Assembly (NCBI GenBank): GCA_022979955.1
Contig: GCA_022979955.1_3642.1
DNA length: 64,000 nucleotides
Strand: one strand, 5' to 3'
Source: a phage
Within the stretch, counting starts at the first letter, position 1, and every line of letters begins with the position of its first letter. Shown one piece after another: positions 1 through 64,000 of the stretch. The translations under genes were made by a program, and so were the position numbers. The notes under the pieces are model-generated. The model searched no databases, was not told the origin of the DNA, and was given only the letters and a program-made list of their open reading frames with translations.

Positions 1-120
1 CTACCTACCTTACGGAAAAAGAACTGCTGAACCAGGTAAAGATTCAATCATCAAAGTGTTCCCGTGTGCTTTCTGGCTGGAGATTTTGGTATAAGATTGC
101 AGAGGATTTGGGAGAGAATT

Positions 121-315
121 ATGAGAAACAAGAGAGAGCTTTACTCTGGCGAGTGGATCAACGATCAACAAGTCGGAGAGGTAACCTGCTTCCGGTGTTT
201 TACTCGGTACAATCTTAAAACTGCACCAAAAAGTGTTCCAAAGACTGATGGTTATTACATAAAAGAACCTCATTGCCCAAAATGTAAATGCCGATTGTAC
301 TGGAGCAATCTATAA
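121..315 (+). CDS. hypothetical small protein with two CxxC pairs (zinc-ribbon-like)
   Basis: ORF 64..315 trimmed to in-frame ATG at 121 preceded by GGGAGAG; CFRC...CPKC motif. Confidence 0.45.
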   Translation: MRNKRELYSGEWINDQQVGEVTCFRCFTRYNLKTAPKSVPKTDGYYIKEPHCPKCKCRLYWSNL

Positions 316-378
316 GAGGTTGACATCTGAAAACTGCAGTGTATAGTATACGCATAAACTAAAAGAGAGCGATGTATT

Positions 379-570
379 ATGGTAATTTTTAACCGGGATG
401 GTATCATAGTTAGACAGCACCCGTTCCTTGAATACTATCAAATTGAGCAATGGTGCTACGGAGATTGCAGTCACTCCTATGGGCAAAGTTGGGGATATCG
501 CACAGTTTTTGAATCAACAGACCTTGACAAAGTAAGACAGAAAGTTTTAGAACTTATTAACAACAAGTGA
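379..570 (+). CDS. hypothetical protein
   Basis: ORF track; same strand and spacing as neighbouring early genes; weak SD. Confidence 0.4.
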   Translation: MVIFNRDGIIVRQHPFLEYYQIEQWCYGDCSHSYGQSWGYRTVFESTDLDKVRQKVLELINNK

Positions 571-579
571 GTATGATAT

Positions 580-912
580 ATGGTAACATTAGAAAGACGT
601 AAAGCTATCGCCGCCACACTGGCAGACATCTTTTGGGATTGCAACTTAAAAGATACCAGAAATTGTGGCGCATCTGTAGATGTATTATTCCCACGGCCCA
701 CCATTGTTGCAATGGGAAACCTGTTAAACGTAGTGTACGGAGCATGGGACAAAGAAGGTGGATTCTATATCTGGCAACCTGACTACGGAGCCTGGAAAGA
801 GGTAAGGGGTGCGGTTGACTTTGGGCCTACAAGTGCTAAGATGGATGGCTGGGAAATTTATGTTGGAAACGACATGAAGCTGAAAGGCGAGATTGTTTAC
901 TGGTTGCCTTAA
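580..912 (+). CDS. hypothetical protein
   Basis: ORF track 110 aa; packed head-to-tail with neighbours. Confidence 0.45.
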   Translation: MVTLERRKAIAATLADIFWDCNLKDTRNCGASVDVLFPRPTIVAMGNLLNVVYGAWDKEGGFYIWQPDYGAWKEVRGAVDFGPTSAKMDGWEIYVGNDMKLKGEIVYWLP

Positions 913-932
913 GAACGTGCAGGAGATAAAAT

Positions 933-1178
933 ATGAGCAAAGGGTGGACATTTGTAGACGGCGTTAAAAACATGCCTCTTGGAAAGTATATCGTAGCCAT
1001 GGCTGATGAGGATGGCAATGTAGATTTCGGAGCTTGCGAGGTTGTTCTTGCAGGATCTGGTAACTATGTGGACAAAACCGGGATAATTAACGGTCAGTTC
1101 TACTTTGATCACAACCCTGTTGTAGCGTATATGGCTATGCCAGAGTTCAAGTTCCCAAAGGAGGGTGCAGATGTTTAA
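933..1178 (+). CDS. hypothetical protein
   Basis: ORF track; AGGAG SD 8 nt upstream of ATG. Confidence 0.5.
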   Translation: MSKGWTFVDGVKNMPLGKYIVAMADEDGNVDFGACEVVLAGSGNYVDKTGIINGQFYFDHNPVVAYMAMPEFKFPKEGADV

Positions 1179-1368
1179 GCTTAAATCTGCATGGAACATC
1201 GCTGTGGGGGACGAGATCCGTATCCCAGGTGGAAAGACCATTATGAAGATATCTCGTATTGAGTACGAAGGTGACCGTGTATTCCACATCTTCGCAGAAG
1301 ATGGTCGAGAAATTTATATACAGGCAGGTTCTCACATCTATATCCGTAAGAAAGGGGACGACAAATGA
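1171..1368 (+). CDS. hypothetical protein
   Basis: ORF 1165..1368 (GTG) trimmed to ATG at 1171 with AAGGAGGG SD. Confidence 0.5.
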   Translation: MFKLKSAWNIAVGDEIRIPGGKTIMKISRIEYEGDRVFHIFAEDGREIYIQAGSHIYIRKKGDDK

Positions 1369-1697
1369 CAGAGATCATCGTTTCAACTGCAGGGTATGTA
1401 TTCCTGACAATCATTGCGCTGGCTATTCTGGTGGCGGTGTATGGATTTGTTATCCTGCCTATTCTTGAGACATTTAGTTTGTGTCGGTGTTGGAGAAAAG
1501 CTTACGGACCACAACCGTGGAAAGACTGGTTCCATTTGGTGCGTATAGCGTTCTCTTATGCCTATGACCACTCTAGCAGTGCATGCGTAACCGGGTACCA
1601 TGCCTACAACTGGAACTGGGAAGGGCTGGGGAGATGGACTGTTACAAAAACTATACCCTTACGGTTGTACAAAGGAAAGAACACACTGGGAGCCTGA
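1365..1697 (+). CDS. hypothetical membrane protein
   Basis: ATG overlaps upstream stop (ATGA); hydrophobic N-terminal segment. Confidence 0.5.
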   Translation: MTEIIVSTAGYVFLTIIALAILVAVYGFVILPILETFSLCRCWRKAYGPQPWKDWFHLVRIAFSYAYDHSSSACVTGYHAYNWNWEGLGRWTVTKTIPLRLYKGKNTLGA

Positions 1698-1699
1698 TA

Positions 1700-2300
1700 T
1701 TTTAAGTTATCAGGTTGCCAGAGATCAGGAGGATTTCTAAAATGGATTTCCTCCTTTTGATATTTCACCGGGCCGGATATTTTAAAATTCTTAGAAAATC
1801 AGAAAATGGATCGAAAACTAAAATGGATTTTTCAGAGTAGGCGCGACAAGCTGAATAACTCATCCTATCGTTTGCACCATATTCCAGGCCACCATTATAG
1901 ATTTCCCACACATGCTAACCTCTCTCTACTAGAACTTCCTCCACTTACCCTTGACCTTCTATGGTAACAATCTAACCGCTATCTTGAAGTTGCGGTGCAG
2001 CTTTCCAGGTACTCGATCTACTTTTCATTTCAGGGCTTGGATTTTCTGAAAATTTTTCTCGATAAATTTCTCAGTACTCGATCTGTTTTTCGTTTTCTGA
2101 ATCGGATTTTCTGGAAATCGTTCCGGCTCTCAACCTGAAATTTTGGGGACGAAATCGATTTTTCGTTTTCAGAAATGGATTTTTAAAATTTCTATATGGG
2201 AATATTTTAGTGGATACTATTTTATAGTAAATTGTTACGGAGGGTAATTAGCGTGCTAATTAAATTTATTAAATGCGAGGAGTTCTCATTTAGAATTTTG
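1700..2300. repeat. repeat-rich non-coding region (GGATTTTCTG / CAGAAAATGGAT / GTACTCGATCT / TTTCGTTTTC direct and inverted short repeats)
   Basis: no credible ORF; multiple 9-12 bp motifs recur, e.g. 2009 and 2074, 2038 and 2104, 1801/1819/2171. Confidence 0.5.
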
Positions 2301-2331
2301 AATGATAATCATTCTCGTTTGCAGAATAATG

Positions 2332-2354
2332 GGCAGGCCCGGTGATTGTCTCCC
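2332..2354 (+). repeat. 23-bp element GGCAGGCCCGGTGATTGTCTCCC, copy A (inverted partner at 11757..11779)
   Basis: exact reverse-complement match read between the two sites; degenerate third copy near 2476. Confidence 0.55.
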
Positions 2355-2710
2355 GGCCCCTGCTGCCCCGGCTTGTTATTATAGTATCACACAGGACAAA
2401 GAAAGCAAGGATTTTTTGCATAAACTTTTAAATGATAATGATAACCGTTCTCATTTTATGCAGCGCCCATCCCCGGTGGTTGTCTCCCCCGTCACCGGTG
2501 CCTGCCGTCCTTTCGATAGGTATATTGTGCCACCTGGCGGGGCCGCTGTCAACACTTTTCAAAAAATTTTTCTAACCTGATGCGCTAACCGCTGCAACCT
2601 GGCGGGGCCAGCCTGGCAGGACCTAACTGACCAGGTAGGAGAGAATGAAGGCTTGTAAACCTGGTGGGCCTATGCTATAGGAGAGGTAACAATTGAAGAG
2701 GAGGTACAAA

Positions 2711-2836
2711 AATGGAAGGTAATATGATCCCCCTGGAAAATGTAGCTATTAATGACGCTGAGGCTATCGCCCTGGTTGAAAAGGCTATGGCGGGAGCGTT
2801 GGAATATAAAGAAGAGTACGAAAAAATGATGGTTAA
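2711..2836 (+). CDS. small ORF (41 aa), hypothetical
   Basis: strong GAGGAGG SD 7 nt upstream of ATG; below ORF-track size cut-off. Confidence 0.25.
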
Positions 2837-2973
2837 CCTGGCAGGGGCGGCGGCTGGAGAATTCCGCCCAAAAAATAATTTTAACTAATGGTTGACAGCT
2901 CGGACAGTTCTTGTTATTCTTATCCTCACAAGGTGAACAACACCACACTAATTAACAGAGAGGATAAAAAATC

Positions 2974-3171
2974 ATGAACGCCTACGGAATCAAAGTACGT
3001 CGCAGCACTCGCCAGGTGGTCACCGATCAAATGGTTTGCCAGGTGGATGTAACCATCAACAACGGGCAAGGCCTTTATAAATTTCGTCGCGGTCATAGCT
3101 ATACCCTGCAACAGCTTAATCGTTGCGCCCTGACAAAAGGCCAGATCAACCACTGGTTTAATAAAAAATAA
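2974..3171 (+). CDS. hypothetical basic protein
   Basis: ORF track; GAGAGGATAAAAAATC-ATG leader. Confidence 0.5.
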   Translation: MNAYGIKVRRSTRQVVTDQMVCQVDVTINNGQGLYKFRRGHSYTLQQLNRCALTKGQINHWFNKK

Positions 3172-3173
3172 AT

Positions 3174-3203
3174 ATTGACATATAGTCTGACACAAAATAT
3201 ACT
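3174..3203 (+). promoter_or_regulatory. sigma70-like promoter TTGACA-N18-TATACT
   Basis: near-consensus hexamers upstream of gene 3236. Confidence 0.5.
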
Positions 3204-3235
3204 GAAATCACAAAAGACACTAAGAGGATAAAATC

Positions 3236-3634
3236 ATGAAAACCACAACCTTTAATTTTGATAATGCCGACTTCTCTTTTTCTGATGTCAAGAACTGCCG
3301 CCGTGATCGTGGATTTTACAAGGCTTATAATCTGGTTGGCCTGGACGATGATAATAATTTGCACGAAGTAGCGGAGATCCGGTACTATGCCGCCGCCAGC
3401 GGTAACACTAACTATTGCGTTTTTTGGATACACGACAACAAGAACAATAAGTACGGTTATACTGGCGGCAAGGCGAGCGGTCACGGTTATGATAAAGCTA
3501 ACGCAGCACTTGAGAGCGCATTAAATGCTATGGGGATCACTGCCAACGGCTGGGTCTATGAAGAAGAGTTTTTGTCGGCACTTGCTGACCATCTAGGCTA
3601 TAAAAAGCACATTGTAACATGCGCCCACGAATAA
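3236..3634 (+). CDS. hypothetical protein
   Basis: ORF track; AAGAGGATAAAATC-ATG. Confidence 0.55.
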   Translation: MKTTTFNFDNADFSFSDVKNCRRDRGFYKAYNLVGLDDDNNLHEVAEIRYYAAASGNTNYCVFWIHDNKNNKYGYTGGKASGHGYDKANAALESALNAMGITANGWVYEEEFLSALADHLGYKKHIVTCAHE

Positions 3635-3716
3635 AAATCATTGACACGCTGCAAAATTTAAGTAAACTAGGCACAAAAGGTGGGAATGTTTCCCGCCAAC
3701 ACGAAGGAAAAAGATC

Positions 3717-4121
3717 ATGAATAAGAACATACGCCGCATCATGAACGAACTGGCAAACGATGAAAAAATTATTGACATGCATTTAGTCAACATTTGCCGC
3801 CGTTGTGTAACATATAACAACCGCGCCGCAAAAGCGCGTGAGATGAACGCAAAAGGCACCTTAAAGCCATTCCAGGTGGTGGTAAAGGCCATTAAAGATG
3901 TAACTAATACGGCAAACCAGGTACAGGGGAACACCAACGAGAGTACCAATATTGATCCGGCTTACATCATGAAACGGATCCGGACCTGCAAGAACAAAGA
4001 GCAAGTGTATAATGTCATAGACTGGTTGGATTCTATGGGCGATGTGGTTTACAATAGGTTTTCTGCAGCTATCGAGATCCAGCTTGACAGGTTGGACGGT
4101 AAAGTACTGAAAACTTACTAA
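3717..4121 (+). CDS. hypothetical protein
   Basis: ORF track; promoter TTGACA at 3646 and leader hairpin upstream. Confidence 0.55.
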   Translation: MNKNIRRIMNELANDEKIIDMHLVNICRRCVTYNNRAAKAREMNAKGTLKPFQVVVKAIKDVTNTANQVQGNTNESTNIDPAYIMKRIRTCKNKEQVYNVIDWLDSMGDVVYNRFSAAIEIQLDRLDGKVLKTY

Positions 4122-4122
4122 G

Positions 4123-4168
4123 TTTATTTTTAGATGGCCTTGACTCCAGGGTCATCAATAAAGTAAAC
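4123..4168 (+). promoter_or_regulatory. conserved about 45-bp palindromic cassette (TTTATTTTTAGATGGCC-TTGACTCCAG-GGxCATCAATAAAGTAAAC), copy 1
   Basis: near-identical copies at 4744 and 8456; inverted repeat GATGGCC/GGCCATC encloses a -35-like TTGACT; A/T tract upstream. Confidence 0.45.
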
Positions 4169-4202
4169 TAATCTCAACTAAGCGAAAAAGGGGGGCTTTA
4201 AG

Positions 4203-4322
4203 ATGAGCACTACACGCCAATACACAAAGGTAACTATTATCGTTTGCGTTGTCGGTTACATCCTGGCGCAAATGTTAATGAGTAGCGCTAACAGTTTTGC
4301 AAAATTTTTCTTAAATTTTTAA
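4203..4322 (+). CDS. small hydrophobic peptide ORF (39 aa)
   Basis: AAGGGGGG SD; single predicted TM-like stretch; below track cut-off. Confidence 0.25.
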   Translation: MSTTRQYTKVTIIVCVVGYILAQMLMSSANSFAKFFLNF

Positions 4323-4401
4323 TTGACAAACTAACTTAGATCGATATACTTAAACACGTAAACGGGAAAACTTCCCAGAGCACACAAAAGGAGAAAACAC
4401 C

Positions 4402-4743
4402 ATGACTACTATGACCGCCGCAGAAAAAGCTATGCAGATCGCCGCGCTGAAAAAACAGATCGCAGACCTTGAGAATAAGATCGATAACTTTGAAATCGAC
4501 GAGGACAAGTACGACGAAAACTATGATGAATGGTTAGACGAGATCTACGGCGAAATCATGATCGGAAACATTTCTTTTCTTCCGTCGCGTATCCTCAAGG
4601 AGCTAGATCCTATCGCTTACCGCTGCGGATTTAGCGACTACATCGACAGCCTGGATATTGAGGACGATGAAGAATACCAGGAATTACAGACAGAGCTCGA
4701 AGAAGTGAAAGAAGAGCTTGCAGAACTGGAAGAAAACGAGTAA
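4402..4743 (+). CDS. hypothetical highly acidic protein
   Basis: ORF track; AAAAGGAGAAAACACC-ATG; D/E-rich with coiled-coil-like ends. Confidence 0.55.
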   Translation: MTTMTAAEKAMQIAALKKQIADLENKIDNFEIDEDKYDENYDEWLDEIYGEIMIGNISFLPSRILKELDPIAYRCGFSDYIDSLDIEDDEEYQELQTELEEVKEELAELEENE

Positions 4744-4790
4744 ATTTATTTTTAGATGGCCTTGACTTCAGGGCCATCAATAAAGTAAAC
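4744..4790 (+). promoter_or_regulatory. conserved palindromic cassette, copy 2
   Basis: matches 4123..4168 apart from 2 substitutions. Confidence 0.45.
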
Positions 4791-4832
4791 TTTAGACTGT
4801 TAACACTTAACCAATACAGAGGAGTTAAAACC

Positions 4833-5078
4833 ATGGCCGCACTAATTACCAAATATTATGCCCCTACCAACACCAAAAGCGCCCGTATCATGGTAAAAGG
4901 CTTCGGACGTAAAAAGGTTTACACCTGGGATTATGCCTTAGACACGGAAGACAACTACACCAACGCGATGACCGATTTTATTAATGATCTGAACACGCGG
5001 ATCTTAACAAATTATAAAATTACCGACATTGCTTATATAGGTGAAGGCGGGATCTGTTTTGTAGGCATTGTGAAATAG
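4833..5078 (+). CDS. hypothetical protein
   Basis: ORF track; CAGAGGAG SD. Confidence 0.5.
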   Translation: MAALITKYYAPTNTKSARIMVKGFGRKKVYTWDYALDTEDNYTNAMTDFINDLNTRILTNYKITDIAYIGEGGICFVGIVK

Positions 5079-5152
5079 TTATTTTTTCGGTGGTCCTGGC
5101 TGCAGGGCCATCTATAAAGATAATTTATTAACACAATGAAAGGAGAAAGTAC

Positions 5153-5506
5153 ATGATCAGCGGGGCAAGTTTTATTATTGGCGCTATTGCTACGGCTTTA
5201 ATTGTAAACAAGATCCAATCTAAAAACGAAAAAGAGAGCAACGCGCTCACAGAATACCCATTTTGGGTATTCAACGACAATGAAGACTACATTATCAAGT
5301 ACAAGAATGAGAAGGGCGACCAGGTAACACCGCGACCGATCCCAGCTTACAAGATGCAAGAAACACTATACCGCCTAAAGGCTGGAGGCGCAAAAATCGT
5401 AGACTTTTGGGGATATGATTGCAAGGATCAGGAGGTTATAAAACGGCGTATCCGGGCGATTCAGGCAAATATTGAAGTTAGCAAGGGGGGAATATATGAA
5501 GATTAA
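5153..5506 (+). CDS. hypothetical protein with N-terminal TM segment
   Basis: ORF track; AAAGGAGAAAG SD; preceded by variant of the palindromic cassette at about 5085..5135. Confidence 0.5.
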   Translation: MISGASFIIGAIATALIVNKIQSKNEKESNALTEYPFWVFNDNEDYIIKYKNEKGDQVTPRPIPAYKMQETLYRLKAGGAKIVDFWGYDCKDQEVIKRRIRAIQANIEVSKGGIYED

Positions 5507-5693
5507 TTTTGAGAAGATTGTAAAGCGATCTCATGATTCCGAAGAGTTGCCGGAACGCCGCCAGCGCAACAATAAATTGAATAAGCCAAAAAGATTTGGG
5601 AAGATCTGGCGGAATCATTATGATCGTAAATTGCCGGGCCTACTTTTGGAACGTGAACGACAGGCGGAACGATACCGCCACAAAGGCAAATAA
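5496..5693 (+). CDS. hypothetical basic protein
   Basis: ORF 5472..5693 trimmed to ATG with AAGGGGGG SD; K/R-rich. Confidence 0.4.
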   Translation: MKINFEKIVKRSHDSEELPERRQRNNKLNKPKRFGKIWRNHYDRKLPGLLLERERQAERYRHKGK

Positions 5694-5699
5694 CAACCA

Positions 5700-5728
5700 A
5701 CGCCCCGCCATTGTGCGGGGCTTTTTAT
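5700..5728 (+). terminator. rho-independent terminator
   Basis: CGCCCCGCC-loop-GCGGGGC hairpin followed by TTTTTATTT. Confidence 0.55.
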
Positions 5729-5851
5729 TTCTATCATACGAATAGCGCCCCTGGTTGGCCCTGTAAGCGCCAAAAAGGCCCCCACCTATGCAATCGCCCC
5801 CTTTAACCTGAAAACATCGCCCAGGGCCGTTTTATGGCGTTAAAAATATCA

Positions 5852-5879
5852 TTGACATCGTCAACAGGTTAGCTATACT
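5852..5879 (+). promoter_or_regulatory. sigma70-like promoter TTGACA-N16-TATACT
   Basis: hexamers read directly; upstream A/T tract. Confidence 0.5.
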
Positions 5880-5911
5880 AACCACATCAAAGAGAGGAAG
5901 GAGTAAACGCC

Positions 5912-6172
5912 ATGCGTAAATTAAAAAATTTTGATAAAGTTGATGTTATCCTGAATAATTTTTACTACTGCAACAACAAGGCTATTTGGTGGCGTGATAG
6001 TTCCACCGATAAAGTCAAGGCGCGCTTTCTCCAAGGGCACTGGCAAGGCCGCCCAGTGATTAAAATCATGGGGCAATTGGTAGCGTTTAAAAATTGCCGC
6101 CGTGTTGATGACGTTGAGGAGATTTTAAACATTTTGCGCCACAATAATTTAAAAAATAGTGTTGACAAGTAA
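5912..6172 (+). CDS. hypothetical protein
   Basis: ORF track; GAGGAAGGAG SD. Confidence 0.5.
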   Translation: MRKLKNFDKVDVILNNFYYCNNKAIWWRDSSTDKVKARFLQGHWQGRPVIKIMGQLVAFKNCRRVDDVEEILNILRHNNLKNSVDK

Positions 6173-6189
6173 ATCTCAATAAGTATACT
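6162..6189 (+). promoter_or_regulatory. sigma70-like promoter TTGACA-N16-TATACT
   Basis: followed by leader hairpin GGCGGGAAAACTTCCCGCC then SD. Confidence 0.5.
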
Positions 6190-6246
6190 TAAACACACAG
6201 GCGGGAAAACTTCCCGCCACTAACAAAGAAAATAGGAGAAAATATC

Positions 6247-6870
6247 ATGACCACCGTTAACATTACCGCAGGTTACAATTTATCTTTCGACGTGCTGACC
6301 GACGAACAAAAAGAAAAAGCTATTGAAATGGTCCGCGAAAGAGAAGAACACAGTGGGGATAACTTTTTTGCAGAAAGTGTAATTGAATACTATAAAGAAT
6401 ATGTTTTTCCAGAGTACGGGCTTGAAGATACAAAAGTACATTGGTCAGGCTTTTGGTGCCAGGGTGACGGCGCGTCAATCAGTGCGGAAAACGTGGATTT
6501 AGAAAAATTCTTGCGTAAAGTCAAGTCTCTGACTAAATTCCGCTCAATTCGTCGCTTGTTCGGCACAATGCACGATGGCGAACTATCCGCAAGTGTTGAG
6601 CGTGATCCATATAGCCGCTATAGTCACGAAAACACTGTAAGCGGGTACATCGATACTACATGGCTAGACCTGACCGCCAAACAAGAAAATAAAGTGGAAG
6701 ATCTGGAAGAGCTGATCACCGAGACGGTACGGGAGCTATCCCGCAAGGTTTACGTAGACCTGGAGGAGGCCTATCTAGAACAGTTCACTACCGAAAACCT
6801 GATCGGCCTTATTGAGGCCAATGATTGGCGGTTTGATGTAGATGAATATGGAGAGATGAGTTTTTCATAA
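6247..6870 (+). CDS. hypothetical acidic protein (207 aa)
   Basis: ORF track; AATAGGAGAAAATATC-ATG. Confidence 0.6.
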   Translation: MTTVNITAGYNLSFDVLTDEQKEKAIEMVREREEHSGDNFFAESVIEYYKEYVFPEYGLEDTKVHWSGFWCQGDGASISAENVDLEKFLRKVKSLTKFRSIRRLFGTMHDGELSASVERDPYSRYSHENTVSGYIDTTWLDLTAKQENKVEDLEELITETVRELSRKVYVDLEEAYLEQFTTENLIGLIEANDWRFDVDEYGEMSFS

Positions 6871-6959
6871 ATAAAGTGTTGCAATAATCTAAAAACCTGC
6901 TATATTAAAACTCAAGGGGCAAGACGTTTGCCCCCACACAAAACAAAGAGGAAAACATC

Positions 6960-7340
6960 ATGAAAAACACTACTAAAGCTATTGACACCGTCATGTTTAA
7001 CCTAGTTACCTTTCGCGAGGATATGAAAGATCTTCCACGTGAAACAGTGTGCGATCACATTGAAAACTATCGCAAACTAATCAAAGAGTTGCCTTTAAAA
7101 CGTGATCAGTATGCGGCTAACGCCATGCTTAATGCCATGATCAAAAAGATGATCCAGTGTGATTTAACTCTGGCCTATGACTATGCGGGTGGTCGTTTTG
7201 CAGTATACAATCAGCCCGTGCCCGGTATGGGCACCACCGAAGAATTGCACGCGTTAAATCTGAAGCAAGATGTATGGGATAACATGCCCCGCGTGGTGGT
7301 GTGGGCAGAAAGCGGAAAGATTTACGGCGATAATTTTTAA
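6960..7340 (+). CDS. hypothetical protein
   Basis: ORF track; AAAGAGGAAAACATC-ATG. Confidence 0.55.
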   Translation: MKNTTKAIDTVMFNLVTFREDMKDLPRETVCDHIENYRKLIKELPLKRDQYAANAMLNAMIKKMIQCDLTLAYDYAGGRFAVYNQPVPGMGTTEELHALNLKQDVWDNMPRVVVWAESGKIYGDNF

Positions 7341-7404
7341 TCAGGTAACAGGCGGCATATTTGCCGCCTTATTGTTAAACAGAACTGCAAAAGAGGTACA
7401 TAGA

Positions 7405-7776
7405 ATGGAATTTATTATTTTGGCTGTAGTAGTTGCCTTGTTCAACGCCTGGATCGCTGGCAAGATAGGTAGATCCGCTTTTCTATGGTTTGTTATATCT
7501 ATTTTCCTGGGAGTGGTTGCAACTATTGTATTGGTTATCCTTGCAATTGTTGACAAGGGCGATAATAGAAAGGGTAAAGTGTTTTCCGACCTGTATGACG
7601 CACAAACGTTTGTCAACGCCTATTATAGTGATCTTCCAGTCTCCCTACGCTGCAGCCTGGCACAACAGGTTTTTGATGAGGCTAAAACCAGAGACCAAGC
7701 CCATGAGATATGTTTAACTGAGGCGGATCGCCTATTTGAGAGGAATAGAAAATATGTGGACCAGCCGTTTAAATAA
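7405..7776 (+). CDS. hypothetical membrane protein (2 predicted TM)
   Basis: ORF 7270..7776 trimmed to ATG at 7405 with AAGAGG SD. Confidence 0.5.
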   Translation: MEFIILAVVVALFNAWIAGKIGRSAFLWFVISIFLGVVATIVLVILAIVDKGDNRKGKVFSDLYDAQTFVNAYYSDLPVSLRCSLAQQVFDEAKTRDQAHEICLTEADRLFERNRKYVDQPFK

Positions 7777-7999
7777 CGCCACGTTAATTAATCCCTTTAG
7801 TGAAGATTTGAAGCCAGCCGCCTGGCGTGACGGATTCAATAACGAACGCTTTATTTTCAGGCCTGATCTTGAGGAATTTTATAACAATGGATCGAACAAC
7901 AGCGGAGATAATTTTTCTTGTGATGTGCGTGGTGATGGTACTCCTGGGGGCCATTGTAAACCACGTCACTACTACCAGGAGGAAAGGGGGAGACGATGA
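7754..7999 (+). CDS. hypothetical protein (uncertain; alternative overlapping micro-ORFs at about 7887 and 7996 encode TM peptides)
   Basis: ORF track trimmed to ATG with GAGAGG SD; low-complexity C-terminus. Confidence 0.25.
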   Translation: MWTSRLNNATLINPFSEDLKPAAWRDGFNNERFIFRPDLEEFYNNGSNNSGDNFSCDVRGDGTPGGHCKPRHYYQEERGRR

Positions 8000-8107
8000 C
8001 AACCAAGGATAAGCCCCGCACCGATAAGGTGCGCCAGGTTATGGTATGGCTTGAGATCATCGCCCTTGAAATATTGTTAGGGGTAGGAATGTACTTTATT
8101 GCTATAA

Positions 8108-8137
8108 GTAACTGATAACGCCCCCGATCATGGGGGC
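8108..8137 (+). terminator. rho-independent terminator
   Basis: GCCCCCGATCATGGGGGC hairpin followed by T-rich run. Confidence 0.5.
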
Positions 8138-8254
8138 TTAACTTTTTCAAAAAATTTTTCTTCCAGGGTGTTGCAATCTGGTCCGCAATATGGATAATAA
8201 CAATCAACGGGGAAACATCCCCACCAACACAAAAACCAGAAAGGAGAAACAAAA

Positions 8255-8455
8255 ATGAGCAACAATATCCGCGTTATTAACTTCAAAAAAGAAGAAAAAA
8301 TTGCCGTGCTGATTGACGGTCAAGAAATATTCAAGGGGTATTATGAAGATCATCAAACGGCGATTAGTATCACTCGCGTGATTGGTTACCATAATTTTTA
8401 CCCTCAAGGCGCTGAGGCAGCAGTAAAACGAATTAAAGAGATTGTAGGCCTGTAA
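8255..8455 (+). CDS. hypothetical protein
   Basis: ORF track; AAAGGAGAAACAAAA-ATG; promoter TTGCAA..GATAAT upstream. Confidence 0.5.
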   Translation: MSNNIRVINFKKEEKIAVLIDGQEIFKGYYEDHQTAISITRVIGYHNFYPQGAEAAVKRIKEIVGL

Positions 8456-8503
8456 AATTTATTTTTAGATGGCCTTGACTCCAGGGCCATCAATAAAGTA
8501 AAT
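8456..8503 (+). promoter_or_regulatory. conserved palindromic cassette, copy 3
   Basis: identical core to copy 2. Confidence 0.45.
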
Positions 8504-8546
8504 TTAAACCCTGTTAAAATAATCAGTGCAAAAAGGAGTAATGATC

Positions 8547-8846
8547 ATGTTTATCCAGGCTAATAATCTTTATTTCTTTGATGGTCAGATCGTAGACGGC
8601 GTGGAGGTGGAAATCACCGGGTGCCCTGGCGGTCAGGTTATGACTTTTCGGAATAATGCCTTTGATGATTCTCATATCGTTATGAGAATGGAAGTTAGTA
8701 AGCTGGATGACAAGAAAACACTTATCGACTATTCCGTCAAAGATCATCCAGACTACCACATGATCTATGGTGATTTGTGCATTGTTGACCGTGACAAGGT
8801 GAACGGCATTGTTATAGCCATTGTGAACGATGTTTTCTCTGAATAA
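8547..8846 (+). CDS. hypothetical protein
   Basis: ORF 8526..8846 (GTG) trimmed to ATG at 8547 with AAAGGAG SD. Confidence 0.5.
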   Translation: MFIQANNLYFFDGQIVDGVEVEITGCPGGQVMTFRNNAFDDSHIVMRMEVSKLDDKKTLIDYSVKDHPDYHMIYGDLCIVDRDKVNGIVIAIVNDVFSE

Positions 8847-9069
8847 TTCCGGCAAATGATGCAAAATAAGGCCCCTAGCAGGGCCTGCAGCGATATAATC
8901 ACATAAAGGCTATGCGGTTGCATGTCCTTTATTATTTTAGCGTTACAGCGGCCCCAAGGCGCTTAAAAAAATTTTTAAAGAAGTACTTGCATCAAGCCCT
9001 ACAATATGGATAATAGGACGTGTCAGGGGGAGGCCCCAATCATTAACCGGATAGATAGGAGTTAAAACC

Positions 9070-9354
9070 ATGGCTATTGTTACCGCTGGCGATGTAGTAG
9101 AAATGGAAGCAAAATACTTAAAAGCGGGTATGCATATCCTACGCAACGATCTTGAACTGGTCCTGACAATGGTTGACTATAACCCAGGGCAAGATTATCC
9201 AAGTGTTGACTACTTTTTTGAGTATGTTGATGAAGAGTTGAAAGAGGATGAGGCCTATTGCGGTGAGTTCTGCAACTTCTTTTGTCCTGATGAGGTTGTA
9301 AAGGTTATCTATCAACCTGGCGTAGCTTTCCCGCTGCACGCTATCAATAAATAA
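9070..9354 (+). CDS. hypothetical acidic protein
   Basis: ORF track; ATAGGAG SD. Confidence 0.5.
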   Translation: MAIVTAGDVVEMEAKYLKAGMHILRNDLELVLTMVDYNPGQDYPSVDYFFEYVDEELKEDEAYCGEFCNFFCPDEVVKVIYQPGVAFPLHAINK

Positions 9355-9358
9355 ACCT

Positions 9359-9382
9359 GGCGGGGCCGAAAAGGCCCCCGCC
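9359..9382 (+). terminator. terminator-like GC hairpin (GGCGGGGCC-GAAAA-GGCCCCCGCC)
   Basis: perfect stem read directly; weak U tract. Confidence 0.4.
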
Positions 9383-9416
9383 TGAAATTATGAAAAATAA
9401 AAAGAGGCAAACTATC

Positions 9417-9650
9417 ATGATGGAACAAATTAAACGCGCTGAGGCTATTAATGGCAATGTGATCTATTTTGTCAGCAAAAACGAAAAAGGCGTACCCTAT
9501 GCGGCGGTAATAGTACAGCCTGACGGCGATTATTGGTGCACTGTGTACGGCGCTTATTCTTTTGGGCGTCCAGTGCATGATAAAATTTTGAAAGTAGCGA
9601 ACCCTACCGGGAAAAATATTACAGCAGAAAAATTTTTTGAAAATAGTTGA
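9417..9650 (+). CDS. hypothetical protein
   Basis: ORF 9390..9650 trimmed to ATG at 9417 with AAGAGG SD. Confidence 0.45.
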   Translation: MMEQIKRAEAINGNVIYFVSKNEKGVPYAAVIVQPDGDYWCTVYGAYSFGRPVHDKILKVANPTGKNITAEKFFENS

Positions 9651-9725
9651 CATGACCATATAAAACTGTAGTATATAAATCAAAGGGGGCAACAAGCCCC
9701 ACCAACCACAAAGAGGATAAAAATC

Positions 9726-9905
9726 ATGGCTATTATTGCAAAGACTGAGATCGTAGGCTTAGATTCTATTCTCCTCGCATATGAGGAAGCTATAGAAATG
9801 TATGTAGTTTCCTATGGTGAGTATATCCGTGAATATAAATCTATTGATCTGGCTTTTGAATGTTATATTCGCCAGGTAAATAAAGCATATGATGATTATC
9901 GTTAA
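9726..9905 (+). CDS. hypothetical protein (59 aa)
   Basis: promoter TTGACA at about 9643, leader hairpin, AAGAGGATAAAAATC-ATG; just below track cut-off. Confidence 0.45.
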   Translation: MAIIAKTEIVGLDSILLAYEEAIEMYVVSYGEYIREYKSIDLAFECYIRQVNKAYDDYR

Positions 9906-9996
9906 AATAGTTTGACAACAATTACAAATCGGGTAGAATGTATTTCGTAGGGGAGACAAGCGCCCCATTAAACGCAACAGGAAGAGGATAAACACC

Positions 9997-10242
9997 ATGA
10001 AAAGCAATAAAGGTTATAACGGTTACAAAAACAAAACTCATTGGAATGTAAGCCTTTGGATTAATAACGATGAGTCATTGTACCGGTTGGCCCAAGGCTT
10101 TATTAACGCTAATGCTAATCGTAATGATGCGGCGCGGGATATGATGCTTTTTCTGGAGCTAACCGGACAAGATAAGACCCCGGACGGCTTCAAGTACAGC
10201 ACTACGGCGATCCGTTCCGCGATGGTTGGAATGAAACACTAA
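9997..10242 (+). CDS. hypothetical protein
   Basis: ORF track; promoter TTGACA..TAGAAT; GAAGAGGATAAACACC-ATG. Confidence 0.5.
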   Translation: MKSNKGYNGYKNKTHWNVSLWINNDESLYRLAQGFINANANRNDAARDMMLFLELTGQDKTPDGFKYSTTAIRSAMVGMKH

Positions 10243-10319
10243 AAGCACATAGCCGCCTTACCCTGGGGCTGTAGTAGCGGCCCCATGAATAAGGTTACTA
10301 ACAGAAGAGAATAAACACC

Positions 10320-10424
10320 ATGAAACAGAAATTAATCGATGCAGTGATCTTGGTTATTGCCCTTGGTATTGGCCTGATTGCAACCATGTCTAATATGATC
10401 TTGTCTTCCAACGGTATCGGGTGA
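10320..10424 (+). CDS. small hydrophobic peptide ORF (34 aa)
   Basis: AGAAGAGAATAAACACC-ATG leader as in neighbouring genes. Confidence 0.3.
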   Translation: MKQKLIDAVILVIALGIGLIATMSNMILSSNGIG

Positions 10425-10433
10425 GGTTGGCAA

Positions 10434-10649
10434 ATGATCACTAACAAAACAGGCAAAACAGAATTTTTACGCGGCTTGCAAATAGGTAAGCCTGAGATCT
10501 GGCATTGCACTAAAACACCACGCGACGAAATGAAAGACTTTACCGCCACGCTGAAGCGGGTAAAGATATCCATTACGCAGAAAAAAGCCTTGATAGTGGT
10601 GGAAGGTGAGATCCCTCAAGCCGTTGTTATAGTTGAGCGTACAGCATAG
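10434..10649 (+). CDS. hypothetical protein
   Basis: ORF track; GGTGAGG SD. Confidence 0.45.
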   Translation: MITNKTGKTEFLRGLQIGKPEIWHCTKTPRDEMKDFTATLKRVKISITQKKALIVVEGEIPQAVVIVERTA

Positions 10650-10740
10650 TTTAATTTATACCGATACCCGAAAATTAACCAACAAAGCATAAACAGGCGG
10701 TTGCCGCCGCCTTAAACGTAGCAGAAAGAGGATAGATACA

Positions 10741-11025
10741 ATGAAAAAGATGATCGCAGTGGTTGCCCTGGTTGTTGGACTTAATGCGCCTGTAATGGCC
10801 AAAGAGCTGGCAAAAGAGGTAGATCTAACTGATATCCATGCCGTCAATCAAATCGGTGTTACTTATCGCCTATGCCTTGCCGCTAAAACTTTCCAGGATG
10901 GCACGACAGAGTACTACGGATTCGAGGGCGTTCGGTGCGGTGAACTTGCTCACGACCTTAAAGAAGATCCAGACCTGGAGGATCTGCCGATAACCGTAAA
11001 CGGGAAAACTTACGTGAACCGTTAA
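10741..11025 (+). CDS. hypothetical secreted/periplasmic protein
   Basis: ORF track; signal-peptide-like N-terminus MKKMIAVVALVVGLNAPVMA; AGAAAGAGGA SD. Confidence 0.5.
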   Translation: MKKMIAVVALVVGLNAPVMAKELAKEVDLTDIHAVNQIGVTYRLCLAAKTFQDGTTEYYGFEGVRCGELAHDLKEDPDLEDLPITVNGKTYVNR

Positions 11026-11170
11026 CCATGAGAAAGATAATTATTACCATTGGGATCGTGGCGGCAATGTTGGCGATCTTTCCCTTTATGGTTAGGTATG
11101 TGCTGATTAATGTTGTCCTGGTAGTCAGTGATCTGGTGTTATATATTAACTCATTGTTTTAGGCGCGATA

Positions 11171-11362
11171 ATGACAGCGGAAGAAGTTAAAAAAGTACTG
11201 GCGGTACTGCGTTATCATAATCATTGCAAGGTGAAGAATGATCCTGATTATCTTGATTCATCCCTTGAAGAGGATACACTACAAGCCATAAGCAACATGC
11301 AAGAATTGCTTAAGCGTATGACAGAGAAAAACCGACCGGACTACATAGGGGGTAAAATATGA
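11171..11362 (+). CDS. hypothetical protein
   Basis: ORF track; weak SD. Confidence 0.4.
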   Translation: MTAEEVKKVLAVLRYHNHCKVKNDPDYLDSSLEEDTLQAISNMQELLKRMTEKNRPDYIGGKI

Positions 11363-11670
11363 TCGCTATTACGCCAACCGTTTTAGATTGGTATCGGCAA
11401 CGCATAGCGCCTCCGCTGGCTATCTTCAAAGATGCGGAAGCAAAACAACGCCGGATCTCAATACATGAGATCATCAACCTTAACGCCGGAGGCACACCAT
11501 ACCGCCCAGGACCTGGCCGTGAGATGGACAATACGTTAGCGATCCTGAAGATACGCCGTAAACGGTCCTCCCTTACTCTGGACTCATTACACACAATGCA
11601 GCCTCCGTTCCAGGTGACCGGGAAACGGATCGCCAGGTCCTGGACAAAGGCCAATGATCGGACCGTATAA
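11359..11670 (+). CDS. hypothetical protein
   Basis: ORF track; AGGGGG SD; ATGA overlap with upstream gene. Confidence 0.45.
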   Translation: MIAITPTVLDWYRQRIAPPLAIFKDAEAKQRRISIHEIINLNAGGTPYRPGPGREMDNTLAILKIRRKRSSLTLDSLHTMQPPFQVTGKRIARSWTKANDRTV

Positions 11671-11756
11671 ATAAAAGTGTTTTGGTACTGATTTTGGGGT
11701 TGACTTGTTCGGCCCCTTTTGCTATTCTTATTAAACGGGCGGCACTTGGGAACAGG

Positions 11757-11779
11757 GGGAGACAATCACCGGGCCTGCC
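11757..11779 (-). repeat. 23-bp element, inverted copy B of 2332..2354
   Basis: exact reverse complement of copy A. Confidence 0.55.
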
Positions 11780-11887
11780 TGTCATATAAGAACTATAAAA
11801 ACCGTTGACATCTGCCATGGGGTGAGGTAACATTTATCTTGAAGGGGCAAAAGTGCCCACACAACAACCAGGAGAGAGGAAAACACT

Positions 11888-12160
11888 ATGTCAAGCTGGA
11901 TTAATCAAGAAGTCGAATCACGTTTTAATGCTATTTGGGATCTCATCGAAAAAGAGGACGGAACATCAAGCCCCTATCTCAACAATTTGGAATTCCATTT
12001 TGTGGAAGCGATGAACGCAGAACATGATCACGAAGGTGGCGCGGATGAGTTCGCTAAAGGTTATGGCTTTAACAATGCCAACGAAATGATCGAGGCGGTC
12101 GTACTCCAAGCTGAGGAAGATTATCAATTAAAAACGCTTGAATTCTGCCGCCATAAGTAA
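11888..12160 (+). CDS. hypothetical acidic protein
   Basis: ORF track; promoter TTGACA..TAACAT, leader hairpin, GGAGAGAGG SD. Confidence 0.5.
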   Translation: MSSWINQEVESRFNAIWDLIEKEDGTSSPYLNNLEFHFVEAMNAEHDHEGGADEFAKGYGFNNANEMIEAVVLQAEEDYQLKTLEFCRHK

Positions 12161-12220
12161 TAAGATAATGACACGGGCCAAAAGGCCCACTAATCAGAAC
12201 CGCACAAAGAGGTAAACATC

Positions 12221-12484
12221 ATGAAACGTCTTGATCAGCTCAAATTAGTTCAATATATGGCTTATCGTGTTCTTGAAGTCCAGAAAGGTAGCAAAAAAGA
12301 GGTTTGCGAGAAAGCTTATAAGATCTTCACTCGCAAAAAAGATGACTGGATGCTACGCCAGACTAAAAAGGCTGACATCTTGGGGTACCTGGAAGAAGAG
12401 ATCCGCCTTGAAGAGCAAGAAGAGATCCGCCGTAGTGAGGCAGATTATCAGGCAGCTTGGGAAAACTGGATGAGCAACAAATAA
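12221..12484 (+). CDS. hypothetical protein
   Basis: ORF track; AAAGAGG SD. Confidence 0.5.
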   Translation: MKRLDQLKLVQYMAYRVLEVQKGSKKEVCEKAYKIFTRKKDDWMLRQTKKADILGYLEEEIRLEEQEEIRRSEADYQAAWENWMSNK

Positions 12485-12550
12485 TACAACAAGTTACATG
12501 GTCAGGGGCAATAAAGCCCCTTGATCACATAAAAATTATGCTATCCCTGG

Positions 12551-12579
12551 TTGACAGGGATCGGCAGTTTTGCTATATT
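12551..12579 (+). promoter_or_regulatory. sigma70-like promoter TTGACA-N17-TATATT
   Basis: hexamers read directly upstream of gene 12628. Confidence 0.5.
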
Positions 12580-12627
12580 CTTTTTGAAGGGAAGTTGTAA
12601 GAAAATTAACTAAGAGGTAAAAACACC

Positions 12628-13047
12628 ATGAACATTAAATCTAATAATCCGGCATATAGCTTTGATAACGCTTTTTGTCACGGTCCGGCGGCGAAAGGAT
12701 TCGAAATCGATGGTAAACTAATTATTGTCAATGTTGACGGGGAAGAGGTTGCAGTATATCCGGTGGCAGACGTAAAAAGCCGTTTACAATGCCGCATGGA
12801 TGTTACCGCCTATCAGCTTGATCCGGTCCGCATAGTTGCCCTGGTCCTGGAAGAAGAAATTAAAGCCATGCACCATAGCAACAGATTTATTGGTGACGCG
12901 CAGGATAATATGAAAGTATGCCGCCATAAAGTTAATGAAGTGCTTAAAGAGTACGGCTATAGAGATCTTATGATCAAACGTGAGGAAAAATTCCGCTACC
13001 GTAACGACCTGGCAAATCGGATTTTTGAAATATACGAATCATTATAA
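12628..13047 (+). CDS. hypothetical protein
   Basis: ORF track 139 aa; AAGAGGTAAAAACACC-ATG. Confidence 0.55.
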   Translation: MNIKSNNPAYSFDNAFCHGPAAKGFEIDGKLIIVNVDGEEVAVYPVADVKSRLQCRMDVTAYQLDPVRIVALVLEEEIKAMHHSNRFIGDAQDNMKVCRHKVNEVLKEYGYRDLMIKREEKFRYRNDLANRIFEIYESL

Positions 13048-13065
13048 TTTTTTAACTGAATTATC

Positions 13066-13092
13066 AAGGGGCTTAGGCCCCTTTCTTTTTGT
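13066..13092 (+). terminator. rho-independent terminator ending the + strand early block
   Basis: AAGGGGC-TTAG-GCCCCTT hairpin followed by TCTTTTTG. Confidence 0.55.
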
Positions 13093-13695
13093 CTGCTCTT
13101 CTCCTACCATAAACGGCCCTACCTGGCAAGTGGAATAATTGACTAGCCATCAATCCCACATACTGTACAAATATACATGGAAAATAACTATTGCATAATT
13201 TTTCATTGTGTGGTAGCAAGTCCATTTTTACCCGTTTTCTCTCCCAAAAGTGCACGTAATGCCGCTATTGCACAAATTTTAACCTGATGCACATCTCTAA
13301 TATCTTGTCAACAACTAAAAATCTTTATAAGTCATACACTTACACAGCATCGAAAGCGTGTTCTACGCGAAAAATCGAGTATAACTATAGCCGCCAGATC
13401 TCAGAATTCACGTACGCACGCCATTCTATAGCCTGCAAAGTATTTATTCCAACCACAGAATAACGGAATAGTCAATACCTGCATAAAATAATTATTCGTG
13501 TAAACTGCATAACATAAATCAGCTCAGGTGTCAACATTTTTCGTAAACAGTTCGAAATTGTCACGGTAAGTTATTATACACAGAGAAATCTTTAGTCGTC
13601 TAATGGTTACTATACATTACTAATCTGACTGGAATCATTAGATGACTAATAGAAAGATAAGAAATAATTAACAGTCTAATTATATTAACGATAAC

Positions 13696-13970
13696 AATAA
13701 CAGCGGTTAAAGTCATGGCGCGACGGAGTCGCGACATAATAACACCGAGTAACCCTCACCCCCGTGAGCGTTGCGAATGTTATTATGCCATGACTAAATC
13801 ATTTCAACACGTAACTATAGGCATAACAACATTCCCTCGGTGTTATTATGTCGCTAGTTATTATATAACTGTTAACAATAACGCCTCGGGAATAGTTCTG
13901 CCTGCACGATGTTTATAACAGCAAGTTATGATCAACATTTCACAGATTATAATAACAGCGGTTAAAGTCA
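13696..13970. repeat. 20-bp direct repeat AATAACAGCGGTTAAAGTCA (13696..13715 and 13951..13970)
   Basis: two identical copies read directly. Confidence 0.6.
13731..13854. repeat. 19-bp perfect inverted repeat GCGACATAATAACACCGAG / CTCGGTGTTATTATGTCGC separated by 86 bp
   Basis: arms at 13731..13749 and 13836..13854 are exact reverse complements. Confidence 0.6.
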
Positions 13971-14597
13971 GGCGTAGAAACAGTGGAAGTGTAAACAGTC
14001 AATCATGTAAATGATAAGTATGTGAACAGTTATCCATGTAAACTATTAGACATGTAAACAATCAGGTGTGCAAAAGTGTCAAGGGTGTCACCATTGTGTC
14101 TAAAGTGTCGTATGTCATCAGTATGTCAGACAAGTTTTTCTCCTCTTTGTCAAGTGCTGCATGAAAAATTTACAATCTTGTATGGTAGCATTTTTGCGGT
14201 CCTGTTTACATTCAGAGATGTATGTATAATCCTTGTTGTGTGGGCGTTTAGACGTCTAGACGGTCAGAAGTCTGCAGGTCAATATCTAATCTATTGGCTG
14301 CTAACTATATCCCACACAAATAGTAAGAAATATAATTGTTATATGCGTAAACAGTAACCCATGTTATCAATCCCTGTATGGATCGCCAGTGGTGCGCATA
14401 ATGGGTATTATGTTAAATTGCCCGTAATGATAATGGTTCTCACAATGATATGTATTCTCATTCCCCCACACAAAATAGATTGCAAATGTTGTGCCACTAT
14501 GTGAACGGCCTCACCTATTAATTTGCCTCACTGCCTCGATATTTGAGAATTATTATAAGAATGAGAAGTATTCCCATTTCGTCCGCCTGGCAGCGCT

Positions 14598-14900
14598 CCT
14601 GTAGGTCCTGCAAGGACTCTAGCTGAAAGCTAGACCCTTCGGGCCTCCCTGTAGGTCAGGTCAAAATCGTGGTAGAATTGGGCCTATTCAGATATTTCTG
14701 GCTGGCTCTTCAGGTCTGTGTGGGAAAAGCCAACCTCTCCGGCGGGGCAGGGGGAGGTAAATTAAAAAATTTACGGGGTATATGAAGCGCTCTTCAGGTA
14801 AGGCATGTACTATGGGATGAAACCCTCTTCAGGCAATGATATTTGTGGGTGTGATATTTGCTGGAAAGCCAGATATGACGGGACTCCCGGCGGGGCAGGG
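14598..14900. repeat. cluster of short direct repeats: CCTGTAGGTC x2, CTCTTCAGG x3 (4th at 15238), CCGGCGGGGCAGGG x2
   Basis: motifs read at 14598, 14647; 14706, 14790, 14825; 14739, 14887. Confidence 0.55.
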
Positions 14901-15596
14901 GTAGTACAGACAGGGAAAATATGAGAATGTAGTTGGGGAAATTGATCAGACAGGTAGAGTATGGAATATGTTACAAGTATGTTAAATATGGAGGTTGAAT
15001 ATCTGTAGGATTTGTGTGTAAAATCAAAGACTTAAGGGGTGTTGTGGTATTTTCTATAAATAATTCAAGTTTAATAGGCAATATTTGTCTCTATCCGCTT
15101 TGTGTGGTAAACAGATTCAGATTAGATTGGTTTACAAGTGTATACATAATATACAAATTAAAGATACAAGAAACCCCCCTCCCCCTTCGGCTACCATTCA
15201 CCTTTTCCTCTGACTGGTACTTAAACACTTATTCAGACTCTTCAGGTTATCACCCATATATCATATGGCAGTGACTGGTGTCCTCCGGCCCCTCTTTCGT
15301 CACCCGTCCGCTTCGCCATGCTAATGCCATAGCTAATGGTTCGGTTGTTCACCCTGTTCACTCAGGTGTATCTCTATACCCCTTCAAACCGAAGAGAACA
15401 GAAAACCCGAATTACTCGGTAAAAGAAAAGAGAAGAACTTAATTTTATCAGGATAGGCAAGAATGTCAAGGCATGACTGCTCACTAAACAAGCAAACAGT
15501 CATGTGTGGGAGGTAAGTGATTGTGGTGGTAGGAAATTTAGTTGAAAGATGTGTTATAGGTGCTTCCAGCACTTTAGCCTGGCAGCTAATTGTGTG

Positions 15597-15812
15597 TCAG
15601 TCCAGCGGTTCATCCTCTACTTCACTGAAATCAATGTTCATGGTCTCTTCCCAACCATCGATCTCAGCACAAGAGTGGAGTTCTTTAGGGTTTACTCCCA
15701 AAGCCTCAGCAACAGAGTCTATATTTAACACCTCTGGCAGGTATGTTTCATCGAATTCAAGGTAAATCAGGCCACGAGTGTTGTCAGCTCCACCAAATAT
15801 TTCTATCTTCAT
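15597..15812 (-). CDS. hypothetical small acidic protein (MKIEI... N-terminus)
   Basis: ORF track; last gene of - strand block. Confidence 0.45.
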   Translation of the reverse strand: MKIEIFGGADNTRGLIYLEFDETYLPEVLNIDSVAEALGVNPKELHSCAEIDGWEETMNIDFSEVEDEPLD

Positions 15813-15933
15813 GAAATCTCCTCTGGAAATGAGAGTGTGAACAGGGTTTTATACGTTCCAATGCACTGGAATTATACACGTTTGCCTCTTCAGGCCATGC
15901 TTTAGCATGAGGAGCCTGTGTGGGCTCGGTGCT

Positions 15934-16347
15934 TCATAGTCTACCACCTCTGAACTCTTCGTGCTCAGGCATAATAGAGAACCAGATATCTACGATGTCT
16001 TCCCACGTTAGGTCATCAGCCTCAGGATCTGTCTGGGACGAAGATGGAGAATCTTCAGAATCGAAGTTTTCCTCTTGCACTGGCTCAGTCAAGGGACATA
16101 TAGTCACTCCTTTGGATGTCTCTTCAGATGCATGTGTGTTTATCATGTTCCACCCGTGAGTATTCCGGCAACAGCCACTATGGACGTAATGATCATCAGG
16201 ATCACCACCAAAACCTCTGACAATGTTTTCATTGTGTATCCCATATTCTCCAAACGATGTGTGGATACTATCACTGGAGCGGCAATGTGTCAACAGAAAC
16301 GCCGCGAGGGTTTGGTTAAAATCCGAGCGTATGGTGATTTGGGTCAA
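15934..16347 (-). CDS. hypothetical acidic protein
   Basis: ORF track 137 aa. Confidence 0.4.
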   Translation of the reverse strand: MTQITIRSDFNQTLAAFLLTHCRSSDSIHTSFGEYGIHNENIVRGFGGDPDDHYVHSGCCRNTHGWNMINTHASEETSKGVTICPLTEPVQEENFDSEDSPSSSQTDPEADDLTWEDIVDIWFSIMPEHEEFRGGRL

Positions 16348-16451
16348 AACGGACGTGCGTTCTCGCTACGCTCGAAAGAGAGACTTGTTTGTAGAAAGCT
16401 CTTAAACGCTCTGTAACGAGATTATCTGTCCAAGGTATGCAATCGTGCACC

Positions 16452-16482
16452 AGATAAAGAAAAGGACGCCACAGAGCGTCCT
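16452..16482 (-). terminator. rho-independent terminator (- strand)
   Basis: GGACGC-CACAGA-GCGTCC hairpin followed by U-rich run on - strand. Confidence 0.5.
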
Positions 16483-16506
16483 AGGTGTCTTAAATTTGAT
16501 ATTTTG

Positions 16507-16818
16507 CTATACCCATGAGGGCTTATCAAGGTTGGAGTAGCTGAAAGGTGTCAAAAGGTGACTGTCAAAATCCCTCAAACTATCCAAATCTTTTTCCTCG
16601 TCCTGACACCATCTGTGCCTACATTTATTGTTGTAGTGCATAGAATGCATAGCGTTCTGCAACTTAACAGGTACAAGTGATTCAGGAGTAGATAGTATTG
16701 TTGGGTATGCCAGAATCACCTCAAACAGTGGAAACACATCGAAACTAAAGTCTACCTCTGCAGAGGTTGATGGCATATAGGAGTATTTAGCCGCCTTTGT
16801 AGACATAATCCACCTCAC
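16507..16818 (-). CDS. hypothetical protein
   Basis: ORF track. Confidence 0.4.
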   Translation of the reverse strand: MRWIMSTKAAKYSYMPSTSAEVDFSFDVFPLFEVILAYPTILSTPESLVPVKLQNAMHSMHYNNKCRHRWCQDEEKDLDSLRDFDSHLLTPFSYSNLDKPSWV

Positions 16819-17141
16819 ACAGGTTTGATAATACCTTTACCGAATAATTCTTCGTATCTAATCTTATCCGGATCCCACTCTTGGATAATTTCGAAGACAA
16901 TATCCAACCCAGGGATAATCACTTCTCCAGTGTCAAGTTTGGCAAGAACAAAACCAGAAGGCTGAATGGTTTCCCAGTTGCGCCGATTGGAATAGAAGAC
17001 CTCGAAAATATCGCCGACCTTTATCTGTTGATCAAGATGTTCAAGATTCTCTTTCATATAGACGCAGCGGATTTTTCGTGCAGGCCATAGACCACCTGCA
17101 TCACGTTCATTTAGCTCTTTTACAGTAATCGGTATACCCAT
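16815..17141 (-). CDS. hypothetical protein
   Basis: ORF track; 4-nt overlap with downstream gene. Confidence 0.5.
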   Translation of the reverse strand: MGIPITVKELNERDAGGLWPARKIRCVYMKENLEHLDQQIKVGDIFEVFYSNRRNWETIQPSGFVLAKLDTGEVIIPGLDIVFEIIQEWDPDKIRYEELFGKGIIKPV

Positions 17142-17162
17142 CTCAAATCTCCTTCATAGATA

Positions 17163-17190
17163 GTAAAAAGAGGGGCCCAAGCCCCCCTCT
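17163..17190 (-). terminator. rho-independent terminator (- strand)
   Basis: AGAGGGG-CCCAAGC-CCCCTCT hairpin followed by UUUUU on - strand. Confidence 0.5.
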
Positions 17191-17196
17191 TTGTCA

Positions 17197-17502
17197 TTAT
17201 TCTACAGAGCGTTTGAACAGAATGTCTGCCTCAGACATGTGCTCAACCTCTTCTTCGATTTTAGCGCGACGTTTTTCAGCCTCATAGCGAATATCGAACT
17301 CGGTAGCCACCAGAGATTTGATGAATTTAGGAGAATACAGGTGATCCTGCTTCTCAACGAGAATGATATCCTTAATGGCATCTTTCAGATCTTTAATCTG
17401 AAGTTGGAGTTCTACCAGTTCTTCGATTGTTTTGCGAAGGCGATCACGCTCTGCAGTGTCAGAAGGAAGAGAGGTGAACAGTTCAACTTTAGATTTAGCC
17501 AT
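17197..17502 (-). CDS. hypothetical coiled-coil protein
   Basis: ORF track; charged heptad-like sequence. Confidence 0.5.
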   Translation of the reverse strand: MAKSKVELFTSLPSDTAERDRLRKTIEELVELQLQIKDLKDAIKDIILVEKQDHLYSPKFIKSLVATEFDIRYEAEKRRAKIEEEVEHMSEADILFKRSVE

Positions 17503-17530
17503 AGTAAGAGTCTCCTTATGTTGTTTTAAA

Positions 17531-17782
17531 TTAACGTTCTACAAAAATACCGTTCAGTTCAATAACCAGGAATTTCTGGTCTTCACTATCGTCTCGTGCC
17601 AGCACCTCACAGACGTATCGGTCATCCCCATCATCATCGCAGTCAAATACAAGACTGAGGACTTTATCATGGTAAACCTTCGCCACTACCGCCTCGTAAG
17701 TATTGCCGATTGTGAATCCAAGATAATCTCCGATGCATTTGACAACAACATGGTCTCCAGCATTTAAGTCAATCTTCGTCAT
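17531..17782 (-). CDS. hypothetical acidic protein
   Basis: ORF 17531..17848 trimmed to ATG at 17782 preceded by AAGGAG. Confidence 0.45.
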   Translation of the reverse strand: MTKIDLNAGDHVVVKCIGDYLGFTIGNTYEAVVAKVYHDKVLSLVFDCDDDGDDRYVCEVLARDDSEDQKFLVIELNGIFVER

Positions 17783-17937
17783 TACTGCGCTCCTTGGGTA
17801 ATAATACTGTATGTAAAACTTTAACCAGAGATGTGAATAACGCCCCAAAACACACCGATAGCGCTAAAACAGACAAGGCCATCATTAAAGCTTCAGTAAA
17901 ATCAGTCATTCCTCACCTCTTGTTAGTCACTATACTA

Positions 17938-18201
17938 TCATTTATCCTTGTCGTCAAGAACTTTTTTAAATCTTTCAGGGATATCTCCCGTTCTTAGATA
18001 GTTCATGACCTCGCAAGGTTCCCACTTGAATTTCTTACAGAGCAGGGCGGCTGAGATTGTTTCATTGCGAAAAGAAAGGATATTAATATCCCACTCTGAG
18101 AACCCCAACTTCCGAAGGGTAGCTACAGAAATCCTCACCGCAACCCAGCAGCAAAAACATGCAACAAACGCCACTGCTACAACCCACATCAGGATGTTCA
18201 T
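17938..18201 (-). CDS. hypothetical membrane protein
   Basis: ORF track; N-terminal hydrophobic helix. Confidence 0.45.
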   Translation of the reverse strand: MNILMWVVAVAFVACFCCWVAVRISVATLRKLGFSEWDINILSFRNETISAALLCKKFKWEPCEVMNYLRTGDIPERFKKVLDDKDK

Positions 18202-18290
18202 ATAAGCACCTTACTGAAATACAAGACACAGTGTTAAGGTTACTGACCAGCAAATAATTAACAGTGCCGTTGCAACCTTGGCAAGATTTA

Positions 18291-18578
18291 TCATAGTGCC
18301 TCTAAGATTTCATATCCTTCGGGTCGGAATACAAGCCACTCTGTGGCTCCGTTTGGTCGATACGCTTTATACAGAACAACCTGGTCTCGGCACATGCACA
18401 TGGCTACATAGTTTTCATCCACACCTGCAGCCTGCATTGTATCTTCTTCTCCGGCAACTGCTTTGCTTACAACCTCCTTGGTAGGCAGGTGTGCGATCAG
18501 CTCGTCACCATCATTAATTCCAAAATGGCTGAGTTCTCCATTGGTATCTTTAATCTTAATCTTAACCAGATCTTTCAT
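18291..18578 (-). CDS. hypothetical small acidic protein
   Basis: ORF track; tiled with neighbours. Confidence 0.5.
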   Translation of the reverse strand: MKDLVKIKIKDTNGELSHFGINDGDELIAHLPTKEVVSKAVAGEEDTMQAAGVDENYVAMCMCRDQVVLYKAYRPNGATEWLVFRPEGYEILEAL

Positions 18579-18907
18579 TAGTCTTCCTCCAGGTTCAAAG
18601 GTCCTAAGATTTCATATGCCAGATTAGAAGTTACCAGAGGGTCTTCTGCATCTTTAGTATTATACCACCCGTGAATAACCAGAGTCCCACTCTGTTTCAT
18701 ATCTAACTGGAACTGTTCTGCAGTTTCCTCATCCATCTCTAAGATCTCCATAAGGTACTTGATGTTAGGAAGGTATGCAGCTGTTACAGTTCCCTCTACC
18801 AGACCTTCGGGCCAACCTACATCCGGATGACAAGTAGGAACCAGGTTGGTCAGCTTAATGGTGTACGCTTTTTCTGCACGAGCCTTCAGTAACGGGTCAA
18901 TTTTCAT
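18578..18907 (-). CDS. hypothetical small acidic protein
   Basis: ORF track; start/stop overlaps with neighbours. Confidence 0.5.
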   Translation of the reverse strand: MKIDPLLKARAEKAYTIKLTNLVPTCHPDVGWPEGLVEGTVTAAYLPNIKYLMEILEMDEETAEQFQLDMKQSGTLVIHGWYNTKDAEDPLVTSNLAYEILGPLNLEED

Positions 18908-19257
18908 TATTCGTCCTCCTCTTCGGTGCCTGCTTCCAGTAATAAGTTAAGAATATCTTCTGCACAAGGCTCATAGAACTCTTGGCCTTCATTATCGATG
19001 ATTTTGTAGTCATCTCCACGAATAATCAGGGGATCACTCTCAAAATTATCGAGACCTTTAACAACGACAACACGATCGATTGCCATCATTGTAAGAACTT
19101 TATCGACATTTTCCTCTGCTACACCATACTGCAGCAGAATGTCTTTGGTAGGAGGAACAGCATCCACAACAACACCGTTACCAAAACCTTCCGGAAGTTT
19201 AACTAAAATATCTTCCGGAACAACATTCACATCAAAACCAGTAATTTCTACTTTCAT
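18907..19257 (-). CDS. hypothetical small acidic protein (MKVEITG... N-terminus, acidic tail)
   Basis: ORF track. Confidence 0.5.
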   Translation of the reverse strand: MKVEITGFDVNVVPEDILVKLPEGFGNGVVVDAVPPTKDILLQYGVAEENVDKVLTMMAIDRVVVVKGLDNFESDPLIIRGDDYKIIDNEGQEFYEPCAEDILNLLLEAGTEEEDE

Positions 19258-19518
19258 TTACAGCACCTCTTCGTCAACTACTTCATAAAAATGGCTTGGG
19301 ATTGCAATAGCGTTCTCACCTTCACCCAAGAACACTGTCCCACTAACGATTAACATTAGAAGAACGTCTGCGATACCTTCCTCGGGGACGTTGCCAAAAC
19401 CTTTAATCAGCTCGTAGGTTGGAATATTTACCTCTAAGATGTCACCATCTTTAGAACGGAAATCAACACCGTCCTGAATCTCTGCCGTTTCAAGGTTTTT
19501 CAATTTAATCTTCATCAA
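19258..19518 (-). CDS. hypothetical small acidic protein (MKIK...YEVVDEE termini shared with paralog array)
   Basis: ORF track; own promoter upstream. Confidence 0.5.
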   Translation of the reverse strand: MMKIKLKNLETAEIQDGVDFRSKDGDILEVNIPTYELIKGFGNVPEEGIADVLLMLIVSGTVFLGEGENAIAIPSHFYEVVDEEVL

Positions 19519-19547
19519 TCGGTCTCCTATCTTGTTAAGATGAAGGT

Positions 19548-19586
19548 ATTATTTCACACAGGGTTGGCGTTGTCAACACCTGTGTG
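19548..19586 (-). promoter_or_regulatory. sigma70-like promoter (TTGACA-N17-AATAAT on - strand) overlapped by inverted repeat CACACAGG / CCTGTGTG
   Basis: hexamers and 8-bp inverted repeat arms (19555..19562, 19579..19586) read directly. Confidence 0.45.
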
Positions 19587-19594
19587 CAAGAAAA

Positions 19595-19990
19595 TTACTG
19601 AAACAGTGCGGATAAATTACCTTCTGGTGGGAACTTATCTGCCAAAAACGGTGTTAGCACAGTAGCCTTCTGAAGATCTGGGGTCCACTCGTTGTTCAGA
19701 ACATCCCAGTAGTACGCAATGTTACTGTGTGGGTGCCGCATTACGAACTTTTTCCCCTCGTAGTCATCTGAAACCTCTACAGAAGAAATAACAACAGAAT
19801 CTTCAAGGGTTTCTTCATAGAAAGATCCGCCTTCAAATTTCCAACGAGATGCAAGAGCCCCTGCCTTGAACGCTGCAGATAACGGACTGTCGGCAAGAAC
19901 ATACATTTCTTGCACTCTGTCGCTGCGATCTTTGCTTCTTACGTTGTATACAGTATCTGAGCTATACTCAACACGGTATAGGCTTACCAT
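19595..19990 (-). CDS. hypothetical protein, paralog of 21800..22198
   Basis: shared segment FV.RHP.S...YW......WTP with 21800..22198. Confidence 0.5.
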   Translation of the reverse strand: MVSLYRVEYSSDTVYNVRSKDRSDRVQEMYVLADSPLSAAFKAGALASRWKFEGGSFYEETLEDSVVISSVEVSDDYEGKKFVMRHPHSNIAYYWDVLNNEWTPDLQKATVLTPFLADKFPPEGNLSALFQ

Positions 19991-20322
19991 TACCGCACCT
20001 CCTCAATAACTTCCACATCTGAACCCACCACAAATGCAAAAGGACAGGTTTCATGAAAGACATCCGGATCGCCGCCAAGCTTGCTAACAATTTCTCCACC
20101 ACTAATAAACACAAGCTCACCGATATTCATCAGATTGCTGAAATAGTATCCATAATGATTAAAGAATGCAGCAGGGTCAGGTAGACTAGTAGCCTCAAGT
20201 TCTACATCGGTTGAGATTACTTTCTTATCATAACCTCTCGCCTTCTGAGATGCAAGATCTGCAGAATCTTCAGGCGACCGGAGATGCACAGGAATTGTTT
20301 CACCAATAAATCGTACTTTCAT
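19990..20322 (-). CDS. hypothetical small acidic protein, paralog-family A member
   Basis: ORF 19990..20349 begins at TTG; trimmed to ATG at 20322; motif LVFISGGEIVSKLGG and C-terminal VEVIEE. Confidence 0.45.
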   Translation of the reverse strand: MKVRFIGETIPVHLRSPEDSADLASQKARGYDKKVISTDVELEATSLPDPAAFFNHYGYYFSNLMNIGELVFISGGEIVSKLGGDPDVFHETCPFAFVVGSDVEVIEEVR

Positions 20323-20326
20323 ATTC

Positions 20327-20590
20327 TTACCCAACAACCATAGCTTCAAAAGGAGTCATGAACGAATAAACGGCATCATCATCTGCTTCAGGAAATGCTC
20401 CCAAAGACTTCATATCTGAGCCCTTGACAAATACAAGGTTTTGATCAAAAGCTTCTTGAGGGTCAATCCGATACATATCTCGTAGGATATCGCTTACCTC
20501 CTCATCAAGAGGTGAGTATGCTGTGCACGTTTTTCCGATCAAGCTTTGAGAATCAGGGTATCCACCTGAAGTTTTAAAATAAACAATCAT
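20327..20590 (-). CDS. hypothetical small acidic protein, paralog-family A member
   Basis: motif LIGKT...LVFVKGSDMKSLGA. Confidence 0.5.
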   Translation of the reverse strand: MIVYFKTSGGYPDSQSLIGKTCTAYSPLDEEVSDILRDMYRIDPQEAFDQNLVFVKGSDMKSLGAFPEADDDAVYSFMTPFEAMVVG

Positions 20591-20684
20591 ATAGTATCAC
20601 CTCTGGCAAGAGATGGGGATTCCTTTCCCACAAATAATTACAAACTTTTCTTTTTATTGAGGGAGTATGCTAATCAAAGCAGGA

Positions 20685-20954
20685 TTACTCTTCTACAATC
20701 TCATACACATCAGGAGTTACAATCAACTCTTCTCCGTTACCTGGTGCAACAAACACCACCAAGCCTTCAGGTGTGTGCTTTTTAGCCATCTCGATGACAT
20801 CTTCTCGCAGAGCTGGCTCCATCAGATCAAAGCCTTCACCCAGTGCATCACGAACTACCTTCATGTAGTCCACTGGTTGTGCTTCAACGATCATGCCTTC
20901 AACCAGTCCGCAGTTTTTGTCTGCCAGCTCAGTTTTGAATAATTTAATTTTCAT
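20685..20954 (-). CDS. hypothetical small acidic protein (MKIK...YEIVEE)
   Basis: ORF track; leader hairpin GGGAAAGGAATCCCC upstream. Confidence 0.5.
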   Translation of the reverse strand: MKIKLFKTELADKNCGLVEGMIVEAQPVDYMKVVRDALGEGFDLMEPALREDVIEMAKKHTPEGLVVFVAPGNGEELIVTPDVYEIVEE

Positions 20955-21091
20955 TTAGAGGTCTCCTCGATTATTTGATATTAATAGCCGTAACCTAACA
21001 CATTAACTACAACTGCGATTGCAAACATAATTTCAAAGCATGCAATCTCTACATTTGGGACTAATTTCTTAATCATACCCATTGTAGCACC

Positions 21092-21409
21092 TCAATCCCA
21101 AAAGTCAATCTTTACTTTACCTTTTCCCTTACCTTTCTTTCCACCGCATTTAGCCAACTGGCGTGCTGCAACATCCACCATACGGTCAGTTGCCTCGTAA
21201 GCATCGCTACCTTTAGCTTTGGCGATAACTTCTTTCCCAGAATTGTCAAAAATAAAAGCCATAACTTCCTGGTGATCATTTTCAACTTTTACACTCACAC
21301 GTGCATAGTTGGCAGAGGGGTGCAAGCGCTCCAGCTTGGACATTTTGTGGGAAATGAAAGACACCATACCTTCAGTGATCTCTACGTTGCCAGTGATTTC
21401 AATCTGCAT
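21092..21409 (-). CDS. hpf: ribosome hibernation promoting factor / RaiA (YfiA)-like protein
   Basis: N-terminus MQIEITGNVEITEG and C-terminal DAYEATDRMVDVAARQLAK track the E. coli HPF pattern MQLNITGNNVEITEA...DMYAAIDGLIDKLARQLTK (recalled); followed by lysine-rich tail. Confidence 0.6.
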   Translation of the reverse strand: MQIEITGNVEITEGMVSFISHKMSKLERLHPSANYARVSVKVENDHQEVMAFIFDNSGKEVIAKAKGSDAYEATDRMVDVAARQLAKCGGKKGKGKGKVKIDFWD

Positions 21410-21456
21410 AACGTGCTCCTTTTAAAGAAGAGGGAACCAAACCCTCTTTGAAAATA

Positions 21457-21485
21457 ATGATACTAAAGATCAAATGTTGTGTCAA
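21457..21485 (-). promoter_or_regulatory. sigma70-like promoter TTGACA-N17-TATCAT (- strand) for hpf-like gene
   Basis: hexamers read directly; leader hairpin AGAGGGTTTGGTTCCCTCT then AAAAGGAG SD. Confidence 0.5.
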
Positions 21486-21491
21486 CAGTTT

Positions 21492-21782
21492 TTACAGCTT
21501 GTCGTCGATAGTTTTTAAAATATCTACTGCAAGATCTGCCATTTTACGAACATACTCTGCAAACTCAACAGGATCCTTGATCAATGAGTTCACAGGGTCA
21601 TACCCTAAAGCGTTTAAAATGGCTACAGCATCCACAACCTTCTCATCATTTGCGAAGATCTCACCGTCAAACTTGTAGGTCCATTTTGAGTCAATCTTGG
21701 CATGGCAGGATTGGTCCATGCTTATTACACCATCTTTTTTAAACGATTCGGTGTTATCAGTGTCCAAAACTAAATCCATCAT
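21492..21782 (-). CDS. hypothetical acidic protein
   Basis: ORF track. Confidence 0.5.
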   Translation of the reverse strand: MMDLVLDTDNTESFKKDGVISMDQSCHAKIDSKWTYKFDGEIFANDEKVVDAVAILNALGYDPVNSLIKDPVEFAEYVRKMADLAVDILKTIDDKL

Positions 21783-21799
21783 GTAAGTACCCCACTATT

Positions 21800-22198
21800 T
21801 CAGCTTATTTTTTCTTCAACAACCCCGTAGCTCGGGGCAGAGTCAAGAGCTTTCTGGTTTAAAAGTGGTGTAGCAGAATCTGCAAACGGTGTCCAAGTTT
21901 TTGTTCTGGCATTCCAGTAATGCTTCACTCTGGAATCCGGATGCACTATAACAAAAACTTTTTCACTTGTCAACACATTAATTTCTTCTACACCCTTGCT
22001 GATAATTTCTCCGTCATAGCCCCCAGTCTGGTATCCTTCGTACCAGGTTCTTGCATAGGCATAGCCAGCCTGCCAGCATGCAGCCTCCTCCGAGGTGGAG
22101 ACTACGTAGAAGTCTTTCTCAAATTCCGGAATACGCCCTTGCTTTACGCTCCAAGCTCCGCGAATTTTCATTGTAACTTTGAACAGTTTATTTTTCAC
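21800..22198 (-). CDS. hypothetical protein, paralog of 19595..19990
   Basis: shared FVIVHPDSRVKHYWNARTKTWTP-like segment. Confidence 0.5.
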   Translation of the reverse strand: MKNKLFKVTMKIRGAWSVKQGRIPEFEKDFYVVSTSEEAACWQAGYAYARTWYEGYQTGGYDGEIISKGVEEINVLTSEKVFVIVHPDSRVKHYWNARTKTWTPFADSATPLLNQKALDSAPSYGVVEEKIS

Positions 22199-22210
22199 AA
22201 CGGTTACCCA

Positions 22211-22465
22211 TCACAGCTCTACAATATCTGCATCTGACCCTGCCCCAAAGGCATAATAGGACTCTTCCCCGAAATAATATTCAGGTGCACCAGCGGTGAT
22301 CAGGTCTGCTCCTAAGATAAACACCACGTTGTGGCCTACATAACTGTGATGTTGCCGCACAGGATCATCCCACGGCAACCCTTCGAAGTATACCGCAGGA
22401 ACGACCTTTCCATTCAGGAAGGATTGTCCCAAGTAGACGTTAGAATCAAGAATTTTAACCTTCAT
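22211..22465 (-). CDS. hypothetical small acidic protein, paralog-family A member
   Basis: MKVKILDS...NGKVV...VVFILGADLITAGA. Confidence 0.5.
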   Translation of the reverse strand: MKVKILDSNVYLGQSFLNGKVVPAVYFEGLPWDDPVRQHHSYVGHNVVFILGADLITAGAPEYYFGEESYYAFGAGSDADIVEL

Positions 22466-22682
22466 GATCGTCCTCCACTACCTCTACATCCTCACCTAGG
22501 GCAAAGTTGTAGGTCCACTGACTGTCAAAGCATTCCTGAGATGCACCAGCGGCAATAAGATCTGCTCCTTTTATTTTTAAAAGGTCATGGTAATCTTCGT
22601 TAGGGACAGCAGTAAACACTTTTCCTACTAAAGGATCCTGACCAATATAGAAGCTTGAATCTAAAACTTTAACTTTCATCAA
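22455..22682 (-). CDS. hypothetical small acidic protein, paralog-family A member
   Basis: MKVKVLDS...VGKVF...LLKIKGADLIAAGA...VEVVED. Confidence 0.5.
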   Translation of the reverse strand: MMKVKVLDSSFYIGQDPLVGKVFTAVPNEDYHDLLKIKGADLIAAGASQECFDSQWTYNFALGEDVEVVEDDHEG

Positions 22683-22963
22683 CGGTCTCCATCAGGTGGT
22701 TGTGGGACGTAAACACTGTTACGAATATCGTCCGCAGTATAGTAATAAGTGTCTCCAACCCTATCTCTGGCTGCAATGTACTCTGCTATACCAATAAGTG
22801 CCATTGATTTGGTGGCGTATCTTCCCCATTCGTTAGCTCCCCAGCAAAATCTCTGCCAAAACGGTATGAAACCGAATAGGTACACCTTCTGTTTCACTAT
22901 CCAATAAGTTCCTTTACAGATCACTTTAAACTCTGCAGCACTGTTACTGACACCATTGTTCAT
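22679..22963 (-). CDS. hypothetical protein
   Basis: ORF track; 4-nt overlaps. Confidence 0.5.
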   Translation of the reverse strand: MNNGVSNSAAEFKVICKGTYWIVKQKVYLFGFIPFWQRFCWGANEWGRYATKSMALIGIAEYIAARDRVGDTYYYTADDIRNSVYVPQPPDGDR

Positions 22964-22975
22964 TATCTTCTCCTT

Positions 22976-23296
22976 TTATTTTTCTGGGTTTGGCAGATAT
23001 TGCACATTGGCAGGAGGAACACCGGATAGCTCCCAAACAACCATAGTGCTGTACCCTGGCACACTTCTAACATTTAAAAGAGTAGGAGCACCAACACATT
23101 TAAACTTCCTTTTCCCAAATCCGTTCTCCATCATAACCCAGTATCCGGTATCCTGATCACCTGGAATTTGTGTTCCATCATCGTCCACCCAGCGGACGGT
23201 CCATTTTGATACAGCAACGGCTCGGTATTTAAACTTTTTAAACCACTCAAACAGTTTCATCTTCAGCCTCGCTTGGCAGCTCTTCCATTTTGACAT
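22976..23296 (-). CDS. hypothetical protein (true start possibly at internal ATG near 23260)
   Basis: ORF track. Confidence 0.45.
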   Translation of the reverse strand: MSKWKSCQARLKMKLFEWFKKFKYRAVAVSKWTVRWVDDDGTQIPGDQDTGYWVMMENGFGKRKFKCVGAPTLLNVRSVPGYSTMVVWELSGVPPANVQYLPNPEK

Positions 23297-23444
23297 ACCG
23301 GAAAGTGTTGCCGTAATAGTTGATCCATGACATCAGCTCGCTTTCTTGCTCTTCCTCTGGGATTGACTCTCGGATGCTGACAAGTTTTAAGAAAATCCAA
23401 TCACAATCTACACCCATCCTACCAGACAGGCAATAGTGCTTCAT
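23247..23444 (-). CDS. hypothetical protein
   Basis: ORF track. Confidence 0.4.
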   Translation of the reverse strand: MKHYCLSGRMGVDCDWIFLKLVSIRESIPEEEQESELMSWINYYGNTFRYVKMEELPSEAEDETV

Positions 23445-23462
23445 AGAACCCTCCCGACTGGT

Positions 23463-23657
23463 TTAGAATATTGCTTCTTCCATTGCACCTGAGAGCAACA
23501 AAGAGGTAATATGGCTAACATTCATCTCAGACTCTACTTCCTCCCCTTTGAAAGGTTCGCGGCAGAATAGGACTGTTTCAGGACTTTTACTTCGAACAAT
23601 ATAATACAAATCATTCAAAGTGTTGTAGTAATAAGTGTTAAAACGTAAGTTTTTCAT
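23463..23657 (-). CDS. hypothetical protein
   Basis: ORF track. Confidence 0.4.
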   Translation of the reverse strand: MKNLRFNTYYYNTLNDLYYIVRSKSPETVLFCREPFKGEEVESEMNVSHITSLLLSGAMEEAIF

Positions 23658-23941
23658 TTTCTAGTCCCCTTCTTAGATTTTTGTGCAGAAACGCTTTCTG
23701 CAATACGAGACAGGCGTTCTTCTGAAGCTTTACCTACCCCAGGTTTCTTGAGCGGGTTATCTTTATGACCGCAATCCAATTGGATGCTAGATACCTCCCC
23801 AACCTTGTAAGTCAATTCTAACAAAAGGTTGTCGTCCTTGTCAAATGTTTTTACGATAAATTTTTTATCGTCCTCCTGAACCTCATATCGGGTACCTGCA
23901 GTATACAGCATGGTGCCATCAGTATAGGATATCCAGATCAT
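23654..23941 (-). CDS. hypothetical protein
   Basis: ORF track; overlaps neighbours by 4 nt. Confidence 0.45.
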   Translation of the reverse strand: MIWISYTDGTMLYTAGTRYEVQEDDKKFIVKTFDKDDNLLLELTYKVGEVSSIQLDCGHKDNPLKKPGVGKASEERLSRIAESVSAQKSKKGTRK

Positions 23942-24285
23942 TGAGCCTCCTTCTGCTGCAACAGCATTAACTCTTTGTTAGAGATCTTTACTGCTGTTTT
24001 TATTGTTCCATCTTCACGGAACCACGACCAGAACTCTACAGTGTCACCACTATCAAGCAAAGCATGCCCATGGTAAAAATCCTTGTCCTTAGACAGTTTC
24101 TCATCTATATCTGCATCAACACATTCGTGATCCATAGCATTTTGCCTGAATGCATCGGTTATGCCAATGCATGCCTTGCTCTCAAGACTGGTATATCCGA
24201 TATCTTTTAATTCAGTTTCCCAAGTCCAGTATCCTACAAAAGCTACAACAGCTGCCCACATTAATACCGACTTAATCTTTGGCAT
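23938..24285 (-). CDS. hypothetical membrane-anchored protein
   Basis: ORF track; N-terminal TM-like helix. Confidence 0.45.
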   Translation of the reverse strand: MPKIKSVLMWAAVVAFVGYWTWETELKDIGYTSLESKACIGITDAFRQNAMDHECVDADIDEKLSKDKDFYHGHALLDSGDTVEFWSWFREDGTIKTAVKISNKELMLLQQKEAQ

Positions 24286-24345
24286 TCTCTCTACCTCTTT
24301 CTTAGTTTATTTAATCATGGCACATCCTTTGTGCCTTGTTGCACA

Positions 24346-24807
24346 CTACTTGAACAACAGTTCAAGATAGTGCAAAATTAACAGAAGTTGAATTACGCCT
24401 AGCACAACGGCGAGTATGTTAATCTTAGAATCAAAAAACTTCTTAACTTTTACCCTAAAAGGCTCTTTAATGTCCTTTACGATCCTATTTATAGATGATT
24501 TCATATCCCTGATTACCATCCTAAACATTAGAGACGGATCCTCCTTCTCTGTAACAGAATCGAAAACATACTCTCTTCGGTCATAAGGCCCTCCAGATCT
24601 GCGTATTAACCTCTCCACAGAGACCTCGTACGACACACCTGTAACGTAATCATCTATGACAAGTAGTGACGGGTCTTTATCATCCAAGGGTATCAAAGTT
24701 ATCTTTCCAGATCTTGTTAAAATTTCTCCTTTTTCAAGCAAGGTGTACCAATGCTCTCTACCAAGGTTGTTGAGGCACGTTTTTACATATTTAACAAACA
24801 TCGTCAC
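24346..24807 (-). CDS. hypothetical protein with C-terminal TM anchor
   Basis: ORF track; hydrophobic C-terminus. Confidence 0.5.
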   Translation of the reverse strand: MTMFVKYVKTCLNNLGREHWYTLLEKGEILTRSGKITLIPLDDKDPSLLVIDDYVTGVSYEVSVERLIRRSGGPYDRREYVFDSVTEKEDPSLMFRMVIRDMKSSINRIVKDIKEPFRVKVKKFFDSKINILAVVLGVIQLLLILHYLELLFK

Positions 24808-25007
24808 CCCTCATCACACGTCTGATATAACCATTCTATGAAATCTTGATACCACTCTCCCTCTGAGCGCTCCGTAGGCCAATAATCTTCCCCCTCTCTT
24901 GCATTAAAATCTGAGTATTCGACTTTCCACTCCTTTACCAGCTCGTGGAGAAGGTTTTCAGCCTGTTCTAAGGATTTATTTTTTGTCATTACTGTCCCCT
25001 TTTTCAA
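24804..25007 (-). CDS. hypothetical acidic protein
   Basis: ORF track. Confidence 0.45.
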   Translation of the reverse strand: MKKGTVMTKNKSLEQAENLLHELVKEWKVEYSDFNAREGEDYWPTERSEGEWYQDFIEWLYQTCDEG

Positions 25008-25209
25008 GATAATTATACATTAGTGCCGCACCACCCAAAATGGCTACCAGCAGTAATACTCCGGAGAGCATTTCAATAAACATGGCTTGAAACATTAGAA
25101 GGTCCCCTCTAATTTCACGCACCATTTTAAATACACACTCTTTTCCCATGAAGATACTGAACTAAGGTCTGTATAGAATGCAATCTCCCTAAGAACAGTA
25201 TAAACAGTT

Positions 25210-25446
25210 TCAGTCACTGTTACCATTCTTATCTTCCTCCTTCATTTTTCTGACGGTTTTACAGTGATCTACCAAGCACATAACAACAATGAAGAGAACG
25301 ACAGGCCAAAAAGGTGCGGCAGTGATTATAGTTATAAAGTCGTCAAACTTAATTTTTCTACAAGATATGATGCAAAGAGTTGCTAAAACAACCATTGTCA
25401 GAAAGGTCAATGCGCAATACCAAACCAACACAGTATCTATGGCCAT
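25210..25446 (-). CDS. hypothetical membrane protein
   Basis: ORF track; two hydrophobic segments. Confidence 0.4.
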   Translation of the reverse strand: MAIDTVLVWYCALTFLTMVVLATLCIISCRKIKFDDFITIITAAPFWPVVLFIVVMCLVDHCKTVRKMKEEDKNGNSD

Positions 25447-25447
25447 A

Positions 25448-25975
25448 TTACATCTCCTGGTTCAAACTGTTAAGAAAGGATACTCTGTCTTCGCTATTTT
25501 TCTCTGTGATATACCCTCCAAACATGGAAAGAATCACATGCTTCAAGTAATCTTTTTCTGGGTCGCTTAGATGATTGCGTGGCTTTATTTCCACATCATG
25601 GTAGTCATACAATCCACAATCATGATACCCCCAGTATCGACACACCTCAATACTGATCGGGAGTTTTTTGTCACACGAAACTTTCCAACGGGTTACGTTG
25701 TTACCAGGGGATAAATCCTCGCCCACCTTCACGAATGACAAATCGTAATTCATAAACTTTTCGTGCAGTTTAAGTACAAAACCCTCTACCTGTGGAGAAA
25801 CACCAGCCACTAGCTGGGCGTATCTATATTTACTTTCAATAATTTTTCGGCGCTTTGCTGTAAGGTTTATTGCAGCAATTTGACTCTCTGAGTATCTCCA
25901 AGGCTTATATATAAATGCTTTCGGGTCTTTATCGCCATAAAAATCTTTCCAATCAACCAGTAGCATACCTGTCAC
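25448..25975 (-). CDS. hypothetical protein
   Basis: ORF track 175 aa. Confidence 0.5.
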   Translation of the reverse strand: MTGMLLVDWKDFYGDKDPKAFIYKPWRYSESQIAAINLTAKRRKIIESKYRYAQLVAGVSPQVEGFVLKLHEKFMNYDLSFVKVGEDLSPGNNVTRWKVSCDKKLPISIEVCRYWGYHDCGLYDYHDVEIKPRNHLSDPEKDYLKHVILSMFGGYITEKNSEDRVSFLNSLNQEM

Positions 25976-26205
25976 TCCTCCACAACTTCAAGGCCTTTGC
26001 CGCCTCGTTCTGGTAGATTACTTAAAGACAGGTAATACGTATAGTCAGGAGAGATCCTGCCAGACTCTGCACCTGCAGATAGTAAATCTTTTCCCTTAAC
26101 CATGACAACATTATCGTTTGCAGATAGTCGTTTTGCTTCCACAATTTTACCAACGCAGTCAACCAAGGAAGGGTACCCTAAATCTGTAAGAAATTTAACT
26201 TTCAT
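25972..26205 (-). CDS. hypothetical small acidic protein, paralog-family A member
   Basis: MKVKFLTD...VGKIVEA...VVMVKGKDLLSAGAE...LEVVEE. Confidence 0.5.
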   Translation of the reverse strand: MKVKFLTDLGYPSLVDCVGKIVEAKRLSANDNVVMVKGKDLLSAGAESGRISPDYTYYLSLSNLPERGGKGLEVVEE

Positions 26206-26244
26206 GCTACCTCCTACTTCTACCGTCCCTGGTAAGATAAATTA

Positions 26245-26643
26245 TTACTGAACAGAGCGCGGAGCTGGGAAGGATAACTCTTCTAAAGAGAAGATTTCAT
26301 TCCCCACAATCCATGTTGCAGGATCATCTGGGTTGACTGGATAGATAATCATCACCTCGTCAGTGTTACATACCCGCTTTTTACCTGTGGAGTCATCAGC
26401 GACCAGCATGCGCGGTTCTTCAGAAATGCACAGGTAGCCTCCTCGGCCCACTGTTCCTTCCACAGGATCTTGTCCTTTGATCACGATGATTATCTTCTCT
26501 CCTGAGGTGATATTACCTTGCACACTCACCGTTTGACCAACTTTAGATGTGCCGAACTTGGTGGTTTCAAACATTAAATCTCGAATTACTGTTGCATAGT
26601 CTCCAGACACTTTCTTACCTTCTTTAGTGATCTCAATCTTCAT
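26245..26643 (-). CDS. hypothetical protein
   Basis: ORF track. Confidence 0.5.
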   Translation of the reverse strand: MKIEITKEGKKVSGDYATVIRDLMFETTKFGTSKVGQTVSVQGNITSGEKIIIVIKGQDPVEGTVGRGGYLCISEEPRMLVADDSTGKKRVCNTDEVMIIYPVNPDDPATWIVGNEIFSLEELSFPAPRSVQ

Positions 26644-26906
26644 ACACTGGGCTCCTTAAATGAATCTATGTAATCAATTAAATCCCAAGCATCCCTATGA
26701 CCTGTCAGAGGGTATACTTCTCCAAGAGGGATCATAGCAATAAGTCTATCAAAAACCCAATCTGGGCGCAACATTTTATGGTGATACTCCCACTCACCTT
26801 CTACAGATTTTTTCTGAGTAATCAGGATCTCTGTGTAGTGTTTCGCCTGTCTTGAGTAAATTGAAAATGACTTGTACATAAATGACCCCCTTGTTGAGAA
26901 CAACAA
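26640..26906 (-). CDS. hypothetical protein
   Basis: ORF track. Confidence 0.45.
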   Translation of the reverse strand: MLFSTRGSFMYKSFSIYSRQAKHYTEILITQKKSVEGEWEYHHKMLRPDWVFDRLIAMIPLGEVYPLTGHRDAWDLIDYIDSFKEPSV

Positions 26907-26913
26907 TACATAA

Positions 26914-27198
26914 CTACCAGGTTACTGTCAAGTAGGCAACCGTGTTATTTTTCTCTGGAGAGATGCCAACAACATCTACCTGCAGACCTCCTGCCCTCAA
27001 ATCCCCAACAATATGCGGGAAGTAATCTGAGAGATGTGAGGGTAGATTTATCGAAAATCCGCATCCCAGAAAGCCTGCTAACGCTTTATTTTGTATCTCC
27101 CCTACAATCGCATCATAAATGGAGTTAAGCTCGTCAGGGAGCGTTACAGGACGTTTTAGCGCTAACTGGTGCAACTTGTCCTTAGCACTCATTTTCAT
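26914..27198 (-). CDS. hypothetical protein
   Basis: ORF 26914..27267 trimmed to ATG at 27198 giving ATGA overlap with upstream methyltransferase. Confidence 0.45.
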   Translation of the reverse strand: MKMSAKDKLHQLALKRPVTLPDELNSIYDAIVGEIQNKALAGFLGCGFSINLPSHLSDYFPHIVGDLRAGGLQVDVVGISPEKNNTVAYLTVTW

Positions 27199-27728
27199 TT
27201 CAAATCTGCCTCTGGTGGTGCCAACCACATAAATGGCGGCAAGTTTAGACGGTTTTTCTTGTCCCATACAAAATATGCATATGCCTGCCCATCCGTTCTA
27301 CCATTGGATTGGAATGACGGGCGCTTAGATATTGTGATCACAGTGGTAGGTGCATTATCAAGCCACCATTCAAATCTGGCCTTGCTTTCCAGAAAATTAA
27401 GACGCAAAAGCATAATAACTACGTCAGCATCTTTCAACGCCTTGTCTACAAACTCACGAGCCAGGCTGTATGGTGGGTTGGTGATAATACAGTCAACATG
27501 GTTGTATTCTGTATTCAGATAGTCAACACCTTCTTGGATTTCTCCCCATGCAGATCCTAACGGCATACGGGAGTAGAACACACCTGAGGCACTATTCCTG
27601 CAAGGCTCTAAGTAGGTCCAGTCTTCTGGGAACGGAATAAGGTCATACAGCCCTTCTGCACACCACTCCGGTGTCACATACTCATCGTAGGCGTTACGTT
27701 GTTCATCAGGTTTTCTAGCACAAGTCAT
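27195..27728 (-). CDS. small DNA N6-adenine methyltransferase-like protein
   Basis: motif IV DCIITNPPYS; motif I-like LEPCRNSASG upstream. Confidence 0.55.
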   Translation of the reverse strand: MTCARKPDEQRNAYDEYVTPEWCAEGLYDLIPFPEDWTYLEPCRNSASGVFYSRMPLGSAWGEIQEGVDYLNTEYNHVDCIITNPPYSLAREFVDKALKDADVVIMLLRLNFLESKARFEWWLDNAPTTVITISKRPSFQSNGRTDGQAYAYFVWDKKNRLNLPPFMWLAPPEADLK

Positions 27729-27741
27729 GCAAATCTCCAGA

Positions 27742-27770
27742 TCATAAAAGCCCTCCGAAGAGGGCTTTAG
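27742..27770 (-). terminator. hairpin terminator (bidirectional-looking)
   Basis: AAAGCCCTC-CGAA-GAGGGCTTT flanked by A and T runs. Confidence 0.5.
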
Positions 27771-27779
27771 AATTAATGT

Positions 27780-28826
27780 TTAAGCTTCTTCGACAATTCC
27801 TGCACCCAGGATTTTTTCATTGAGCTCTTTTGCTGTTTTAATAATATTGTCCACCAGACGCTTGCGAGTCTTATCTTTCACCTTAACCTCTTCACCGCCG
27901 TTCAGAGTAGTCTTCAATTGAGACAGAATATCCTGAAGTTCAACGACAGAGAATCTCTGCAGATCTTCTGAAGTAATCTCACCTAGGGCAATTCTGACGG
28001 TCTCGCCACTTTCCATCTGCAGATTCAGGAACACAGTGTGAACATCACCTTTCGAACCAACCGCTTTCGCAGATTCAACAGCATGAACTAACTCATCTAA
28101 AGAGGTGCACTGGTGAATCTCAGGAAGACCTGCTTCACCTAACACTCCTTCATCACCTTTTGCCAGAAGCTTTTTAGGTTTTTGTCCGTTCTGGATGCGT
28201 TGTATGTTACCTTCATCCAGAATAATAGCTCCAGTGCGTGCTGCCAGCTCTTCTCCGTCCAACCACACTTCGCCACCAGCTGTGATGGATGCGATCTCAT
28301 CTTCTGTCAGCACCCCACCGTAGTATTTTTCGATCAGGCGTTCGAAACGTTTTTTCCAGTAGCTGACCTGAGTATTCATGTTCACACCGTTACCATAAGT
28401 GCCGCCTTGATAGTAGTGGAACATAAACTCTGTGTCCGGAGCCACGGTGCGTTCTTTGCAACCCAGCCATAGGATTGTTCCAGCAGAGCAGCACATCCCT
28501 TCAGCATGTGCAACAACGCTTGCCTGAGATTCGCGGAATGCCTGCAGATAAGCCATTGCAATGTGCACGCAACCCCCAGGGCTATTGATGATTACCCGAA
28601 TGCTTTCTTCCGGCTGAGCCATACGGATCGTCTGCAGACGAGACATATGATCCTGCAGGTCTTCCAAATCGTCGATATAAAGAACGTGGTCAACAACAGG
28701 TGTTGGGTAGCTGTATGTTTCCATGATACCGCCCGGCATACCAAACATTTTATTACTCATAGGTTCGAAACCGTTCTGTTTTTCTTTCATGCCGTGTACC
28801 ATGGTGCTGCGAGGTGTTAAATTCAT
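27780..28826 (-). CDS. ClpP-like (S14 family) serine protease with C-terminal coiled-coil extension
   Basis: INSPGG motif; Ser in GMCCSAG, His in FMFHYYQGG, Asp in WLDGEE; about 150-aa Ala/Glu/Lys-rich tail. Confidence 0.6.
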   Translation of the reverse strand: MNLTPRSTMVHGMKEKQNGFEPMSNKMFGMPGGIMETYSYPTPVVDHVLYIDDLEDLQDHMSRLQTIRMAQPEESIRVIINSPGGCVHIAMAYLQAFRESQASVVAHAEGMCCSAGTILWLGCKERTVAPDTEFMFHYYQGGTYGNGVNMNTQVSYWKKRFERLIEKYYGGVLTEDEIASITAGGEVWLDGEELAARTGAIILDEGNIQRIQNGQKPKKLLAKGDEGVLGEAGLPEIHQCTSLDELVHAVESAKAVGSKGDVHTVFLNLQMESGETVRIALGEITSEDLQRFSVVELQDILSQLKTTLNGGEEVKVKDKTRKRLVDNIIKTAKELNEKILGAGIVEEA

Positions 28827-28886
28827 GAGAAATCCTTAATATTGGAAGTTGAAAGCTATTTATTTAAACCTGATTCACATTTACCT

Positions 28887-29321
28887 TTATTTAGCAATCA
28901 CTATGGAATACTTACGATTGTCAGAAGCATCACAACTCAATGATTGCCAGTCTACCACATACCACGTATCATTGTCAACAATTACTTTATCGCCTGTTCT
29001 GTAGCAGGTGCTGCTTTCAATAATCCGAGACTCGATAAAGAATCTGTGTCGGCGCTCACGTAGCAACGCTAAGTTGATTATATTACCACCACTGTCCTTG
29101 ATCCACACATTCTTGGATCCTTTATTTGCCAAAATTGTCTCGCCGTTATAGACAAACAGGCAGTATATTTTATTCAGTTTCTCTTGTATTGTAGCCATAC
29201 TGTCCTCCTCCTTGTTTTGTCCGATAATAATATCTAAAGCTTGCCTATTTGTCAACAACTGTTTTAGATATTTAAGGGTGGAATAACCACCCTTCTGTAT
29301 TACTCGGAAACAGGGGTCCAA
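28887..29321 (-). CDS. hypothetical protein
   Basis: ORF track. Confidence 0.45.
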   Translation of the reverse strand: MDPCFRVIQKGGYSTLKYLKQLLTNRQALDIIIGQNKEEDSMATIQEKLNKIYCLFVYNGETILANKGSKNVWIKDSGGNIINLALLRERRHRFFIESRIIESSTCYRTGDKVIVDNDTWYVVDWQSLSCDASDNRKYSIVIAK

Positions 29322-30088
29322 ATATGATTTGCACGATCCTCAATAAGATTGAGTGCAATCTGACGACCCAACCCGGAACGAACGACATCATCTGGACTAT
29401 CAAAGCTGATCATTCCAACCTCAGGATCTGGATGACGAGTAAAGAAATCCGTCACCCATGCAAGGCCAGATTTACCAGGGATGTCACGTTGGCTATTATC
29501 GCCCATAATTACAAGGGTTGCCTGATCAGAGATCCTTGTGATAATTGACAACATTTCTTCAGGGTTAGTTTGCTGTGCCTCGTCAATCAGGACAAAGCAT
29601 CGCTCATCGAAACTACGACCACGAATGCTTTCAACTTCACAAATCTCGATACGGCTGTTCTGACCGTCTCCCAGCATTGCGGCAAAAGCACCTTTACCAA
29701 CACGACGACAAATCGTGTCCATCATGCTTCGAAGATAGGGCCACAGTTTCTGCATTGCATTTCCGGGTTTAAATCCTGAAGTCTTTCCTGTCTGGACGTA
29801 AGGACGTGCAACAATGATCTTATCAATCTCGTTCTTACGCAGAAGATCACCTGCATATGCAGATGCCATGAATGTCTTACCGGATCCAAACACACCGTTT
29901 ACAATAATAATCTTACGTGACCCTAGATAATCAAGATACTTTTGCTGCTTCTTATTCATTGGTCGGAGAGCTGGAGCGGTGTGCTCTCGTTCGTCAGCAA
30001 ATTTCTCAGCAGCCTTACGCAGGCGATCAGATTTGCGAGCCTCTCTAGCTTCATCACGCATGCGTTTTGTTTCTTTAGCTCGACCCAT
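29300..30088 (-). CDS. phoH: PhoH-like ATPase
   Basis: Walker A GVFGSGKTF; Walker B-like FVLIDEAQ; size typical of phage PhoH. Confidence 0.7.
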   Translation of the reverse strand: MGRAKETKRMRDEAREARKSDRLRKAAEKFADEREHTAPALRPMNKKQQKYLDYLGSRKIIIVNGVFGSGKTFMASAYAGDLLRKNEIDKIIVARPYVQTGKTSGFKPGNAMQKLWPYLRSMMDTICRRVGKGAFAAMLGDGQNSRIEICEVESIRGRSFDERCFVLIDEAQQTNPEEMLSIITRISDQATLVIMGDNSQRDIPGKSGLAWVTDFFTRHPDPEVGMISFDSPDDVVRSGLGRQIALNLIEDRANHIWTPVSE

Positions 30089-30126
30089 GTTGGGACTCCT
30101 TTCAGATTGAGATGTGCCAAGTACTT

Positions 30127-30477
30127 TTACTGCAACAGTTTTTCAATAGCCGCTTCCATGCTGCTTGCAACAGCCTGAACTCGGATATTCATCTCTTCTT
30201 GGTGGATCAGCTCCTTAAGCTCTTTAATGGTAAATTCTTTAGAGAAACCTTCCACCATAATCTTGTGTAAGGCTTCTTGCGTATCTACTTGCAAGAACTT
30301 TTCCAGTTTGTTGGCAGAGGCTTCTAAATCAGCCCGAATACGAGGGTCATCTGTGCGATTCAGCATTAGGCGTAAGCCATCAAGATTAGTAGAAATAGCA
30401 TCTGCATGTTGAGTAACTAACCGTGGCAAAATGAGATCTACAAACTTATTAGCCAAATCGATACGTTCTTGTGTCAC
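30127..30477 (-). CDS. hypothetical protein (GTG start)
   Basis: ORF track; first codon read as GTG. Confidence 0.4.
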   Translation of the reverse strand: MTQERIDLANKFVDLILPRLVTQHADAISTNLDGLRLMLNRTDDPRIRADLEASANKLEKFLQVDTQEALHKIMVEGFSKEFTIKELKELIHQEEMNIRVQAVASSMEAAIEKLLQ

Positions 30478-30587
30478 TGTTGCACCCCCTCTTCATCTTC
30501 ATGATGTTTCTTTTCACGCTTGTGTTTTTTCTTAAGCTCAAGCGCAATCTCTTTCTTGTACGCCTTCTTCAAGGCTTTTTTAGCCAT
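30474..30587 (-). CDS. small basic peptide ORF (37 aa)
   Basis: GGAGGTG SD upstream of ATG; K-rich; coordinates hand-counted. Confidence 0.3.
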   Translation of the reverse strand: MAKKALKKAYKKEIALELKKKHKREKKHHEDEEGVQQ

Positions 30588-30649
30588 TTGGCACCTCCTC
30601 TGCTTTCATTACGGCAATTATAACCAACTCAACAAAGCTTTGTCAACAA

Positions 30650-31123
30650 CTAGTCCACCTGAACCCAACCGCCTGATACTTTTTTAAACATTCTTTGGTT
30701 ATCACTGCCTCGGAACGGTTTCTTGGTTGGTAAATCTTTTACATACTTACCGTCAATGATGATATCAGCCAGTTTAAGAACATCACTAGAGATATGGTCA
30801 AATGTGAACCCAGTATATACAAGAATAGTTTTCTTGTCACCAAATTTTTCCTTAATTTTCTCCATCAGGCTAATAATATCTGGCTCATTATAGTATGCTA
30901 AGGGTTCTCCACCCAGTAGAGAGATACCGCACACAGACGGGTTATCTAAATCTGACAAGATTTTTTGCAAATCTTCTTCAGTGAACTCTCTCCCCTTATC
31001 CTTTGACCAAAATGCCTGATTAAAGCAACCAGGGCAAGCGTGTGGGCACCCAGATACCCACAAGGCAGTTCTAATACCTGGCCCTTCGATGTAAGATATT
31101 TCTGTATATCCGGCAATGTTCAT
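30650..31123 (-). CDS. nrdG: anaerobic ribonucleotide reductase activating protein (radical SAM)
   Basis: CPHACPGCFN radical-SAM cysteine motif; size about 157 aa; adjacent to nrdD. Confidence 0.7.
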   Translation of the reverse strand: MNIAGYTEISYIEGPGIRTALWVSGCPHACPGCFNQAFWSKDKGREFTEEDLQKILSDLDNPSVCGISLLGGEPLAYYNEPDIISLMEKIKEKFGDKKTILVYTGFTFDHISSDVLKLADIIIDGKYVKDLPTKKPFRGSDNQRMFKKVSGGWVQVD

Positions 31124-31236
31124 AGATACTCCGCATCACATTTGGGGCAATGCCAAATAAAATCGTCCAGTGCCTTGCACCAACGAAGATTGCAATGACA
31201 ACCACACTTGCAAATTTTATAAATACCTGATGACAT
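31120..31236 (-). CDS. Cys-rich micro-protein (38 aa, zinc-ribbon-like)
   Basis: AGGAGGTG SD; CKCGCHC...HCPKC; stop overlaps nrdG ATG. Confidence 0.35.
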   Translation of the reverse strand: MSSGIYKICKCGCHCNLRWCKALDDFIWHCPKCDAEYL

Positions 31237-31299
31237 ACTGCACCTCCTAGCTCGCTGTGTGTCAATAATATGCCACATCCTTGTGGCTTTTGTCAAGAA

Positions 31300-32292
31300 T
31301 CAGCAACCACAACTTCCGTAGTGCTTAACTCGCTCGATAACTTCCGCTTGCTTACCTTTATTGTAAGGACGGGAGTTAGGACTGGAAAGATATCCAGACA
31401 CTCTTCGGATCACTGAGATATATTGTTCATCGTGGCATCCACACGCAGGGCAGCAGAACCCTTTAGCTGTTGCACTGAACTCACCAGAGAAACCGCACTT
31501 AAGACATTTATCCACAGGCTGGTTAATACCAAAATACATAATGTGTTTATATCCGAAATCAACAAGAGCTTCCAAAGCATCTAAGTTGTTTTTCAGATTT
31601 GGTGTCTCTATGTACCCAATGTTGCCACCAGAGGAGATCATAGCAAAACCTTCCTCATACTTCCACTTATCAAAAGGCGAGCTATTTATCCATACTGGCT
31701 GATGGAAACTGTTGGTGAGATATTCATGCTCATGCTTCAACACTTCAGGATATTCACGATCCAGACAGGTTGCAGCTTTATAGCATAGACTCTCAGAAGG
31801 GGTGCCGTACAAGCTAAACGCTAGTCTACTTTCCTTCTTGTATCGCTCACAAGCATCTCTCATGTGCTGAAGGATTCCAAGAGCTAAAGCCTTGTCACCC
31901 TCTCTGCCCAAAATCTGACAGGTTTCATACACACCAATATACCCAATACTGATGGAAGCGTACCCGTCATAGAAGAGTTTATCAATACTCTCTTCAGGAT
32001 CCAGGCGAGCAAGAGCGCCTTCACACCACATGATAGGGTTCTGCCCTGCCTTGGTGCCTTTCAGACGGTTAACCCTTACAAGGTGAGCTTCATATGCCAA
32101 ATCCAGATACTCGTCAAGAACGGCAAAGAAATCAACACCTTCCGTCTTAGCTTTTGCCGCAATCATTGGTAGGTTAAGGCTAACAACACCCAAGTTGAAT
32201 CTGCCGAGGTATTTCTCCTCGCCTGTTACAGGGTCGCTATATTTCGATAAGAAACTTCTACACATTATGTTCAGGGTGGTTCGCAAGTCCAC
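31300..32292 (-). CDS. nrdD: anaerobic ribonucleoside-triphosphate reductase, C-terminal exon (glycyl-radical domain)
   Basis: GRFNLGVVSLNLP, Zn-site cysteines CLKCG...CPACGC, glycyl radical motif RVSGY; exon boundary upstream of 32292 not resolved. Confidence 0.7.
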   Translation of the reverse strand: MDLRTTLNIMCRSFLSKYSDPVTGEEKYLGRFNLGVVSLNLPMIAAKAKTEGVDFFAVLDEYLDLAYEAHLVRVNRLKGTKAGQNPIMWCEGALARLDPEESIDKLFYDGYASISIGYIGVYETCQILGREGDKALALGILQHMRDACERYKKESRLAFSLYGTPSESLCYKAATCLDREYPEVLKHEHEYLTNSFHQPVWINSSPFDKWKYEEGFAMISSGGNIGYIETPNLKNNLDALEALVDFGYKHIMYFGINQPVDKCLKCGFSGEFSATAKGFCCPACGCHDEQYISVIRRVSGYLSSPNSRPYNKGKQAEVIERVKHYGSCGC

Positions 32293-33015
32293 CCCCGCAC
32301 CTTTACGTGCTGCTGCATGTTCCCATGCAGATCAGACTATATCTTCACACTTAGTGTGTCTACCATTTCGAGTGTCATCGGCTTACACCCTACACCGCTA
32401 CATTCATCACGGTTAGTCGTTAGGCATTTCGTAACAGAACTCGTAATCATAGTTATTAGGCGCACCACGTTTCAGGATAGCAGATATTCTTTTTCTATCC
32501 ACTCCTAAAACATCAGCACAACATCTCAGACTTTTAAAGTGGAAAACCTCACCAGTTAATTTGTTGGTGGCTTTCACACCGTGGCATCTTGTGTAAAAAG
32601 CATAACAGTTGTTGTTGTATCCTTCTTGCGTATTGTCTGGGCAAGCTCCCCACTCAAGGTTGTATACACTGTTATCTTTCCTGTTGTCCCCTTTGTGCTT
32701 AACATAGGGTAAATTGTCTGGATTTGGTAAGAACGCTTCAGCAACAAGTCTGTGAACCCTTAGGCAAACAGTCTTTTTGTTCTTGCGTATCCTAACAAGA
32801 CGGTAACCTGTGTTTATCTCTTCCCACGAATGAATAATTCTTTCATTTTCGTAGCGGGTGCAATAAACATTGCCCATCTCGTCAATTTCATAACCTTCAA
32901 AATCACGAATTTGTTTTCTCATTTCAGGACTCCTCTTGGTCAGGAGTTCTGTTACGTTTAGCACGGGATTGTCCGTTCTGGAGTTTCCCCGTTTAGATAG
33001 ATTTTACATGAGCAG
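32293..33015 (-). mobile_element. putative group I intron in nrdD carrying an HNH homing endonuclease gene
   Basis: nrdD reading frame interrupted; free-standing HNH ORF with own start inside. Confidence 0.5.
32413..32964 (-). CDS. HNH homing endonuclease
   Basis: HRLVAEAFLPNPDNLPYVKHKGDNRKDNSVYNLEW pattern typical of phage HNH endonucleases. Confidence 0.7.
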   Translation of the reverse strand: MLNVTELLTKRSPEMRKQIRDFEGYEIDEMGNVYCTRYENERIIHSWEEINTGYRLVRIRKNKKTVCLRVHRLVAEAFLPNPDNLPYVKHKGDNRKDNSVYNLEWGACPDNTQEGYNNNCYAFYTRCHGVKATNKLTGEVFHFKSLRCCADVLGVDRKRISAILKRGAPNNYDYEFCYEMPND

Positions 33016-33270
33016 TTATAGTTTACCCATGCTCGTTACTTTACCATCTGTCGATCCTGTCACTTTACGATTTAGTGGAACAGAGACAAAGTCAGGATAA
33101 ATCCGCTCTGCAGAGCATTCCAGAGCTAATCGTTTCAAATCATAGTTAGGATCTCCAGGGTTCATGTTGACACCATCTTCTAGGAAGAACAGCACTTTAG
33201 GGAACACAGGTGTGATACGTTCTTCACCAAGACCCATTTTGTGGACTTTCAAGTAGTTTTTGGTAATCAT
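33016..33270 (-). CDS. nrdD: probable middle exon of nrdD
   Basis: segment PVFPKVLFFLEDGVNMNPGDPNYDL..CSAERIYPDF resembles class III RNR core; boundaries not resolved. Confidence 0.4.
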   Translation of the reverse strand: MITKNYLKVHKMGLGEERITPVFPKVLFFLEDGVNMNPGDPNYDLKRLALECSAERIYPDFVSVPLNRKVTGSTDGKVTSMGKL

Positions 33271-33578
33271 TCTACCAAATACTGAGGTGTCCAGACCTAA
33301 ACTTAATGTGATAAAAGGGGTTTGCGGTCCCCACCCTTATGTTTCCACAAGGCCAGACTATCTCTTGCCTGAAATCACACCGTGTGATTCTTAATCAGAC
33401 CTCTGCGTTTCGGAATCTTCCATAATCCCTACACCAAAAGGTTAGTCGTTACAACCGCCTCACTCCTTGTGAAGCTAGTCACGGGATTGGCATAGCTTGA
33501 GCCTTAGCGTTCCCCGTTAGCCAGCGATCAGCTGACCCCTCATACTGAGGTTAGCAGAGTTTTAAAACGGCCAGCTTG
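33271..33578 (-). other. putative ORF-less group I intron (or spacer) within nrdD
   Basis: about 300 nt GC-balanced, stop-rich sequence between two nrdD-like reading frames. Confidence 0.35.
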
Positions 33579-34442
33579 TTAACCGTTGACAGAAGTTAAC
33601 GTATTGATTTGATAGAGCAAAGTCTGCATGCTGTCAAATACGTCTTTATCTGTCATTTGCATTGCAACAGTCTCAGCATCTGGCAACCAATGTTCCTGGC
33701 AAAATTTAAGGTTCTTCTCATAGGTCGCTTCAGCATACTGTGCCAGATAATGATCAATATGGCTCATAGTCTGACCCCCATATTGAGCACTAGCTACTGC
33801 ACTAGAGATTTGGCTAAGGATTGTTGTTGCAACCCCTATTGACTTAGGCTTACTGACATGGGCGTTACCAATGTTGAATCCGTTTTCCAACATATCTGGA
33901 TAATTTACCAAACAACAGTTTGTTAACGGACTAATCAAGTAGTCAAGATCATGCACATGGATGAAGCCTCTATTGTGCTCTTCTGAGACACGGTCTGGCA
34001 GGATCTGTGTTGATGCAAGGTGTTTGCTAAGGATGCCTGCAAGCAGGTCACGATGAGTGTGTACATGATTGGTAGGCTTATTTGCGTTTTCTTTTGTAAA
34101 TTCATCACAAGTGCGATCCAAGAAGCCACTAATATCTGCAAGCAGTTTTCCACCTGCCTCTCTGTTATTATCTCTTGTCTGCCTATACTGGATGTATTCT
34201 CTGGCTGCACATTTTAAACCCATATCCATAAAAGCGTCTTCAACAAGGGTATGGATATTTTCTACAGAGATCGTGCACTGGTCGGTTGGTAGATTGTTAG
34301 CAACAACTTCATTAACCGCGCAGGCGATCCGGTAAGCTTCTTCTTCAGTATGTCCAGACTCAAGTAAGGCGGACTCTGCCGCCTTGATCACCTTAATCCC
34401 GTTATATACCTCTTCTCTACCGTCCCGTTTTACAACTTTCAC
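33579..34442 (-). CDS. nrdD: anaerobic ribonucleoside-triphosphate reductase, N-terminal exon (ATP-cone)
   Basis: N-terminal ATP-cone-like MKVVKRDGREEVYNGIKV; continues into class III RNR-like sequence. Confidence 0.7.
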   Translation of the reverse strand: MKVVKRDGREEVYNGIKVIKAAESALLESGHTEEEAYRIACAVNEVVANNLPTDQCTISVENIHTLVEDAFMDMGLKCAAREYIQYRQTRDNNREAGGKLLADISGFLDRTCDEFTKENANKPTNHVHTHRDLLAGILSKHLASTQILPDRVSEEHNRGFIHVHDLDYLISPLTNCCLVNYPDMLENGFNIGNAHVSKPKSIGVATTILSQISSAVASAQYGGQTMSHIDHYLAQYAEATYEKNLKFCQEHWLPDAETVAMQMTDKDVFDSMQTLLYQINTLTSVNG

Positions 34443-34717
34443 TTTTTCTCTCCAAAACCATTCTTAACAAAAGAGATGAAATCGTCGGCACCGCCTATAT
34501 GGACACTTTCAAGATTGCTTTCTAAGAAGATCTGCGGCAACGTTCTGGGTACGATTGGACTGCACTTCTCAATAAGCTCTTCTTTTGTGTAACCCTCGCC
34601 AAGTGTCTTATACACAAAAGGTATGCCTTTGCTGACTGCAAATTCTTTTGCTCTTACACAATGTGGGCAGTTATCTTTACCGTAAATAATAAAGAAAAAA
34701 GATTTTTCACAGCTCAT
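34439..34717 (-). CDS. glutaredoxin-like redoxin
   Basis: CPHC active site, TLPQIF motif; sits between nrdB and nrdD. Confidence 0.6.
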   Translation of the reverse strand: MSCEKSFFFIIYGKDNCPHCVRAKEFAVSKGIPFVYKTLGEGYTKEELIEKCSPIVPRTLPQIFLESNLESVHIGGADDFISFVKNGFGEKK

Positions 34718-34720
34718 GTA

Positions 34721-35809
34721 TTAAAACTCCCAAATTTCTTCTTCAGCGTCATTAACAGTTGTGTTGACGCGGTAGTCAGTGTTCGACATTTCTTGGTTCG
34801 CCGTCTGTTGCAATGAAGGTTTCATCCACACCTGCATAAACGGTAGCGGGTCCTTTGTTGGCGGCACAAAGTCTTTGTCGATGTCGTAGTAATCATAAAT
34901 AGGTGAGCAGTTATAGTCAACCCATTCTTTAAGCAACGGTGAGTTAAGACCTATAATCGCTCTTCCTTCGCTGAAAATATAGTCACTCCAACCGTACTCC
35001 TTGGTTCGTACTTCATCAAGAATCTCTTTTAACTCTCCTTTTATCTCAAGGAAGCTTTTCTCCCATGCTGGATCATTAAGCAAGATATCAATGATGGCAA
35101 AATCACCTTTCGAATGCAGCATTTCGTCAAGCATGATTTTTTGAACAAGCTGCGCCACCTGAACAAAAATACCCTGTTCAGCTACTGCGAAAGTGCATGC
35201 AAAACTTGCAATAAACTCAATACTTTCCAGGGCTAAAAGTGCAAAAAGCGCTCTAAGAATGCATTTCCGCACAATATCTTCTTCAACACTAGAAGGATCC
35301 AGTCGGTATTTTGCACCAATAACCTCAAGCTCTTGCATGTATTTGACAATAACGCCAGATCTGCTCAGAACGTTTTGGTTTTCCTGAATCTCTTCTATAA
35401 TCTCACGGGCATTGGGGAGGCATTGTCTAACAATCTCTGAGTAAGTTAGTGCGTGAAGAACTTCAATCTCTGACTGTTTCATCAATAGAGTGAAAAGCTC
35501 ACTATTAGTGATGAATGGTGAAAAGAGGCAGATGATCGATCTTGCCGCAACGCTATCAGCCTCCCATTGCCACATCAAGGTCTGCACCATCACATCATAA
35601 GTTGACTTGGAGCATGTTACAAAATCTGAAATAGATTGCGACAAATCCACTTCATCCTCTGCCCAGTCTTGTTCTTTTTGTTTTTTGTATAGTTCAAACA
35701 GTTGTGGATATTTTTTGTTGATAGAGTCGTACATACCCATTTGCTGTCCTAGAAACAGCGGATAGTCACCAGTTTTATGAGCGGTGTTCTCAGCATTAAA
35801 TACAGCCAT
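34721..35809 (-). CDS. nrdB: ribonucleotide reductase class Ia beta subunit
   Basis: 362 aa; ATG verified; diiron-site-like EXXH segments and C-terminal aromatic tail; adjacent to nrdA. Confidence 0.8.
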   Translation of the reverse strand: MAVFNAENTAHKTGDYPLFLGQQMGMYDSINKKYPQLFELYKKQKEQDWAEDEVDLSQSISDFVTCSKSTYDVMVQTLMWQWEADSVAARSIICLFSPFITNSELFTLLMKQSEIEVLHALTYSEIVRQCLPNAREIIEEIQENQNVLSRSGVIVKYMQELEVIGAKYRLDPSSVEEDIVRKCILRALFALLALESIEFIASFACTFAVAEQGIFVQVAQLVQKIMLDEMLHSKGDFAIIDILLNDPAWEKSFLEIKGELKEILDEVRTKEYGWSDYIFSEGRAIIGLNSPLLKEWVDYNCSPIYDYYDIDKDFVPPTKDPLPFMQVWMKPSLQQTANQEMSNTDYRVNTTVNDAEEEIWEF

Positions 35810-35848
35810 TATTCTAACCTCTAAAATGGGGCCGAAGCCCCTTTAAAA

Positions 35849-38164
35849 TTATAGTGCACAACTTTCGCAATACGGATCTTCAACTGAACTATCTGCAATC
35901 AAAGGATAGTTCTTTCTGGTTTCATCTTCAGCCTGTTTCTTGGCATGAAGTTCCTCTGCCAAGGAGTCCCCCGCACCAACCCTAGAGTTTAAATAATACC
36001 ATGTCTTCATTCCGAATTTAGTGGCACGGATAAGGTACCCTAGCTGCTCCTTCATTGAAATTTTACCATCTTTCAACTTGGTGTAGTCTATGTATAAATC
36101 CGCGCTGATTGCCTGACCTGTGAATTTTTGAATCACAGCATACATATCGATCATGTCGTTAGTATCAACGTCCCAAGCCGAAGTGTAATACTCTTTCAAC
36201 TCATCATAGTCAGGAACGATAAACAGCACCTGCCCTTGTGGCGATTTTTTAAAGATAATGTGCTCACGAACAGGATAAACCCCATTAGTGGTGTTTGTTG
36301 CCAGCGAAGAGCTTTCATTAGGCATATATGCTTCAAGAACGCTATTACGTAGCCCACCATTTTCAATGATTTCTTTACGTAACCCTTCCCAATCCTGTTT
36401 AAGAGAAGGATCTTTCACCACACTATCGACCTCTTTGTTATAGGTGTCGATTGGTAACCAACCTTCTGGATATTTTGTTTTATGCATCCACTCGCAGACA
36501 CCACGCTCTTTTGCCAACCGTAAACTTGCCTTATGCAAGCTGTAGCTGTGAAGTTCTGCAAGATCGTGAACAAGCTGTTTACTTTCAGGAGATCCGTAAG
36601 TAACCTTGTGGCTGGCAATAAAATGTGCAACATTGGTAAGGCCAACCCCGATGGATCTGCGTTTTTTAACAGTGCTCTCCATATTTTCATACGGATATGT
36701 CATGATTTCCATAACATTGTCAATCATAAGCACCGTGTAGTATGCAACATCCTCATACTCCTCTGGGGTAACCCTTCCAGCTACAAGAGATGACAGGAAG
36801 CACAATGCAACCTCACCATCATCAACATCGTACTTGAAGATATTACGCATATCTGAATAGCCTTTTGTCGGGAGGGCTATTTCTGCACACAGGTTACTTG
36901 AATAGATCACATCTTTAAAGGGTGTATGTCTATTCATCTCATCTGTCCAGTATACGTACAGCCTTCCCACCTCGGTACGCTGCGTGATCAGCTCAACAGC
37001 AAGATCTCTAGCTCGGATCCATGTTTTAGGAATACTGTCATCTTTAGCGATACGATCAACCTCTGCATCAAACTCCTCCATAGACATGGTGAAGATACCC
37101 TCATGCAGTTGAGGAGCGTGCTTATAAGAAACAAGCATCCAATCTAAATTCTTAGCCACACGGTTGATAAACGACCTATTAATACCGATGGAGTAGTCCA
37201 TGGTGTTGATTCTTTTTGAAGCAACAGTCATAGGGTTTCTCAAGCGTATTAGCTCATCAATCTGCGGGTCTAGTGCAAGGAATGATACTGTTGCAGAACC
37301 GCCACGTGATTGTTGCCTGTTCTCCTTAACCCCAGCGTCAATACCTCGATAATATGGAATCTTACCCATGTGTTTAATAGTGTTACCACGAACACCATCG
37401 CCTGCAGATCTTGATGATAGATAGTAGCCGATACCTGCTTGGTTAACCGTCATTGTGTACGCAACTTCACGTGCCACACCAATAGATTTTGCTGTATCGT
37501 CAGCTTTTATTACACAACAAGATGCATACCCTGTCTTACCTGTGCGCAGCCCGTTTAAGTATGGTGTCGGGGCATTGATCTTTAGGTCGGACAGATAGGT
37601 GTATAATTTTACAACATCGTTGATACGACGTTCTTTCGGCATATTCTTCATGACAGCCATTGCTATCCCCATAAACATCATCTGGGGAGATTCAAACAAG
37701 GTGTCTTTAAGAGTATCCTTGATCCCGTATTTGTCGCGAAACTGTTTAAGTACTGCATAGCCATAACCGAGATCTTTACTGTGGTCAATAACAGCTCCTA
37801 AAGTGTTTAGCTCGGTAAAGCTATAACCCATATCCTCCCAATACCCTTTCTCAACCATGGTATTGTAAAATGATGGTAAGGAAGGGATCTTTGTAAACCC
37901 TCCAAAAGCCTCTTTATAAATCTGACCAATAAGAACACGACCAGCCATACGGGAATGTGCTTCGTCTTTACGGCTAACACAGGAGTCTATGATAGCTTGG
38001 TTAACTTCTTTGGTTGTACATCCATCATACAGTCGTTTGTATGCATCCAGTGCAATGTGTGACCAATTGCCGTTACCGTCGTCACCGAAAATAGCTGCCT
38101 TATTTAAACGTTCTGGATCGAATGCCACTTCACATCCGTTGCTTTTAATTACCTTGGTGATCAA
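35849..38164 (-). CDS. nrdA: ribonucleotide reductase class Ia alpha subunit (TTG start)
   Basis: 771 aa; N-terminal ATP cone ITKVIKSNGCEVAFDP; start codon read as TTG preceded by GGAGGA SD. Confidence 0.85.
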   Translation of the reverse strand: MITKVIKSNGCEVAFDPERLNKAAIFGDDGNGNWSHIALDAYKRLYDGCTTKEVNQAIIDSCVSRKDEAHSRMAGRVLIGQIYKEAFGGFTKIPSLPSFYNTMVEKGYWEDMGYSFTELNTLGAVIDHSKDLGYGYAVLKQFRDKYGIKDTLKDTLFESPQMMFMGIAMAVMKNMPKERRINDVVKLYTYLSDLKINAPTPYLNGLRTGKTGYASCCVIKADDTAKSIGVAREVAYTMTVNQAGIGYYLSSRSAGDGVRGNTIKHMGKIPYYRGIDAGVKENRQQSRGGSATVSFLALDPQIDELIRLRNPMTVASKRINTMDYSIGINRSFINRVAKNLDWMLVSYKHAPQLHEGIFTMSMEEFDAEVDRIAKDDSIPKTWIRARDLAVELITQRTEVGRLYVYWTDEMNRHTPFKDVIYSSNLCAEIALPTKGYSDMRNIFKYDVDDGEVALCFLSSLVAGRVTPEEYEDVAYYTVLMIDNVMEIMTYPYENMESTVKKRRSIGVGLTNVAHFIASHKVTYGSPESKQLVHDLAELHSYSLHKASLRLAKERGVCEWMHKTKYPEGWLPIDTYNKEVDSVVKDPSLKQDWEGLRKEIIENGGLRNSVLEAYMPNESSSLATNTTNGVYPVREHIIFKKSPQGQVLFIVPDYDELKEYYTSAWDVDTNDMIDMYAVIQKFTGQAISADLYIDYTKLKDGKISMKEQLGYLIRATKFGMKTWYYLNSRVGAGDSLAEELHAKKQAEDETRKNYPLIADSSVEDPYCESCAL

Positions 38165-38469
38165 TTTGCTTCCTCCACTTCATTAACGTATTTATCAAGG
38201 CAGGTATCAGTATTTTGCTGTATAAAGGTATCCTCTTCTACAGAGATATTTATAATTTTACCTGTATACTCGTCATAATAAACATCATCATACATTTTAA
38301 TATCGTTTGTCAGACCGTTGAACCAAAGCCAACCAACATATTCTGCCCGACTTGCAAAACCAAGATCCTTCCACTTGGAGTTATGACTCATCTTCACCAC
38401 CTTAGCTTTCAATACCGAATAATTTTTCCAGGCGATGCAGATCTTCAAAATTGAAAGGTTCATCAACAA
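38161..38469 (-). CDS. hypothetical protein
   Basis: ORF track. Confidence 0.45.
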   Translation of the reverse strand: MLMNLSILKICIAWKNYSVLKAKVVKMSHNSKWKDLGFASRAEYVGWLWFNGLTNDIKMYDDVYYDEYTGKIINISVEEDTFIQQNTDTCLDKYVNEVEEAN

Positions 38470-38902
38470 TATGAATATCTTCAGCCTTTTCAGATTGTTT
38501 TGTATACTTTCTTACATTAACACGATCTTCTACAGGGATATCATACGGGAGATCTTGAACAAGCATTGCCTCACCAGGTGCTTTATCTACATCTAAAATA
38601 TCTACACCGTTATACATTTGTGGGTATCTAAAGTCTGCACGCATGACACCAGCAAATACATCTGCCTTTCGATAATGTGTTGGCTTATTTTTGCATCGAA
38701 CGTTTTTTCCACGAAGAACATCAATACTTTTTAAATCAAACCCTACGGCAAAGAGTGCAGCTCGGAGACCGTTTCGTGTGCGAACGTTAAACCCGGGGAC
38801 GGTAGATAGAAAATCTAAAGTAACTGAAATAAATGTCTTTTTAGGAATCATAACATTACTCATATCTGTCTCCATTTCTGGCTCACCAACAAAGTGAGCC
38901 AT
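38402..38902 (-). CDS. hypothetical protein
   Basis: ORF track 166 aa. Confidence 0.45.
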   Translation of the reverse strand: MAHFVGEPEMETDMSNVMIPKKTFISVTLDFLSTVPGFNVRTRNGLRAALFAVGFDLKSIDVLRGKNVRCKNKPTHYRKADVFAGVMRADFRYPQMYNGVDILDVDKAPGEAMLVQDLPYDIPVEDRVNVRKYTKQSEKAEDIHIVDEPFNFEDLHRLEKLFGIES

Positions 38903-38961
38903 TATTATAGATTATCTAATACTATTAGTCAACACAAAAGTTACCTATCGCTGTGATAGGA

Positions 38962-39945
38962 TTAACCTTTCACGAAGTGGTTATTAAGCAGTTGTCTGTG
39001 CTGAACCCACCCACAAAAGTTGGCAGACCAGAATTTACCATCACGGTCTTGATGGGTTACACCTTCCTGCCAAGTACTGATGTCTTGTGTGATTTCACAT
39101 GAAGACAGGTAGTAGTTTAAACGTTCCATTGCGTTATCGTGATCCATAGGTGTTGCCTGGTGCTCGTAAGGGCTTGCATGAATACGATCCCCACCAATCA
39201 ATTTTTTAGCCACACTATCTGCCTTTTCAAACGTGCTGTCAATATTTCGATAAGATACTTGTGCACAGCAACTAGCACTGATAGACAGAGCTTCTTTAGT
39301 ATCGAGAATGCAGAGCTTTCCTTCTGTGTCACGTACAGCGTAGTTAAACTCTCCGTCCAAATAAACGTGCTCTACATATGGGGTGTGCCATTGACCCGGT
39401 TTAAGGATTTCAGGAGTGCTATTCTCAAGAGCCTCCCACATACAATTAGCTAACATCTGAATCGTAGGATCCGCATCGTGCCAGCAACGGAGGTGGAAAA
39501 AATTATTCCACTCGGTGCTTGTTACAACTGTTTTCATGCGCTGGAACGGCTCCACTAAGCGGTTACATACTTGCTTATGGTAACCAGCAAGGGCGAACTT
39601 CTCTGCATGCCAAGCGGCGTTTTTTGCAGCTTCTTTCCAAAACTCTTCAGGAGTTAGCTCCATGTCAGTGTACTCTACACGGATCTTTTGATCGTGTTCC
39701 CCACCATCTTCCATTCCTCGCTTATTTACACCGAAGCGAACTGGCATTGCCGGATTCTCCACAATCTGTTGCAGCATCTTGCCGACAGGTACTGCACGGG
39801 AAGACATGGCGTTTCGGCTGAACACTCGGTGCGTCATAAGCTCTGAGTGAATAATTCGAGGATACTCTAGTTCAAAAGTGGTGATACGCTTACCTTTCTC
39901 GGAAATGCTGTCAGCAATAATCTTTGCAGTGCACAGTTTTAGCAT
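38962..39945 (-). CDS. thyX: flavin-dependent thymidylate synthase (ThyX)-like protein
   Basis: THRVFSRNAMSSR resembles ThyX motif RHRx7S; placed in dNTP-synthesis module; longer than typical ThyX. Confidence 0.45.
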   Translation of the reverse strand: MLKLCTAKIIADSISEKGKRITTFELEYPRIIHSELMTHRVFSRNAMSSRAVPVGKMLQQIVENPAMPVRFGVNKRGMEDGGEHDQKIRVEYTDMELTPEEFWKEAAKNAAWHAEKFALAGYHKQVCNRLVEPFQRMKTVVTSTEWNNFFHLRCWHDADPTIQMLANCMWEALENSTPEILKPGQWHTPYVEHVYLDGEFNYAVRDTEGKLCILDTKEALSISASCCAQVSYRNIDSTFEKADSVAKKLIGGDRIHASPYEHQATPMDHDNAMERLNYYLSSCEITQDISTWQEGVTHQDRDGKFWSANFCGWVQHRQLLNNHFVKG

Positions 39946-40145
39946 TATTTAGCTCTCCTTGTTTTAATTTTGGAAATTTCGTCTGGGTTTATGTTGGCCT
40001 TAAATGCAAGGTATCTGTTGAACATGTCAGAGCACATATCTTGGGTGATCCTAGAGGCATACACTAGCTTACCTCCTAGATCATACACCTCTAGCCAGTC
40101 ACCGTATCTGACTACAGGATCGCCACCTTTAGAACATCTGCCCAT
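39945..40145 (-). CDS. hypothetical protein
   Basis: ORF track. Confidence 0.4.
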   Translation of the reverse strand: MGRCSKGGDPVVRYGDWLEVYDLGGKLVYASRITQDMCSDMFNRYLAFKANINPDEISKIKTRRAK

Positions 40146-40146
40146 T

Positions 40147-40740
40147 TCAAATACCTTCTAAAAATTTTCCTATTTTATACCAGCTATTAGCGGTATAGTC
40201 AACACTGACCTTTAACTCCTCGAATTGCTCATAAGGCGTATCTTTTAGGATTTTAATAACTTCAGGTCGTGAAGCGAATTGGTTCAGGTATTCATGCCTG
40301 TCGTCAATTATAACATCTACAGCCACATTCCCTTTGAAATGTGTGGCGTAGAAGCCGTGGCCCTGGGTGTGATCGTCCAGATCCATAAAATCACTGGTCC
40401 AACGCTTTAAGAACCTTGATTTAGATGCAAGGTGACCTTTCTTGCATACCGAGATAAATGCAAGCTTGTGACCACGAGCCACCAAATCTTTCATAACCTC
40501 AATAGCCCCCTCTTCAGGCTTAAGGAAGTCGTAGAGGAACGGATCACTCCAGAAATCAAAAGGTCCTATGATGTTTTCTTTGGGACGATCAGGCCAATAC
40601 TTTGACAGATCGTAATACATTAGCCCATTAGAAGGTTTAGCTACTGTCTTACTGGCTGGACCATACAAACGCTCCAACCACTCCCACCATGCTGTTCCTG
40701 AATCTACCAGTGTCAGATCTACATCAATTCCGATTAACAT
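40147..40740 (-). CDS. HAD-superfamily phosphatase (5'-deoxynucleotidase-like)
   Basis: N-terminal IGIDVDLTLVDS (DxDxT) motif. Confidence 0.55.
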   Translation of the reverse strand: MLIGIDVDLTLVDSGTAWWEWLERLYGPASKTVAKPSNGLMYYDLSKYWPDRPKENIIGPFDFWSDPFLYDFLKPEEGAIEVMKDLVARGHKLAFISVCKKGHLASKSRFLKRWTSDFMDLDDHTQGHGFYATHFKGNVAVDVIIDDRHEYLNQFASRPEVIKILKDTPYEQFEELKVSVDYTANSWYKIGKFLEGI

Positions 40741-41348
40741 TCTTCTTGGGCCTCTTTAGCATCAATATACTTGCACACAATCTCCGATGCACACTCCCAA
40801 GGTGCACCTTCAGGGTTTACAACATCAAACTCAACCCCTTTTATTCCGTTCTTTTCCAGACTTAGATAGGTTCTGGAATCATTTCCCCAGTCATATCCTA
40901 CACGGTGAATACGGAACAACAACAGATCTCCACCTGTGCTGTATGCGTACTCGCTAAGGCATGCCAGCTCCTCTTTGAATCCCCCATCGGAGTAAACAAT
41001 AACCCCTTTACCTTCAGGGAAATCTTTCTTCAAAGATGCGACTGCGGCTTTACCGAAAGCATCTTCACCAAAGATAGGTTTAATCAGATTTTCACTACAA
41101 TGGATCATCCATTCTCGCGGAGAAACATGCTTGCCGTCTATCATTAAGAAAGGGCAAGGCTCTTCTTTGTAGTGGCGGTCATAAAGTGCATTCCAGAGTT
41201 GAGGAGTTACACCAGCTGCCTTAATTGCCACACTGAAGAGCATTTCCTTAACCTCACGGTGGTGTGAGTTAGGAATAGCTTCCAACAAGAGATCTGCAAT
41301 GTGATCCTTACCACTGCTGGGTGGGGCGTTAAGAACAATAATATCCAT
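40734..41348 (-). CDS. P-loop nucleotide kinase (dNMP kinase-like)
   Basis: N-terminal P-loop NAPPSSGKD; size about 200 aa; context. Confidence 0.45.
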   Translation of the reverse strand: MDIIVLNAPPSSGKDHIADLLLEAIPNSHHREVKEMLFSVAIKAAGVTPQLWNALYDRHYKEEPCPFLMIDGKHVSPREWMIHCSENLIKPIFGEDAFGKAAVASLKKDFPEGKGVIVYSDGGFKEELACLSEYAYSTGGDLLLFRIHRVGYDWGNDSRTYLSLEKNGIKGVEFDVVNPEGAPWECASEIVCKYIDAKEAQEEC

Positions 41349-41551
41349 TAAAAACCTCCGTGGTATTCTTCAACTGCATCAATAATACTTTTACACTTAT
41401 CTACCAGCTCGTTAGCCACTACAGCATCGTCTTCCCAAACAGCCTCCTCAATCTGATCAAGCAATGATCGCATCTTACTCATCATTTCTGGGATAAAGTT
41501 TTCTGAAAAGCTGTCTGGAATTGTTAACTCTAGTGTCATTTCGGTCTCCAA
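41348..41551 (-). CDS. hypothetical acidic protein
   Basis: ORF track. Confidence 0.4.
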   Translation of the reverse strand: METEMTLELTIPDSFSENFIPEMMSKMRSLLDQIEEAVWEDDAVVANELVDKCKSIIDAVEEYHGGF

Positions 41552-41566
41552 TCATACTATGCGTTA

Positions 41567-42025
41567 TTAGAAGTTTGTTTTTACACGTCCCTTCTCATCA
41601 ACCTCGTTGTTAGCTAAAAGCGTTACAAAGTCTGTGAAACGAACATGAAGAACCCTTTTCTTATCAAGGTATCCTAAAGCCACCCCTGAGAAATTTAGCA
41701 TCAAAGGGGCTAAAGAAGCTCTGGCACTGAAATGCTGTTGTTCTACCCTTCCAACACCCTTAGTGTAGGATGGGTTAAGATTGTAAGTTCTGAATCCCAG
41801 TTTTGTTGGAGCTTTAGAATTAAAAACGACTTTATAGCGTTTCTTACTCAACTTATGCTCCAGGATAAGCATTCCCTTATCACCTTTGATAAGTTGAAAA
41901 TCTGTAAAGTGCTCTTTTAAGACGAAAGGTAGTGCCAGTCCCATCGCCTGTCCTCTTTGTACCGCTGTCTCACCAAAAGCTTTTGCATCAGTAAGTTCTT
42001 TGGTCAAGTCTATGCTTTTGATCAT
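41567..42025 (-). CDS. hypothetical protein
   Basis: ORF track; ATG verified. Confidence 0.45.
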   Translation of the reverse strand: MIKSIDLTKELTDAKAFGETAVQRGQAMGLALPFVLKEHFTDFQLIKGDKGMLILEHKLSKKRYKVVFNSKAPTKLGFRTYNLNPSYTKGVGRVEQQHFSARASLAPLMLNFSGVALGYLDKKRVLHVRFTDFVTLLANNEVDEKGRVKTNF

Positions 42026-42836
42026 ACCTGGTCTCCAAAATGTATTGTAGTTCTTTCTTACCTATACTCTTCATTCCAGCAGTCTTACCTGCTTCTTCTT
42101 GAAAAGAAGAATAGCATTCAGCAAACACTCTGTCAACACCGTTAACTAAAGATTTTATGAAATATGTTGATTCTTCAGATTTTGGGTCATCATCCCCCAA
42201 TACTTTTCCAGCATTATACCCAACACGTCTTACACAGAAGTCGTAGTCATCTGGTGTGCTAAAAGAAAATAACTTATTCTCTCCAATCTCTACAGGATCC
42301 CTATTGCACGCCTTTTTCTCCCAAATTTGGAAAACACATGGCACGTCATAAGGTTTGCCATTAAGTAAAAACGAATTCTTAGGGCACCTTTCGCTGTAGA
42401 CAAGGTGCATCGACATGTCCAGTTTGTTTGCAAAAAATATTTTTTCAAATGTCCGTGGCAAGATGAAGGCTATAGCCCCTCCAAGCTCTAGCAATGATGC
42501 ACAATGGTTAAAGAATTTGCAAGCTAAGGATGAATTCTTGCCAAATGGTGGGTTACCTATGAAGACATCTGCCTTGGGATGCACCTCCAAGAAGTTTGCC
42601 TGAATGCACGGTGTTGGTCCTTCAAATTCAGGATCTGGTACTAAATCGTACGACAGTATCTCTGAAAATAGTTTTGAAAAAGAACCCCTTCCAGCAGAAG
42701 GCTCAACGTATGCACAATTCCCATACTTATCTTTTACTTTACCAACAAGATATTCTGCATACTCAGGGTTTGTGTAGTATTTGTCGTTGGACTCTTTCTT
42801 GCTCAAAGTGCCTCCAAAAGGAAAAGGGAGGCGCAA
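41988..42836 (-). CDS. DNA N6-adenine methyltransferase
   Basis: motif I VEPSAGRGSF and motif IV VFIGNPPFG. Confidence 0.6.
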   Translation of the reverse strand: MRLPFPFGGTLSKKESNDKYYTNPEYAEYLVGKVKDKYGNCAYVEPSAGRGSFSKLFSEILSYDLVPDPEFEGPTPCIQANFLEVHPKADVFIGNPPFGKNSSLACKFFNHCASLLELGGAIAFILPRTFEKIFFANKLDMSMHLVYSERCPKNSFLLNGKPYDVPCVFQIWEKKACNRDPVEIGENKLFSFSTPDDYDFCVRRVGYNAGKVLGDDDPKSEESTYFIKSLVNGVDRVFAECYSSFQEEAGKTAGMKSIGKKELQYILETRYDQKHRLDQRTY

Positions 42837-42851
42837 GCCTCCCTATAATTG

Positions 42852-43835
42852 TTAGATTATCTGAATCAGGGTATTTTTCATTTCTTCTCTGGTGCGGATG
42901 TTGTTACGGTCACGAACAACAGATCCACAACCTTCGCAGCGGTATGTTTTAAATGCACTCAGTTGAGTATATGCCAAAGCTTCTTCCTCGTGAAGGTGTT
43001 CTCCACCACATCGTGGGCAACGAACCTTTGGCTCCTCGTCCTGGTAGTACAATGACATGTTTGGGTGCTGCTTAGCAAACGGGCGAGCCAGCAAATACAG
43101 TCCTTCCAGAGACAGGATATCACCAACATTATACTCCCGCATCTGTTTAAATGCCTCAAGATCGCCATGGACACACTTGATCCACATTTCAAATGTGTGA
43201 TCAATCAGTTTCTGTCGGGCCAGTTGGAAGTATTTGCATGCATACTCCAAAGTGTTTGCATTCAAACGGAATGCCTTCTTGATCATTTTAAGGGTGTCAA
43301 CCTCTTTGTAGGGGCTTGTTGGAGGCAACCCGTGAAATGCAAATCGTTGGTTGGCCCACCCGCAGTCAAAACCTGAATTGTGGGCTACTGCGACATCGCA
43401 TTTATCCAGATAATACCACAAATCCTGAATCAATTCGAGATCATTGTGAATATCCTCATCCCACATTTTGTAATCGGGAAGAGCGCAGTCAACCACACTA
43501 GGGCTGTCTAACCACTTACCTGCGAAAGTTAGCATATAAGGCATAACTTCAATACCACAGGTTTGAATGTTGGTCTTATAGTGCCCAAAGAACCAGCCGT
43601 TTGTTGGGGATGTCTCTGTATCATACACCCAAACTTTAGCGCCTTTGTGCTCTTCAAGGAAGCGCTCCGTTGCTTCTCCTACAATCTCTGACATATTCTC
43701 TTGTGCACGTTTAAGCTGTAGTCGGATCCAGCTCTCACGTGACTCACGACCTAAAAATTCACGAGCAATTTGTCTATTAGTGTATCCCTGTTGCTTTAGT
43801 GTTAAAATTTGCTCAAGAGTTAACTTTGTCATCAT
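42852..43835 (-). CDS. DEDD-family 3'-5' exonuclease with N-terminal HTH and C-terminal Cys-rich ribbon
   Basis: Exo I VYDTETS, Exo II VAHNSGFDCGW, Exo III YNVGDILSLEGLY; N-terminal TNRQIAREF; C-terminal CPRCGG...CEGCG. Confidence 0.6.
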   Translation of the reverse strand: MMTKLTLEQILTLKQQGYTNRQIAREFLGRESRESWIRLQLKRAQENMSEIVGEATERFLEEHKGAKVWVYDTETSPTNGWFFGHYKTNIQTCGIEVMPYMLTFAGKWLDSPSVVDCALPDYKMWDEDIHNDLELIQDLWYYLDKCDVAVAHNSGFDCGWANQRFAFHGLPPTSPYKEVDTLKMIKKAFRLNANTLEYACKYFQLARQKLIDHTFEMWIKCVHGDLEAFKQMREYNVGDILSLEGLYLLARPFAKQHPNMSLYYQDEEPKVRCPRCGGEHLHEEEALAYTQLSAFKTYRCEGCGSVVRDRNNIRTREEMKNTLIQII

Positions 43836-43847
43836 CGTTAAGATTCC

Positions 43848-44069
43848 TTAGTAAAACTGAAGAATGTCTTTTAAAGCGAAGTCACGATATTCGCCCTTGT
43901 CTACATCGAAGGCACGCATCAACCACTGCTCTTCTTTATGATACTCTGTAGAACCAAACCATAAATTAGGCTCAGTAACGCAGCGATCTGCAACAACACC
44001 TTTCCAGTTACGGTATTTCATCCTGATCAGGACCGAGTCGCAAGGATTGAATACCTTTTTCATCCCCAT
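43848..44069 (-). CDS. hypothetical protein
   Basis: ORF track. Confidence 0.4.
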   Translation of the reverse strand: MGMKKVFNPCDSVLIRMKYRNWKGVVADRCVTEPNLWFGSTEYHKEEQWLMRAFDVDKGEYRDFALKDILQFY

Positions 44070-44613
44070 AGAAATCTCTCTCCTCAGTTTTCTTTATAAA
44101 CTCCTGCATGTAGAACTCAATAGCCTCATGCTTGGTGCACTCCGGATTAATGACAAGATTGAGATCTGATTCTGCTCGTGCAATAATCGTAGCTTTAGAG
44201 CATCTCCTCAAGAATTTTGTCATATCATCTCTGTAGTTTTTGTGGAGCGGGAAGTCGCTGTAGTCTTTCTCCAAATAGTCAGCCATCCGGCGCAACGCCT
44301 CTGATAAACTGCAATCTGTATACTCGTTACAGTATTTCATCCAGTATTTAAGCACATACCCCTCAAAGGTATTAGTGCATTGAGACAAAACACCCCTGCA
44401 ACGACCAGTCAGATGATCATGATCTAAACAAGGCTTACGAAGTGGCTCGCACAAGATCGGATCAAGACCATCCTGCTCCTCTGACAATTCTTTTCGAAAG
44501 TTGGCTATGTCCTTAGAATCTTTTAACCACCCGTTATGAACTGGGGCTTTGACAGCTTTCTTTCTTATTTTACGCTTTGCGATAATCCCTCCAGATGAGC
44601 CCTGCCTATCCAA
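44008..44613 (-). CDS. endonuclease VII-type HNH nuclease (TTG start, overlaps RuvC-like gene)
   Basis: CLDHDHLTGRCRGVLSQCTN motif; first codon read as TTG; no in-frame ATG before motif. Confidence 0.4.
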   Translation of the reverse strand: MDRQGSSGGIIAKRKIRKKAVKAPVHNGWLKDSKDIANFRKELSEEQDGLDPILCEPLRKPCLDHDHLTGRCRGVLSQCTNTFEGYVLKYWMKYCNEYTDCSLSEALRRMADYLEKDYSDFPLHKNYRDDMTKFLRRCSKATIIARAESDLNLVINPECTKHEAIEFYMQEFIKKTEERDFYGDEKGIQSLRLGPDQDEIP

Positions 44614-45194
44614 TAAGCATCTGCGAGATCGGCCTTACCTTGTACCAAATTGATCCCGTCTAGGAACCCAGGTTCAGATACTTCGCAGGCCTTAACCATC
44701 AACTTTTTATCCATTGTAACAGGTTTCTTCACAGTATGCTCTTTACCTGTCTTTTTGTCAAGCTTTTTCTTCTCCTCAAAAGCAAGTTCTTCAGGAAGAT
44801 GACTACGAGCAAACTTTTTGGCAGTTGTTGGTGTCACTGTGTGGACCTTAAACAGGCCGTCATTTTCACAATCAGCTAAGGCATCCCAAAGCATAATTTC
44901 AAGACCGTAAAACAACCCAGCCAGTTCACGTGTGGCATCCCCGCGTGATCCAAAGGAAAGCCCTTCCATAACCACGGTGTCAATGTGATGCGTGTGGATA
45001 TAATATCTGACCTGTTTGCAGATCCAGTCAATACGCTCAGCAGCTGTTGCAAAAGAAACCGTCCCTGGTTTCTTCTCTTTTGCAGATGAGCTTTGAGTTC
45101 GTAACACAACCTTGTGAACAGGCTTTCCATCGTCCCATACAACGCAAGCTGTGTGTGTCAACGACTGGTCTATGGATAATAGACGCTCTCTCAT
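44565..45194 (-). CDS. RuvC-like Holliday junction resolvase
   Basis: N-terminal LSIDQSLTHTACVVW and HIDTVVMEGLSF resemble RuvC-fold catalytic segments. Confidence 0.45.
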   Translation of the reverse strand: MRERLLSIDQSLTHTACVVWDDGKPVHKVVLRTQSSSAKEKKPGTVSFATAAERIDWICKQVRYYIHTHHIDTVVMEGLSFGSRGDATRELAGLFYGLEIMLWDALADCENDGLFKVHTVTPTTAKKFARSHLPEELAFEEKKKLDKKTGKEHTVKKPVTMDKKLMVKACEVSEPGFLDGINLVQGKADLADAYWIGRAHLEGLSQSVK

Positions 45195-45526
45195 GCTTCC
45201 TCATCCTCCTCTCCTTCATCAGGAGCATAAGCCTTATCTTTGAACAAGACGAGAGAGCAAAGCTTAACATCTGTTTCCACACTGGTGAACATGCATAACC
45301 GCTCGCCCTCAATCAACTCACAATCCTCTTTTAAAACAGCAGACCATACACGGTCATCTGCGTAATCATCTGTGTACAGGATGTATGAAATGGTGTCATC
45401 TTCATACAACCGCCACATACCTGTGGCAACAACGAATGTATTTTTTGTTTTAAGGGCCCCTGTTGTATGATCATCCTCAAAAACAGCTTCCATAATTGCA
45501 CTATCTACAGAGTTTTTAGTCATCAA
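45191..45526 (-). CDS. hypothetical acidic protein
   Basis: ORF track. Confidence 0.45.
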   Translation of the reverse strand: MMTKNSVDSAIMEAVFEDDHTTGALKTKNTFVVATGMWRLYEDDTISYILYTDDYADDRVWSAVLKEDCELIEGERLCMFTSVETDVKLCSLVLFKDKAYAPDEGEEDEEA

Positions 45527-46662
45527 ATTGCTCCAACATTTCTAAGAACGTTAACAAGTTTTGTTTGATCATTGAATGTCCGCTTCATATACAAACAGTC
45601 AAAAATTATACTCATCCACTGACCTACGGAAATTCTACGATCAATACCATTGAAATCAGTATACTTAACAACACCTTTCGGGAACCACTTCTTGTACTGA
45701 TCAATAATAGCCACCCACATCTCCTTTGGAGTGCTGCACTGAGACAGCAGGTAGAATGCTGAGGCATCCCCGAACTTACCCTTACCGATAAGTCCTTGAT
45801 ACGGCTTGATGTTGTCGGCAGAGTCACCACACAGCATTTGGTATCCGAAGAACAGCATTCCGTAACCACCAACCTCTCCATTAGGCTTCATGAAGATGTT
45901 ACCCATACCGTTATCGATCAGCATAGGGGTTTCCCTTACAAAATCTCCCTTATCGTTTCGCATGGGATCGAACACAAGCCCCGGTAGTGTTCTTTGGTCC
46001 TTATCAATAGAGATAATAAACTTGTTGAACTTACCTGTTTTTTGGTAGTGGTTCCAACCTTCAAATTGCTGGATAGCTAACCAGTCATCAGCCTCGATAC
46101 CGTTGATCACTTGAGCATTATACTGCTTTTGGAGATACTGTCTTGCATCTCCAAGCAGCAGTGGTCGAAGAGTATTGTTACGGTTGGCTTTATATCTTTC
46201 CGGCATGGGAAGATCTAGTCTGAAATTACCTGTGCCTCCAAGTACCCCCACGCACCGATCTTCCGGAATACCGAGATAATTAAGGACTGCATTAGCTTTA
46301 CACTTAATTGTGTGCAAGCAGTTCTCTACAGGATCAGGGGTTTGGATATCCAAGACATCGAAATCTTCCCGTGTCCACGGAATAAACTCCTTGCCAGCCT
46401 TTTTACATGCAGCTTCACGGTTGGTATTCTCAGCTTTTAACCAACCACCAACGGTGTTCTTCTGCCGCCCCCAGAACTCTGTTCGTGTTTTAAACATCTT
46501 CTTACGTCCGGAGGCTTTGTGTGTTACCTCAATTGTCCTTTTTTCACAACTTGCTGCAGCTTGATATGCAACCTGATCGAAGTCATAATAAACTATAGCG
46601 TCAGGTTCAAGAAGATCAGCCAGACAATCTATGGACTCAATAAGTGGATATTCTCTACTCAA
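45523..46662 (-). CDS. 5'-3' exonuclease / flap endonuclease (RNase H-like, FEN family)
   Basis: GIEADDW and CGDSADNI motifs. Confidence 0.55.
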   Translation of the reverse strand: MSREYPLIESIDCLADLLEPDAIVYYDFDQVAYQAAASCEKRTIEVTHKASGRKKMFKTRTEFWGRQKNTVGGWLKAENTNREAACKKAGKEFIPWTREDFDVLDIQTPDPVENCLHTIKCKANAVLNYLGIPEDRCVGVLGGTGNFRLDLPMPERYKANRNNTLRPLLLGDARQYLQKQYNAQVINGIEADDWLAIQQFEGWNHYQKTGKFNKFIISIDKDQRTLPGLVFDPMRNDKGDFVRETPMLIDNGMGNIFMKPNGEVGGYGMLFFGYQMLCGDSADNIKPYQGLIGKGKFGDASAFYLLSQCSTPKEMWVAIIDQYKKWFPKGVVKYTDFNGIDRRISVGQWMSIIFDCLYMKRTFNDQTKLVNVLRNVGAI

Positions 46663-46963
46663 AGACCCTCCTGTTAGTTATTCTGCAAGATGGTTGGATG
46701 CTGTAATGGAATGCATCATCACTTTCTGCAATAAGTGACTCAACATCCCAATACTTTTCAAAAAGGAACGGATTAGAACCCCAGTGATGAGTTATTTTCA
46801 TCAAGGAGTCTGGTATCAGATAACCAGAGATCTTAACTACATCGCCAGGTTGAATTGTGTTTTCATGAAGGTTGCTTGCCTTCTTCAGGATCATACCTTT
46901 ATGATTCTCGTTTGCATACAACTGGACAATATCTTTATCTTCAACAATAAAAATTTTAAGCAT
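46655..46963 (-). CDS. hypothetical protein
   Basis: ORF track. Confidence 0.45.
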   Translation of the reverse strand: MLKIFIVEDKDIVQLYANENHKGMILKKASNLHENTIQPGDVVKISGYLIPDSLMKITHHWGSNPFLFEKYWDVESLIAESDDAFHYSIQPSCRITNRRVFE

Positions 46964-47022
46964 ATCTAGTTCTCCTGGTTTATAAATATCTGAACGATAA
47001 TATCAGATTAATAACACTTTTG

Positions 47023-47316
47023 TCAAGACTTTTTAGTCTTTCTTGGAGAGCTTTTTGTTGATCTTTTCCTTTTGTGGTAGATTCCAAGTGCAGCGTTTTC
47101 TTGGGCGCACGTTTTAACAGTTCTCAGACAAGAACTTTCAGCTTTAGGCAGGTTTAACTCCCACCAACCAAGCCAGTAAAGTTCTGATTCAGACAACTGC
47201 TCAGATTCAGCCTTCCGATACAAGGCTTGCATACCTCTGATGATATCGTCCAGAGGTGTATCGAATACAAAAGCTGTCTTATCGAATTTCTCTTTTACAG
47301 GTTTCTTAGCCATCAA
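47023..47316 (-). CDS. hypothetical basic protein
   Basis: ORF track. Confidence 0.4.
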   Translation of the reverse strand: MMAKKPVKEKFDKTAFVFDTPLDDIIRGMQALYRKAESEQLSESELYWLGWWELNLPKAESSCLRTVKTCAQENAALGIYHKRKRSTKSSPRKTKKS

Positions 47317-47770
47317 GGTAACCCTCTATCCACGAAAAGTCAGTCTTCCATTCTGGAACTTTACTAAGCTCACGCCACTCTGCAAAGCAGTCTCGGTAAT
47401 AGGCCTCTGCCATACCCTTGGTGATCTTATTCACCTTAGCTAACTGACTAACTGCCTGAGCATACTTTCCACGGATACTTGCTAACCCAGGATGCACCGA
47501 TGTGTGACAATCTGGGCACAACGCTATCAGTCCGACAAGCCGGATCACTCCCTCTTCGAAAGTGTAAAGTTCATGACACTCCACTGGGTGTTTGCTGCCT
47601 TTACCGCCGCACACCTCACAGGTGTAGTTGGCTTCTCTATAGCACTTCTTGCGGATCTTATCCCACTCACTCTTCTTCACAGCGTTTCGGAGGTTATTAT
47701 ACCAAGCTGTTTCTGGGATCAGTTGCACAATAAGCCTGCGTTCAGACTTCATTAAACGTCCGTCTTCCAC
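47306..47770 (-). CDS. zinc-finger / HNH-like protein
   Basis: CEVCGG...H....CPDCH cysteine/histidine pattern. Confidence 0.4.
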   Translation of the reverse strand: MEDGRLMKSERRLIVQLIPETAWYNNLRNAVKKSEWDKIRKKCYREANYTCEVCGGKGSKHPVECHELYTFEEGVIRLVGLIALCPDCHTSVHPGLASIRGKYAQAVSQLAKVNKITKGMAEAYYRDCFAEWRELSKVPEWKTDFSWIEGYLDG

Positions 47771-47779
47771 GTATTCTCC

Positions 47780-47986
47780 TCACTCAAAGAAATGGGTGCG
47801 AGGACAAGATCCAGCCTCGCCTTGTTTCACAAGCTCGTAGAGCTCACCTTGACTTGTCTCATAAAGGCAAATACGTTTACCATTGTCCCGATATACATCG
47901 ACAAGATACGCTGTTTCACCTGCAAACACGACACCACAGGCCAGACATGCTGCCATGAACAAAATTGCCAACAGAAAGTCTTTCAT
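47780..47986 (-). CDS. putative small lipoprotein
   Basis: hydrophobic N-terminus with lipobox-like FMAAC. Confidence 0.4.
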   Translation of the reverse strand: MKDFLLAILFMAACLACGVVFAGETAYLVDVYRDNGKRICLYETSQGELYELVKQGEAGSCPRTHFFE

Positions 47987-48049
47987 GGTTAAACCCTCCT
48001 AAACATTTTATGAGGTAACAATACCACGTCCGTGTGGTTATGTCAATGA

Positions 48050-48520
48050 TCAATCAAGGACAACACCGCCTGCCTTTTTAAACACCTCGATCAACTTCTC
48101 AATCTTCTGTTCATGCTGACCATATCCAGCACCAGGCAACGAAGCCCAGCGGGAACGGCATTTATGGATAGCCTCGTGGATACGCCCTTCGTCAATGTCG
48201 GCGAGAGCCTTGCACTCACGGATCAGTTGCAACGCAATCTTGTCCTGACTGGCAGGGCCAAAATCTGGCAATCCTAACTGTTCCATGTAGTGTTTAGCAA
48301 ACTTCTCCAAAACCTGGTAACGCCCAGCAGCGGAGGAGGTAAGTTTAGCATTTAGCTTAACGTAAACACCGGGATGCTTGCTGTAATCGCTGAACAGCTT
48401 GCCTCCGACTATGACATCGTATCCCCGATCCTTGGTAGGTTGTCTACCATTATCTGTGCCTTCCGAATATGCGATCATATCCAAGAAAGCCTTTCGTTGA
48501 ACATTTTTATCAAGTTTCAT
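48050..48520 (-). CDS. endolysin, lambda R-type lytic transglycosylase
   Basis: NVQRKAFLDMIAYSEGTDNGRQ...YDVIVGG...SAAGRYQ...WASLPGAGYGQ closely tracks lambda R (recalled). Confidence 0.85.
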   Translation of the reverse strand: MKLDKNVQRKAFLDMIAYSEGTDNGRQPTKDRGYDVIVGGKLFSDYSKHPGVYVKLNAKLTSSAAGRYQVLEKFAKHYMEQLGLPDFGPASQDKIALQLIRECKALADIDEGRIHEAIHKCRSRWASLPGAGYGQHEQKIEKLIEVFKKAGGVVLD

Positions 48521-48662
48521 TTTTCATACTCTCCAGTTCACTCATAACGAGCCCCGATCAGCACCACTGTGTGGTGTGGCTAGGTTGCACAGTTCATACA
48601 TCAGGGCATATGTAGGTGCAAATTGAAAACACTTATTCAATTGGCTACTAAACATACCTAAA

Positions 48663-49946
48663 TTATTCCAGCACCTCCCAAGTGTCTGGGTTAACATTTC
48701 GGACGCAGATACCGACAGGGAATTGGTAGTTGTTGTCTTCTGTCCTTGCTTGATATTTGAAGGTGACAAACTTGCCGATCATTTCCTGCATTCTGTCATA
48801 GCTACGCTCCTCGTGCGTACCTTTCATCTTCATTTTAACAACAATACCTTCCTTGTCAACACAGATAAGAACACCTTCATCATTCTTATCTTTCTCAACG
48901 TCAATAACTTTCACCTCTGCGTCGTTGAACTTTTTCCATTTCAATGCTTCAGATGTTCGCTGACCGTACTCATATTTACCACAGAAGTTACGCATAATGG
49001 TACCTTCATATCCTTCGGACATGAATATACCAACAGATTCTTCGCAATGATCAACTGTGTACGCAAGCTCTGCGTCAACAACCTTGATATGGTCAAGCAT
49101 CAGAGTGGTAACGGTATCCTCTGCATCCATAAGATCCTTGCAGCGTCCAGACTCTGTTTCGGGATCCCACCACACCTTGTCGCTAGGAATATCAAAAATG
49201 TGATACTCCAGATCGTAGCTACAGTACCCACCGTAACGCAAATCATCACGAACAGGCTCAACATCGACAGGAATATCTACCTTGTTGAAGTTTTTGTATG
49301 TTGATAAGCCGGACTTAATTGCGGCATGACGGCGTTTTTTATCTGCCTCATAGTCTTTATCGATCTCGGCCTGAATCTCTTCCTGTGTGCGCCACCGTTT
49401 AGCAAGAGACACTATTTTCTGCAAAGGAAGACCATGAATGTATAGTTCCCCATCAAGTTGTTTAATCCCAGTGGTAGAATGGAAAGAACGAAGTTGCTCT
49501 AAAAGCTTTCCTTGAATAGGGTAGGACTTATTACCACGGGAAATAAATTTAGGCTCACCATTTTGGAAAACAACAAGCAGACGAAGGCCATCTAACTTAC
49601 GCAAGATCCAGCAAGGTAGTTTAAGTGCCTTGCCACGCTTCAGGTAGTCATGCACCAGCATGGGTAAAAGATCAACACCCTGCTCGCAATCTTCCATGTT
49701 TTCAACATACCCAAGACGGACTTGTTTTTCCCACTTGCTGATAGCCTCAAGCTCGGCCTGTTGCTCAGCTGTAGTCTCATTGGCACGACCTACGTTCTTA
49801 GGTGTGCATACCGTCTCTTTGTACTGCAATTTACCGTCAAGCTTGCCAAACTCTACGATAACCTTTTCGCCATCAGTGAATACTTTCCACTGTTGGTAGC
49901 TGCCATCTTTGTTCAGTGCGTACAGTGTTGTTTTGATTTGATGCAT
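48663..49946 (-). CDS. ATP-dependent DNA ligase
   Basis: motif I KLDGLR, motif III GELYIHG, motif IV EGTIMRN, motif V KWKKF. Confidence 0.65.
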   Translation of the reverse strand: MHQIKTTLYALNKDGSYQQWKVFTDGEKVIVEFGKLDGKLQYKETVCTPKNVGRANETTAEQQAELEAISKWEKQVRLGYVENMEDCEQGVDLLPMLVHDYLKRGKALKLPCWILRKLDGLRLLVVFQNGEPKFISRGNKSYPIQGKLLEQLRSFHSTTGIKQLDGELYIHGLPLQKIVSLAKRWRTQEEIQAEIDKDYEADKKRRHAAIKSGLSTYKNFNKVDIPVDVEPVRDDLRYGGYCSYDLEYHIFDIPSDKVWWDPETESGRCKDLMDAEDTVTTLMLDHIKVVDAELAYTVDHCEESVGIFMSEGYEGTIMRNFCGKYEYGQRTSEALKWKKFNDAEVKVIDVEKDKNDEGVLICVDKEGIVVKMKMKGTHEERSYDRMQEMIGKFVTFKYQARTEDNNYQFPVGICVRNVNPDTWEVLE

Positions 49947-50215
49947 TACTCGGCCTCTTCCTTAAAAATTTTAAACATCTCTTCTTTACTCATTACCAAC
50001 CAGTCTCCCATAAAGTCAACTAGCCAATCTCCCTGGTACAAGACAAGGTTACCAAAAGGCTCGACAAGCTCACACATGCGACGAAGATCTCTGGTCCGAA
50101 CAGGTGACGATGTAAACACACCTGTATCAATCCACCGTTGCAGATCAGATACTGATGAAGAGCTTCCGTCAAACTGGTGGGCTTCTACAGGTTTAGCAAG
50201 ATTAAATAACGGCAT
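49946..50215 (-). CDS. hypothetical protein
   Basis: ORF track. Confidence 0.4.
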   Translation of the reverse strand: MPLFNLAKPVEAHQFDGSSSSVSDLQRWIDTGVFTSSPVRTRDLRRMCELVEPFGNLVLYQGDWLVDFMGDWLVMSKEEMFKIFKEEAE

Positions 50216-50540
50216 TGCAGTCCTCCTTATCTAATAGATCTTTTATTGGGTAAACAAGCAGGTGTGGATCGTAATAATTTATAGTTTTATTCTGCCACAC
50301 TATGAACTTAATTACAACTAAATTTACCACATCTTTATCTCCATGTAGTCCAACACACAGATTTGTCCATATTTTGTGGTTGAATACTTTGCTGTCGATG
50401 TAGATCTTAGTGTCAAACTTATCCTCTATCCTGCCTATAAGTTTAACCAACTCTTTCATCTGATCCCCAAACACAGCATCGTTTTCAAGATCTCTAGAGT
50501 GCTTGTACATAACTATCTGCCTCACTTGCATACTTTCCAC
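50202..50540 (-). CDS. hypothetical protein
   Basis: ORF track. Confidence 0.4.
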   Translation of the reverse strand: MESMQVRQIVMYKHSRDLENDAVFGDQMKELVKLIGRIEDKFDTKIYIDSKVFNHKIWTNLCVGLHGDKDVVNLVVIKFIVWQNKTINYYDPHLLVYPIKDLLDKEDCNAVI

Positions 50541-50573
50541 AACAAGTAAAGCCGGGTAATCCCGGCCATGTTG

Positions 50574-51287
50574 TTAAATATACTCTGCTACATCCTTGAA
50601 GCTCGAAGGCTTCATGATCTTACCTTTACTGTCAAGGAATATGATAACTTTATTACCGTTGTAGAATTCTTCCTTAGCAACAAAACCTTCATATCGACCA
50701 TCAAAGCGTCGCTCAAGATCTTTAATCTCCAACTCTATGAGTTGTTCAGCAGGCATATCTGCACTGGCACCGTGTGAATACCGTAGATGGTTGACCCGTG
50801 CAAACTTGCTGTCATTCGATTTGAGAACCTTACGCATCATCCCGCACACATCGCCGCGAAGCTGGAACAGCAAAGCTGTTGACAACTCCGCTAAACGGTA
50901 AGCTGACGCTCTTTGCTTGGATGTGTTTTTCGCAGCGATCAGTGTGTCATAGAACTCACCGATCTTGAACTTAAGACCTCGTGGATTATCAAACAGGTTT
51001 GACCACTTTTCGTGATTGTCATTAACAAGATAAGCTGCATAACTTGTGACAACGTGAAGATCGCAGGCCTCCTTTAGCAGGTGATCTCCACCATCACCTT
51101 TCTCCAGCTCTTCCAAAACTTCATTGAACTCTTCCTCAATGAAGCTAAGCTGTAATTCGAATGGTGTGTATGATTTTTTCACTTTAGCTGCCACACGGTT
51201 CCAGTTTTCCACCCAGTTGGCAGACCAAAGGTAGTTTTCAGGTTGGGATAGTTTTTCCAGGTTGTCAATTAATTTAGTATTCAGCAT
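50574..51287 (-). CDS. MazG-like all-alpha NTP pyrophosphohydrolase domain protein
   Basis: SFIEEEFNEVLEELEKGD...KEACDL resembles EExxE/ExxD metal-binding helices of MazG/HisE. Confidence 0.4.
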   Translation of the reverse strand: MLNTKLIDNLEKLSQPENYLWSANWVENWNRVAAKVKKSYTPFELQLSFIEEEFNEVLEELEKGDGGDHLLKEACDLHVVTSYAAYLVNDNHEKWSNLFDNPRGLKFKIGEFYDTLIAAKNTSKQRASAYRLAELSTALLFQLRGDVCGMMRKVLKSNDSKFARVNHLRYSHGASADMPAEQLIELEIKDLERRFDGRYEGFVAKEEFYNGNKVIIFLDSKGKIMKPSSFKDVAEYI

Positions 51288-51300
51288 TAAAGGTCTCCTT

Positions 51301-52062
51301 TTAAAGTTCCATAAAGTTTTCTACAGTCTCAATGAATGTTTTATCAGAGAAGGCATCAACCGCACCGTTAAACCAAACTGGGATGCCACGATCCTCATAC
51401 TGGTAAATATCACTACGTGAAATGCCATTCTCCTCTAGATGCTGTGAGTCGTATTTATTAACGATCAGTAGTTTGGTTCCCTTATTGCAGGCAGGGAATA
51501 GCTCCCAGTTAAAATTGATAACTGTGTTGGAGCACCCTACAAGGATAACCATATCATTGCTCGTAAGAGAAGTCAACAGGTCATACATGTCTGTATACTT
51601 CGGAGCTACTTCTCCGAAGAACACCACATTAGGCTTAACCCAGGTATACTTTCCTGCGTCTACCTCAGAGTATCCAATGTCCTTAATGACGTCACTTCCT
51701 TCATCGTCCTCATAGACTATTTCTGGCAAATACCCGTGGACATGTAAAATATCTTCATGTTTTACACCAGCACGCTCCAGCAAATCATCTACATTGGTGG
51801 TAAGGTTGATCACACGACCAGACCAGCGGGAATACCACTCAGCGATCCGAAGATGTGCAAGGTTAGGCTCAACACTGCCTAAAGCTACACGACGTGCATT
51901 GTAAAAGTCATGCACCTTATAGTAGTTCTTGGCAAAGGTGTGGATGTTGCACACCTCATCGATGCTGAAATTCTCCCACATTGCAGTGCTACCAGATCGG
52001 AAAGTGGGAATACCAGATTCAGCGCTCAAACCAGCACCGGAGATAATAATCAGTCGTCGCAT
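51301..52062 (-). CDS. Sir2-family (sirtuin-like) NAD-dependent protein, apparently lacking Zn-ribbon
   Basis: GAGLSAESGIPTFR, TTNVDDLLERAG, VHGYL, VVFFGE motifs; no CxxC pairs between them. Confidence 0.7.
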   Translation of the reverse strand: MRRLIIISGAGLSAESGIPTFRSGSTAMWENFSIDEVCNIHTFAKNYYKVHDFYNARRVALGSVEPNLAHLRIAEWYSRWSGRVINLTTNVDDLLERAGVKHEDILHVHGYLPEIVYEDDEGSDVIKDIGYSEVDAGKYTWVKPNVVFFGEVAPKYTDMYDLLTSLTSNDMVILVGCSNTVINFNWELFPACNKGTKLLIVNKYDSQHLEENGISRSDIYQYEDRGIPVWFNGAVDAFSDKTFIETVENFMEL

Positions 52063-52070
52063 AAGTGTCC

Positions 52071-52421
52071 TCAGTAGATGTTTTGTTTAATCTCTATTCC
52101 AAACTTTTTAAACGAGTCAGCTGCAAGCATGAATTTACGAGCCGCTGATGGGTTAGAAGTATGCACGAAAATCTTCACGTTGTCAACTACAGGAGGCTTA
52201 CCAAATACAAATTTTTCCTCCAACATAGATAGGCAATCGTACCCTTCGAATACCTCTCCAAGGTCGTTGTCCATATGCCACTCAGAAACGCGTCTGTAGA
52301 GCTTTCTATTATCGTTAATAAAATCTATAAACTCGGAGGAATTCTTTAGCCAAACAGCGTCTTGGAGCCCGTACTTTGACGGATCTCTCAAGTCATCCAG
52401 CCACACAATCAACTTCTTCAT
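52071..52421 (-). CDS. hypothetical protein (possible CheY-like receiver fold)
   Basis: ORF 52071..52451 trimmed to MKKLIV start at 52421 abutting RNA ligase stop; DD...D...T pattern IVWLDD / HMDNDLGE / VHTSNP. Confidence 0.4.
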   Translation of the reverse strand: MKKLIVWLDDLRDPSKYGLQDAVWLKNSSEFIDFINDNRKLYRRVSEWHMDNDLGEVFEGYDCLSMLEEKFVFGKPPVVDNVKIFVHTSNPSAARKFMLAADSFKKFGIEIKQNIY

Positions 52422-53353
52422 TGCATATAGTCCTCGTTGTGAAAATAGCAATCAAGTATCTCACGGCGTTCCTGCTCCAGGAGGCAGTTCCACACATCTT
52501 CTGTGTAATTGCTACGAATGAAGTTTACCATGCCGTAAAACTCTTCGTCAATACGTTTAAAGATATCATCATCCCAAATCTTCCAAGCTTTACCCCTCAT
52601 TACGGCCTTCCGTGCCAAATAGTATGGAGACTTGATCTTCAGCTGCAGGTCATAAGGGTAGTAAGGCTTACGGATCATATACCCTTCGCCCCTTGTTTCT
52701 GCAGCTAATTCTTTTGCATAGCTGAACGGGATTTCACGCACAGTGTGAGGACGTTTTGCACCAAGGTATTTGGCAATCCCATCTAAAGCTGCTTCTGGTA
52801 GCATTATTCCAGAATCATTATATCTGCAACCTATCAAATATGCGCCATGGTCTTCTTGAACAATATGCGGATCTGAAGGGTGACAAATTTCAAACATGAA
52901 TGTCATGTTTTCATTGCCCATAACCTTCTTGATAAGATCTAAATTACCACATTGCTCTTGGATGGTTTCCTTTGCAAGGTTACAATATGGAGAATCAAGA
53001 GACCCGGTTGTTGAGAACAATAGGTCACCTTTATGAGATGATACCACACCAAGGAATCCGTTCTTTTTCTCTACCGCAGTCACAAGCTTATTGTCAGGCA
53101 GGTTGGTGGAGTTTTCTCCCAAGTTAAACACTTTTGTGAAGGGCCATGCCACAACATTTCCTTCATTACCTACAACAATGCCTCGGCACTCCAGTAAACG
53201 AGGGGACAAATGCCATAAATTGTTGTAAAATACTTTTCTAGCATATTTATAGATCTTTAACCCGAGATCTGGGTAATACCTACTGGTTACAAGACCTTTG
53301 TCAACTAGGTCGTCTGCATTAAAATACTTCATCATACGTTCCTCATTTGTCAT
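52418..53353 (-). CDS. Rnl1-family RNA ligase
   Basis: LLECRGIVVGNEG...TKVFNLGEN...TAVEKKNGFLGVV tracks T4 Rnl1 segment ALECRGIMF...KFFNLNEN...TKEDGSLVS (recalled), incl. motif I lysine. Confidence 0.65.
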   Translation of the reverse strand: MTNEERMMKYFNADDLVDKGLVTSRYYPDLGLKIYKYARKVFYNNLWHLSPRLLECRGIVVGNEGNVVAWPFTKVFNLGENSTNLPDNKLVTAVEKKNGFLGVVSSHKGDLLFSTTGSLDSPYCNLAKETIQEQCGNLDLIKKVMGNENMTFMFEICHPSDPHIVQEDHGAYLIGCRYNDSGIMLPEAALDGIAKYLGAKRPHTVREIPFSYAKELAAETRGEGYMIRKPYYPYDLQLKIKSPYYLARKAVMRGKAWKIWDDDIFKRIDEEFYGMVNFIRSNYTEDVWNCLLEQERREILDCYFHNEDYMQ

Positions 53354-53396
53354 TTTGTCAGTCTATCCTGCCACACAAATAACCTGGTGTCAACAC

Positions 53397-53425
53397 TTGA
53401 AATTAACAAAACAGTTAGGTATACT
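53397..53425 (+). promoter_or_regulatory. sigma70-like promoter TTGAAA-N17-TATACT
   Basis: divergent intergenic region; hexamers read directly. Confidence 0.45.
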
Positions 53426-53453
53426 ATCGTTGAAATTAAAACGGAGGGTCACT

Positions 53454-53864
53454 ATGTCTAAAATGCTATATATCGTGCGTGGTCTGCCAGGGTCTGGCAA
53501 ATCAACACTGGCAAATGCGCTATCTTTAGAGGGTCTGTATCCACATTTTGAGAACGACATGTTCTGGTATGACGATGACGGCAATTACAACTGGGATGCA
53601 AGTAAAGTAACACTCGCAGCGAAATGGTGCAAAGATAACGTAGAAGATATGATGCGTATGGGATACGACCGTATCGTGGTAAGTAATACGTTTACAAAAG
53701 AAAAACATGTGCAGGAATATGTTGACATGGCAATCAGTCATGGGTATAGTTATACCGTGATCGTGGTTGAAAACCGCCACGGTAATAAAAGCATTCATGA
53801 TGTTCCAGACAAGGTTGTGGATCGTATGGAACGCCAGCTTAAAAACTGCATTAAACTTAAATGA
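53454..53864 (+). CDS. polynucleotide kinase-like P-loop kinase
   Basis: ORF 53298..53864 trimmed to ATG with GGAGGG SD; P-loop GLPGSGKST as in T4 Pnk kinase domain. Confidence 0.55.
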   Translation: MSKMLYIVRGLPGSGKSTLANALSLEGLYPHFENDMFWYDDDGNYNWDASKVTLAAKWCKDNVEDMMRMGYDRIVVSNTFTKEKHVQEYVDMAISHGYSYTVIVVENRHGNKSIHDVPDKVVDRMERQLKNCIKLK

Positions 53865-53871
53865 GGAATGT

Positions 53872-54426
53872 ATGAAATACTTTGTAACAAGCGACACACA
53901 CTTTCTCCACCAGCGGGTCATGGAGTTCGATTCATGTCAAAAACACAGATCTCAGTATGATCACAATCTTGACAGTATGAATGCGGGAATCATCACCAAG
54001 TGGAACTCTGTTGTGTCACCTGCAGACACTGTGTTTCACTTGGGAGATATTGCGTGCACTAATGATAAGAATATCAACAAATTGCTCCCAGATGTTCTAA
54101 ATATGTTGAACGGACATATTATTCTTGTTCGTGGTAACCATGACACAAGGACGACTGTCAGAATTATGAAAGAGTTCGGTCATGAGGTTGTAGATTATTA
54201 CGAGCTTCGCCACAACAAGAATTTGATCTGTATGAGCCATTACCAGTTTGCAAAGTGGAACAGAAAGCCTCACGGATCAGTCCAACTGTTCGGTCATGCT
54301 CACGGAACCACACAGCAGTTGTTTGGCAGGCAGTTTGATGTCGGTTGGGATGTGTGGGGGAGACTCTTACCATTAGAAGAGGCATACCGTATTGCAATGA
54401 GTCTTGCTATTGACAGCGGGGAGTAA
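53872..54426 (+). CDS. metallophosphoesterase (calcineurin-like phosphatase)
   Basis: ORF 53767..54426 trimmed to ATG with GAGGA SD; VTSDTHF, HLGDI, VRGNHD motifs. Confidence 0.6.
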   Translation: MKYFVTSDTHFLHQRVMEFDSCQKHRSQYDHNLDSMNAGIITKWNSVVSPADTVFHLGDIACTNDKNINKLLPDVLNMLNGHIILVRGNHDTRTTVRIMKEFGHEVVDYYELRHNKNLICMSHYQFAKWNRKPHGSVQLFGHAHGTTQQLFGRQFDVGWDVWGRLLPLEEAYRIAMSLAIDSGE

Positions 54427-54473
54427 TCCCTGCTATTTTAAAGAAAATTGCCACACAAGGAGAATCAGGAGAT

Positions 54474-54824
54474 ATGAAAGATGGGGATAAGCTGCTATAT
54501 CTTAAAGTCCCCCTTGAAATACTGTCTATGTCAAAAGTTTTGAATGACACAACTGGGGAGGTTGTTGTTCTTGACTTATATGACAAGATCGTATACTGCT
54601 ACCTGCACAACTGGTATAAGCTTGGAGGAAATTCACGCTTCACACCCAGCACAAGGAAAATTGCAGCAGATGTTGGGATAAAGAAAACAAAAGCAGCAGC
54701 GTGCGTTAAAACTTTAGAATGTGCAGGAGTGGTTGAAATATCCACACAAGGGAGAGGTAAAAGATGTACATTTTCCAAAGTTTTGCCACCAGAAGAGGTT
54801 ATTCGAATGTCAACAACTGGTTAG
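54474..54824 (+). CDS. winged-helix/HTH DNA-binding protein (candidate origin-binding or regulatory protein)
   Basis: TRKIAADVGIKKTKAAACVKTLECAGVV HTH-like segment; GAATCAGGAGA SD; iterons immediately downstream. Confidence 0.45.
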   Translation: MKDGDKLLYLKVPLEILSMSKVLNDTTGEVVVLDLYDKIVYCYLHNWYKLGGNSRFTPSTRKIAADVGIKKTKAAACVKTLECAGVVEISTQGRGKRCTFSKVLPPEEVIRMSTTG

Positions 54825-54895
54825 ACCAGTAAAAACTTAAATATCTGTACTATAAGGATTCGTATGTTTTATGTTCGCTCTGGAACAGAGGTCAG

Positions 54896-54981
54896 TAACT
54901 GTCCGTGATACGGACACTACTGTCCGTCACGCGGACACATCTGCCCGTAATACGGACACTAACTGTCCGTGATACGGACAC
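54896..54981. repeat. four tandem 21-22 bp iterons, each with core GTCCGT-N3/4-ACGGACAC
   Basis: 54896..54917, 54918..54938, 54939..54959, 54960..54981 read directly; copies 1 and 4 identical. Confidence 0.7.
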
Positions 54982-55125
54982 ATAAAGAATATAACTAAAA
55001 TAACTAAATAATAAAAATAAAAGATCTAGTACTTATGGTACTAAGTACATATACTTAACTTATGTAGAATATACTAGATCCTAAGTACCATGTTTTAAAA
55101 TTATTACTTACTATAGGTAGTGTCG
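54982..55125. other. AT-rich tract with short palindromes next to the iterons (candidate DNA-unwinding element)
   Basis: ATAACTAAA x2, AGTAC...GTACT palindromes; no ORF. Confidence 0.45.
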
Positions 55126-55400
55126 GCCCTTCATTGGCACTCGCCTACGAGGGGCGAGATGCCGGGCCTCCTTGGTGCACACAATAACAGAAGTGCATAC
55201 ATGCAGGTCTGTTAACATGTGTGGGAGCGAAGCGATAGCGCAGGCCAAAGGCCGAGCACTGATGTGGACCACCGACGAAAGCTTGCCAGCGCCGTAAGGA
55301 GTCGGTTGAGAGTCTCCCGCGCGAGCTTGGATGAAGTTTATGTGTGGAAACTGACAAGAAGGCCCCTAAATCGCTCCACAGCTATATAAACTATACCAGG
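55126..55400. ncRNA. candidate structured non-coding RNA (GC-rich, nested hairpins)
   Basis: no SD-associated ORF; nested stem GGCCC..GGCA/CTCGCC-TACGAG-GGCGAG/TGCC..GGGCC and further hairpins. Confidence 0.35.
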
Positions 55401-55483
55401 TAATGCAATCGCACCAGTTTGATAGAAAAGCTCGTTACAAAGTGATACAGTGAGTTTTTCTATAACTTGAAGAGGAGGCAGCT

Positions 55484-56062
55484 ATGGGTTCACGCAAAGA
55501 TGACCGTGAAAAGATTGCAAAACGTTATCAGAATGAAGAACAGATGGAGAAAACTTTCAAGTGGAAGCCTGGTTTCCAGCGTAATCATTCTAACGCTCGT
55601 GATCGTAAGCATCCGGATAAGTGGCTAACACCGCCAAATGATGGCATGCAGGTTGGTGATGAGAAGGAGATGTCACCTGGAAAAGATGGCAACTACATTC
55701 GCACTAAGGAAGCTGGTCCAAAGGATGACAGCTATCTTGTAGATAAGGTTCTTAATGGTATTGATGTAGATGTTGACACTGCACGAAACCTTTTTCTTGG
55801 TTGGTATCGTACAGGGTTTTTCGACATCAAGGCTATTCGTCGTGTTTGCGATATTAAAAAGTCTGCCTATGATGATGACTCCCTACATCGCACTCTGAGA
55901 CAATACTCAGAGAGATACGGTCATCCAGTTATCACTCTTGACGATATTAACGAAGTGATGTATCATGCAGAGGTTGTTGCAGGTAGATTCGGTGATGCAT
56001 ATCTAGATATCCTTTCTGCAAAGGATGAGGTAATGTTAAATAAGATTTACTATGAACGCTGA
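55484..56062 (+). CDS. hypothetical protein
   Basis: ORF track; GAGGAGG SD. Confidence 0.5.
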   Translation: MGSRKDDREKIAKRYQNEEQMEKTFKWKPGFQRNHSNARDRKHPDKWLTPPNDGMQVGDEKEMSPGKDGNYIRTKEAGPKDDSYLVDKVLNGIDVDVDTARNLFLGWYRTGFFDIKAIRRVCDIKKSAYDDDSLHRTLRQYSERYGHPVITLDDINEVMYHAEVVAGRFGDAYLDILSAKDEVMLNKIYYER

Positions 56063-56072
56063 GGGGTGCTTA

Positions 56073-56261
56073 ATGAACAATCCGGTAGCAAAGAACTGTA
56101 CTAAGTTTAACAAGTCTGCGATTCACACTGACAGGAAAAAGGGCTGGTCTCCTGACATTGACGAGGAGCTTGAGAGTTACTTTGAAGACCTGGTCACTAA
56201 TGCAGATGAGGTTGCGATTAAAGAATACGCAGACAGGAAGGATAAGGCCGGAATCTGTTGA
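56073..56261 (+). CDS. hypothetical acidic protein
   Basis: ORF 56052..56261 trimmed to ATG with GAGGGG SD. Confidence 0.35.
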   Translation: MNNPVAKNCTKFNKSAIHTDRKKGWSPDIDEELESYFEDLVTNADEVAIKEYADRKDKAGIC

Positions 56262-56337
56262 CAAAAATAGTGTTACCTGATAAGATCTGCAATATGATGT
56301 GATGCAATTTTAACTTACGAGGTCTACAGGTAATGCT

Positions 56338-56580
56338 ATGTTTAAGGTTAAGCTCGTTTTTCGTTCCATGAATGAGGATTATTTAGAAGATGAAGGTGAA
56401 TTTCGTGCACTGGATGATGCAATAGATTTTGCCAACGACTTAGCTTGTATGAATACAGGTTATGGGCTATGTTGTTGGGATGGTGGTGTTCAGATCGGTG
56501 ATAGCAAGATCTTCTACTTCTACCCTGAGCCTGATAACAAACAAATTAAGTATGTTTTATTTATTTGTGCTTTACAATGA
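56338..56580 (+). CDS. hypothetical protein
   Basis: ORF track; promoter-like TTGACA at about 56270. Confidence 0.35.
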   Translation: MFKVKLVFRSMNEDYLEDEGEFRALDDAIDFANDLACMNTGYGLCCWDGGVQIGDSKIFYFYPEPDNKQIKYVLFICALQ

Positions 56581-56589
56581 GGTTGTTTT

Positions 56590-56900
56590 CGTGTATCATG
56601 ATGAATATCCAATTTAAAGATGAATTTGATGGCTTTATCTCCGGATGCTTTGAAACAGGGTTCGGAGAAGACTGAGTTCCCCTCAGAGGGCTTGATAGTG
56701 CACCACACTTAAAATGGTAGGGGCAGCCAGCACATGACGATGTGACCCCAGCCAACCTGTAACAAGGTCGAGCCGAAGCGCGGGTAATAGGCCTCTGGTA
56801 ACCCACTTGTTGGGTCTTGCTGGTCCAGGACGCTGGACAAGTCGCAGGGAATACCACCCTGCGGCGAACTTGACAATCAGTATTTGCTATGATAAAATCC
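56590..56900. ncRNA. candidate structured non-coding region (several GC hairpins)
   Basis: hairpins CACATGACGATGTG, GTCCAGG-ACG-CTGGAC, CGCAGGG-AATACCA-CCCTGCG; ORF 56807 start lacks SD. Confidence 0.3.
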
Positions 56901-56926
56901 ACCTATCACGTGATAATGGAGGAAAC

Positions 56927-57265
56927 ATGGCGGATACAACTAAAAAGCGTCGCCGTAGAGGCAGACCTCTGAAAGAGGAGTCCAACGCCATTCAGCTAGA
57001 GAAGAACATCCTTGATATGAAGGAATCTTTTATAGCGATGGTTCCAGAAGCTCACAAAGTTTTAAGAGAGCTGATGTTGGACCCGAAAACCAAACAAAAC
57101 ATTCGTCAAAGCATTGCAGAGTATGTTCTTGATAAGGCAGACCGAATGCAGGAAGAATATGATGAGATGTTTGGTGAAGAGGAAGAGGTGGTAGTAGAAG
57201 AGGCTGAAAAACCAGCACCTTTTATGCCATTTACTACAGAAATACAGCCTGTTAGCAATAGCTAA
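56927..57265 (+). CDS. hypothetical protein (basic N-terminus, acidic C-terminus)
   Basis: ORF 56807..57265 trimmed to ATG with GGAGGAAAC SD; promoter TTGACA..TAAAAT upstream. Confidence 0.5.
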   Translation: MADTTKKRRRRGRPLKEESNAIQLEKNILDMKESFIAMVPEAHKVLRELMLDPKTKQNIRQSIAEYVLDKADRMQEEYDEMFGEEEEVVVEEAEKPAPFMPFTTEIQPVSNS

Positions 57266-57274
57266 AATATTTTC

Positions 57275-57303
57275 TTGACAAACTTTGCTTAACAGTGTAA
57301 TAT
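57275..57303 (+). promoter_or_regulatory. sigma70-like promoter TTGACA-N17-TAATAT upstream of tRNA cluster
   Basis: hexamers read directly. Confidence 0.45.
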
Positions 57304-57361
57304 TGTAAACATGGTCTCCCACCTTTTCTGGCGGCTAAGGTGTAAAAGAAAGCCACCCAGT

Positions 57362-57436
57362 GCCCTGTTAGCTTAGTGGATAAAGCAGCGGCCTTCTAAG
57401 CCGTTGACACTGGTTCGAGTCCAGTACGGGGTGCCA
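57362..57436 (+). tRNA. tRNA-Arg (anticodon UCU)
   Basis: hand-folded cloverleaf: acceptor GCCCTGT/ACGGGGT, anticodon loop CTTCTAA, T-loop TTCGAGT, 3' CCA encoded. Confidence 0.7.
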
Positions 57437-57440
57437 AATT

Positions 57441-57527
57441 GGGGAGTTATCCCGTAGAGGTAGCGGTGTAGACTGTAAATCTATTGTCATTGCGACTCGG
57501 GTGGTTCGACTCCACCACTCCCCACCA
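57441..57527 (+). tRNA. tRNA-Tyr (anticodon GUA), type II long variable arm
   Basis: acceptor GGGGAGT/ACTCCCC, anticodon loop CTGTAAA, T-arm GGTGG-TTCGACT-CCACC, CCA encoded. Confidence 0.7.
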
Positions 57528-57641
57528 AATTTATATTTTTAGATGCGTAAATAATACAGATAATGGCATTGATATTTATCGTCGTTTATACTAGTCACTA
57601 ACTGCTCGAAAATCAGTGTCATTATCAGTATAATTTATAAA

Positions 57642-57732
57642 GGAGGGTAGGGAGCAATGGTGCTCAAGCGGTCTTGAAAACCGTCCCATTGAGGATGACT
57701 CGATGATGGTTCGATTCCATTACTCTCCGCCA
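57642..57732 (+). tRNA. tRNA-Ser (anticodon UGA), type II
   Basis: acceptor GGAGGGT/ACTCTCC, anticodon loop CTTGAAA, long variable arm, T-loop TTCGATT, CCA encoded. Confidence 0.65.
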
Positions 57733-57830
57733 CATTGTTGACCTTGTAATTAAGCGAAAGCCGGAAGCAGAACCGGATTATCAAATGTTACAGTCGTCAT
57801 CGCCGACTAGCAACATGGTCAACATACTGA

Positions 57831-57927
57831 GCTAGGTAAGCCCTTTGGCAAGGGCGAGGATTTTTAATCCTGAAAATAGACGAGGTAGTCGTTGAATACA
57901 TAGGTGGTTCGATTCCACCGCCTAGCA
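57831..57927 (+). tRNA. atypical tRNA-like gene (anticodon loop TTTTTAA, nominal Lys-UUU) with about 30-nt extra arm
   Basis: acceptor GCTAGGT/GCCTAGC, D-arm GCCC-TTTGGCAA-GGGC, T-arm GGTGG-TTCGATT-CCACC; 4-bp anticodon stem; no encoded CCA. Confidence 0.35.
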
Positions 57928-57933
57928 CCTTTT

Positions 57934-58009
57934 GCTGATGTAGCACAATTGGCAGTGCAATTGATTTGTAATCAATAGGTTGCAGGTTCAAGTCCTGCCA
58001 TCAGCACCA
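57934..58009 (+). tRNA. tRNA-Thr (anticodon UGU)
   Basis: acceptor GCTGATG/CATCAGC, anticodon stem ATTGA/TCAAT with loop TTTGTAA, T-arm GCAGG-TTCAAGT-CCTGC, CCA encoded. Confidence 0.75.
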
Positions 58010-58010
58010 T

Positions 58011-58085
58011 GGCCCTGTAGCTGGAAGGTTCAAGCAAGCGACTCATAATCGCCAGATGGTGGTTCAATTCCACCCAGGGCCACCA
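58011..58085 (+). tRNA. tRNA with CAU anticodon (Met, or Ile if lysidine-modified)
   Basis: acceptor GGCCCTG/CAGGGCC, anticodon loop CTCATAA, T-arm GGTGG-TTCAATT-CCACC, CCA encoded. Confidence 0.65.
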
Positions 58086-58096
58086 AATTATAAATA

Positions 58097-58163
58097 CTCC
58101 GCGTAGCTCAGCTTGGTAGAGCGCCTGATTTGGGATCAGGAGGTCGAGTGTTCGAATCACTCC
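58097..58163 (+). tRNA. tRNA-Pro (anticodon UGG)
   Basis: acceptor CTCCGCG/CGTGGAG, anticodon stem CCTGA/TCAGG with loop TTTGGGA, T-loop TTCGAAT, CCA encoded. Confidence 0.7.
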
Positions 58164-58219
58164 GTGGAGACCACCTTTAGTTATACTTTAAACATATACA
58201 AACGAAAGGAACCTTTAAA

Positions 58220-58489
58220 ATGTATACACTTAAAATTGTAGAGCGTGTAAATCCAACAAATACTGTAGATTTTCGTGACGATTTCAATCCTCTGGCTGTA
58301 AATCTTCGAGAGTCATATCATGAACTCAGCTGCGATGCAGTGGTGGTCTTTTTTGAAGACAACTCTGAAGGGGCGGTAGCTTGTGTTGTTGATAGTGAGC
58401 AGAAGTTTTATATTTACAGAGATGTAGATGCATACTTGATGAATGAAAATGCAGTTACTGTTAGAATCATCCACAGAGTGCCTCGATAA
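58220..58489 (+). CDS. hypothetical protein
   Basis: ORF track; AAAGGAACC SD-like. Confidence 0.45.
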   Translation: MYTLKIVERVNPTNTVDFRDDFNPLAVNLRESYHELSCDAVVVFFEDNSEGAVACVVDSEQKFYIYRDVDAYLMNENAVTVRIIHRVPR

Positions 58490-58544
58490 GTATTAGTCTC
58501 CTTTTAGTTAGTTTCGATCTATTTAGGTTACTCAATTTTAACCC

Positions 58545-58575
58545 GCCCCGTTAGCTGTATAGCTGCGGGGTTTTT
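58545..58575 (+). terminator. rho-independent terminator
   Basis: GC hairpin CCCCG...CGGGG followed by TTTTTTCGTTT. Confidence 0.5.
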
Positions 58576-58594
58576 TCGTTTCTGGAGCCTTAAA

Positions 58595-58993
58595 ATGATT
58601 TCAGGTTTAACATGGCTGAGTAGGTATAGAGGGATCATAAAAGGTTTAGTTTTTGCAGCGGCTATAGGTGCAGCTTATCTTGGGGCCGTGTATTGGTTTA
58701 ACTCTAAGCTTAATGATGCCTACCAAGAGGGTGTGTCAGCAACAGAGTTAAAGTGGGAACGGATCCTTGATCAGCAACAAAAGCAGGCCGACAAAATTAA
58801 AATGGGCCACGCAGAGGAGGTTAAAAACCTTGAAAAATCTCTTTCTGATTTGCAGGATAAATTAAATATAGCTGAGAGGGCAGGTAGAGAAAAGCAGATT
58901 ATCTACCTCCAATCACCTGAAGGTAAGAAGTCAACACTTCCTGATCAGCTTATAGATATTTATAATGAGAGTATCAATCAGGAGGATCGATGA
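58595..58993 (+). CDS. putative i-spanin (Rz-like)
   Basis: N-terminal TM helix then charged coiled-coil-like periplasmic domain; followed by overlapping lipoprotein gene. Confidence 0.5.
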   Translation: MISGLTWLSRYRGIIKGLVFAAAIGAAYLGAVYWFNSKLNDAYQEGVSATELKWERILDQQQKQADKIKMGHAEEVKNLEKSLSDLQDKLNIAERAGREKQIIYLQSPEGKKSTLPDQLIDIYNESINQEDR

Positions 58994-59277
58994 GAGTTGC
59001 TACACTGTTTATTGCGTGCTTGTTATTATGTGGGTGTGCAACCAGTGTTGAGAAAGAATACAAGATTGACCCTCCAGATGTAGGAAGGTTGATTGTTAAA
59101 CCCCCAGAAGGTGCCATGAAACCACCTGCTAAAGCTATGCCTTTGAAGAAAGGTGCGCCAGATGCAGTGAACTCTGGCATTATGAGGGATAATAATCTGT
59201 CTTGTAGCAATGATAGAGCTAAATTGATCATTTTGCAAGACTATATTAGAACACTGTTTCCAAAGGAGAGAGGTTAA
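58990..59277 (+). CDS. putative o-spanin (Rz1-like lipoprotein)
   Basis: signal peptide with lipobox LLCGC; Pro-rich mature region; ATGA overlap with upstream gene. Confidence 0.5.
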   Translation: MRVATLFIACLLLCGCATSVEKEYKIDPPDVGRLIVKPPEGAMKPPAKAMPLKKGAPDAVNSGIMRDNNLSCSNDRAKLIILQDYIRTLFPKERG

Positions 59278-59705
59278 TGTCTAAGATTTACGGACCGTGT
59301 TCTGAAAAGCAGAAGATGATCCTAGAAAACGATGCAGATATTTTGGTAATCGGCGGTGCCGCAGGGTCTGGCAAGTCGTTCCTCTTGCAGTTGATGCCAC
59401 TTAAAATTATTGATGACCCCCACAGCTCTGTGGTTATGTTCCGAAGAACAACCCCACAGTTGGAAGGTGAGGGTGGACTATGGCCTAAAGCAGTAGCTAT
59501 TTATAGTGATCTGCCTGAAAACATTAAGCCAAAGTTCAGAGAGAAGGATCATAAGTTCATTTTTCCACGGTTTGATCCGAACACTGGCAAGTGGGATAGG
59601 AGCAAAAAGGGAGCTGTTGTAAAATACTGCCACATGGAGTATGTACAAGATAAGCTTAACCATCAAGGGCTTGAGTACACCATGGTTTGCTTCGATGAGG
59701 GTTAA
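59277..59705 (+). CDS. terL: terminase large subunit, N-terminal exon (ATPase Walker A/B)
   Basis: Walker A VIGGAAGSGKS, Walker B-like MVCFDEG immediately before stop; C-terminal part resumes at about 60619. Confidence 0.6.
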   Translation: MSKIYGPCSEKQKMILENDADILVIGGAAGSGKSFLLQLMPLKIIDDPHSSVVMFRRTTPQLEGEGGLWPKAVAIYSDLPENIKPKFREKDHKFIFPRFDPNTGKWDRSKKGAVVKYCHMEYVQDKLNHQGLEYTMVCFDEG

Positions 59706-60640
59706 TTTGTAGCTCTCGTAAAACCTCCCTAATTGCGGGGAAATCTTTATTATTGACACCACCAACCTGTTATGGTAACATAATAGAGGCTTCGAAGAGA
59801 GATCGAAGGTATGGTAATAGTGTGTTAATTTAGATAATCCGCAGCGAAGCATCCGAGAGGATGAACGTTCAACGACTAGTCGAAAGACGTAGAATCAAGC
59901 GATTCGAAACGGGAGGGTGAATGTGTAATACTAAAAAATGTATGGATTGTCAAAGAGTTCTACCTATTGATGATTTCTTTTTATCATCTAAGAGCAAGGA
60001 TGGATACTCAGGTACATGCAAGGAATGCTATATGTACTACAGGAAGGGTGGATCTCGTAAAAACAAAAATATGGTTAAGAGAGATGACGCAGCATTGTTT
60101 ATTCAAGACTTGCTGAAGAAAGGTGAACTTTTTGAATGCAAATCTTGTCATGAAAGTATGCTCGCTGATAGTTTTTACACAAAACGTGACTATGGTAAAG
60201 TATACCTGGTTACGAACAGGTGTAAGATGTGTGAAAAGTTTTATCAGATTGAGAAAAAATTTCACATAACAAAAGATGAATACTATCGTCTACTCTCAGA
60301 TCAAGATCATAAGTGTGCCATTTGTAGAATATCTCTTGATGAGTATAGGACGCAAGGGTACAGAGATTTCTTTTGTGTTGATCATGACCATAAAACTGGC
60401 GCTGTAAGAGGGTTGCTTTGTGATAAATGCAACAGAGCTTTAGGTTTCTTCCAAGAGGATGAGGAAACTATTCTTAGAGCGGCAGAGTATTTGCACATTC
60501 ATAAGATATAGTCTGGTCTGCATGGAGACATGCAGCTGCCTGAAAATGGCGGGGCAAGACTAGCGACCTTGCCCGAACATAAACGACACAATTCGAATGG
60601 GAGCAGATAGACTACCTGATGTCTCGTTTGCGATCTCAGT
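59706..60640 (+). mobile_element. putative group I intron in terL carrying an HNH homing endonuclease gene
   Basis: terL frame interrupted right after Walker B; structured-looking flanks; free-standing HNH ORF with own SD; boundaries approximate. Confidence 0.5.
59921..60511 (+). CDS. HNH homing endonuclease (endonuclease VII-type motif)
   Basis: CVDHDHKTGAVRGLLCDKCNRALG motif plus N-terminal Cys-rich region; GGGAGGGTGA SD. Confidence 0.7.
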   Translation: MCNTKKCMDCQRVLPIDDFFLSSKSKDGYSGTCKECYMYYRKGGSRKNKNMVKRDDAALFIQDLLKKGELFECKSCHESMLADSFYTKRDYGKVYLVTNRCKMCEKFYQIEKKFHITKDEYYRLLSDQDHKCAICRISLDEYRTQGYRDFFCVDHDHKTGAVRGLLCDKCNRALGFFQEDEETILRAAEYLHIHKI

Positions 60641-61707
60641 CAAAGTATCCATCAAGGATGGTTATCAGCTGTAACCCTGATTCAGAACACATGCTTGCCA
60701 AACTGGTTAGATGGTGGTTGGACGATGAAGGGTATCCAGATCCGGAGAAATGTGGTAAGAAAAGATATTTTATCCGACGCGACGGTGAATTTATTTGGGG
60801 AGACTCTAAGGAAGAGTTGATAGAGAAATACACCACGGTTAACGGACTGGGTGTAGAGATCAAGCCAAGACCGTTGTCATTCTCGTTCATAGGCGCAACA
60901 ATATTTGATAATCCTGTCTGTTTGAGAGACAACCCAGAATACCTTGCTTTCCTCGAAGGTCTGCCAGAGCTGGAAAAAGCTCAGCTTCTCCATGGTAACT
61001 GGTTTGCAAAGCCTGAGGGTGCAAACTATTTTCAAAGATCTTTCCTTCGTGATGCCGATAGAGTACCCCTTGGATCAGTATCTTGCAGGGCATGGGATAA
61101 GGCAGGAACCGAGAGAACTTCTGGCAATAAATTTCCTGACTTTACTGCCAGTATTAAGGTAAGTAAAGATAGCGACGGCTTTTATTACCTGTCAGGGGAT
61201 TATTGTCCTGAAAACGTGGATGACGGGAGGTATTCCACAGGTCTGGAAGGCAAGTTCTGTAAAAAGGCTGGTGAACGAGATGTGATCATCAGGAAACAGG
61301 CGCAGTTTGATGGTGATGATTGCATAATCGTATTCTCTGTGGACCCTGGTCAGGCAGGTAAGAGTGAGTTCTTAACCTCATCCAGATCCTTGCTCGCCGA
61401 AGGGTTCAGGGTTGAAGAAGACCCAATGCCTTCCAACAAATCTAAACTGACAAGGTTCTCACCTTTTGCCAATCTTGCACAACAAGGGATGGTGAGGATT
61501 GTAAAATCCAGTTTCCATCCTGATACTCTGGAAGCATTTCTGACTGAACTTGAAAAATTCAACGGGGAAAGATCAACATTTAACAGAAAAGACGACTGGG
61601 CAGACTGTGTAGCTTCTGCGATTAATTTCCTGGAGAAAGAGGAGGTAGCACTTCCTTGTGTGATTCCATCAATCTCATCACCTTCTATGTTCAAGCGTTT
61701 TATCTAA
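60619..61707 (+). CDS. terL: terminase large subunit, C-terminal exon (nuclease domain); true exon start unresolved
   Basis: continues terminase after the intron (ISCNPD segment near start); size and position before portal. Confidence 0.55.
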   Translation: MSRLRSQSKYPSRMVISCNPDSEHMLAKLVRWWLDDEGYPDPEKCGKKRYFIRRDGEFIWGDSKEELIEKYTTVNGLGVEIKPRPLSFSFIGATIFDNPVCLRDNPEYLAFLEGLPELEKAQLLHGNWFAKPEGANYFQRSFLRDADRVPLGSVSCRAWDKAGTERTSGNKFPDFTASIKVSKDSDGFYYLSGDYCPENVDDGRYSTGLEGKFCKKAGERDVIIRKQAQFDGDDCIIVFSVDPGQAGKSEFLTSSRSLLAEGFRVEEDPMPSNKSKLTRFSPFANLAQQGMVRIVKSSFHPDTLEAFLTELEKFNGERSTFNRKDDWADCVASAINFLEKEEVALPCVIPSISSPSMFKRFI

Positions 61708-61809
61708 GTGTTGCCAATCTTAATTAGATGTGGTAGAATAGAGTAATCGGAGATACTAGCCCTCTAACACGAGGGCTATTTTGTTATACTGTTTTGAGGG
61801 GTAAAGCTT

Positions 61810-63366
61810 GTGTCCAAAAAGAACCGCAGGAAACACAACGCCACAGCCAAAACTGTGAATAAATCTGGGAACGCAGGCGCACCAACTCATAATGTTCGTA
61901 TGAGTGAGATCGGTTCTGGCGCACTTTCCCAAATTATGGCAGAATCGCAATCTATGATGGTTGAGGAATTGCGTTGGCCTCAGCTGATTGCCACAGTGGA
62001 GACTATGAAATGTGATTCCACAGTTGCTACTGCCTTAGATACAAAATATGTTTTCATCACGAAAGCATTCAATGATTTTAAGATCCTTTATAATGTTAAA
62101 AGTGAAGACTCTAAGAAAGCTGCTGAGCTTATAGAGTATTCTTTGCGTAATTTGGCAAACCAACAAACTCTTCGAGATATTGCAAGAAGCGCAGCTACCT
62201 TTAACGAGTATGGTTTTTCACTGTTTGAGAAAGTATACCGCAGAGAGAAAGAAGGTAAATATGCCGGGATGCTTCTTATTGATAAAATTGCATTCCGACC
62301 TCAGGCCAGTTTGTCCAGATCAGAGCCGTTTGTCTTTGACAAGAATAGTAGAACACTGACAGGTATTTATCAGTCACCTAATGCATTTCTAAACACTCAG
62401 AATGCACGCTGGGCTGGACCTCTTGCTGCAATGCCTTCAAAAGGCTTTAATGAGCCTGAAATTTTCATCCCTGCTAAAAAGCTTATGCTCATGACCCTGT
62501 CAGGAACAGAATCTAACCCTGCAGGTGTGTCACCGATGATAGGTTGCTACAGATCTTTCCGTGAGAAAGTTCTGATTGAAAACCTTGAGGTTGTTGGCTG
62601 TTCCAAAGACCTTGGTGGTGTGCTTGAGCTGAAAATTCCTTCCAATATTTTGAACAAGGCCAGCATTGACCCGAATTCAATGGAAGGGAGAATGGTTGCA
62701 GACCTTATGCTTGACGCAGCAAACGCCCATAGTGGTGAGCAAAGTTTCTTTATACTTCCGTCTGATAGAGATAAGTCTGGTAAAGAGCTTTACTCCATGA
62801 CCCTGAAGGGGGTTGACGGTATGGGTAAGCAATATTCCACTAAAGATTTGATCGATGCCCGTAAGAAGGCGATTCTTGACCGTTTCGGTGCTGGCTTTAT
62901 TAACCTCGGTAACGATAACGTTGGATCCTTCTCTCTGTCTGAGTCAAAACAGTCTATCCATGGTCATTTTGTTCAGCGTGATATAGATATTATCACTGAA
63001 GCCTTCAATAAGGATCTTATTCCACAGCTTCTGGCATTGAATGGTATCATCCTTGAAGATGATGATATGCCTAAACTGAAACCTGGTCTGATTGAAGAGG
63101 TGGACATGGAGAGCTTCTCCAAGTTTGTCCAGAGGATCGGTGCTGTAGGTTACTTGCCAAAAACTCCTGCAGTAATTAATAAGATTCTTGAAGTAGGCGG
63201 GTTTGATGAAAGATTTGACGAGGACATGGATCAGGAAGAGCTGATGAAGCTCTTGGGCCAGGACATCAGTAGGGCTGGTGATGGAATGGCTGCAGGATCC
63301 ACTGGTAACGGCACTTCTAAGATGTCATCAACCAGAGATAATTCCATATCCAACATGGAAAATTAA
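61810..63366 (+). CDS. putative portal protein (GTG start)
   Basis: 518 aa directly downstream of terL; GAGGGG SD before GTG; call by position and size only. Confidence 0.45.
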   Translation: MSKKNRRKHNATAKTVNKSGNAGAPTHNVRMSEIGSGALSQIMAESQSMMVEELRWPQLIATVETMKCDSTVATALDTKYVFITKAFNDFKILYNVKSEDSKKAAELIEYSLRNLANQQTLRDIARSAATFNEYGFSLFEKVYRREKEGKYAGMLLIDKIAFRPQASLSRSEPFVFDKNSRTLTGIYQSPNAFLNTQNARWAGPLAAMPSKGFNEPEIFIPAKKLMLMTLSGTESNPAGVSPMIGCYRSFREKVLIENLEVVGCSKDLGGVLELKIPSNILNKASIDPNSMEGRMVADLMLDAANAHSGEQSFFILPSDRDKSGKELYSMTLKGVDGMGKQYSTKDLIDARKKAILDRFGAGFINLGNDNVGSFSLSESKQSIHGHFVQRDIDIITEAFNKDLIPQLLALNGIILEDDDMPKLKPGLIEEVDMESFSKFVQRIGAVGYLPKTPAVINKILEVGGFDERFDEDMDQEELMKLLGQDISRAGDGMAAGSTGNGTSKMSSTRDNSISNMEN

Positions 63367-63433
63367 AAATTATCAACACAGGGGGTTGCAAAACCTCCTT
63401 TGGCGTGATAAAATAATCCACATGGGGAATAAT

Positions 63434-63853
63434 ATGCCACAGGAAGAAATGATTTCCTACGAAATCATCTACGAGCCTGACACTAAAGATGCTCACGGTG
63501 AGTGGATGAGTAAAGACACCATCAAAAAGGCTAAAGATAACTGGGACGCAGCATACGCCGCAGGCCTAGTTTCTGAGAACCTTTTCCACTTGACCTCTAC
63601 AGATGCTTTCACCATTGAAAAAACGTGGATTCAAGAAGAGTTTGATGTTGTAGTAATTGGCACTGAGCAGGTCATCAAGGCTGGCTCTTGGGTTGCTAAA
63701 GTTAAATACAATAATCCTGAACTATGGGAAGCTAAGAAGGCTGGCATTGTTGGTGGCCTAAGCATTCAGGCAACAGGTAATGTTGATGAAGAAACTGGTG
63801 AAATTACCAACGTAAACTTCGGGATCAGTGTTGTAGAAGAGGGCAATGAATAA
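63434..63853 (+). CDS. hypothetical head-module protein
   Basis: ORF 63278..63853 trimmed to ATG with GGGG SD; follows portal gene. Confidence 0.4.
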   Translation: MPQEEMISYEIIYEPDTKDAHGEWMSKDTIKKAKDNWDAAYAAGLVSENLFHLTSTDAFTIEKTWIQEEFDVVVIGTEQVIKAGSWVAKVKYNNPELWEAKKAGIVGGLSIQATGNVDEETGEITNVNFGISVVEEGNE

Positions 63854-64000
63854 TGTCTGAAAAAACGATTACTATTAAAGAGAAGGGGATTGCCCTGTGC
63901 CACAAGGCGCAAGGCTATAGCGCTAACAATAGACCTGTATCTCTTTTGATGAAGAGTGATCTTAAGCCTGAGCAGTTAACAGACGATATTGTTAAGGCAC
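63853..64000 (+). CDS. hypothetical protein, 5' partial (runs off window)
   Basis: ATG overlaps upstream stop (TAATG); open to window end. Confidence 0.3.
   Translation, partial: MSEKTITIKEKGIALCHKAQGYSANNRPVSLLMKSDLKPEQLTDDIVKA

Follow-up and report, generated by a model that had tools for sequence, protein, structure and literature searches.

The 64,000-nucleotide stretch analysed here (the window) belongs to an rV5-like (Vequintavirus) E. coli phage, as indicated by 303 matching phage records and ~93% identity to rV5-like phages. It contains six micro-ORFs, m1, m2a, m3, m4 and m5 on the plus strand and m6 on the minus strand, each encoding a peptide of 33-44 aa with one strongly hydrophobic stretch, as an earlier note on this DNA had reported; some of the limits given there were slightly off (coordinates include the stop codon), because the ORF starting at 7887 stops at 8012 and not at about 8015, the one starting at 7996 stops at 8115 and not at about 8118, and m5 starts at 11028 instead of about 11029, its end at 11162 being correct. 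For all six peptides, the highest Kyte-Doolittle mean over 17 residues falls between 2.36 and 3.32, and the number of hydrophobic micro-ORFs exceeds chance: among the ATG-ORFs of 30-50 aa in the window, 15 attain a mean of 2.0, versus 2-7 in ten dinucleotide-type shuffles of it. Hydrophobicity by itself is no proof of a gene, since at least six of these 15 ORFs are antisense or out of frame; the earlier note had rightly omitted several antisense look-alikes of the same window. Coding was evaluated by comparing synonymous and replacement changes in each frame, with correction for transitions/transversions, while Shine-Dalgarno (SD) sites were graded by the energy of their pairing to the 16S 3' end, for which the median of 80 long genes was -6.5 kcal/mol.

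Regarding m1 (4203..4322), it encodes a 39-aa single-pass peptide that is intact at 19 loci (9 peptide variants) and was found in 113 phage records by tblastn; it accumulated 30 synonymous and 31 replacement changes versus 27% synonymous expected (p=1.5e-4, own frame only), and its SD, AAAGGGGGG, is strong (-11.2 kcal/mol). Just upstream lies a 46-nt hairpin repeat (4122..4168, plus strand; dG -20.9 kcal/mol, z -5.8), present in three copies within the window, the other two beginning at 4744 and 8457. On the other side, a near-consensus sigma-70 promoter, TTGACA-16-TATACT (4323..4350, plus strand; 'P192' in rV5), abuts the m1 stop codon, and the final m1 codons also serve as the A/T-rich stretch upstream of that promoter.

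The operon at 7405-8115 starts with a gene for a 123-aa protein with 1-2 TMDs (7405..7776, plus strand; rV5 ORF183), which is under strong purifying selection (omega ~0.06) and for which a Pfam search returned no family; it continues with m2b (7754..7999, plus strand), the frame annotated in relatives as rV5 ORF182 and matching phrog_12060 (E=8e-52), with m2a (7887..8012), a 41-aa single-pass peptide in the +1 frame of m2b, and with m3 (7996..8115), and it is closed by an intrinsic terminator (8120..8137, plus strand; dG -14.1 kcal/mol, then a T-run) that is annotated in Murica. The 39-aa single-pass m3 peptide has a basic N-terminus and an invariant TM helix with two Glu residues, the segment WLEIIALEILLGVGMYFI being identical at 33/33 loci; its changes are 33 synonymous and 30 replacement (p=8e-6), it carries an in-frame 3-nt insertion in the relatives L005 and L007, and its SD is strong (-10.7 kcal/mol).

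As for m4 (10320..10424), the 34-aa single-pass peptide corresponds to Murica gp158, to bas52_0122 and to rV5 ORF173, whose start is longer in rV5. It occurs as two diverged N-terminal alleles of the same length that have in common the C-terminal motif A(T)xxN(M/V)ILSS(N/H)GIG, which is also found, with the rest of the gene, in the Phapecoctavirus-like PsgM04F; the changes are 28 synonymous and 35 replacement (p=0.0013), with conservative replacements (p=0.0012), and the SD is weak here (-2.9 kcal/mol), with GAGG in other alleles. A 71-aa gene (10434..10649, plus strand; omega ~0.09) always accompanies m4 after a 9-nt gap, and its SD sits inside the last m4 codons.

The very hydrophobic 44-aa peptide m5 (11028..11162) directly follows a gene for a 94-aa protein with a signal-peptide-like N-terminus (10741..11025, plus strand), with its ATG 2 nt past the upstream stop (TAAccATG), and the next gene begins 8 nt after it; m5 has no SD (+0.3 kcal/mol) and is probably translationally coupled to the 94-aa gene. 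The ORF stays open through ~203 inferred changes (chance P=5e-4), 70 synonymous and 133 replacement (p=5e-4), with a weak synonymous excess in the +1 frame (p=0.09) and in-frame indels in L007. In Phapecoctavirus m5 is kept at 44 aa, overlapping the upstream stop as ATGA in PsgM04F, and its only 3 clusters at 50% identity among 1.84 billion proteins are all of 44 aa; m5 is cleanly absent from 4 relatives, and is dispensable in several natural phages. Two candidate assignments of m5 were rejected: Pfam DUF7396, whose best match among 14 variants (16.2 bits, E=0.012) is below the gathering threshold of 27 bits, and a lipoprotein, as no variant has a Cys, hence no lipobox, and LPAM_1 scored 13.8 bits against a cut-off of 20.

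The spacing of m4 and m5 from their neighbours, the SD of the 71-aa gene within m4, the lack of an SD in m5, and omega values that are highest in m5 and m2a would suit a mainly regulatory role, chiefly for these three ORFs, in which translation of the short ORF couples or tunes the neighbours and the peptide is unimportant. This is quite improbable given the amino-acid-level selection and the conservative replacements, the lengths of 34 and 44 aa strictly kept across subfamilies, and the four phages that delete m5 and keep both neighbour genes.

The last ORF, m6 (20981..21082, minus strand), has an HPF/RaiA-like gene on one side and the next gene on the other, encodes a 33-aa single-pass peptide found in 118 records, and has an average SD (GAGGTG, -6.9 kcal/mol). 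Its variable sites are 4/102 versus 39/318 in the neighbouring HPF gene, and 6 sequences agree throughout residues 4-33; the 5 changes among relatives are too few for dN/dS.

Taken together, each ORF is open in every relative that carries it (20-33 related phage sequences), with indels in frame; purifying selection in the own frame is significant for m1, m3, m4 and m5 (p=8e-6 to 1.3e-3), with p=0.09-1 in the off-frames, but the constraint is only moderate, with omega ~0.2-0.5 in these four and 0.68 in m2a. Judging from these sequence comparisons, all six ORFs look like real, conserved genes, and the proposal of genuine small membrane-peptide genes is supported by the intact frames, by own-frame selection in four and by the near-invariance of m6. 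The accompanying statement that most have strong SD sites was generous: two are strong (m1, m3), two average (m6, m2a), and two weak or absent (m4, m5).

Five of the six were already known, the exception being 7887-8012: m1, m3, m4, m5 and m6 correspond to rV5 ORFs 193, 181, 173, 170 and 145, at orthologous positions and with allelic variation only, and Table S3 of Kropinski et al. (2013, PMC3606486) lists these as 'membrane protein, 1 TMD', with lengths in rV5 of 39, 39, 34/46, 44 and 33 aa, respectively. Each matches a PHROG HMM over the whole profile (m1, phrog_16391, 3.8e-31; m3, phrog_13629, 8.2e-31; m4, phrog_14631, 8.1e-23; m5, phrog_16005, E=1.2e-25; m6, phrog_15151, E=5e-26). Neither these five PHROG families nor the rV5 counterparts carry an assigned function. 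The catalogued micro-ORFs are nonetheless skipped in roughly 45-65% of annotated relatives; for example, a CDS call is lacking for m1 in 20/45 annotated records sampled and for m5 in about 23/36. The idea that such ORFs are routinely missed therefore holds for annotation pipelines, which often skip them, but not for the record as a whole, where five have stood in rV5 since 2013, each with a PHROG family. The gain for phage biology is modest: a widespread genus of therapeutic phages carries at least 8 or 9 tiny membrane proteins, omitted from about half of the deposited genomes, and picking hydrophobic micro-ORFs in coding-strand gene gaps proved accurate here.

The situation of m2a differs, because it shares its DNA with m2b. 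The m2b frame is constrained only in its first 44 codons (7754-7885; 30 synonymous and 39 replacement changes, p=0.004), whereas its tail past 7887 has 18 synonymous and 65 replacement changes (omega ~1.55, p=0.97); constraint thus switches at 7887 (Fisher p=0.0034), the m2b third positions are the least variable beyond this point, and the m2b stop shifts among relatives, giving 73, 74 or 81 aa. Conversely, the m2a ATG and ORF are kept in 29/29 distinct sequences (33 loci), and its TM core, followed by RRK, took at least 11 replacements, none to a polar residue. In a head-to-head comparison, 35 changes were silent in m2a only versus 16 in m2b only (p~0.005 by events, 0.08 by sites). The competing explanation, that 7887-8012 is a chance open frame within a real gene at 7754-7999 and has no product of its own, draws on trinucleotide composition, which prefers the m2b frame by 0.91 to 0.09, on an own-frame synonymous excess that reaches only p=0.06 and a per-site comparison at 0.08, on an SD-like GAGGAA of average strength (-6.2 kcal/mol) placed 10-12 nt from the ATG, and on a probability of 0.40 that the frame would stay open without selection; it is possible but doubtful, considering the relaxed and shifting annotated tail, the switch at 7887, the invariant ATG and the never-polar core. 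Support for m2a as a gene is moderate, short of decisive; on balance, 7887-8012 is probably a real overprinted gene, in which case only the first ~44 residues of the annotated ORF182/phrog_12060 would be real protein.

No PHROG family matched m2a, and its type of frame is called in just 3 protein clusters out of 5.8 billion; the sole GenBank record found calling it is Gotham F10B_0188 (QLF82679.1), a 41-aa hypothetical protein 88% identical over the full length. At this locus, the other annotated relatives examined call phrog_12060, at 73 or 81 aa; the one exception, phage ime, has no call in either frame. The conflict between the two frames appears to have been unremarked by anyone so far. 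If m2a is a gene, the ORF182 'tail' in the ~119 Vequintavirus genomes with this module would be nothing but the coding sequence of a conserved membrane peptide of 41 aa read out of frame. Community annotation probably gives the wrong reading frame here. A highly speculative variant, to which we give hardly any weight, is that a +1 ribosome slip on the invariant GAGGAA-TTT-T (7871-7880) would join the m2a membrane helix to the N-domain of m2b, which is soluble.

Concerning their expression, the region 3000-12500 contains four terminators and five 11-of-12 sigma-70 promoters, and in rV5 the micro-ORFs share a transcription unit with the DNA polymerase and rIIB (PMC3606486); the micro-ORFs are thus predicted to belong to early accessory operons transcribed by host sigma-70. 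This context bears on the roles that the earlier note had listed for such peptides (holin/antiholin, toxin or inhibitor of membrane defence), none of which gained positive evidence. That the peptides are holins, antiholins or other lysis-timing factors agrees with their being small membrane proteins, with the charged C-terminal tail of m2a and with the 'putative holin' label given in BASEL genomes to the neighbouring 123-aa gene, although this label rests on a TM-helix search and not on a functional test. All six have one TMD, 33-44 aa and no large periplasmic domain, and the lambda-R-like endolysin gene (48050-48520, minus strand; E=3e-56 to 1AM7) is 27-44 kb away; early operon context and endolysin distance therefore argue against a holin role, and the rV5 authors themselves proposed none of the six but the 2-TMD gp129 (PMC3606486), whose homologue is at 25210-25446 (minus strand). 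Overall, a lysis function is very unlikely.

Somewhat less improbable, but still unlikely, is that they are depolarising peptides akin to type I toxins, serving host shut-off or triggering or countering abortive infection, as their size and hydrophobicity resemble those of TisB, Hok, Ldr and DinQ, and as they lie in early operons. Searches in Pfam (E up to 1) and PHROG gave no match to toxin families, Hok/Gef, TisB, Ldr, Ibs and ShoB among them, and the region 3000-22500 had no known antisense or regulatory RNA, the Rfam search (E up to 1), which covers known RNAs only, returning no match save one chance-level hit; moreover, the invariant helix of m3 and the conserved tail of m4 suggest binding to one particular partner more than unspecific damage to the membrane.

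The interpretation that we favour, with some reserve, is that the six are genuine genes for bitopic inner-membrane peptides that act as small partner or modulator subunits and not as lysis holes. Each peptide would insert into the cytoplasmic membrane, with the N-terminus inside for m1, m3, m4, m5 and m6 and the C-terminus inside for m2a, as predicted from charge, and would then modulate a larger membrane or periplasmic protein via packing between helices or a short motif in the tail. The gene modules around the peptides are conserved across subfamilies, and three are candidates to include the partners: the 123-aa protein, taken as two-TMD, with m2b, m2a and m3, up to the terminator; m4 with the 71-aa protein; and the predicted-secreted 94-aa protein with m5 and a 63-aa protein. 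The search for binding partners may start from the two-Glu helix of m3 and from the coupling of m5 to the predicted-secreted protein; the genes neighbouring the micro-ORFs were searched and gave no functional handle. Envelope takeover or superinfection exclusion may be the likeliest biological roles. Partner binding and exclusion are analogies, because the six peptides have no homology to characterised proteins (PHROG HMMs, Pfam, protein clusters), and a literature search returned no report on the expression, localisation or phenotype of any of them.

Among known systems, the usual holin is expressed late, adjoins lysis genes and possesses either 2-3 TMDs or a sizeable periplasmic domain; the six peptides are likewise membrane-inserted phage proteins, but share none of these traits with holins or pinholins. 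Type I toxins (Hok/Gef, TisB, Ldr, Ibs, DinQ; 19-50 aa) are alike as one-helix hydrophobic peptides, from which the six differ in having no family match, no sign of an antisense RNA and unsequestered SDs. The phage moron and exclusion proteins HK97 gp15 and T4 Imm/Sp are larger, while AcrZ, MgrB, MgtS, CydX and KdpF, small E. coli regulators that cross the membrane once, have the same size class and a single TM helix; there is no sequence similarity to any of these proteins. The idea that may be transferred from them is that of a conserved helix face or a short tail that binds a larger membrane protein.

The short hydrophobic ORFs listed by the earlier note are all present, and they look to be real genes: m1 (4203-4322, plus strand, 39 aa), m2a (7887-8012, plus, 41 aa), m3 (7996-8115, plus, 39 aa), m4 (10320-10424, plus, 34 aa), m5 (11028-11162, plus, 44 aa) and m6 (20981-21082, minus, 33 aa). 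Across the six, the Kyte-Doolittle mean over the best 17 residues was 2.36-3.32. Hydrophobicity by itself is no evidence of a gene, since ~6 of the 15 equally hydrophobic ATG-ORFs of 30-50 aa in the window (2-7 in ten shuffles) are antisense or out-of-frame look-alikes. Regarding the Shine-Dalgarno (SD) sites, their strength was expressed as pairing energy, with a median of -6.5 kcal/mol over 80 long genes as reference; the claim that most are strong holds for m1 (-11.2 kcal/mol) and m3 (-10.7 kcal/mol) and fails for the other four. Indeed, m6 (-6.9 kcal/mol) and m2a (-6.2 kcal/mol) are near that median, m4 is weak (-2.9 kcal/mol), and m5 has no SD (+0.3 kcal/mol), its ATG lying instead 2 nt past the upstream stop codon.

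As for the genomic setting, 303 phage records matched 3500-12000 by megablast; the best ones, with 100% query cover and ~93-94% identity, are all rV5-like Escherichia phages of the genus Vequintavirus, so the micro-ORF region lies in the left arm of a genome of the rV5 type. In rV5, this arm has "88 mainly small ORFs" and shares a transcription unit with the DNA polymerase and rIIB (Kropinski et al. 2013, PMC3606486). About 20 records named 'Campylobacter phage' (MG0656xx, unverified and unannotated) are ~93-96% identical to this rV5-like sequence, and their host labels are probably wrong. A scan of 3000-12500 found five sigma-70 promoters at 11-of-12 match (TTGACA-16/17-TATACT or TAGAAT) together with several intrinsic terminators, in each case more than expected from shuffles; we take this region as early accessory genes that would be transcribed by the host polymerase. 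Further right, ~13050-15900 is ORF-poor (none >93 aa), gene polarity flips there from plus to minus, and it is the counterpart of the 2.6-kb rV5 region termed 'non-coding' (PMC3606486).

The early region also holds three plus-strand copies of a 46-nt near-perfect hairpin (4122-4168, 4744-4790 and 8457-8503; dG ~-21 kcal/mol, z ~-5.8), each directly after a stop codon, with 10 GC-rich pairs atop a 9-pair A/U stem and a loop containing TTGACT. Read along the coding strand, the U-tract comes 5' and the A-tract 3', hence the repeat is not the usual kind of terminator for these genes; RNase III might process it, as happens in T7 early mRNA, or it might terminate antisense transcription.

The coding evidence was obtained by aligning homologous stretches from 20-33 related genomes or contigs, inferring changes on neighbour-joining trees, and testing synonymous versus replacement counts against an expectation corrected for the observed transition bias. 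Each of m1 (30/31, p=1.5e-4), m3 (33/30, p=8e-6), m4 (28/35, p=1.3e-3, with conservative replacements, p=0.0012) and m5 (70/133, p=5e-4) was significant in its own frame, and the two off-frames of each, used as internal control, were not (p=0.09-1). All six ORFs are open in each relative carrying them; in the most divergent lineage, the indels of m3 and m5 keep the frame; m4 has two strongly diverged N-terminal alleles of the same length, and m5 is open despite ~203 inferred changes (P=5e-4 if unselected) and has exactly 44 codons also in Phapecoctavirus phages, which belong to another subfamily. The trinucleotide frame model says nothing for five ORFs because their other frames hold stops, and spurious antisense ORFs score 1.0 too. 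The sample grew little, by ~6 loci from IMG/VR and metagenome scans and 3 from a contig search, which limits the power for m2a and m6.

In four relatives (loci L002, L005, L016 and L019), ~20 nt replace window 11026-11170 and both flanking genes are intact; m5 as a whole is cleanly present or absent, a polymorphism of gene size. Such natural deletion, together with the constraint at the amino acid level, makes it quite unlikely that the micro-ORFs serve purely regulatory coupling. Where present, m5 has two C-terminal alleles, DLVLYINSLF and DLLETVGT(L/W)F. In phage V18, a deletion in the region of window 11028-11362 joins m5 in frame to the next gene, leaving a 63-aa chimera of m5 and the last ~20 codons of the 63-aa gene, unannotated in V18.

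Changes in m6 were too few for the synonymous/replacement test; six genomes agree on all of its residues 4-33, and it has 4 variable sites in 102 versus 39 in 318 for the adjoining HPF/RaiA-like gene, so that m6 is conserved above its neighbours. The adjoining gene, directly upstream at 21092-21409 (minus), codes for a homologue of ribosome hibernation factors (Ribosomal_S30AE, E=1.8e-12). Several GenBank records name the tiny m6 ORF 'sigma 54 modulation factor', apparently an annotation spill-over from this neighbour.

Five of the six micro-ORFs are known, catalogued hypothetical membrane proteins: rV5 ORF193, ORF181, ORF173, ORF170 and ORF145 are tabled as "membrane protein, 1 TMD" (Table S3, PMC3606486), with 39, 39, 46, 44 and 33 aa at orthologous positions, and PHROGs has one full-length family for each of the five, all without assigned function. 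The statement that such peptides are routinely missed therefore suits single records, with m1 lacking a CDS in 20 of 45 and m5 in ~23 of 36 annotated records sampled, and not the rV5 and PHROGs catalogues. No functional family for the peptides came from Pfam, the PHROG function labels or DUF7396, and no RNA family from Rfam that would account for the conservation; the reading of the peptides as toxin-like depolarisers, being without family or RNA support, is unlikely. Searches with m5 against 1.84 billion representative proteins, and deep protein searches with m2a and its 123-aa membrane neighbour and with the 94-aa secreted neighbour of m5, returned close phage relatives only. The literature searched had no transcriptome, no Ribo-seq data and no functional screen that includes these genes.

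The sole new element of the analysis is a probable frame mis-annotation at 7754-8012. All but two of the annotated relatives inspected at this locus call m2b, the frame at 7754-7999 (rV5 ORF182, phrog_12060; 73, 74 or 81 aa), to which m2a is +1; phage Gotham annotates m2a, phage ime neither, and the m2a frame forms only three clusters in a 5.8-billion-protein collection. Among 29 distinct sequences, the first 44 codons of m2b show purifying selection (30/39, p=0.004); from 7887 on, the counts are 18 synonymous and 65 replacement (omega ~1.55), and this change in constraint is significant (Fisher p=0.0034). Past 7887, the third positions of m2b vary least and its stop codon shifts position, while the m2a frame has the classical variability order 3 > 1 > 2 with omega ~0.68 (p=0.06 with the transition-bias-corrected test, which supersedes the p=0.005 of uncorrected dN/dS). 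Changes silent in m2a only outnumber those silent in m2b only, 35 versus 16 (p ~0.005 by events, possibly inflated by recombination, and 0.08 by sites). The m2a ATG is invariant, and its TM core has at least 11 replacements, every one non-polar. Against m2a stand the trinucleotide composition, 0.91 to 0.09 for the annotated m2b frame, and a 0.40 chance of the frame staying open. On balance, these substitution patterns suggest that m2a is probably a real gene with its own initiation, overprinted on m2b where the tail of the latter evolves fast. The two frames would also be fused if ribosomes slipped +1 at the invariant GAGGAA-TTT-T just upstream, which is extremely unlikely because no slow codon follows.

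With m2a taken as a gene of its own, 7405-8137 forms a module of the 123-aa protein (7405-7776, 1-2 TMDs), m2b, m2a, m3 and a strong terminator, in which m2b starts within the preceding gene and m3 has its ATG within the 3' end of m2a. The helix of m3, WLEIIALEILLGVGMYFI, contains two Glu predicted to be membrane-embedded; it is identical in 33/33 loci and the m3 N-terminus is variable, as would be expected of a sequence-specific helix-helix contact and not of a mere anchor. In the second module, m4 and the 71-aa gene (10434-10649, gap 9 nt) move as a unit, with three alternative contexts upstream; m4 is free to vary in its TM segment, and the C-terminal NMILSS(N/H)GIG is common to both alleles and to the Phapecoctavirus-like phage PsgM04F. 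The third has the 94-aa protein (10741-11025) with a signal-peptide-like N-terminus, then m5, then the 63-aa protein; m5 is coupled to the 94-aa gene by TAAccATG in the window and by an ATGA overlap in PsgM04F. By the positive-inside rule, the N-terminus is predicted inside for m1, m3, m4, m5 and m6, and the C-terminus for m2a.

Regarding function, the holin/antiholin-like role put forward earlier is disfavoured and very unlikely: the peptides are single-TMD and 33-44 aa long, their promoters are early, and the lambda-R-like endolysin is 27-44 kb distant. Moreover, the candidate holin of rV5 has its counterpart elsewhere, at 25210-25446 (minus), and the BASEL "putative holin" tag on the 123-aa neighbour derives from a TM-helix screen. 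Three further hydrophobic micro-ORFs, missing from the earlier list, are on the coding strand, here minus: 17769-17909 (46 aa, SD GAGGTGA, rV5 ORF156 'membrane protein'), 16143-16244 (33 aa) and 24976-25095 (39 aa, rV5 ORF131, 1 TMD). The last is two genes downstream of the holin-candidate homologue, and for this proximity it outranks all six as a candidate for a lysis-associated role.

We favour a reading in which the micro-peptides would be small membrane partner or modulator subunits for phage-encoded or host envelope proteins, with envelope takeover or superinfection exclusion as the most plausible biological roles, by analogy with the small membrane regulators of bacteria and with exclusion proteins of phages.

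Follow-up and report, generated by a model that had tools for sequence, protein, structure and literature searches.

A gene-free region between convergent transcription blocks of a Vequintavirus as its probable genome terminus, and the conserved motifs around the direct terminal repeat

The region without genes that separates the two major transcription blocks of the window (the whole 64-kb stretch of phage DNA that was analysed) is very likely the concatemer junction, or genome terminus, of a Vequintavirus. It is best read as a T7-type concatemer junction with its packaging signals, possibly together with an origin of replication. The assignment to an rV5-like coliphage followed from positions 13000–15700, which matched 122 phage records with 91–97% identity, essentially all of them rV5-like. 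Neither the gene-free region nor the terminal repeat is new to this genus. In the rV5 paper, a grey box labelled "non-coding", without ORFs, is drawn between genes 163 and 164, where bidirectional terminators were expected and none were found; these two genes are the ones flanking the gap described here. In the literature searched, no paper tied the rV5 non-coding box to a terminal repeat or described the flanking signals, and the conserved signal anatomy around the direct terminal repeat (DTR) appears to be undescribed in those papers.

The gene-free interval comprised 2,549 bp (13048–15596), from the stop of a 139-aa ORF on the plus strand (13047) to the stop of a 71-aa ORF on the minus strand (15597), which confirmed the gap of about 2.5 kb that an earlier note on this DNA had placed at the convergence of the transcription blocks. 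Plus-strand ORFs lay to the left and minus-strand ORFs to the right; both transcription blocks ran into the region, and the GC skew switched sign there. The gap contained no protein genes. Eighteen ORFs of 36–93 aa could be delineated, the majority of them intact in merely one to four of 11 related genomes, while the few that were intact among these genomes were located in stretches that were nearly invariant anyway. A PHROGs scan of the gap ORFs returned no matches, and the sole matches in a Pfam scan fell below the curated cut-offs; both genes flanking the gap matched PHROGs families. When genes were called independently on four other assemblies, the gap was again left empty. Neither a conserved ORF nor a protein-family match that would indicate an intact or decayed gene was thus found in the gap. 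We therefore regard it as highly improbable that the gap represents decayed or mis-called protein genes, or spacer DNA without function. Small ORFs are annotated here in some records and a hydrophobic 47-aa ORF (14361–14504) was intact in 10 of 11 genomes, but the annotated mini-ORFs were inconsistent from one deposited record to another and the genera had no ORF in common, not even across the most conserved block. Neutral spacer DNA is ruled out, since conserved motifs kept a fixed spacing across five genera (see below). The earlier note had also raised the case that relatives might carry ordinary genes here that are merely frameshifted in the window, and this did not occur.

The DTR was located in the middle of the gap (Table 1), flanked on the left by 1,081 bp and on the right by 1,009 bp of non-coding DNA. 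Both copies of the annotated repeat_region of phage Gotham (1–459 and 136567–137025) mapped to the same segment of the window, and the Gotham repeat matched a single place in the 64 kb, in keeping with the one copy expected of a replicative concatemer or of an assembly that has been circularised. The records of Pr121LW (which starts there), ECP2303, EdH4 and HdK5 had an end exactly at window position 14129, and those of bov10K2, bov22_2, bov25_3 and YN3 had one exactly at 14587. Nine independently deposited records, Gotham included, therefore shared one or the other of these exact end coordinates, which defined the DTR. EdH4, HdK5 and YN3 each contained two matches to the repeat, at the record ends. 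The same sequence was hence present at both genome ends in close relatives, whose virion DNA starts at 14129 and finishes at 14587, and the genome terminus or packaging signal suggested by the earlier note was borne out. By homology, the genome of the window phage itself would have its ends at the same two positions. The DTR was 90–97% identical per 50-bp window in 10 relatives. Published terminal repeats were in agreement: 459 bp for Gotham, with twofold coverage and packaging that starts at a fixed place (PMC7471380), 458 bp for EdH4 and HdK5 (PMC6563267), and 514 bp for the Mydovirus KPP-1, where the repeat was determined by PhageTerm and assigned to the T7-type class (PMC9862379). Fixed, non-permuted ends, seen as read-start pile-ups and doubled coverage, are reported for Gotham and KPP-1 alike. 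The window phage shared with rV5, Gotham, EdH4 and HdK5 the locus (91–97% identity), the convergent units, the length of the repeat and its boundaries. Among the assembly contigs checked for ends at the cut sites, one short contig stopped at approximately 14734, an uninformative position. The large terminase (59277–61707) matched only the general Terminase_6N/6C models (Pfam; T4-type model).

Table 1. Features of the gene-free region and its surroundings. Positions are those of the window; a slash within a motif marks the boundary of the DTR; r, y, k and N are ambiguous nucleotides.
Feature	Position	Strand	Basis or remark
Rho-independent terminator	13066–13083	+	GC-rich stem of 7 bp, then a T run, just past the 139-aa ORF; closes the left gene block
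Left-flank non-coding DNA	13093–13699		No conserved ORF; AT-rich tract at its end
AT-rich tract	13600–13699		24% GC (GC profile); directly precedes the inverted-repeat module
Inverted-repeat module	13690–13970		Direct repeats bracketing perfect inverted-repeat arms
Direct repeat	13690–13715 / 13945–13970		26 nt at 92%, 20 exact
Inverted-repeat arms, 19 bp, perfect	13731–13749 / 13836–13854		Repeat search
GTAAAC/GTGAAC array	13986–14065	+	5 copies, period ~15 nt
rTGTC(A) array	14075–14128	+	6 copies, period ~10 nt; ends at the left cut site
Terminase cut sites (putative)	14128/14129 and 14587/14588		Equal to the DTR boundaries
Direct terminal repeat (DTR), 459 bp	14129–14587		Mapping of the Gotham repeat and record ends of relatives
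Left-end block TTGTCAAG...AAATTTACAA	14147–14176	+	18 nt inside the DTR, conserved
Block with the highest conservation in the region, GGTGCGyATAAyGkGTATTATGTTAAAT	14389–14420		~30 nt, inside the DTR
Right-end motif GATATTT-N36-GTCCGCC/T	14538–14587		Consensus across genera GATATTT-N36-GTCCGyC/T
Indel hot spot, 50 nt	14600–14649		Just outside the right cut; insert between CTCCTGTAGGTC repeats; three alleles in 11 genomes
CTCTTCAGG repeats	14706, 14790, 14825, 15238; fifth at 15886	+	Motif count
Two G-rich hairpin/G4-like elements with CCGGCGGGGCAGGG	14733–14757, 14884–14905		Homologous CCyCTCC...GGrGGGG in relatives
Paired motif ATGATATTT...GTGATATTT	14836–14859	+	Common to the window and KPP-1
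Near-invariant non-coding block	15150–15596		96–100% identity per 50-bp window across the genus
Hairpin and T run after the promoter	15419–15407	-	Sequence
Sigma-70 promoter TTGACA-16-TAAAAT with upstream TG	15469–15442	-	11 of 12 consensus positions; aimed at the DTR

The same layout was observed in five genera of the Vequintavirinae. Convergent-block gaps of 1.6–2.5 kb without genes were present in KPP-1 (Mydovirus), PVP-SE1 and 4MG (both Seunavirus) and Av-05 (Avunavirus), and a gene-free gap was found in the Erwinia phage pEa_SNUABM_56 (Henunavirus) too. The repeat of KPP-1 sat in a 1.8-kb gene-poor gap with convergent blocks on either side. Apart from specific conserved elements, Vequintavirus DNA was barely alignable with that of the other four genera. 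One of these elements was the left boundary, with the consensus TGyyA/rACA...TGTCAAG (...TGTCA/GACAAG in the window); TGyyA/rACA was conserved across the five genera and was followed by TGTCAAG and AAATTTACAA in most of them, and TGTCAAG showed no enrichment as a genome-wide motif. The two parts of the right-end motif had a start-to-start spacing of exactly 43 nt in six of six genomes, and in KPP-1 this motif fell on the end of the repeat as mapped with PhageTerm (PMC9862379). The boundaries of KPP-1 derived from both motifs reproduced its published repeat exactly (514 bp; PMC9862379), and in the other genera the motifs predicted repeats of 453–516 bp. Since the boundary motifs coincided with experimentally determined ends in two genera, we infer that they are the cut sites. 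Two further conserved blocks lay inside the repeat. The left-end block was well conserved in Vequintavirus, Mydovirus and Seunavirus, partially conserved in Henunavirus and unclear in Avunavirus. It was considered as a conserved promoter and is promoter-like, but its -10 element is TACAAA in the other genera, which makes a protein-binding site the more likely function. The most conserved block of the region hardly varied among six genomes representing five genera and occurred once in the 64-kb window.

The flanks of the DTR differed in their conservation. The outer left flank (approximately 13100–13700) was 83–96% identical per 50-bp window to 10 other Vequintavirus genomes, and the stretch between it and the DTR (13750–14128) was the most variable within the genus, with 27–66% identity per 50-bp window and many indels. 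This stretch includes most of the inverted-repeat module. The iteron ATAATAACA was present in five copies in the module of the window, and the common Vequintavirus module carried the iteron AAGGCAACTAT in four; the iterons were lineage-specific and occurred in both orientations. A perfect inverted repeat of 18–21 bp with a spacer of 86–188 nt was detected in 15 of 16 genomes, covering all five genera. The arm sequence depended on the lineage, with nine variants, and the arms of each pair were perfectly complementary. In an alignment of the variants, 99.4% of the cells were Watson–Crick pairs, a percentage inflated by the choice of the best inverted repeat per genome, and 15 of 18 pairs had changed on both sides, a count to which this inflation does not apply. 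None of 500 shuffles paired as well, and sliding the partner arm resulted in 28–54% pairing. Because the variants contained no wobble (G-T) pairs, the complementarity fits pairing at the DNA level, or copying from arm to arm, better than an RNA helix. The common version of the module was present in 118 records. Unlike these rV5-like relatives, the window phage had its own module and arrays, and none of 50,697 phage records and none of four further assemblies contained its module version in full. Phage FV3 lacked the inverted-repeat module, apparently through deletion by recombination between the flanking direct repeats; unless the FV3 assembly is collapsed, the module cannot be strictly essential.

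Two arrays of short repeats occupied the space between the module and the DTR. The GTAAAC/GTGAAC array, listed by the repeat search at 13990–14065, was kept by relatives with clearly different copy numbers. The rTGTC array, composed in the window of four GTGTC and two ATGTC units (14077–14127), was present in 11 of 11 genomes with varying copy number, and its last unit abutted the DTR boundary. There was no window-wide enrichment of CATGTAAA or AGTGTC; their local clustering is real, as the arrays were kept in relatives with different copy numbers. Every repeat listed in the earlier note (the inverted and direct repeats, the GTGTC cluster, CTCTTCAGG and CCGGCGGGGCAGGG) was recovered, and the comparison with related phages that it had proposed showed the conservation of arrays and inverted repeat described above.

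The right flank carried repeats on one strand. CTCTTCAGG occurred eight times in the window, always on the plus strand (0.54 expected), with five copies within 14706–15894. It was rejected as a promoter element, as its spacing to -10-like hexamers was inconsistent and three distant copies were inside genes. Five of six genomes together carried 17 copies of the motif CTTCAG(G) in their right flanks, where roughly 0.7 would be expected; all copies were on the plus strand to the right of the DTR, and there were none in the left flanks or the repeats. CCGGCGGGGCAGGG occurred twice in the window (0.07 expected). The G-rich hairpin/G4-like elements were spread more widely across genera than the paired motif shared with KPP-1. 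The first of them could act as a terminator of leftward transcripts, because a U-rich tail follows it on the minus strand. In a cross-genus alignment of the right flanks, nothing aligned beyond short motifs. The near-invariant block at the outer end of the flank contained single-base indels even though it was the most conserved part, and is therefore not coding.

In the proposed mechanism, the terminase would recognise and cut the concatemer at TGyyA/rACA on the left and GTCCGyC/T on the right. The arrays just outside the DTR (rTGTC and GTAAAC on the left, CTTCAG(G) on the right) may guide it, as their position, orientation and conservation suggest. Each pair of cuts must give two complete repeats, and the DTR must therefore be re-synthesised. 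The inverted repeat, 275–398 bp to the left of the DTR, might, speculatively, form a DNA hairpin or cruciform that acts as an intermediate of this re-synthesis; it could equally belong to a replication origin that also takes in the neighbouring AT-rich tract and the iterons. The right-flank promoter would send host RNA polymerase toward the junction. The full combination, in which the inverted repeat forms a hairpin or cruciform that regenerates the DTR and the arrays and CTTCAG repeats serve as terminase landing sites, seems unlikely to us as it stands.

The junction resembled that of T7 and T3 in several respects. There was a short exact repeat with fixed ends, as in the T7-type class to which the relative KPP-1 was assigned (PMC9862379). 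One repeat copy is present per junction, so that duplication is required, an inverted repeat lies beside the DTR, and transcription is directed across the junction. For T7, PMC4281155 reports a hairpin form that includes the repeat, citing Chung and Hinkle 1990. The inverted repeat may, speculatively and by analogy, be compared to the hairpin that has been proposed as an intermediate when T7 concatemers are processed. Unlike T7, the window phage is a myovirus of approximately 137 kb that uses host RNA polymerase, its repeat is three times longer and its non-coding flanks are approximately 1 kb each. There was no sequence similarity to T7, and the terminase matched the Pfam T4-type model. The DNA on each side of the DTR was well conserved over about 1 kb. 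Since flanks of this size exceed the needs of known T7-type packaging signals, the region probably houses another element also, such as an origin or RNAs.

An origin of replication is one such element, and would be compatible with the terminus reading. The left flank may be the phage origin or include it along with other elements, a reading that was considered tentatively: the AT-rich tract would be the site of unwinding, beside iterons and inverted repeats that would bind an initiator protein. Clustered iterons adjoining an AT-rich tract were indeed found in the left flank, the tract lying immediately ahead of the module, and this arrangement, with short repeats in both orientations, is like that of iteron-type phage and plasmid origins. 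The authors of the rV5 paper were unable to place an origin. The cumulative GC skew had its maximum at the gap, but the skew tracks the direction of transcription and is therefore uninformative for an origin. In contrast to iteron-type origins, no initiator gene or host-factor boxes were identified near the region, FV3 has no such module, and the arrays stop exactly at the terminase cut site. The perfect complementarity of the arms at variable inner positions also differs from what would be expected for tolerant protein half-sites.

Non-coding RNA, which the earlier note had listed as a further possibility, was the other candidate. The right flank would encode at least one such RNA, transcribed leftward from the sigma-70 promoter; it would be ~30 nt long if it stopped at the hairpin directly downstream, or ~700 nt if it ran on to the G-rich hairpin near 14735. 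We consider this rather doubtful. The promoter is of the extended -10 type and close to consensus, did not vary among the 11 genomes of the genus and is followed by terminator-like elements, and our reading of the right-flank sequences of KPP-1, PVP-SE1 and 4MG identified an equivalent (TTGAC(C/G)-17-TAyTnT) at the same place and in the same orientation. The near-invariant block, conserved despite its indels, could likewise point to an RNA. However, the adjoining genes were conserved to an equal degree, and the invariance may therefore be regional; most of the block had no counterpart in the other genera, where the right flanks measured just 250–670 bp. A search of 12000–17000 with Rfam 15 gave no match even at E ≤ 1, and over the whole window the gathering threshold was reached by tRNAs alone. 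Folding of both strands of 14588–14950 and 15150–15436 against shuffled sequences gave z-scores of -1.2, -0.1, +0.8 and -1.0, never beyond -1.2. No Vequintavirus transcriptome was found in the literature searched. The suggestion of the earlier note thus gained a conserved promoter pointing into the region and no support from Rfam or folding statistics.

The preferred reading, a T7-type concatemer junction with its packaging signals, has consequences for annotation, as it fixes the physical start and end of the genome and implies that calls of mini-ORFs in the gap should be removed. The cut-site motifs, the arrays and the co-varying inverted repeat are cis-elements next to a T7-type repeat that combine conservation with natural variation, and they bear on the question of how such terminal repeats are recognised, cut and duplicated. 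A 2026 review (PMC13595956) describes a step in T7-type packaging as still poorly understood. With FV3 as a natural deletion and the window phage as a natural replacement of the inverted repeat, simple genetic tests are possible. If the hairpin or cruciform reading were true, a subfamily-wide, sequence-defined system for one step of T7-type packaging would be available. In scans of IMG/VR, the inverted-repeat arm gave 55 loci, mostly chance matches, among which only four Mydovirus/Seunavirus-like contigs were relevant, and the right-end motif gave nine loci, mostly from the same isolates.

The inverted-repeat module to the left of the terminal repeat, in which direct repeats bracket 19-bp inverted-repeat arms, was missing in its entirety from FV3 (NC_019517). 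The distance between the same anchors was 252 nt in FV3 versus 464–605 nt in the ten other Vequintavirus genomes compared. The FV3 breakpoint was located at the direct repeat GCAAACGAATGGCATGGC, which flanks the module in the other genomes. In phage I29 (ON286975.1, 104224–105275), the 459-bp terminal repeat matched as two pieces over 1,052 bp; judged from this match pattern, the I29 assembly may have retained two tandem copies.

At window positions 6933 and 11856, both within the plus-strand gene block, a GC hairpin with CCCACACAA after it was observed immediately upstream of ribosome-binding sites. The complementary sequence, TGTGTGGG, recurred in the right flank of the terminal repeat at 14717, 15503 and 15917.

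The 139-aa gene adjoining the gene-free gap was both present and intact in only six of the 11 compared genomes and is an accessory gene beside the terminus. The 101-aa protein, annotated as 'transcriptional regulator' in some records, had no Pfam match; its identity was 99% or higher across 115 records, and it remained recognisable between Vequintavirinae genera (42–59% identity).

The large terminase subunit was apparently encoded in two parts separated by another ORF. This arrangement resembles either an intron or the insertion of a homing endonuclease; Rfam detected no intron at this locus (59277–61707). ARAGORN predicted seven tRNAs, only five of which had Rfam support; tRNA-Ser and a 99-nt tRNA with a four-base anticodon both scored below the Rfam gathering score.

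Coordinates of the genes and tRNAs in the window
Feature	Position	Strand	Remark
139-aa gene	12628–13047
101-aa protein	17200–17502	−
Seven ARAGORN tRNAs	57362–58173
tRNA-Ser	57642–57732
99-nt tRNA	57831–57929
First terminase part	59277–59705		Terminase_6N positions 2–104
Intervening ORF	59921–60511		Endonuclease VII domain
Second terminase part	60619–61707		Terminase_6N positions 117–211 and Terminase_6C

Nineteen 'Campylobacter phage' records from a phage collection (MG0656xx), several of them unannotated fragments, were about 92–97% identical to this coliphage region. They look to be either mislabelled or rV5-like coliphage contaminants.

Follow-up and report, generated by a model that had tools for sequence, protein, structure and literature searches.

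The window analysed here (the entire stretch of DNA under study, 64,000 nucleotides) belongs to an rV5-like phage (Vequintavirus), with 121 phage records matching positions 13000-15000 at 88-96% identity, and carries at 13690-13970 a non-coding module of ~275 bases in which a long inverted repeat is enclosed between direct repeats. Judging from the comparison of related genomes, the module is real and under selection, belongs to the Vequintavirus chromosome end and is the best-conserved non-coding feature beside the terminal repeat. From its position and conservation, the module probably serves the handling of the DNA ends. The explanation that we favour, at a probability of about 0.4, is an accessory, end-associated cis element that would act at the DNA level in folded form.

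Location of the module at the chromosome end

The chromosome ends of Vequintaviruses are defined and carry direct terminal repeats of 458-459 bp (PMC6563267; PMC7471380). When the terminal repeats annotated in phage Gotham, which are identical to each other, are mapped onto the window, the direct terminal repeat, 459 bp, falls at 14129-14587 (without strand assignment); the physical left end is position 14587, and the genome runs leftwards from there. These ends are independently supported by the records of four other phages that end at 14129 and of one that ends at 14588. The module lies 158 bp from the left terminal repeat, on its inner side, and thus in the first unique DNA at the left end of the chromosome.

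The surroundings are poor in genes. The module sits in a ~2.5-kb gap that is free of genes and is bounded by convergent gene blocks, the plus-strand genes stopping at 13047, with a terminator at 13066-13083, and the minus-strand genes starting near 15600, so that the nearest conserved gene is ~650 nt away on the left and 1.7 kb away on the right. The immediate left neighbour of the gap is a 139-aa gene (12628-13047; phrog_12277, function unknown) that is polymorphic in these phages, being present in rV5, LL12, naam and phita32 and absent from FV3, EdH4, Gotham and Alma. About 50 nt to the left of the module, there is a second hairpin (13592-13649, TTAGTCGTCTAATGGTT with AATCATTAGATGACTAA, 17-nt arms and a 24-nt loop), which is found in FV3 too. 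The unique non-coding DNA of the right end contains two copies, 148 nt apart, of a G-rich 18-mer, CCGGCGGGGCAGGGGGAG (14739-14904), and a 20-nt repeat at 14782 and 14817.

The interval between the module and the terminal repeat is filled with arrays of short repeats (13990-14128, plus strand, as for all features of the module given below), namely, 15-16-nt units of the TGTAAACA type followed by TGTC units, which abut the terminal-repeat boundary exactly (...TGTCAG before the boundary, ACAAG after it). Among the relatives, the arrays are 115-219 nt long, with widely different copy numbers and 66% mean identity. These arrays are good candidates for terminase recognition, better ones than the folded module.

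Repeat architecture and predicted fold

The initial annotation described a 19-bp perfect inverted repeat around 86 bp, and this is confirmed: the left arm, GCGACATAATAACACCGAG, at 13731-13749, and its exact reverse complement, the right arm, at 13836-13854, are 19 nt long and 100% complementary, with 86 nt between them, and would form the outer stem of a three-way junction. There is no other long spaced inverted repeat within the 64-kb window; the base composition yields a chance expectation of ~1.4e-4 for such inverted repeats, and the longest one in 30 shuffles of the window was 13 nt. The 20-bp direct repeat that was said to flank the whole unit is there as well. The 20-mer AATAACAGCGGTTAAAGTCA has exactly two copies in the window, starting at 13696 and 13951, and the repeat extends to 26 nt at 92% identity, with a left copy, DR-L, at 13690-13715 (perfect 20-mer at 13696-13715) and a right copy, DR-R, at 13945-13970 (perfect 20-mer at 13951-13970); ~3.7e-5 such direct repeats are expected by chance. 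The arms are placed asymmetrically within this frame, the left one beginning 15 nt past DR-L and the right one ending 96 nt short of DR-R. In the spacer that leads from the folded core to DR-R (13855-13944), the sequence found before DR-L recurs in a third, partial copy at 13860-13882.

Shorter repeats are superimposed on this layout. The direct repeat of the window matches the left arm at 14 of 17 nt, and the 9-mer ATAATAACA recurs in alternating orientation at 13736 (+), 13778 (-), ~13822 (+), 13841 (-) and 13949 (+). Such repeated 9-mers are concentrated in the module and not spread over the genome.

A small G+C-rich hairpin at 13719-13733 abuts the outer stem, consisting of CGCGAC (13719-13724), the loop GGA (13725-13727) and GTCGCG (13728-13733). 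A hairpin at this place had been claimed with seven pairs, but only six (CGCGAC/GTCGCG) are found. Its 3' arm covers the first 3 nt of the long repeat, so that the two structures compete for three pairs.

The supposed loop of 86 bp has the length originally given but is itself structured. It contains hairpin A (13750-13773; AACCCTCAC, loop CCCC, GTGAGCGTT) and hairpin B (13775-13834; arms 13775-13789 with 13820-13834, 15 pairs and a 30-nt loop), the latter with one A.C that becomes G.T when read on the minus strand. With these two hairpins inside the interval, a single strand is predicted to fold as a three-way junction. DNA folding gives a minimum free energy of -36.1 kcal/mol, with z = -10.6 relative to shuffled sequences, and RNA folding of both strands, which had been proposed as a check, likewise indicates structure, with z-scores of -5.4 for the plus strand and -5.9 for the minus strand. 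On the minus strand, G.T wobbles turn hairpin A of the relatives and hairpin B of the window into perfect helices.

A deeply remodelled allele

In about 118 relatives, the same architecture is built by a different allele. The homology between the window and the relatives ends at 13767 and picks up again at 13989, and in a search of all phage records, the module matches over a core of 55 nt (13714-13767) only, at no more than 89% identity. The direct repeat of the relatives consists of two copies of a different 19-20-mer, ATGCAAACGAATGGCATGG, in the same position. The GGA hairpin is common to both alleles and shows no substitution among 14 relatives. The outer stem of the relatives has 18 bp (GACATAATATAAAAGCAG with CTGCTTTTATATTATGTC); the first 9-11 nt of the left arm are shared with the window, and the junction-proximal part differs, with the differences compensated in the right arm. 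When the two outer stems are set in register, there are 13 identical pairs, 4 compensatory changes, no one-sided change and 1 base lost from both arms; these pairs were counted by explicit, register-checked comparison, the MAFFT alignment having put the right arms out of register. The presence of four compensatory changes along with zero one-sided ones indicates that the inverted repeat is selected for pairing.

The inner helices have fared differently. Hairpin A is kept in the relatives with one compensatory pair, C-G in the window and A-T in the relatives. Hairpin B of the relatives is longer and is made from a different motif, GGCAACTAT, that occurs four or five times in their allele, as two GGCAACTAT-N10-ATAGTTGCC palindromes; in the window, hairpin B has new arms, and its loop retains relics of the arm (GTAACTATAG) and of the loop (AATCAT) of the relatives. 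The outer-stem arms of the relatives lack the repeated 9-mer and yet are perfectly complementary across ~120 nt. Both alleles are predicted to give the same fold on both strands.

Beyond the folded core, the segment that follows the right arm in the window resembles one spacer type of the relatives, in which the spacer before DR-R is hypervariable (41-121 nt, with ~15-nt repeats and 59% mean identity). The shared architecture, the relics in hairpin B and the likeness next to the right arm jointly argue that the window allele is a deeply remodelled homologue rather than foreign DNA. Neither its arm nor its direct repeat has an exact match in IMG/VR or GTDB genomes; nothing similar past the 55-nt core was detected in phage records, E. 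coli genomes or plasmids, and a search for more divergent alleles via the conserved hairpins returned the same rV5-type contigs only. The 19-bp arm, for which the initial annotation proposed a search elsewhere, does not recur as an exact sequence in the databases searched, but the relatives keep the folded shape with another sequence. Among these databases, the remodelled allele is unique to the phage in the window.

Conservation of the module in Vequintaviruses

Variation within the rV5-type allele was assessed by comparing 14 rV5-type sequences. From DR-L to the right arm, 12 of the 184 columns vary, and 7 of these fall in the 26-nt loop of hairpin B (binomial P = 5e-4); the left flank, in contrast, has 73 variable columns out of 290, and the terminal repeat has 46 out of 298. 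Within this allele, the paired parts are almost invariant, and the flanks are ~8% different. Three relatives have a 33-nt insertion in the hairpin-B loop, with the stems intact. The module is present, with its architecture kept, in ~118 of ~119 distinct relatives. The searched literature contains no description of the module and no experiment or transcript data for the locus.

An empty site and the fate of the direct repeats

The sole empty site among ~120 records is that of phage FV3, where a single direct-repeat copy, ...GGCAACTATGCAAACGAATGTCATGGC, is followed directly by TTATCAT..., with nothing between. This one-copy site identifies the module as a discrete, dispensable indel, and the genome of FV3 implies that the module is not essential for growth, that is, non-essential in the laboratory. 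The module is present in the close relatives of FV3, L011 (a metagenome contig) and Pr121LW, whose repeat shows the same T variant as that of FV3; a loss in FV3, by deletion between the direct repeats, is therefore the most parsimonious explanation. Palindromes are known to stimulate deletion between flanking direct repeats. The suggestion that the nested layout resembles a recombination site or a miniature mobile element footprint is partly upheld: the unit is discrete, and the empty site in FV3 fits recombination or slippage, but a classical mobile element is not what is seen here.

Two further accounts of the direct repeats were tried and rejected. Target-site duplication does not agree with the difference in the repeat sequence between the alleles, given that the DNA just outside is homologous. 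Concerted evolution of the two copies would be compatible with L011, in which the G-to-T change is present in both, but Pr121LW has G in the left copy and T in the right one.

Relationship to known classes of elements

In size (~125-275 bp), the module is similar to MITE, ERIC and REP elements, and like them it has an inverted repeat inside, direct repeats on either side and, in one relative, a precise empty site. It differs from them, and from classical mobile elements, in being single copy per genome, at a fixed site and confined to this genus, with no module-like copies in E. coli genomes and, among plasmids, a mis-filed phage genome as the sole match. Besides, the arms are not terminal, and the direct repeat of 20-26 nt, with its 20-nt duplication, is far above the usual length of target duplications, a short 2-10 bp.

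Among RNA families, Rfam 15 reports only tRNAs for the whole window at the gathering score and no match for 13000-15700 at E <= 1. There is no terminator-like site on either strand in 13600-14000, and a promoter scan around the module gave nothing convincing, the best -10 candidate losing its final T in the relatives. The ORF at 13715-13918 was dismissed as a coding sequence, given that the relatives, starting from the same conserved ATG, stop after 9 codons. A search for antisense or guide targets showed that the 11-mers and 12-mers of the module do not occur elsewhere in the window above chance (5 11-mers shared with the rest of the window versus 18 for random segments). The plus-strand topology agrees with that of a retron msr-msd, a weak feature that any three-way junction would share; the locus has no adjacent conserved gene, hence no adjacent reverse transcriptase, and Rfam finds no retron match in 13000-15700.

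The module does not qualify as a DnaA-box cluster: TTWTNCACA occurs 12 times in the window, compared with 8.5 expected, and nowhere within 13690-13990. A terminase recognition site with fixed spacing was rejected as well, the distance between DR-R and the terminal-repeat boundary ranging from 115 to 219 nt in the relatives. No protein that co-varies with the allele was found in the 64-kb window, which is the scope of this comparison, ~73 kb of the genome lying outside. Except for three small unrelated segments, the rest of the window is 90-97.6% identical to rV5_ev168, and the large terminase (59277-59705 + 60619-61707) belongs to a block with 97% identity; none of the ORFs in the window was recognised as a small terminase subunit, those upstream of the large subunit being spanins.

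The equivalent locus was not located in other genera of Vequintavirinae by means of a marker protein (17197-17502 in the window); in KpS8, GAP31, CR3 and Kashira, the marker lies in a long co-directional operon, and the chromosome end has not kept its synteny. When the terminal repeat was used as the query of a sensitive DNA search, only Vequintavirus records were retrieved. The PhageMaP essentiality map turned out to be irrelevant, its phage Bas63 being a Felixounavirus.

Comparison with signals at other phage chromosome ends

The injection-stop-signal region of T5, Repeat Region 3, borders the left terminal repeat on its inner side (bioRxiv 10.1101/866236; PMC13250531). Like the module, it combines conserved untranslated direct repeats, inverted repeats and palindromes where the left terminal repeat meets unique DNA; their conservation exceeds that of many neighbouring sequences, and in both cases secondary structure and/or bound proteins are the proposed mode of action. 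The differences are that the T5 region has paired DnaA boxes and the module has none inside, that the terminal repeat of T5 is ~10 kb long and contains genes compared with 459 bp here, that there is no sequence similarity, and that two-step injection, which depends on pre-early genes, is known for T5 but not for rV5-like phages.

In T7, an inverted repeat at the concatemer junction reportedly forms a 'hairpin end' during the duplication of the terminal repeat (Chung, Nardone and Hinkle, 1990, cited in PMC11482910). The resemblance consists in an inverted repeat near a short direct terminal repeat that must be duplicated when concatemers are cut, and by this analogy, hairpin-end duplication would be the favoured mechanistic model for the module. 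However, the T7 repeat is said to lie on the right-end side of the junction, whereas the module is on the left-end side, and the module is dispensable in FV3.

The packaging sites lambda cosB, P1 pac and SPP1 pac resemble the module in that short motifs recur in both orientations, no more than a few hundred bp from the packaging cut. The cosB site of lambda lies at a fixed distance from cosN and varies together with the small terminase subunit, with lambda and phage 21 carrying allelic cosB versions of different specificity. The spacing of the module, in contrast, varies by ~100 nt, and no co-varying protein is found in the window.

The complementary-strand origin of G4, the n' site of phiX174 and ssiA/ssiB of RSF1010 are hairpin clusters that are active only in single-stranded DNA, and the RSF1010 ssi signals are arranged as a large inverted repeat beside iterons. 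These ssi/primosome signals are similar to the module in being hairpin clusters with very stable G+C minihairpins. Unlike ssi signals at replication origins, the module lies at a point of converging transcription, a position that gives no hint of a main origin. Overall, the module resembles repeat and palindrome clusters beside phage terminal repeats and yet fails the specific tests of each of the named families.

A putative DNA element acting in folded form

Under the favoured explanation, the fold would form on single-stranded or strongly unwound DNA, during end replication, resection or concatemer processing. Each strand would present the GGA-triloop hairpin stacked on a stem of 16-19 bp that opens into a three-way junction with two hairpins, and this fold could be recognised by DNA-handling proteins of the phage or the host, such as a primase-helicase, SSB, a junction-specific nuclease or the terminase. 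The preferred role would be to prime or anchor DNA synthesis across the neighbouring terminal repeat, so as to help duplicate the repeat when genomes are cut from concatemers or else to set the last lagging-strand start near the end; to this specific role, priming or terminal-repeat duplication, which is an inference in the spirit of the T7 hairpin intermediate and of hairpin priming signals, we would assign about half of the probability of the general reading. The 20-nt direct repeats may be paired recognition sites around the fold and would also allow its precise loss by slippage. With a spacer of 86-120 nt, extrusion of a cruciform from duplex DNA is unlikely, so that the model needs single-stranded DNA, which is an assumption here. 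The maintenance of the multi-helix shape by compensatory change is best explained by function in the folded form, and the variation by ~100 nt in the distance to the terminal-repeat boundary speaks against a spacing-dependent role in the choice of the cut site.

The same helices could be those of a structured non-coding RNA gene, with a transcript of ~125-300 nt that would adopt the three-way junction and could serve in cis or in trans as, for instance, a regulator, processing site or decoy. The retention of helices by compensation, the variable and expandable loop of hairpin B, the RNA folding z-scores for the two strands and the room that the long gene-free region offers for RNA genes are all compatible with this possibility, and the perfect helices that the minus strand of both alleles gains through G.U pairs suit an RNA equally well, which counts against a DNA-only reading. 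Nevertheless, we regard an RNA gene as unlikely: no Rfam family is matched even with the relaxed threshold, there is neither a conserved sigma-70 promoter nor a hairpin with a T-run on either strand, the stems are long, perfect and A+T-rich, the loops GGA and CCCC are not the usual stable RNA loops, the stems within the rV5-type allele are invariant instead of drifting by compensation, complementary targets are lacking elsewhere in the window, and the flanking direct repeats are left without explanation. Several features favour the DNA element over the RNA gene: the module lies by the terminal repeat among the arrays and is flanked by direct repeats, its long stems are perfect, A+T-rich and nearly invariant within the allele, it has the C-GGA-G minihairpin, and transcription signals are lacking. 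Minihairpins in which C-G closes a GGA triloop reportedly belong to the hyperstable DNA type described by Hirao, Yoshizawa and colleagues. Somewhat less probable again is an array of binding sites in duplex DNA, for instance, for a terminase recognition subunit or an end-binding protein, as in lambda cosB, with the two alleles representing two specificities, the inverted and direct repeats being mere sites in either orientation and no folding involved. Such an array would account for the repetition by each allele of a 9-mer of its own (ATAATAACA or GGCAACTAT) in alternating orientation, for the concentration of these motifs in the module, for the resemblance of the direct repeat to the left arm in the window and for the location among repeat arrays beside the packaging cut site. 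It does not explain why the outer-stem arms of the relatives, devoid of the 9-mer, are perfectly complementary over their long separation or why hairpin A shows a compensatory change; besides, nothing encoded in the window, the large terminase included, co-varies with the allele, the distance to the cut site is not conserved, and FV3 does without these sites.

The module could also be a selfish or neutral palindromic insertion that does nothing for the phage, with arms kept perfect by template-switch correction, occasional loss by slippage and, possibly, spread by co-infection. Correction of quasi-palindromes and palindrome-stimulated deletion between direct repeats are established mutational processes, FV3 with its one remaining repeat copy provides the precise presence/absence that such an insertion would produce, and the greater uniformity of the rV5-type allele relative to its flanks could mean that it spread recently. 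We nevertheless find this improbable, given that the module is a single copy at one site in one genus, with none in hosts or plasmids, and is kept in nearly all genomes despite its deletion-prone architecture; moreover, the few substitutions cluster in one loop, which points to purifying selection rather than a sweep, a deeply diverged second allele keeps the multi-helix architecture, and the arms are subterminal within the direct repeats. Just as improbable, in our estimate, is a module of exchangeable specificity, in which the GGA hairpin, hairpin A and the base of the outer stem would serve as a constant scaffold for helices that can be swapped, between two identical 20-nt flanks, and the variable parts would specify a trans-acting partner, either a protein or a nucleic acid. 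This idea is entertained because the alleles differ in paired and flanking segments, the scaffold is constant, and the window allele is unique in the databases searched; such a module might set end identity or packaging compatibility among co-infecting relatives or, alternatively, be a transcribed three-way-junction RNA or a DNA decoy against host defence, for example, a retron-like mimic.

Implications

The rV5-like phages, which have been isolated widely, are components of cocktails for phage therapy and biocontrol, and we know of no cis-acting signals described at their chromosome ends. The function of the module is directly testable with three natural genotypes: the common allele, the remodelled allele of the window that keeps the shape, and the clean deletion in FV3. 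Should the folded DNA element indeed take part in the duplication or processing of the terminal repeat, it would provide a handle on DNA maturation in phages with short terminal repeats outside the T7 group and would matter for the engineering and rebooting of rV5-like genomes. Conversely, if the module proves to be without effect, it would be a clear case of a palindrome held in shape by mutational mechanisms.

Additional observations in the window and in database records

Elsewhere in the window, the nrdD gene (anaerobic ribonucleotide reductase; 31300-34442, minus strand) is interrupted relative to rV5_ev168, with two segments, 32255-33024 and 33326-33582, that have no counterpart there. 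The ORF at 32413-32964 (183 aa) within nrdD resembles a homing endonuclease, so that the interruption may be due to one or two mobile introns or to the insertion of an endonuclease; Rfam reports no group I intron at nrdD. Another segment without rV5_ev168 homology, 25351-25765, overlaps the start of the ORF 25448-25975 (175 aa, minus strand) and also a small membrane-like ORF, 25210-25446. The large terminase is split into 59277-59705 and 60619-61707, with an ORF of 196 aa (59921-60511) in between, and in rV5_ev168, the terminase is annotated as two joined pieces with an endonuclease VII-like gene inside; the split is probably an intron or endonuclease insertion. Within the tRNA cluster, ARAGORN calls a 99-nt tRNA-like gene with a four-base anticodon (atcc) at 57831-57929 that is not reported by the Rfam tRNA model.

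Some database records also call for comment. At the module locus, 18 or 19 'Campylobacter phage' records (MG0656xx) are 92-98% identical to E. coli rV5-like phages, and given this degree of identity, they are probably mislabelled or contaminants. The E. coli 'plasmid' CP057073.1 in PLSDB, 137.6 kb in size, is evidently an rV5-like phage genome.
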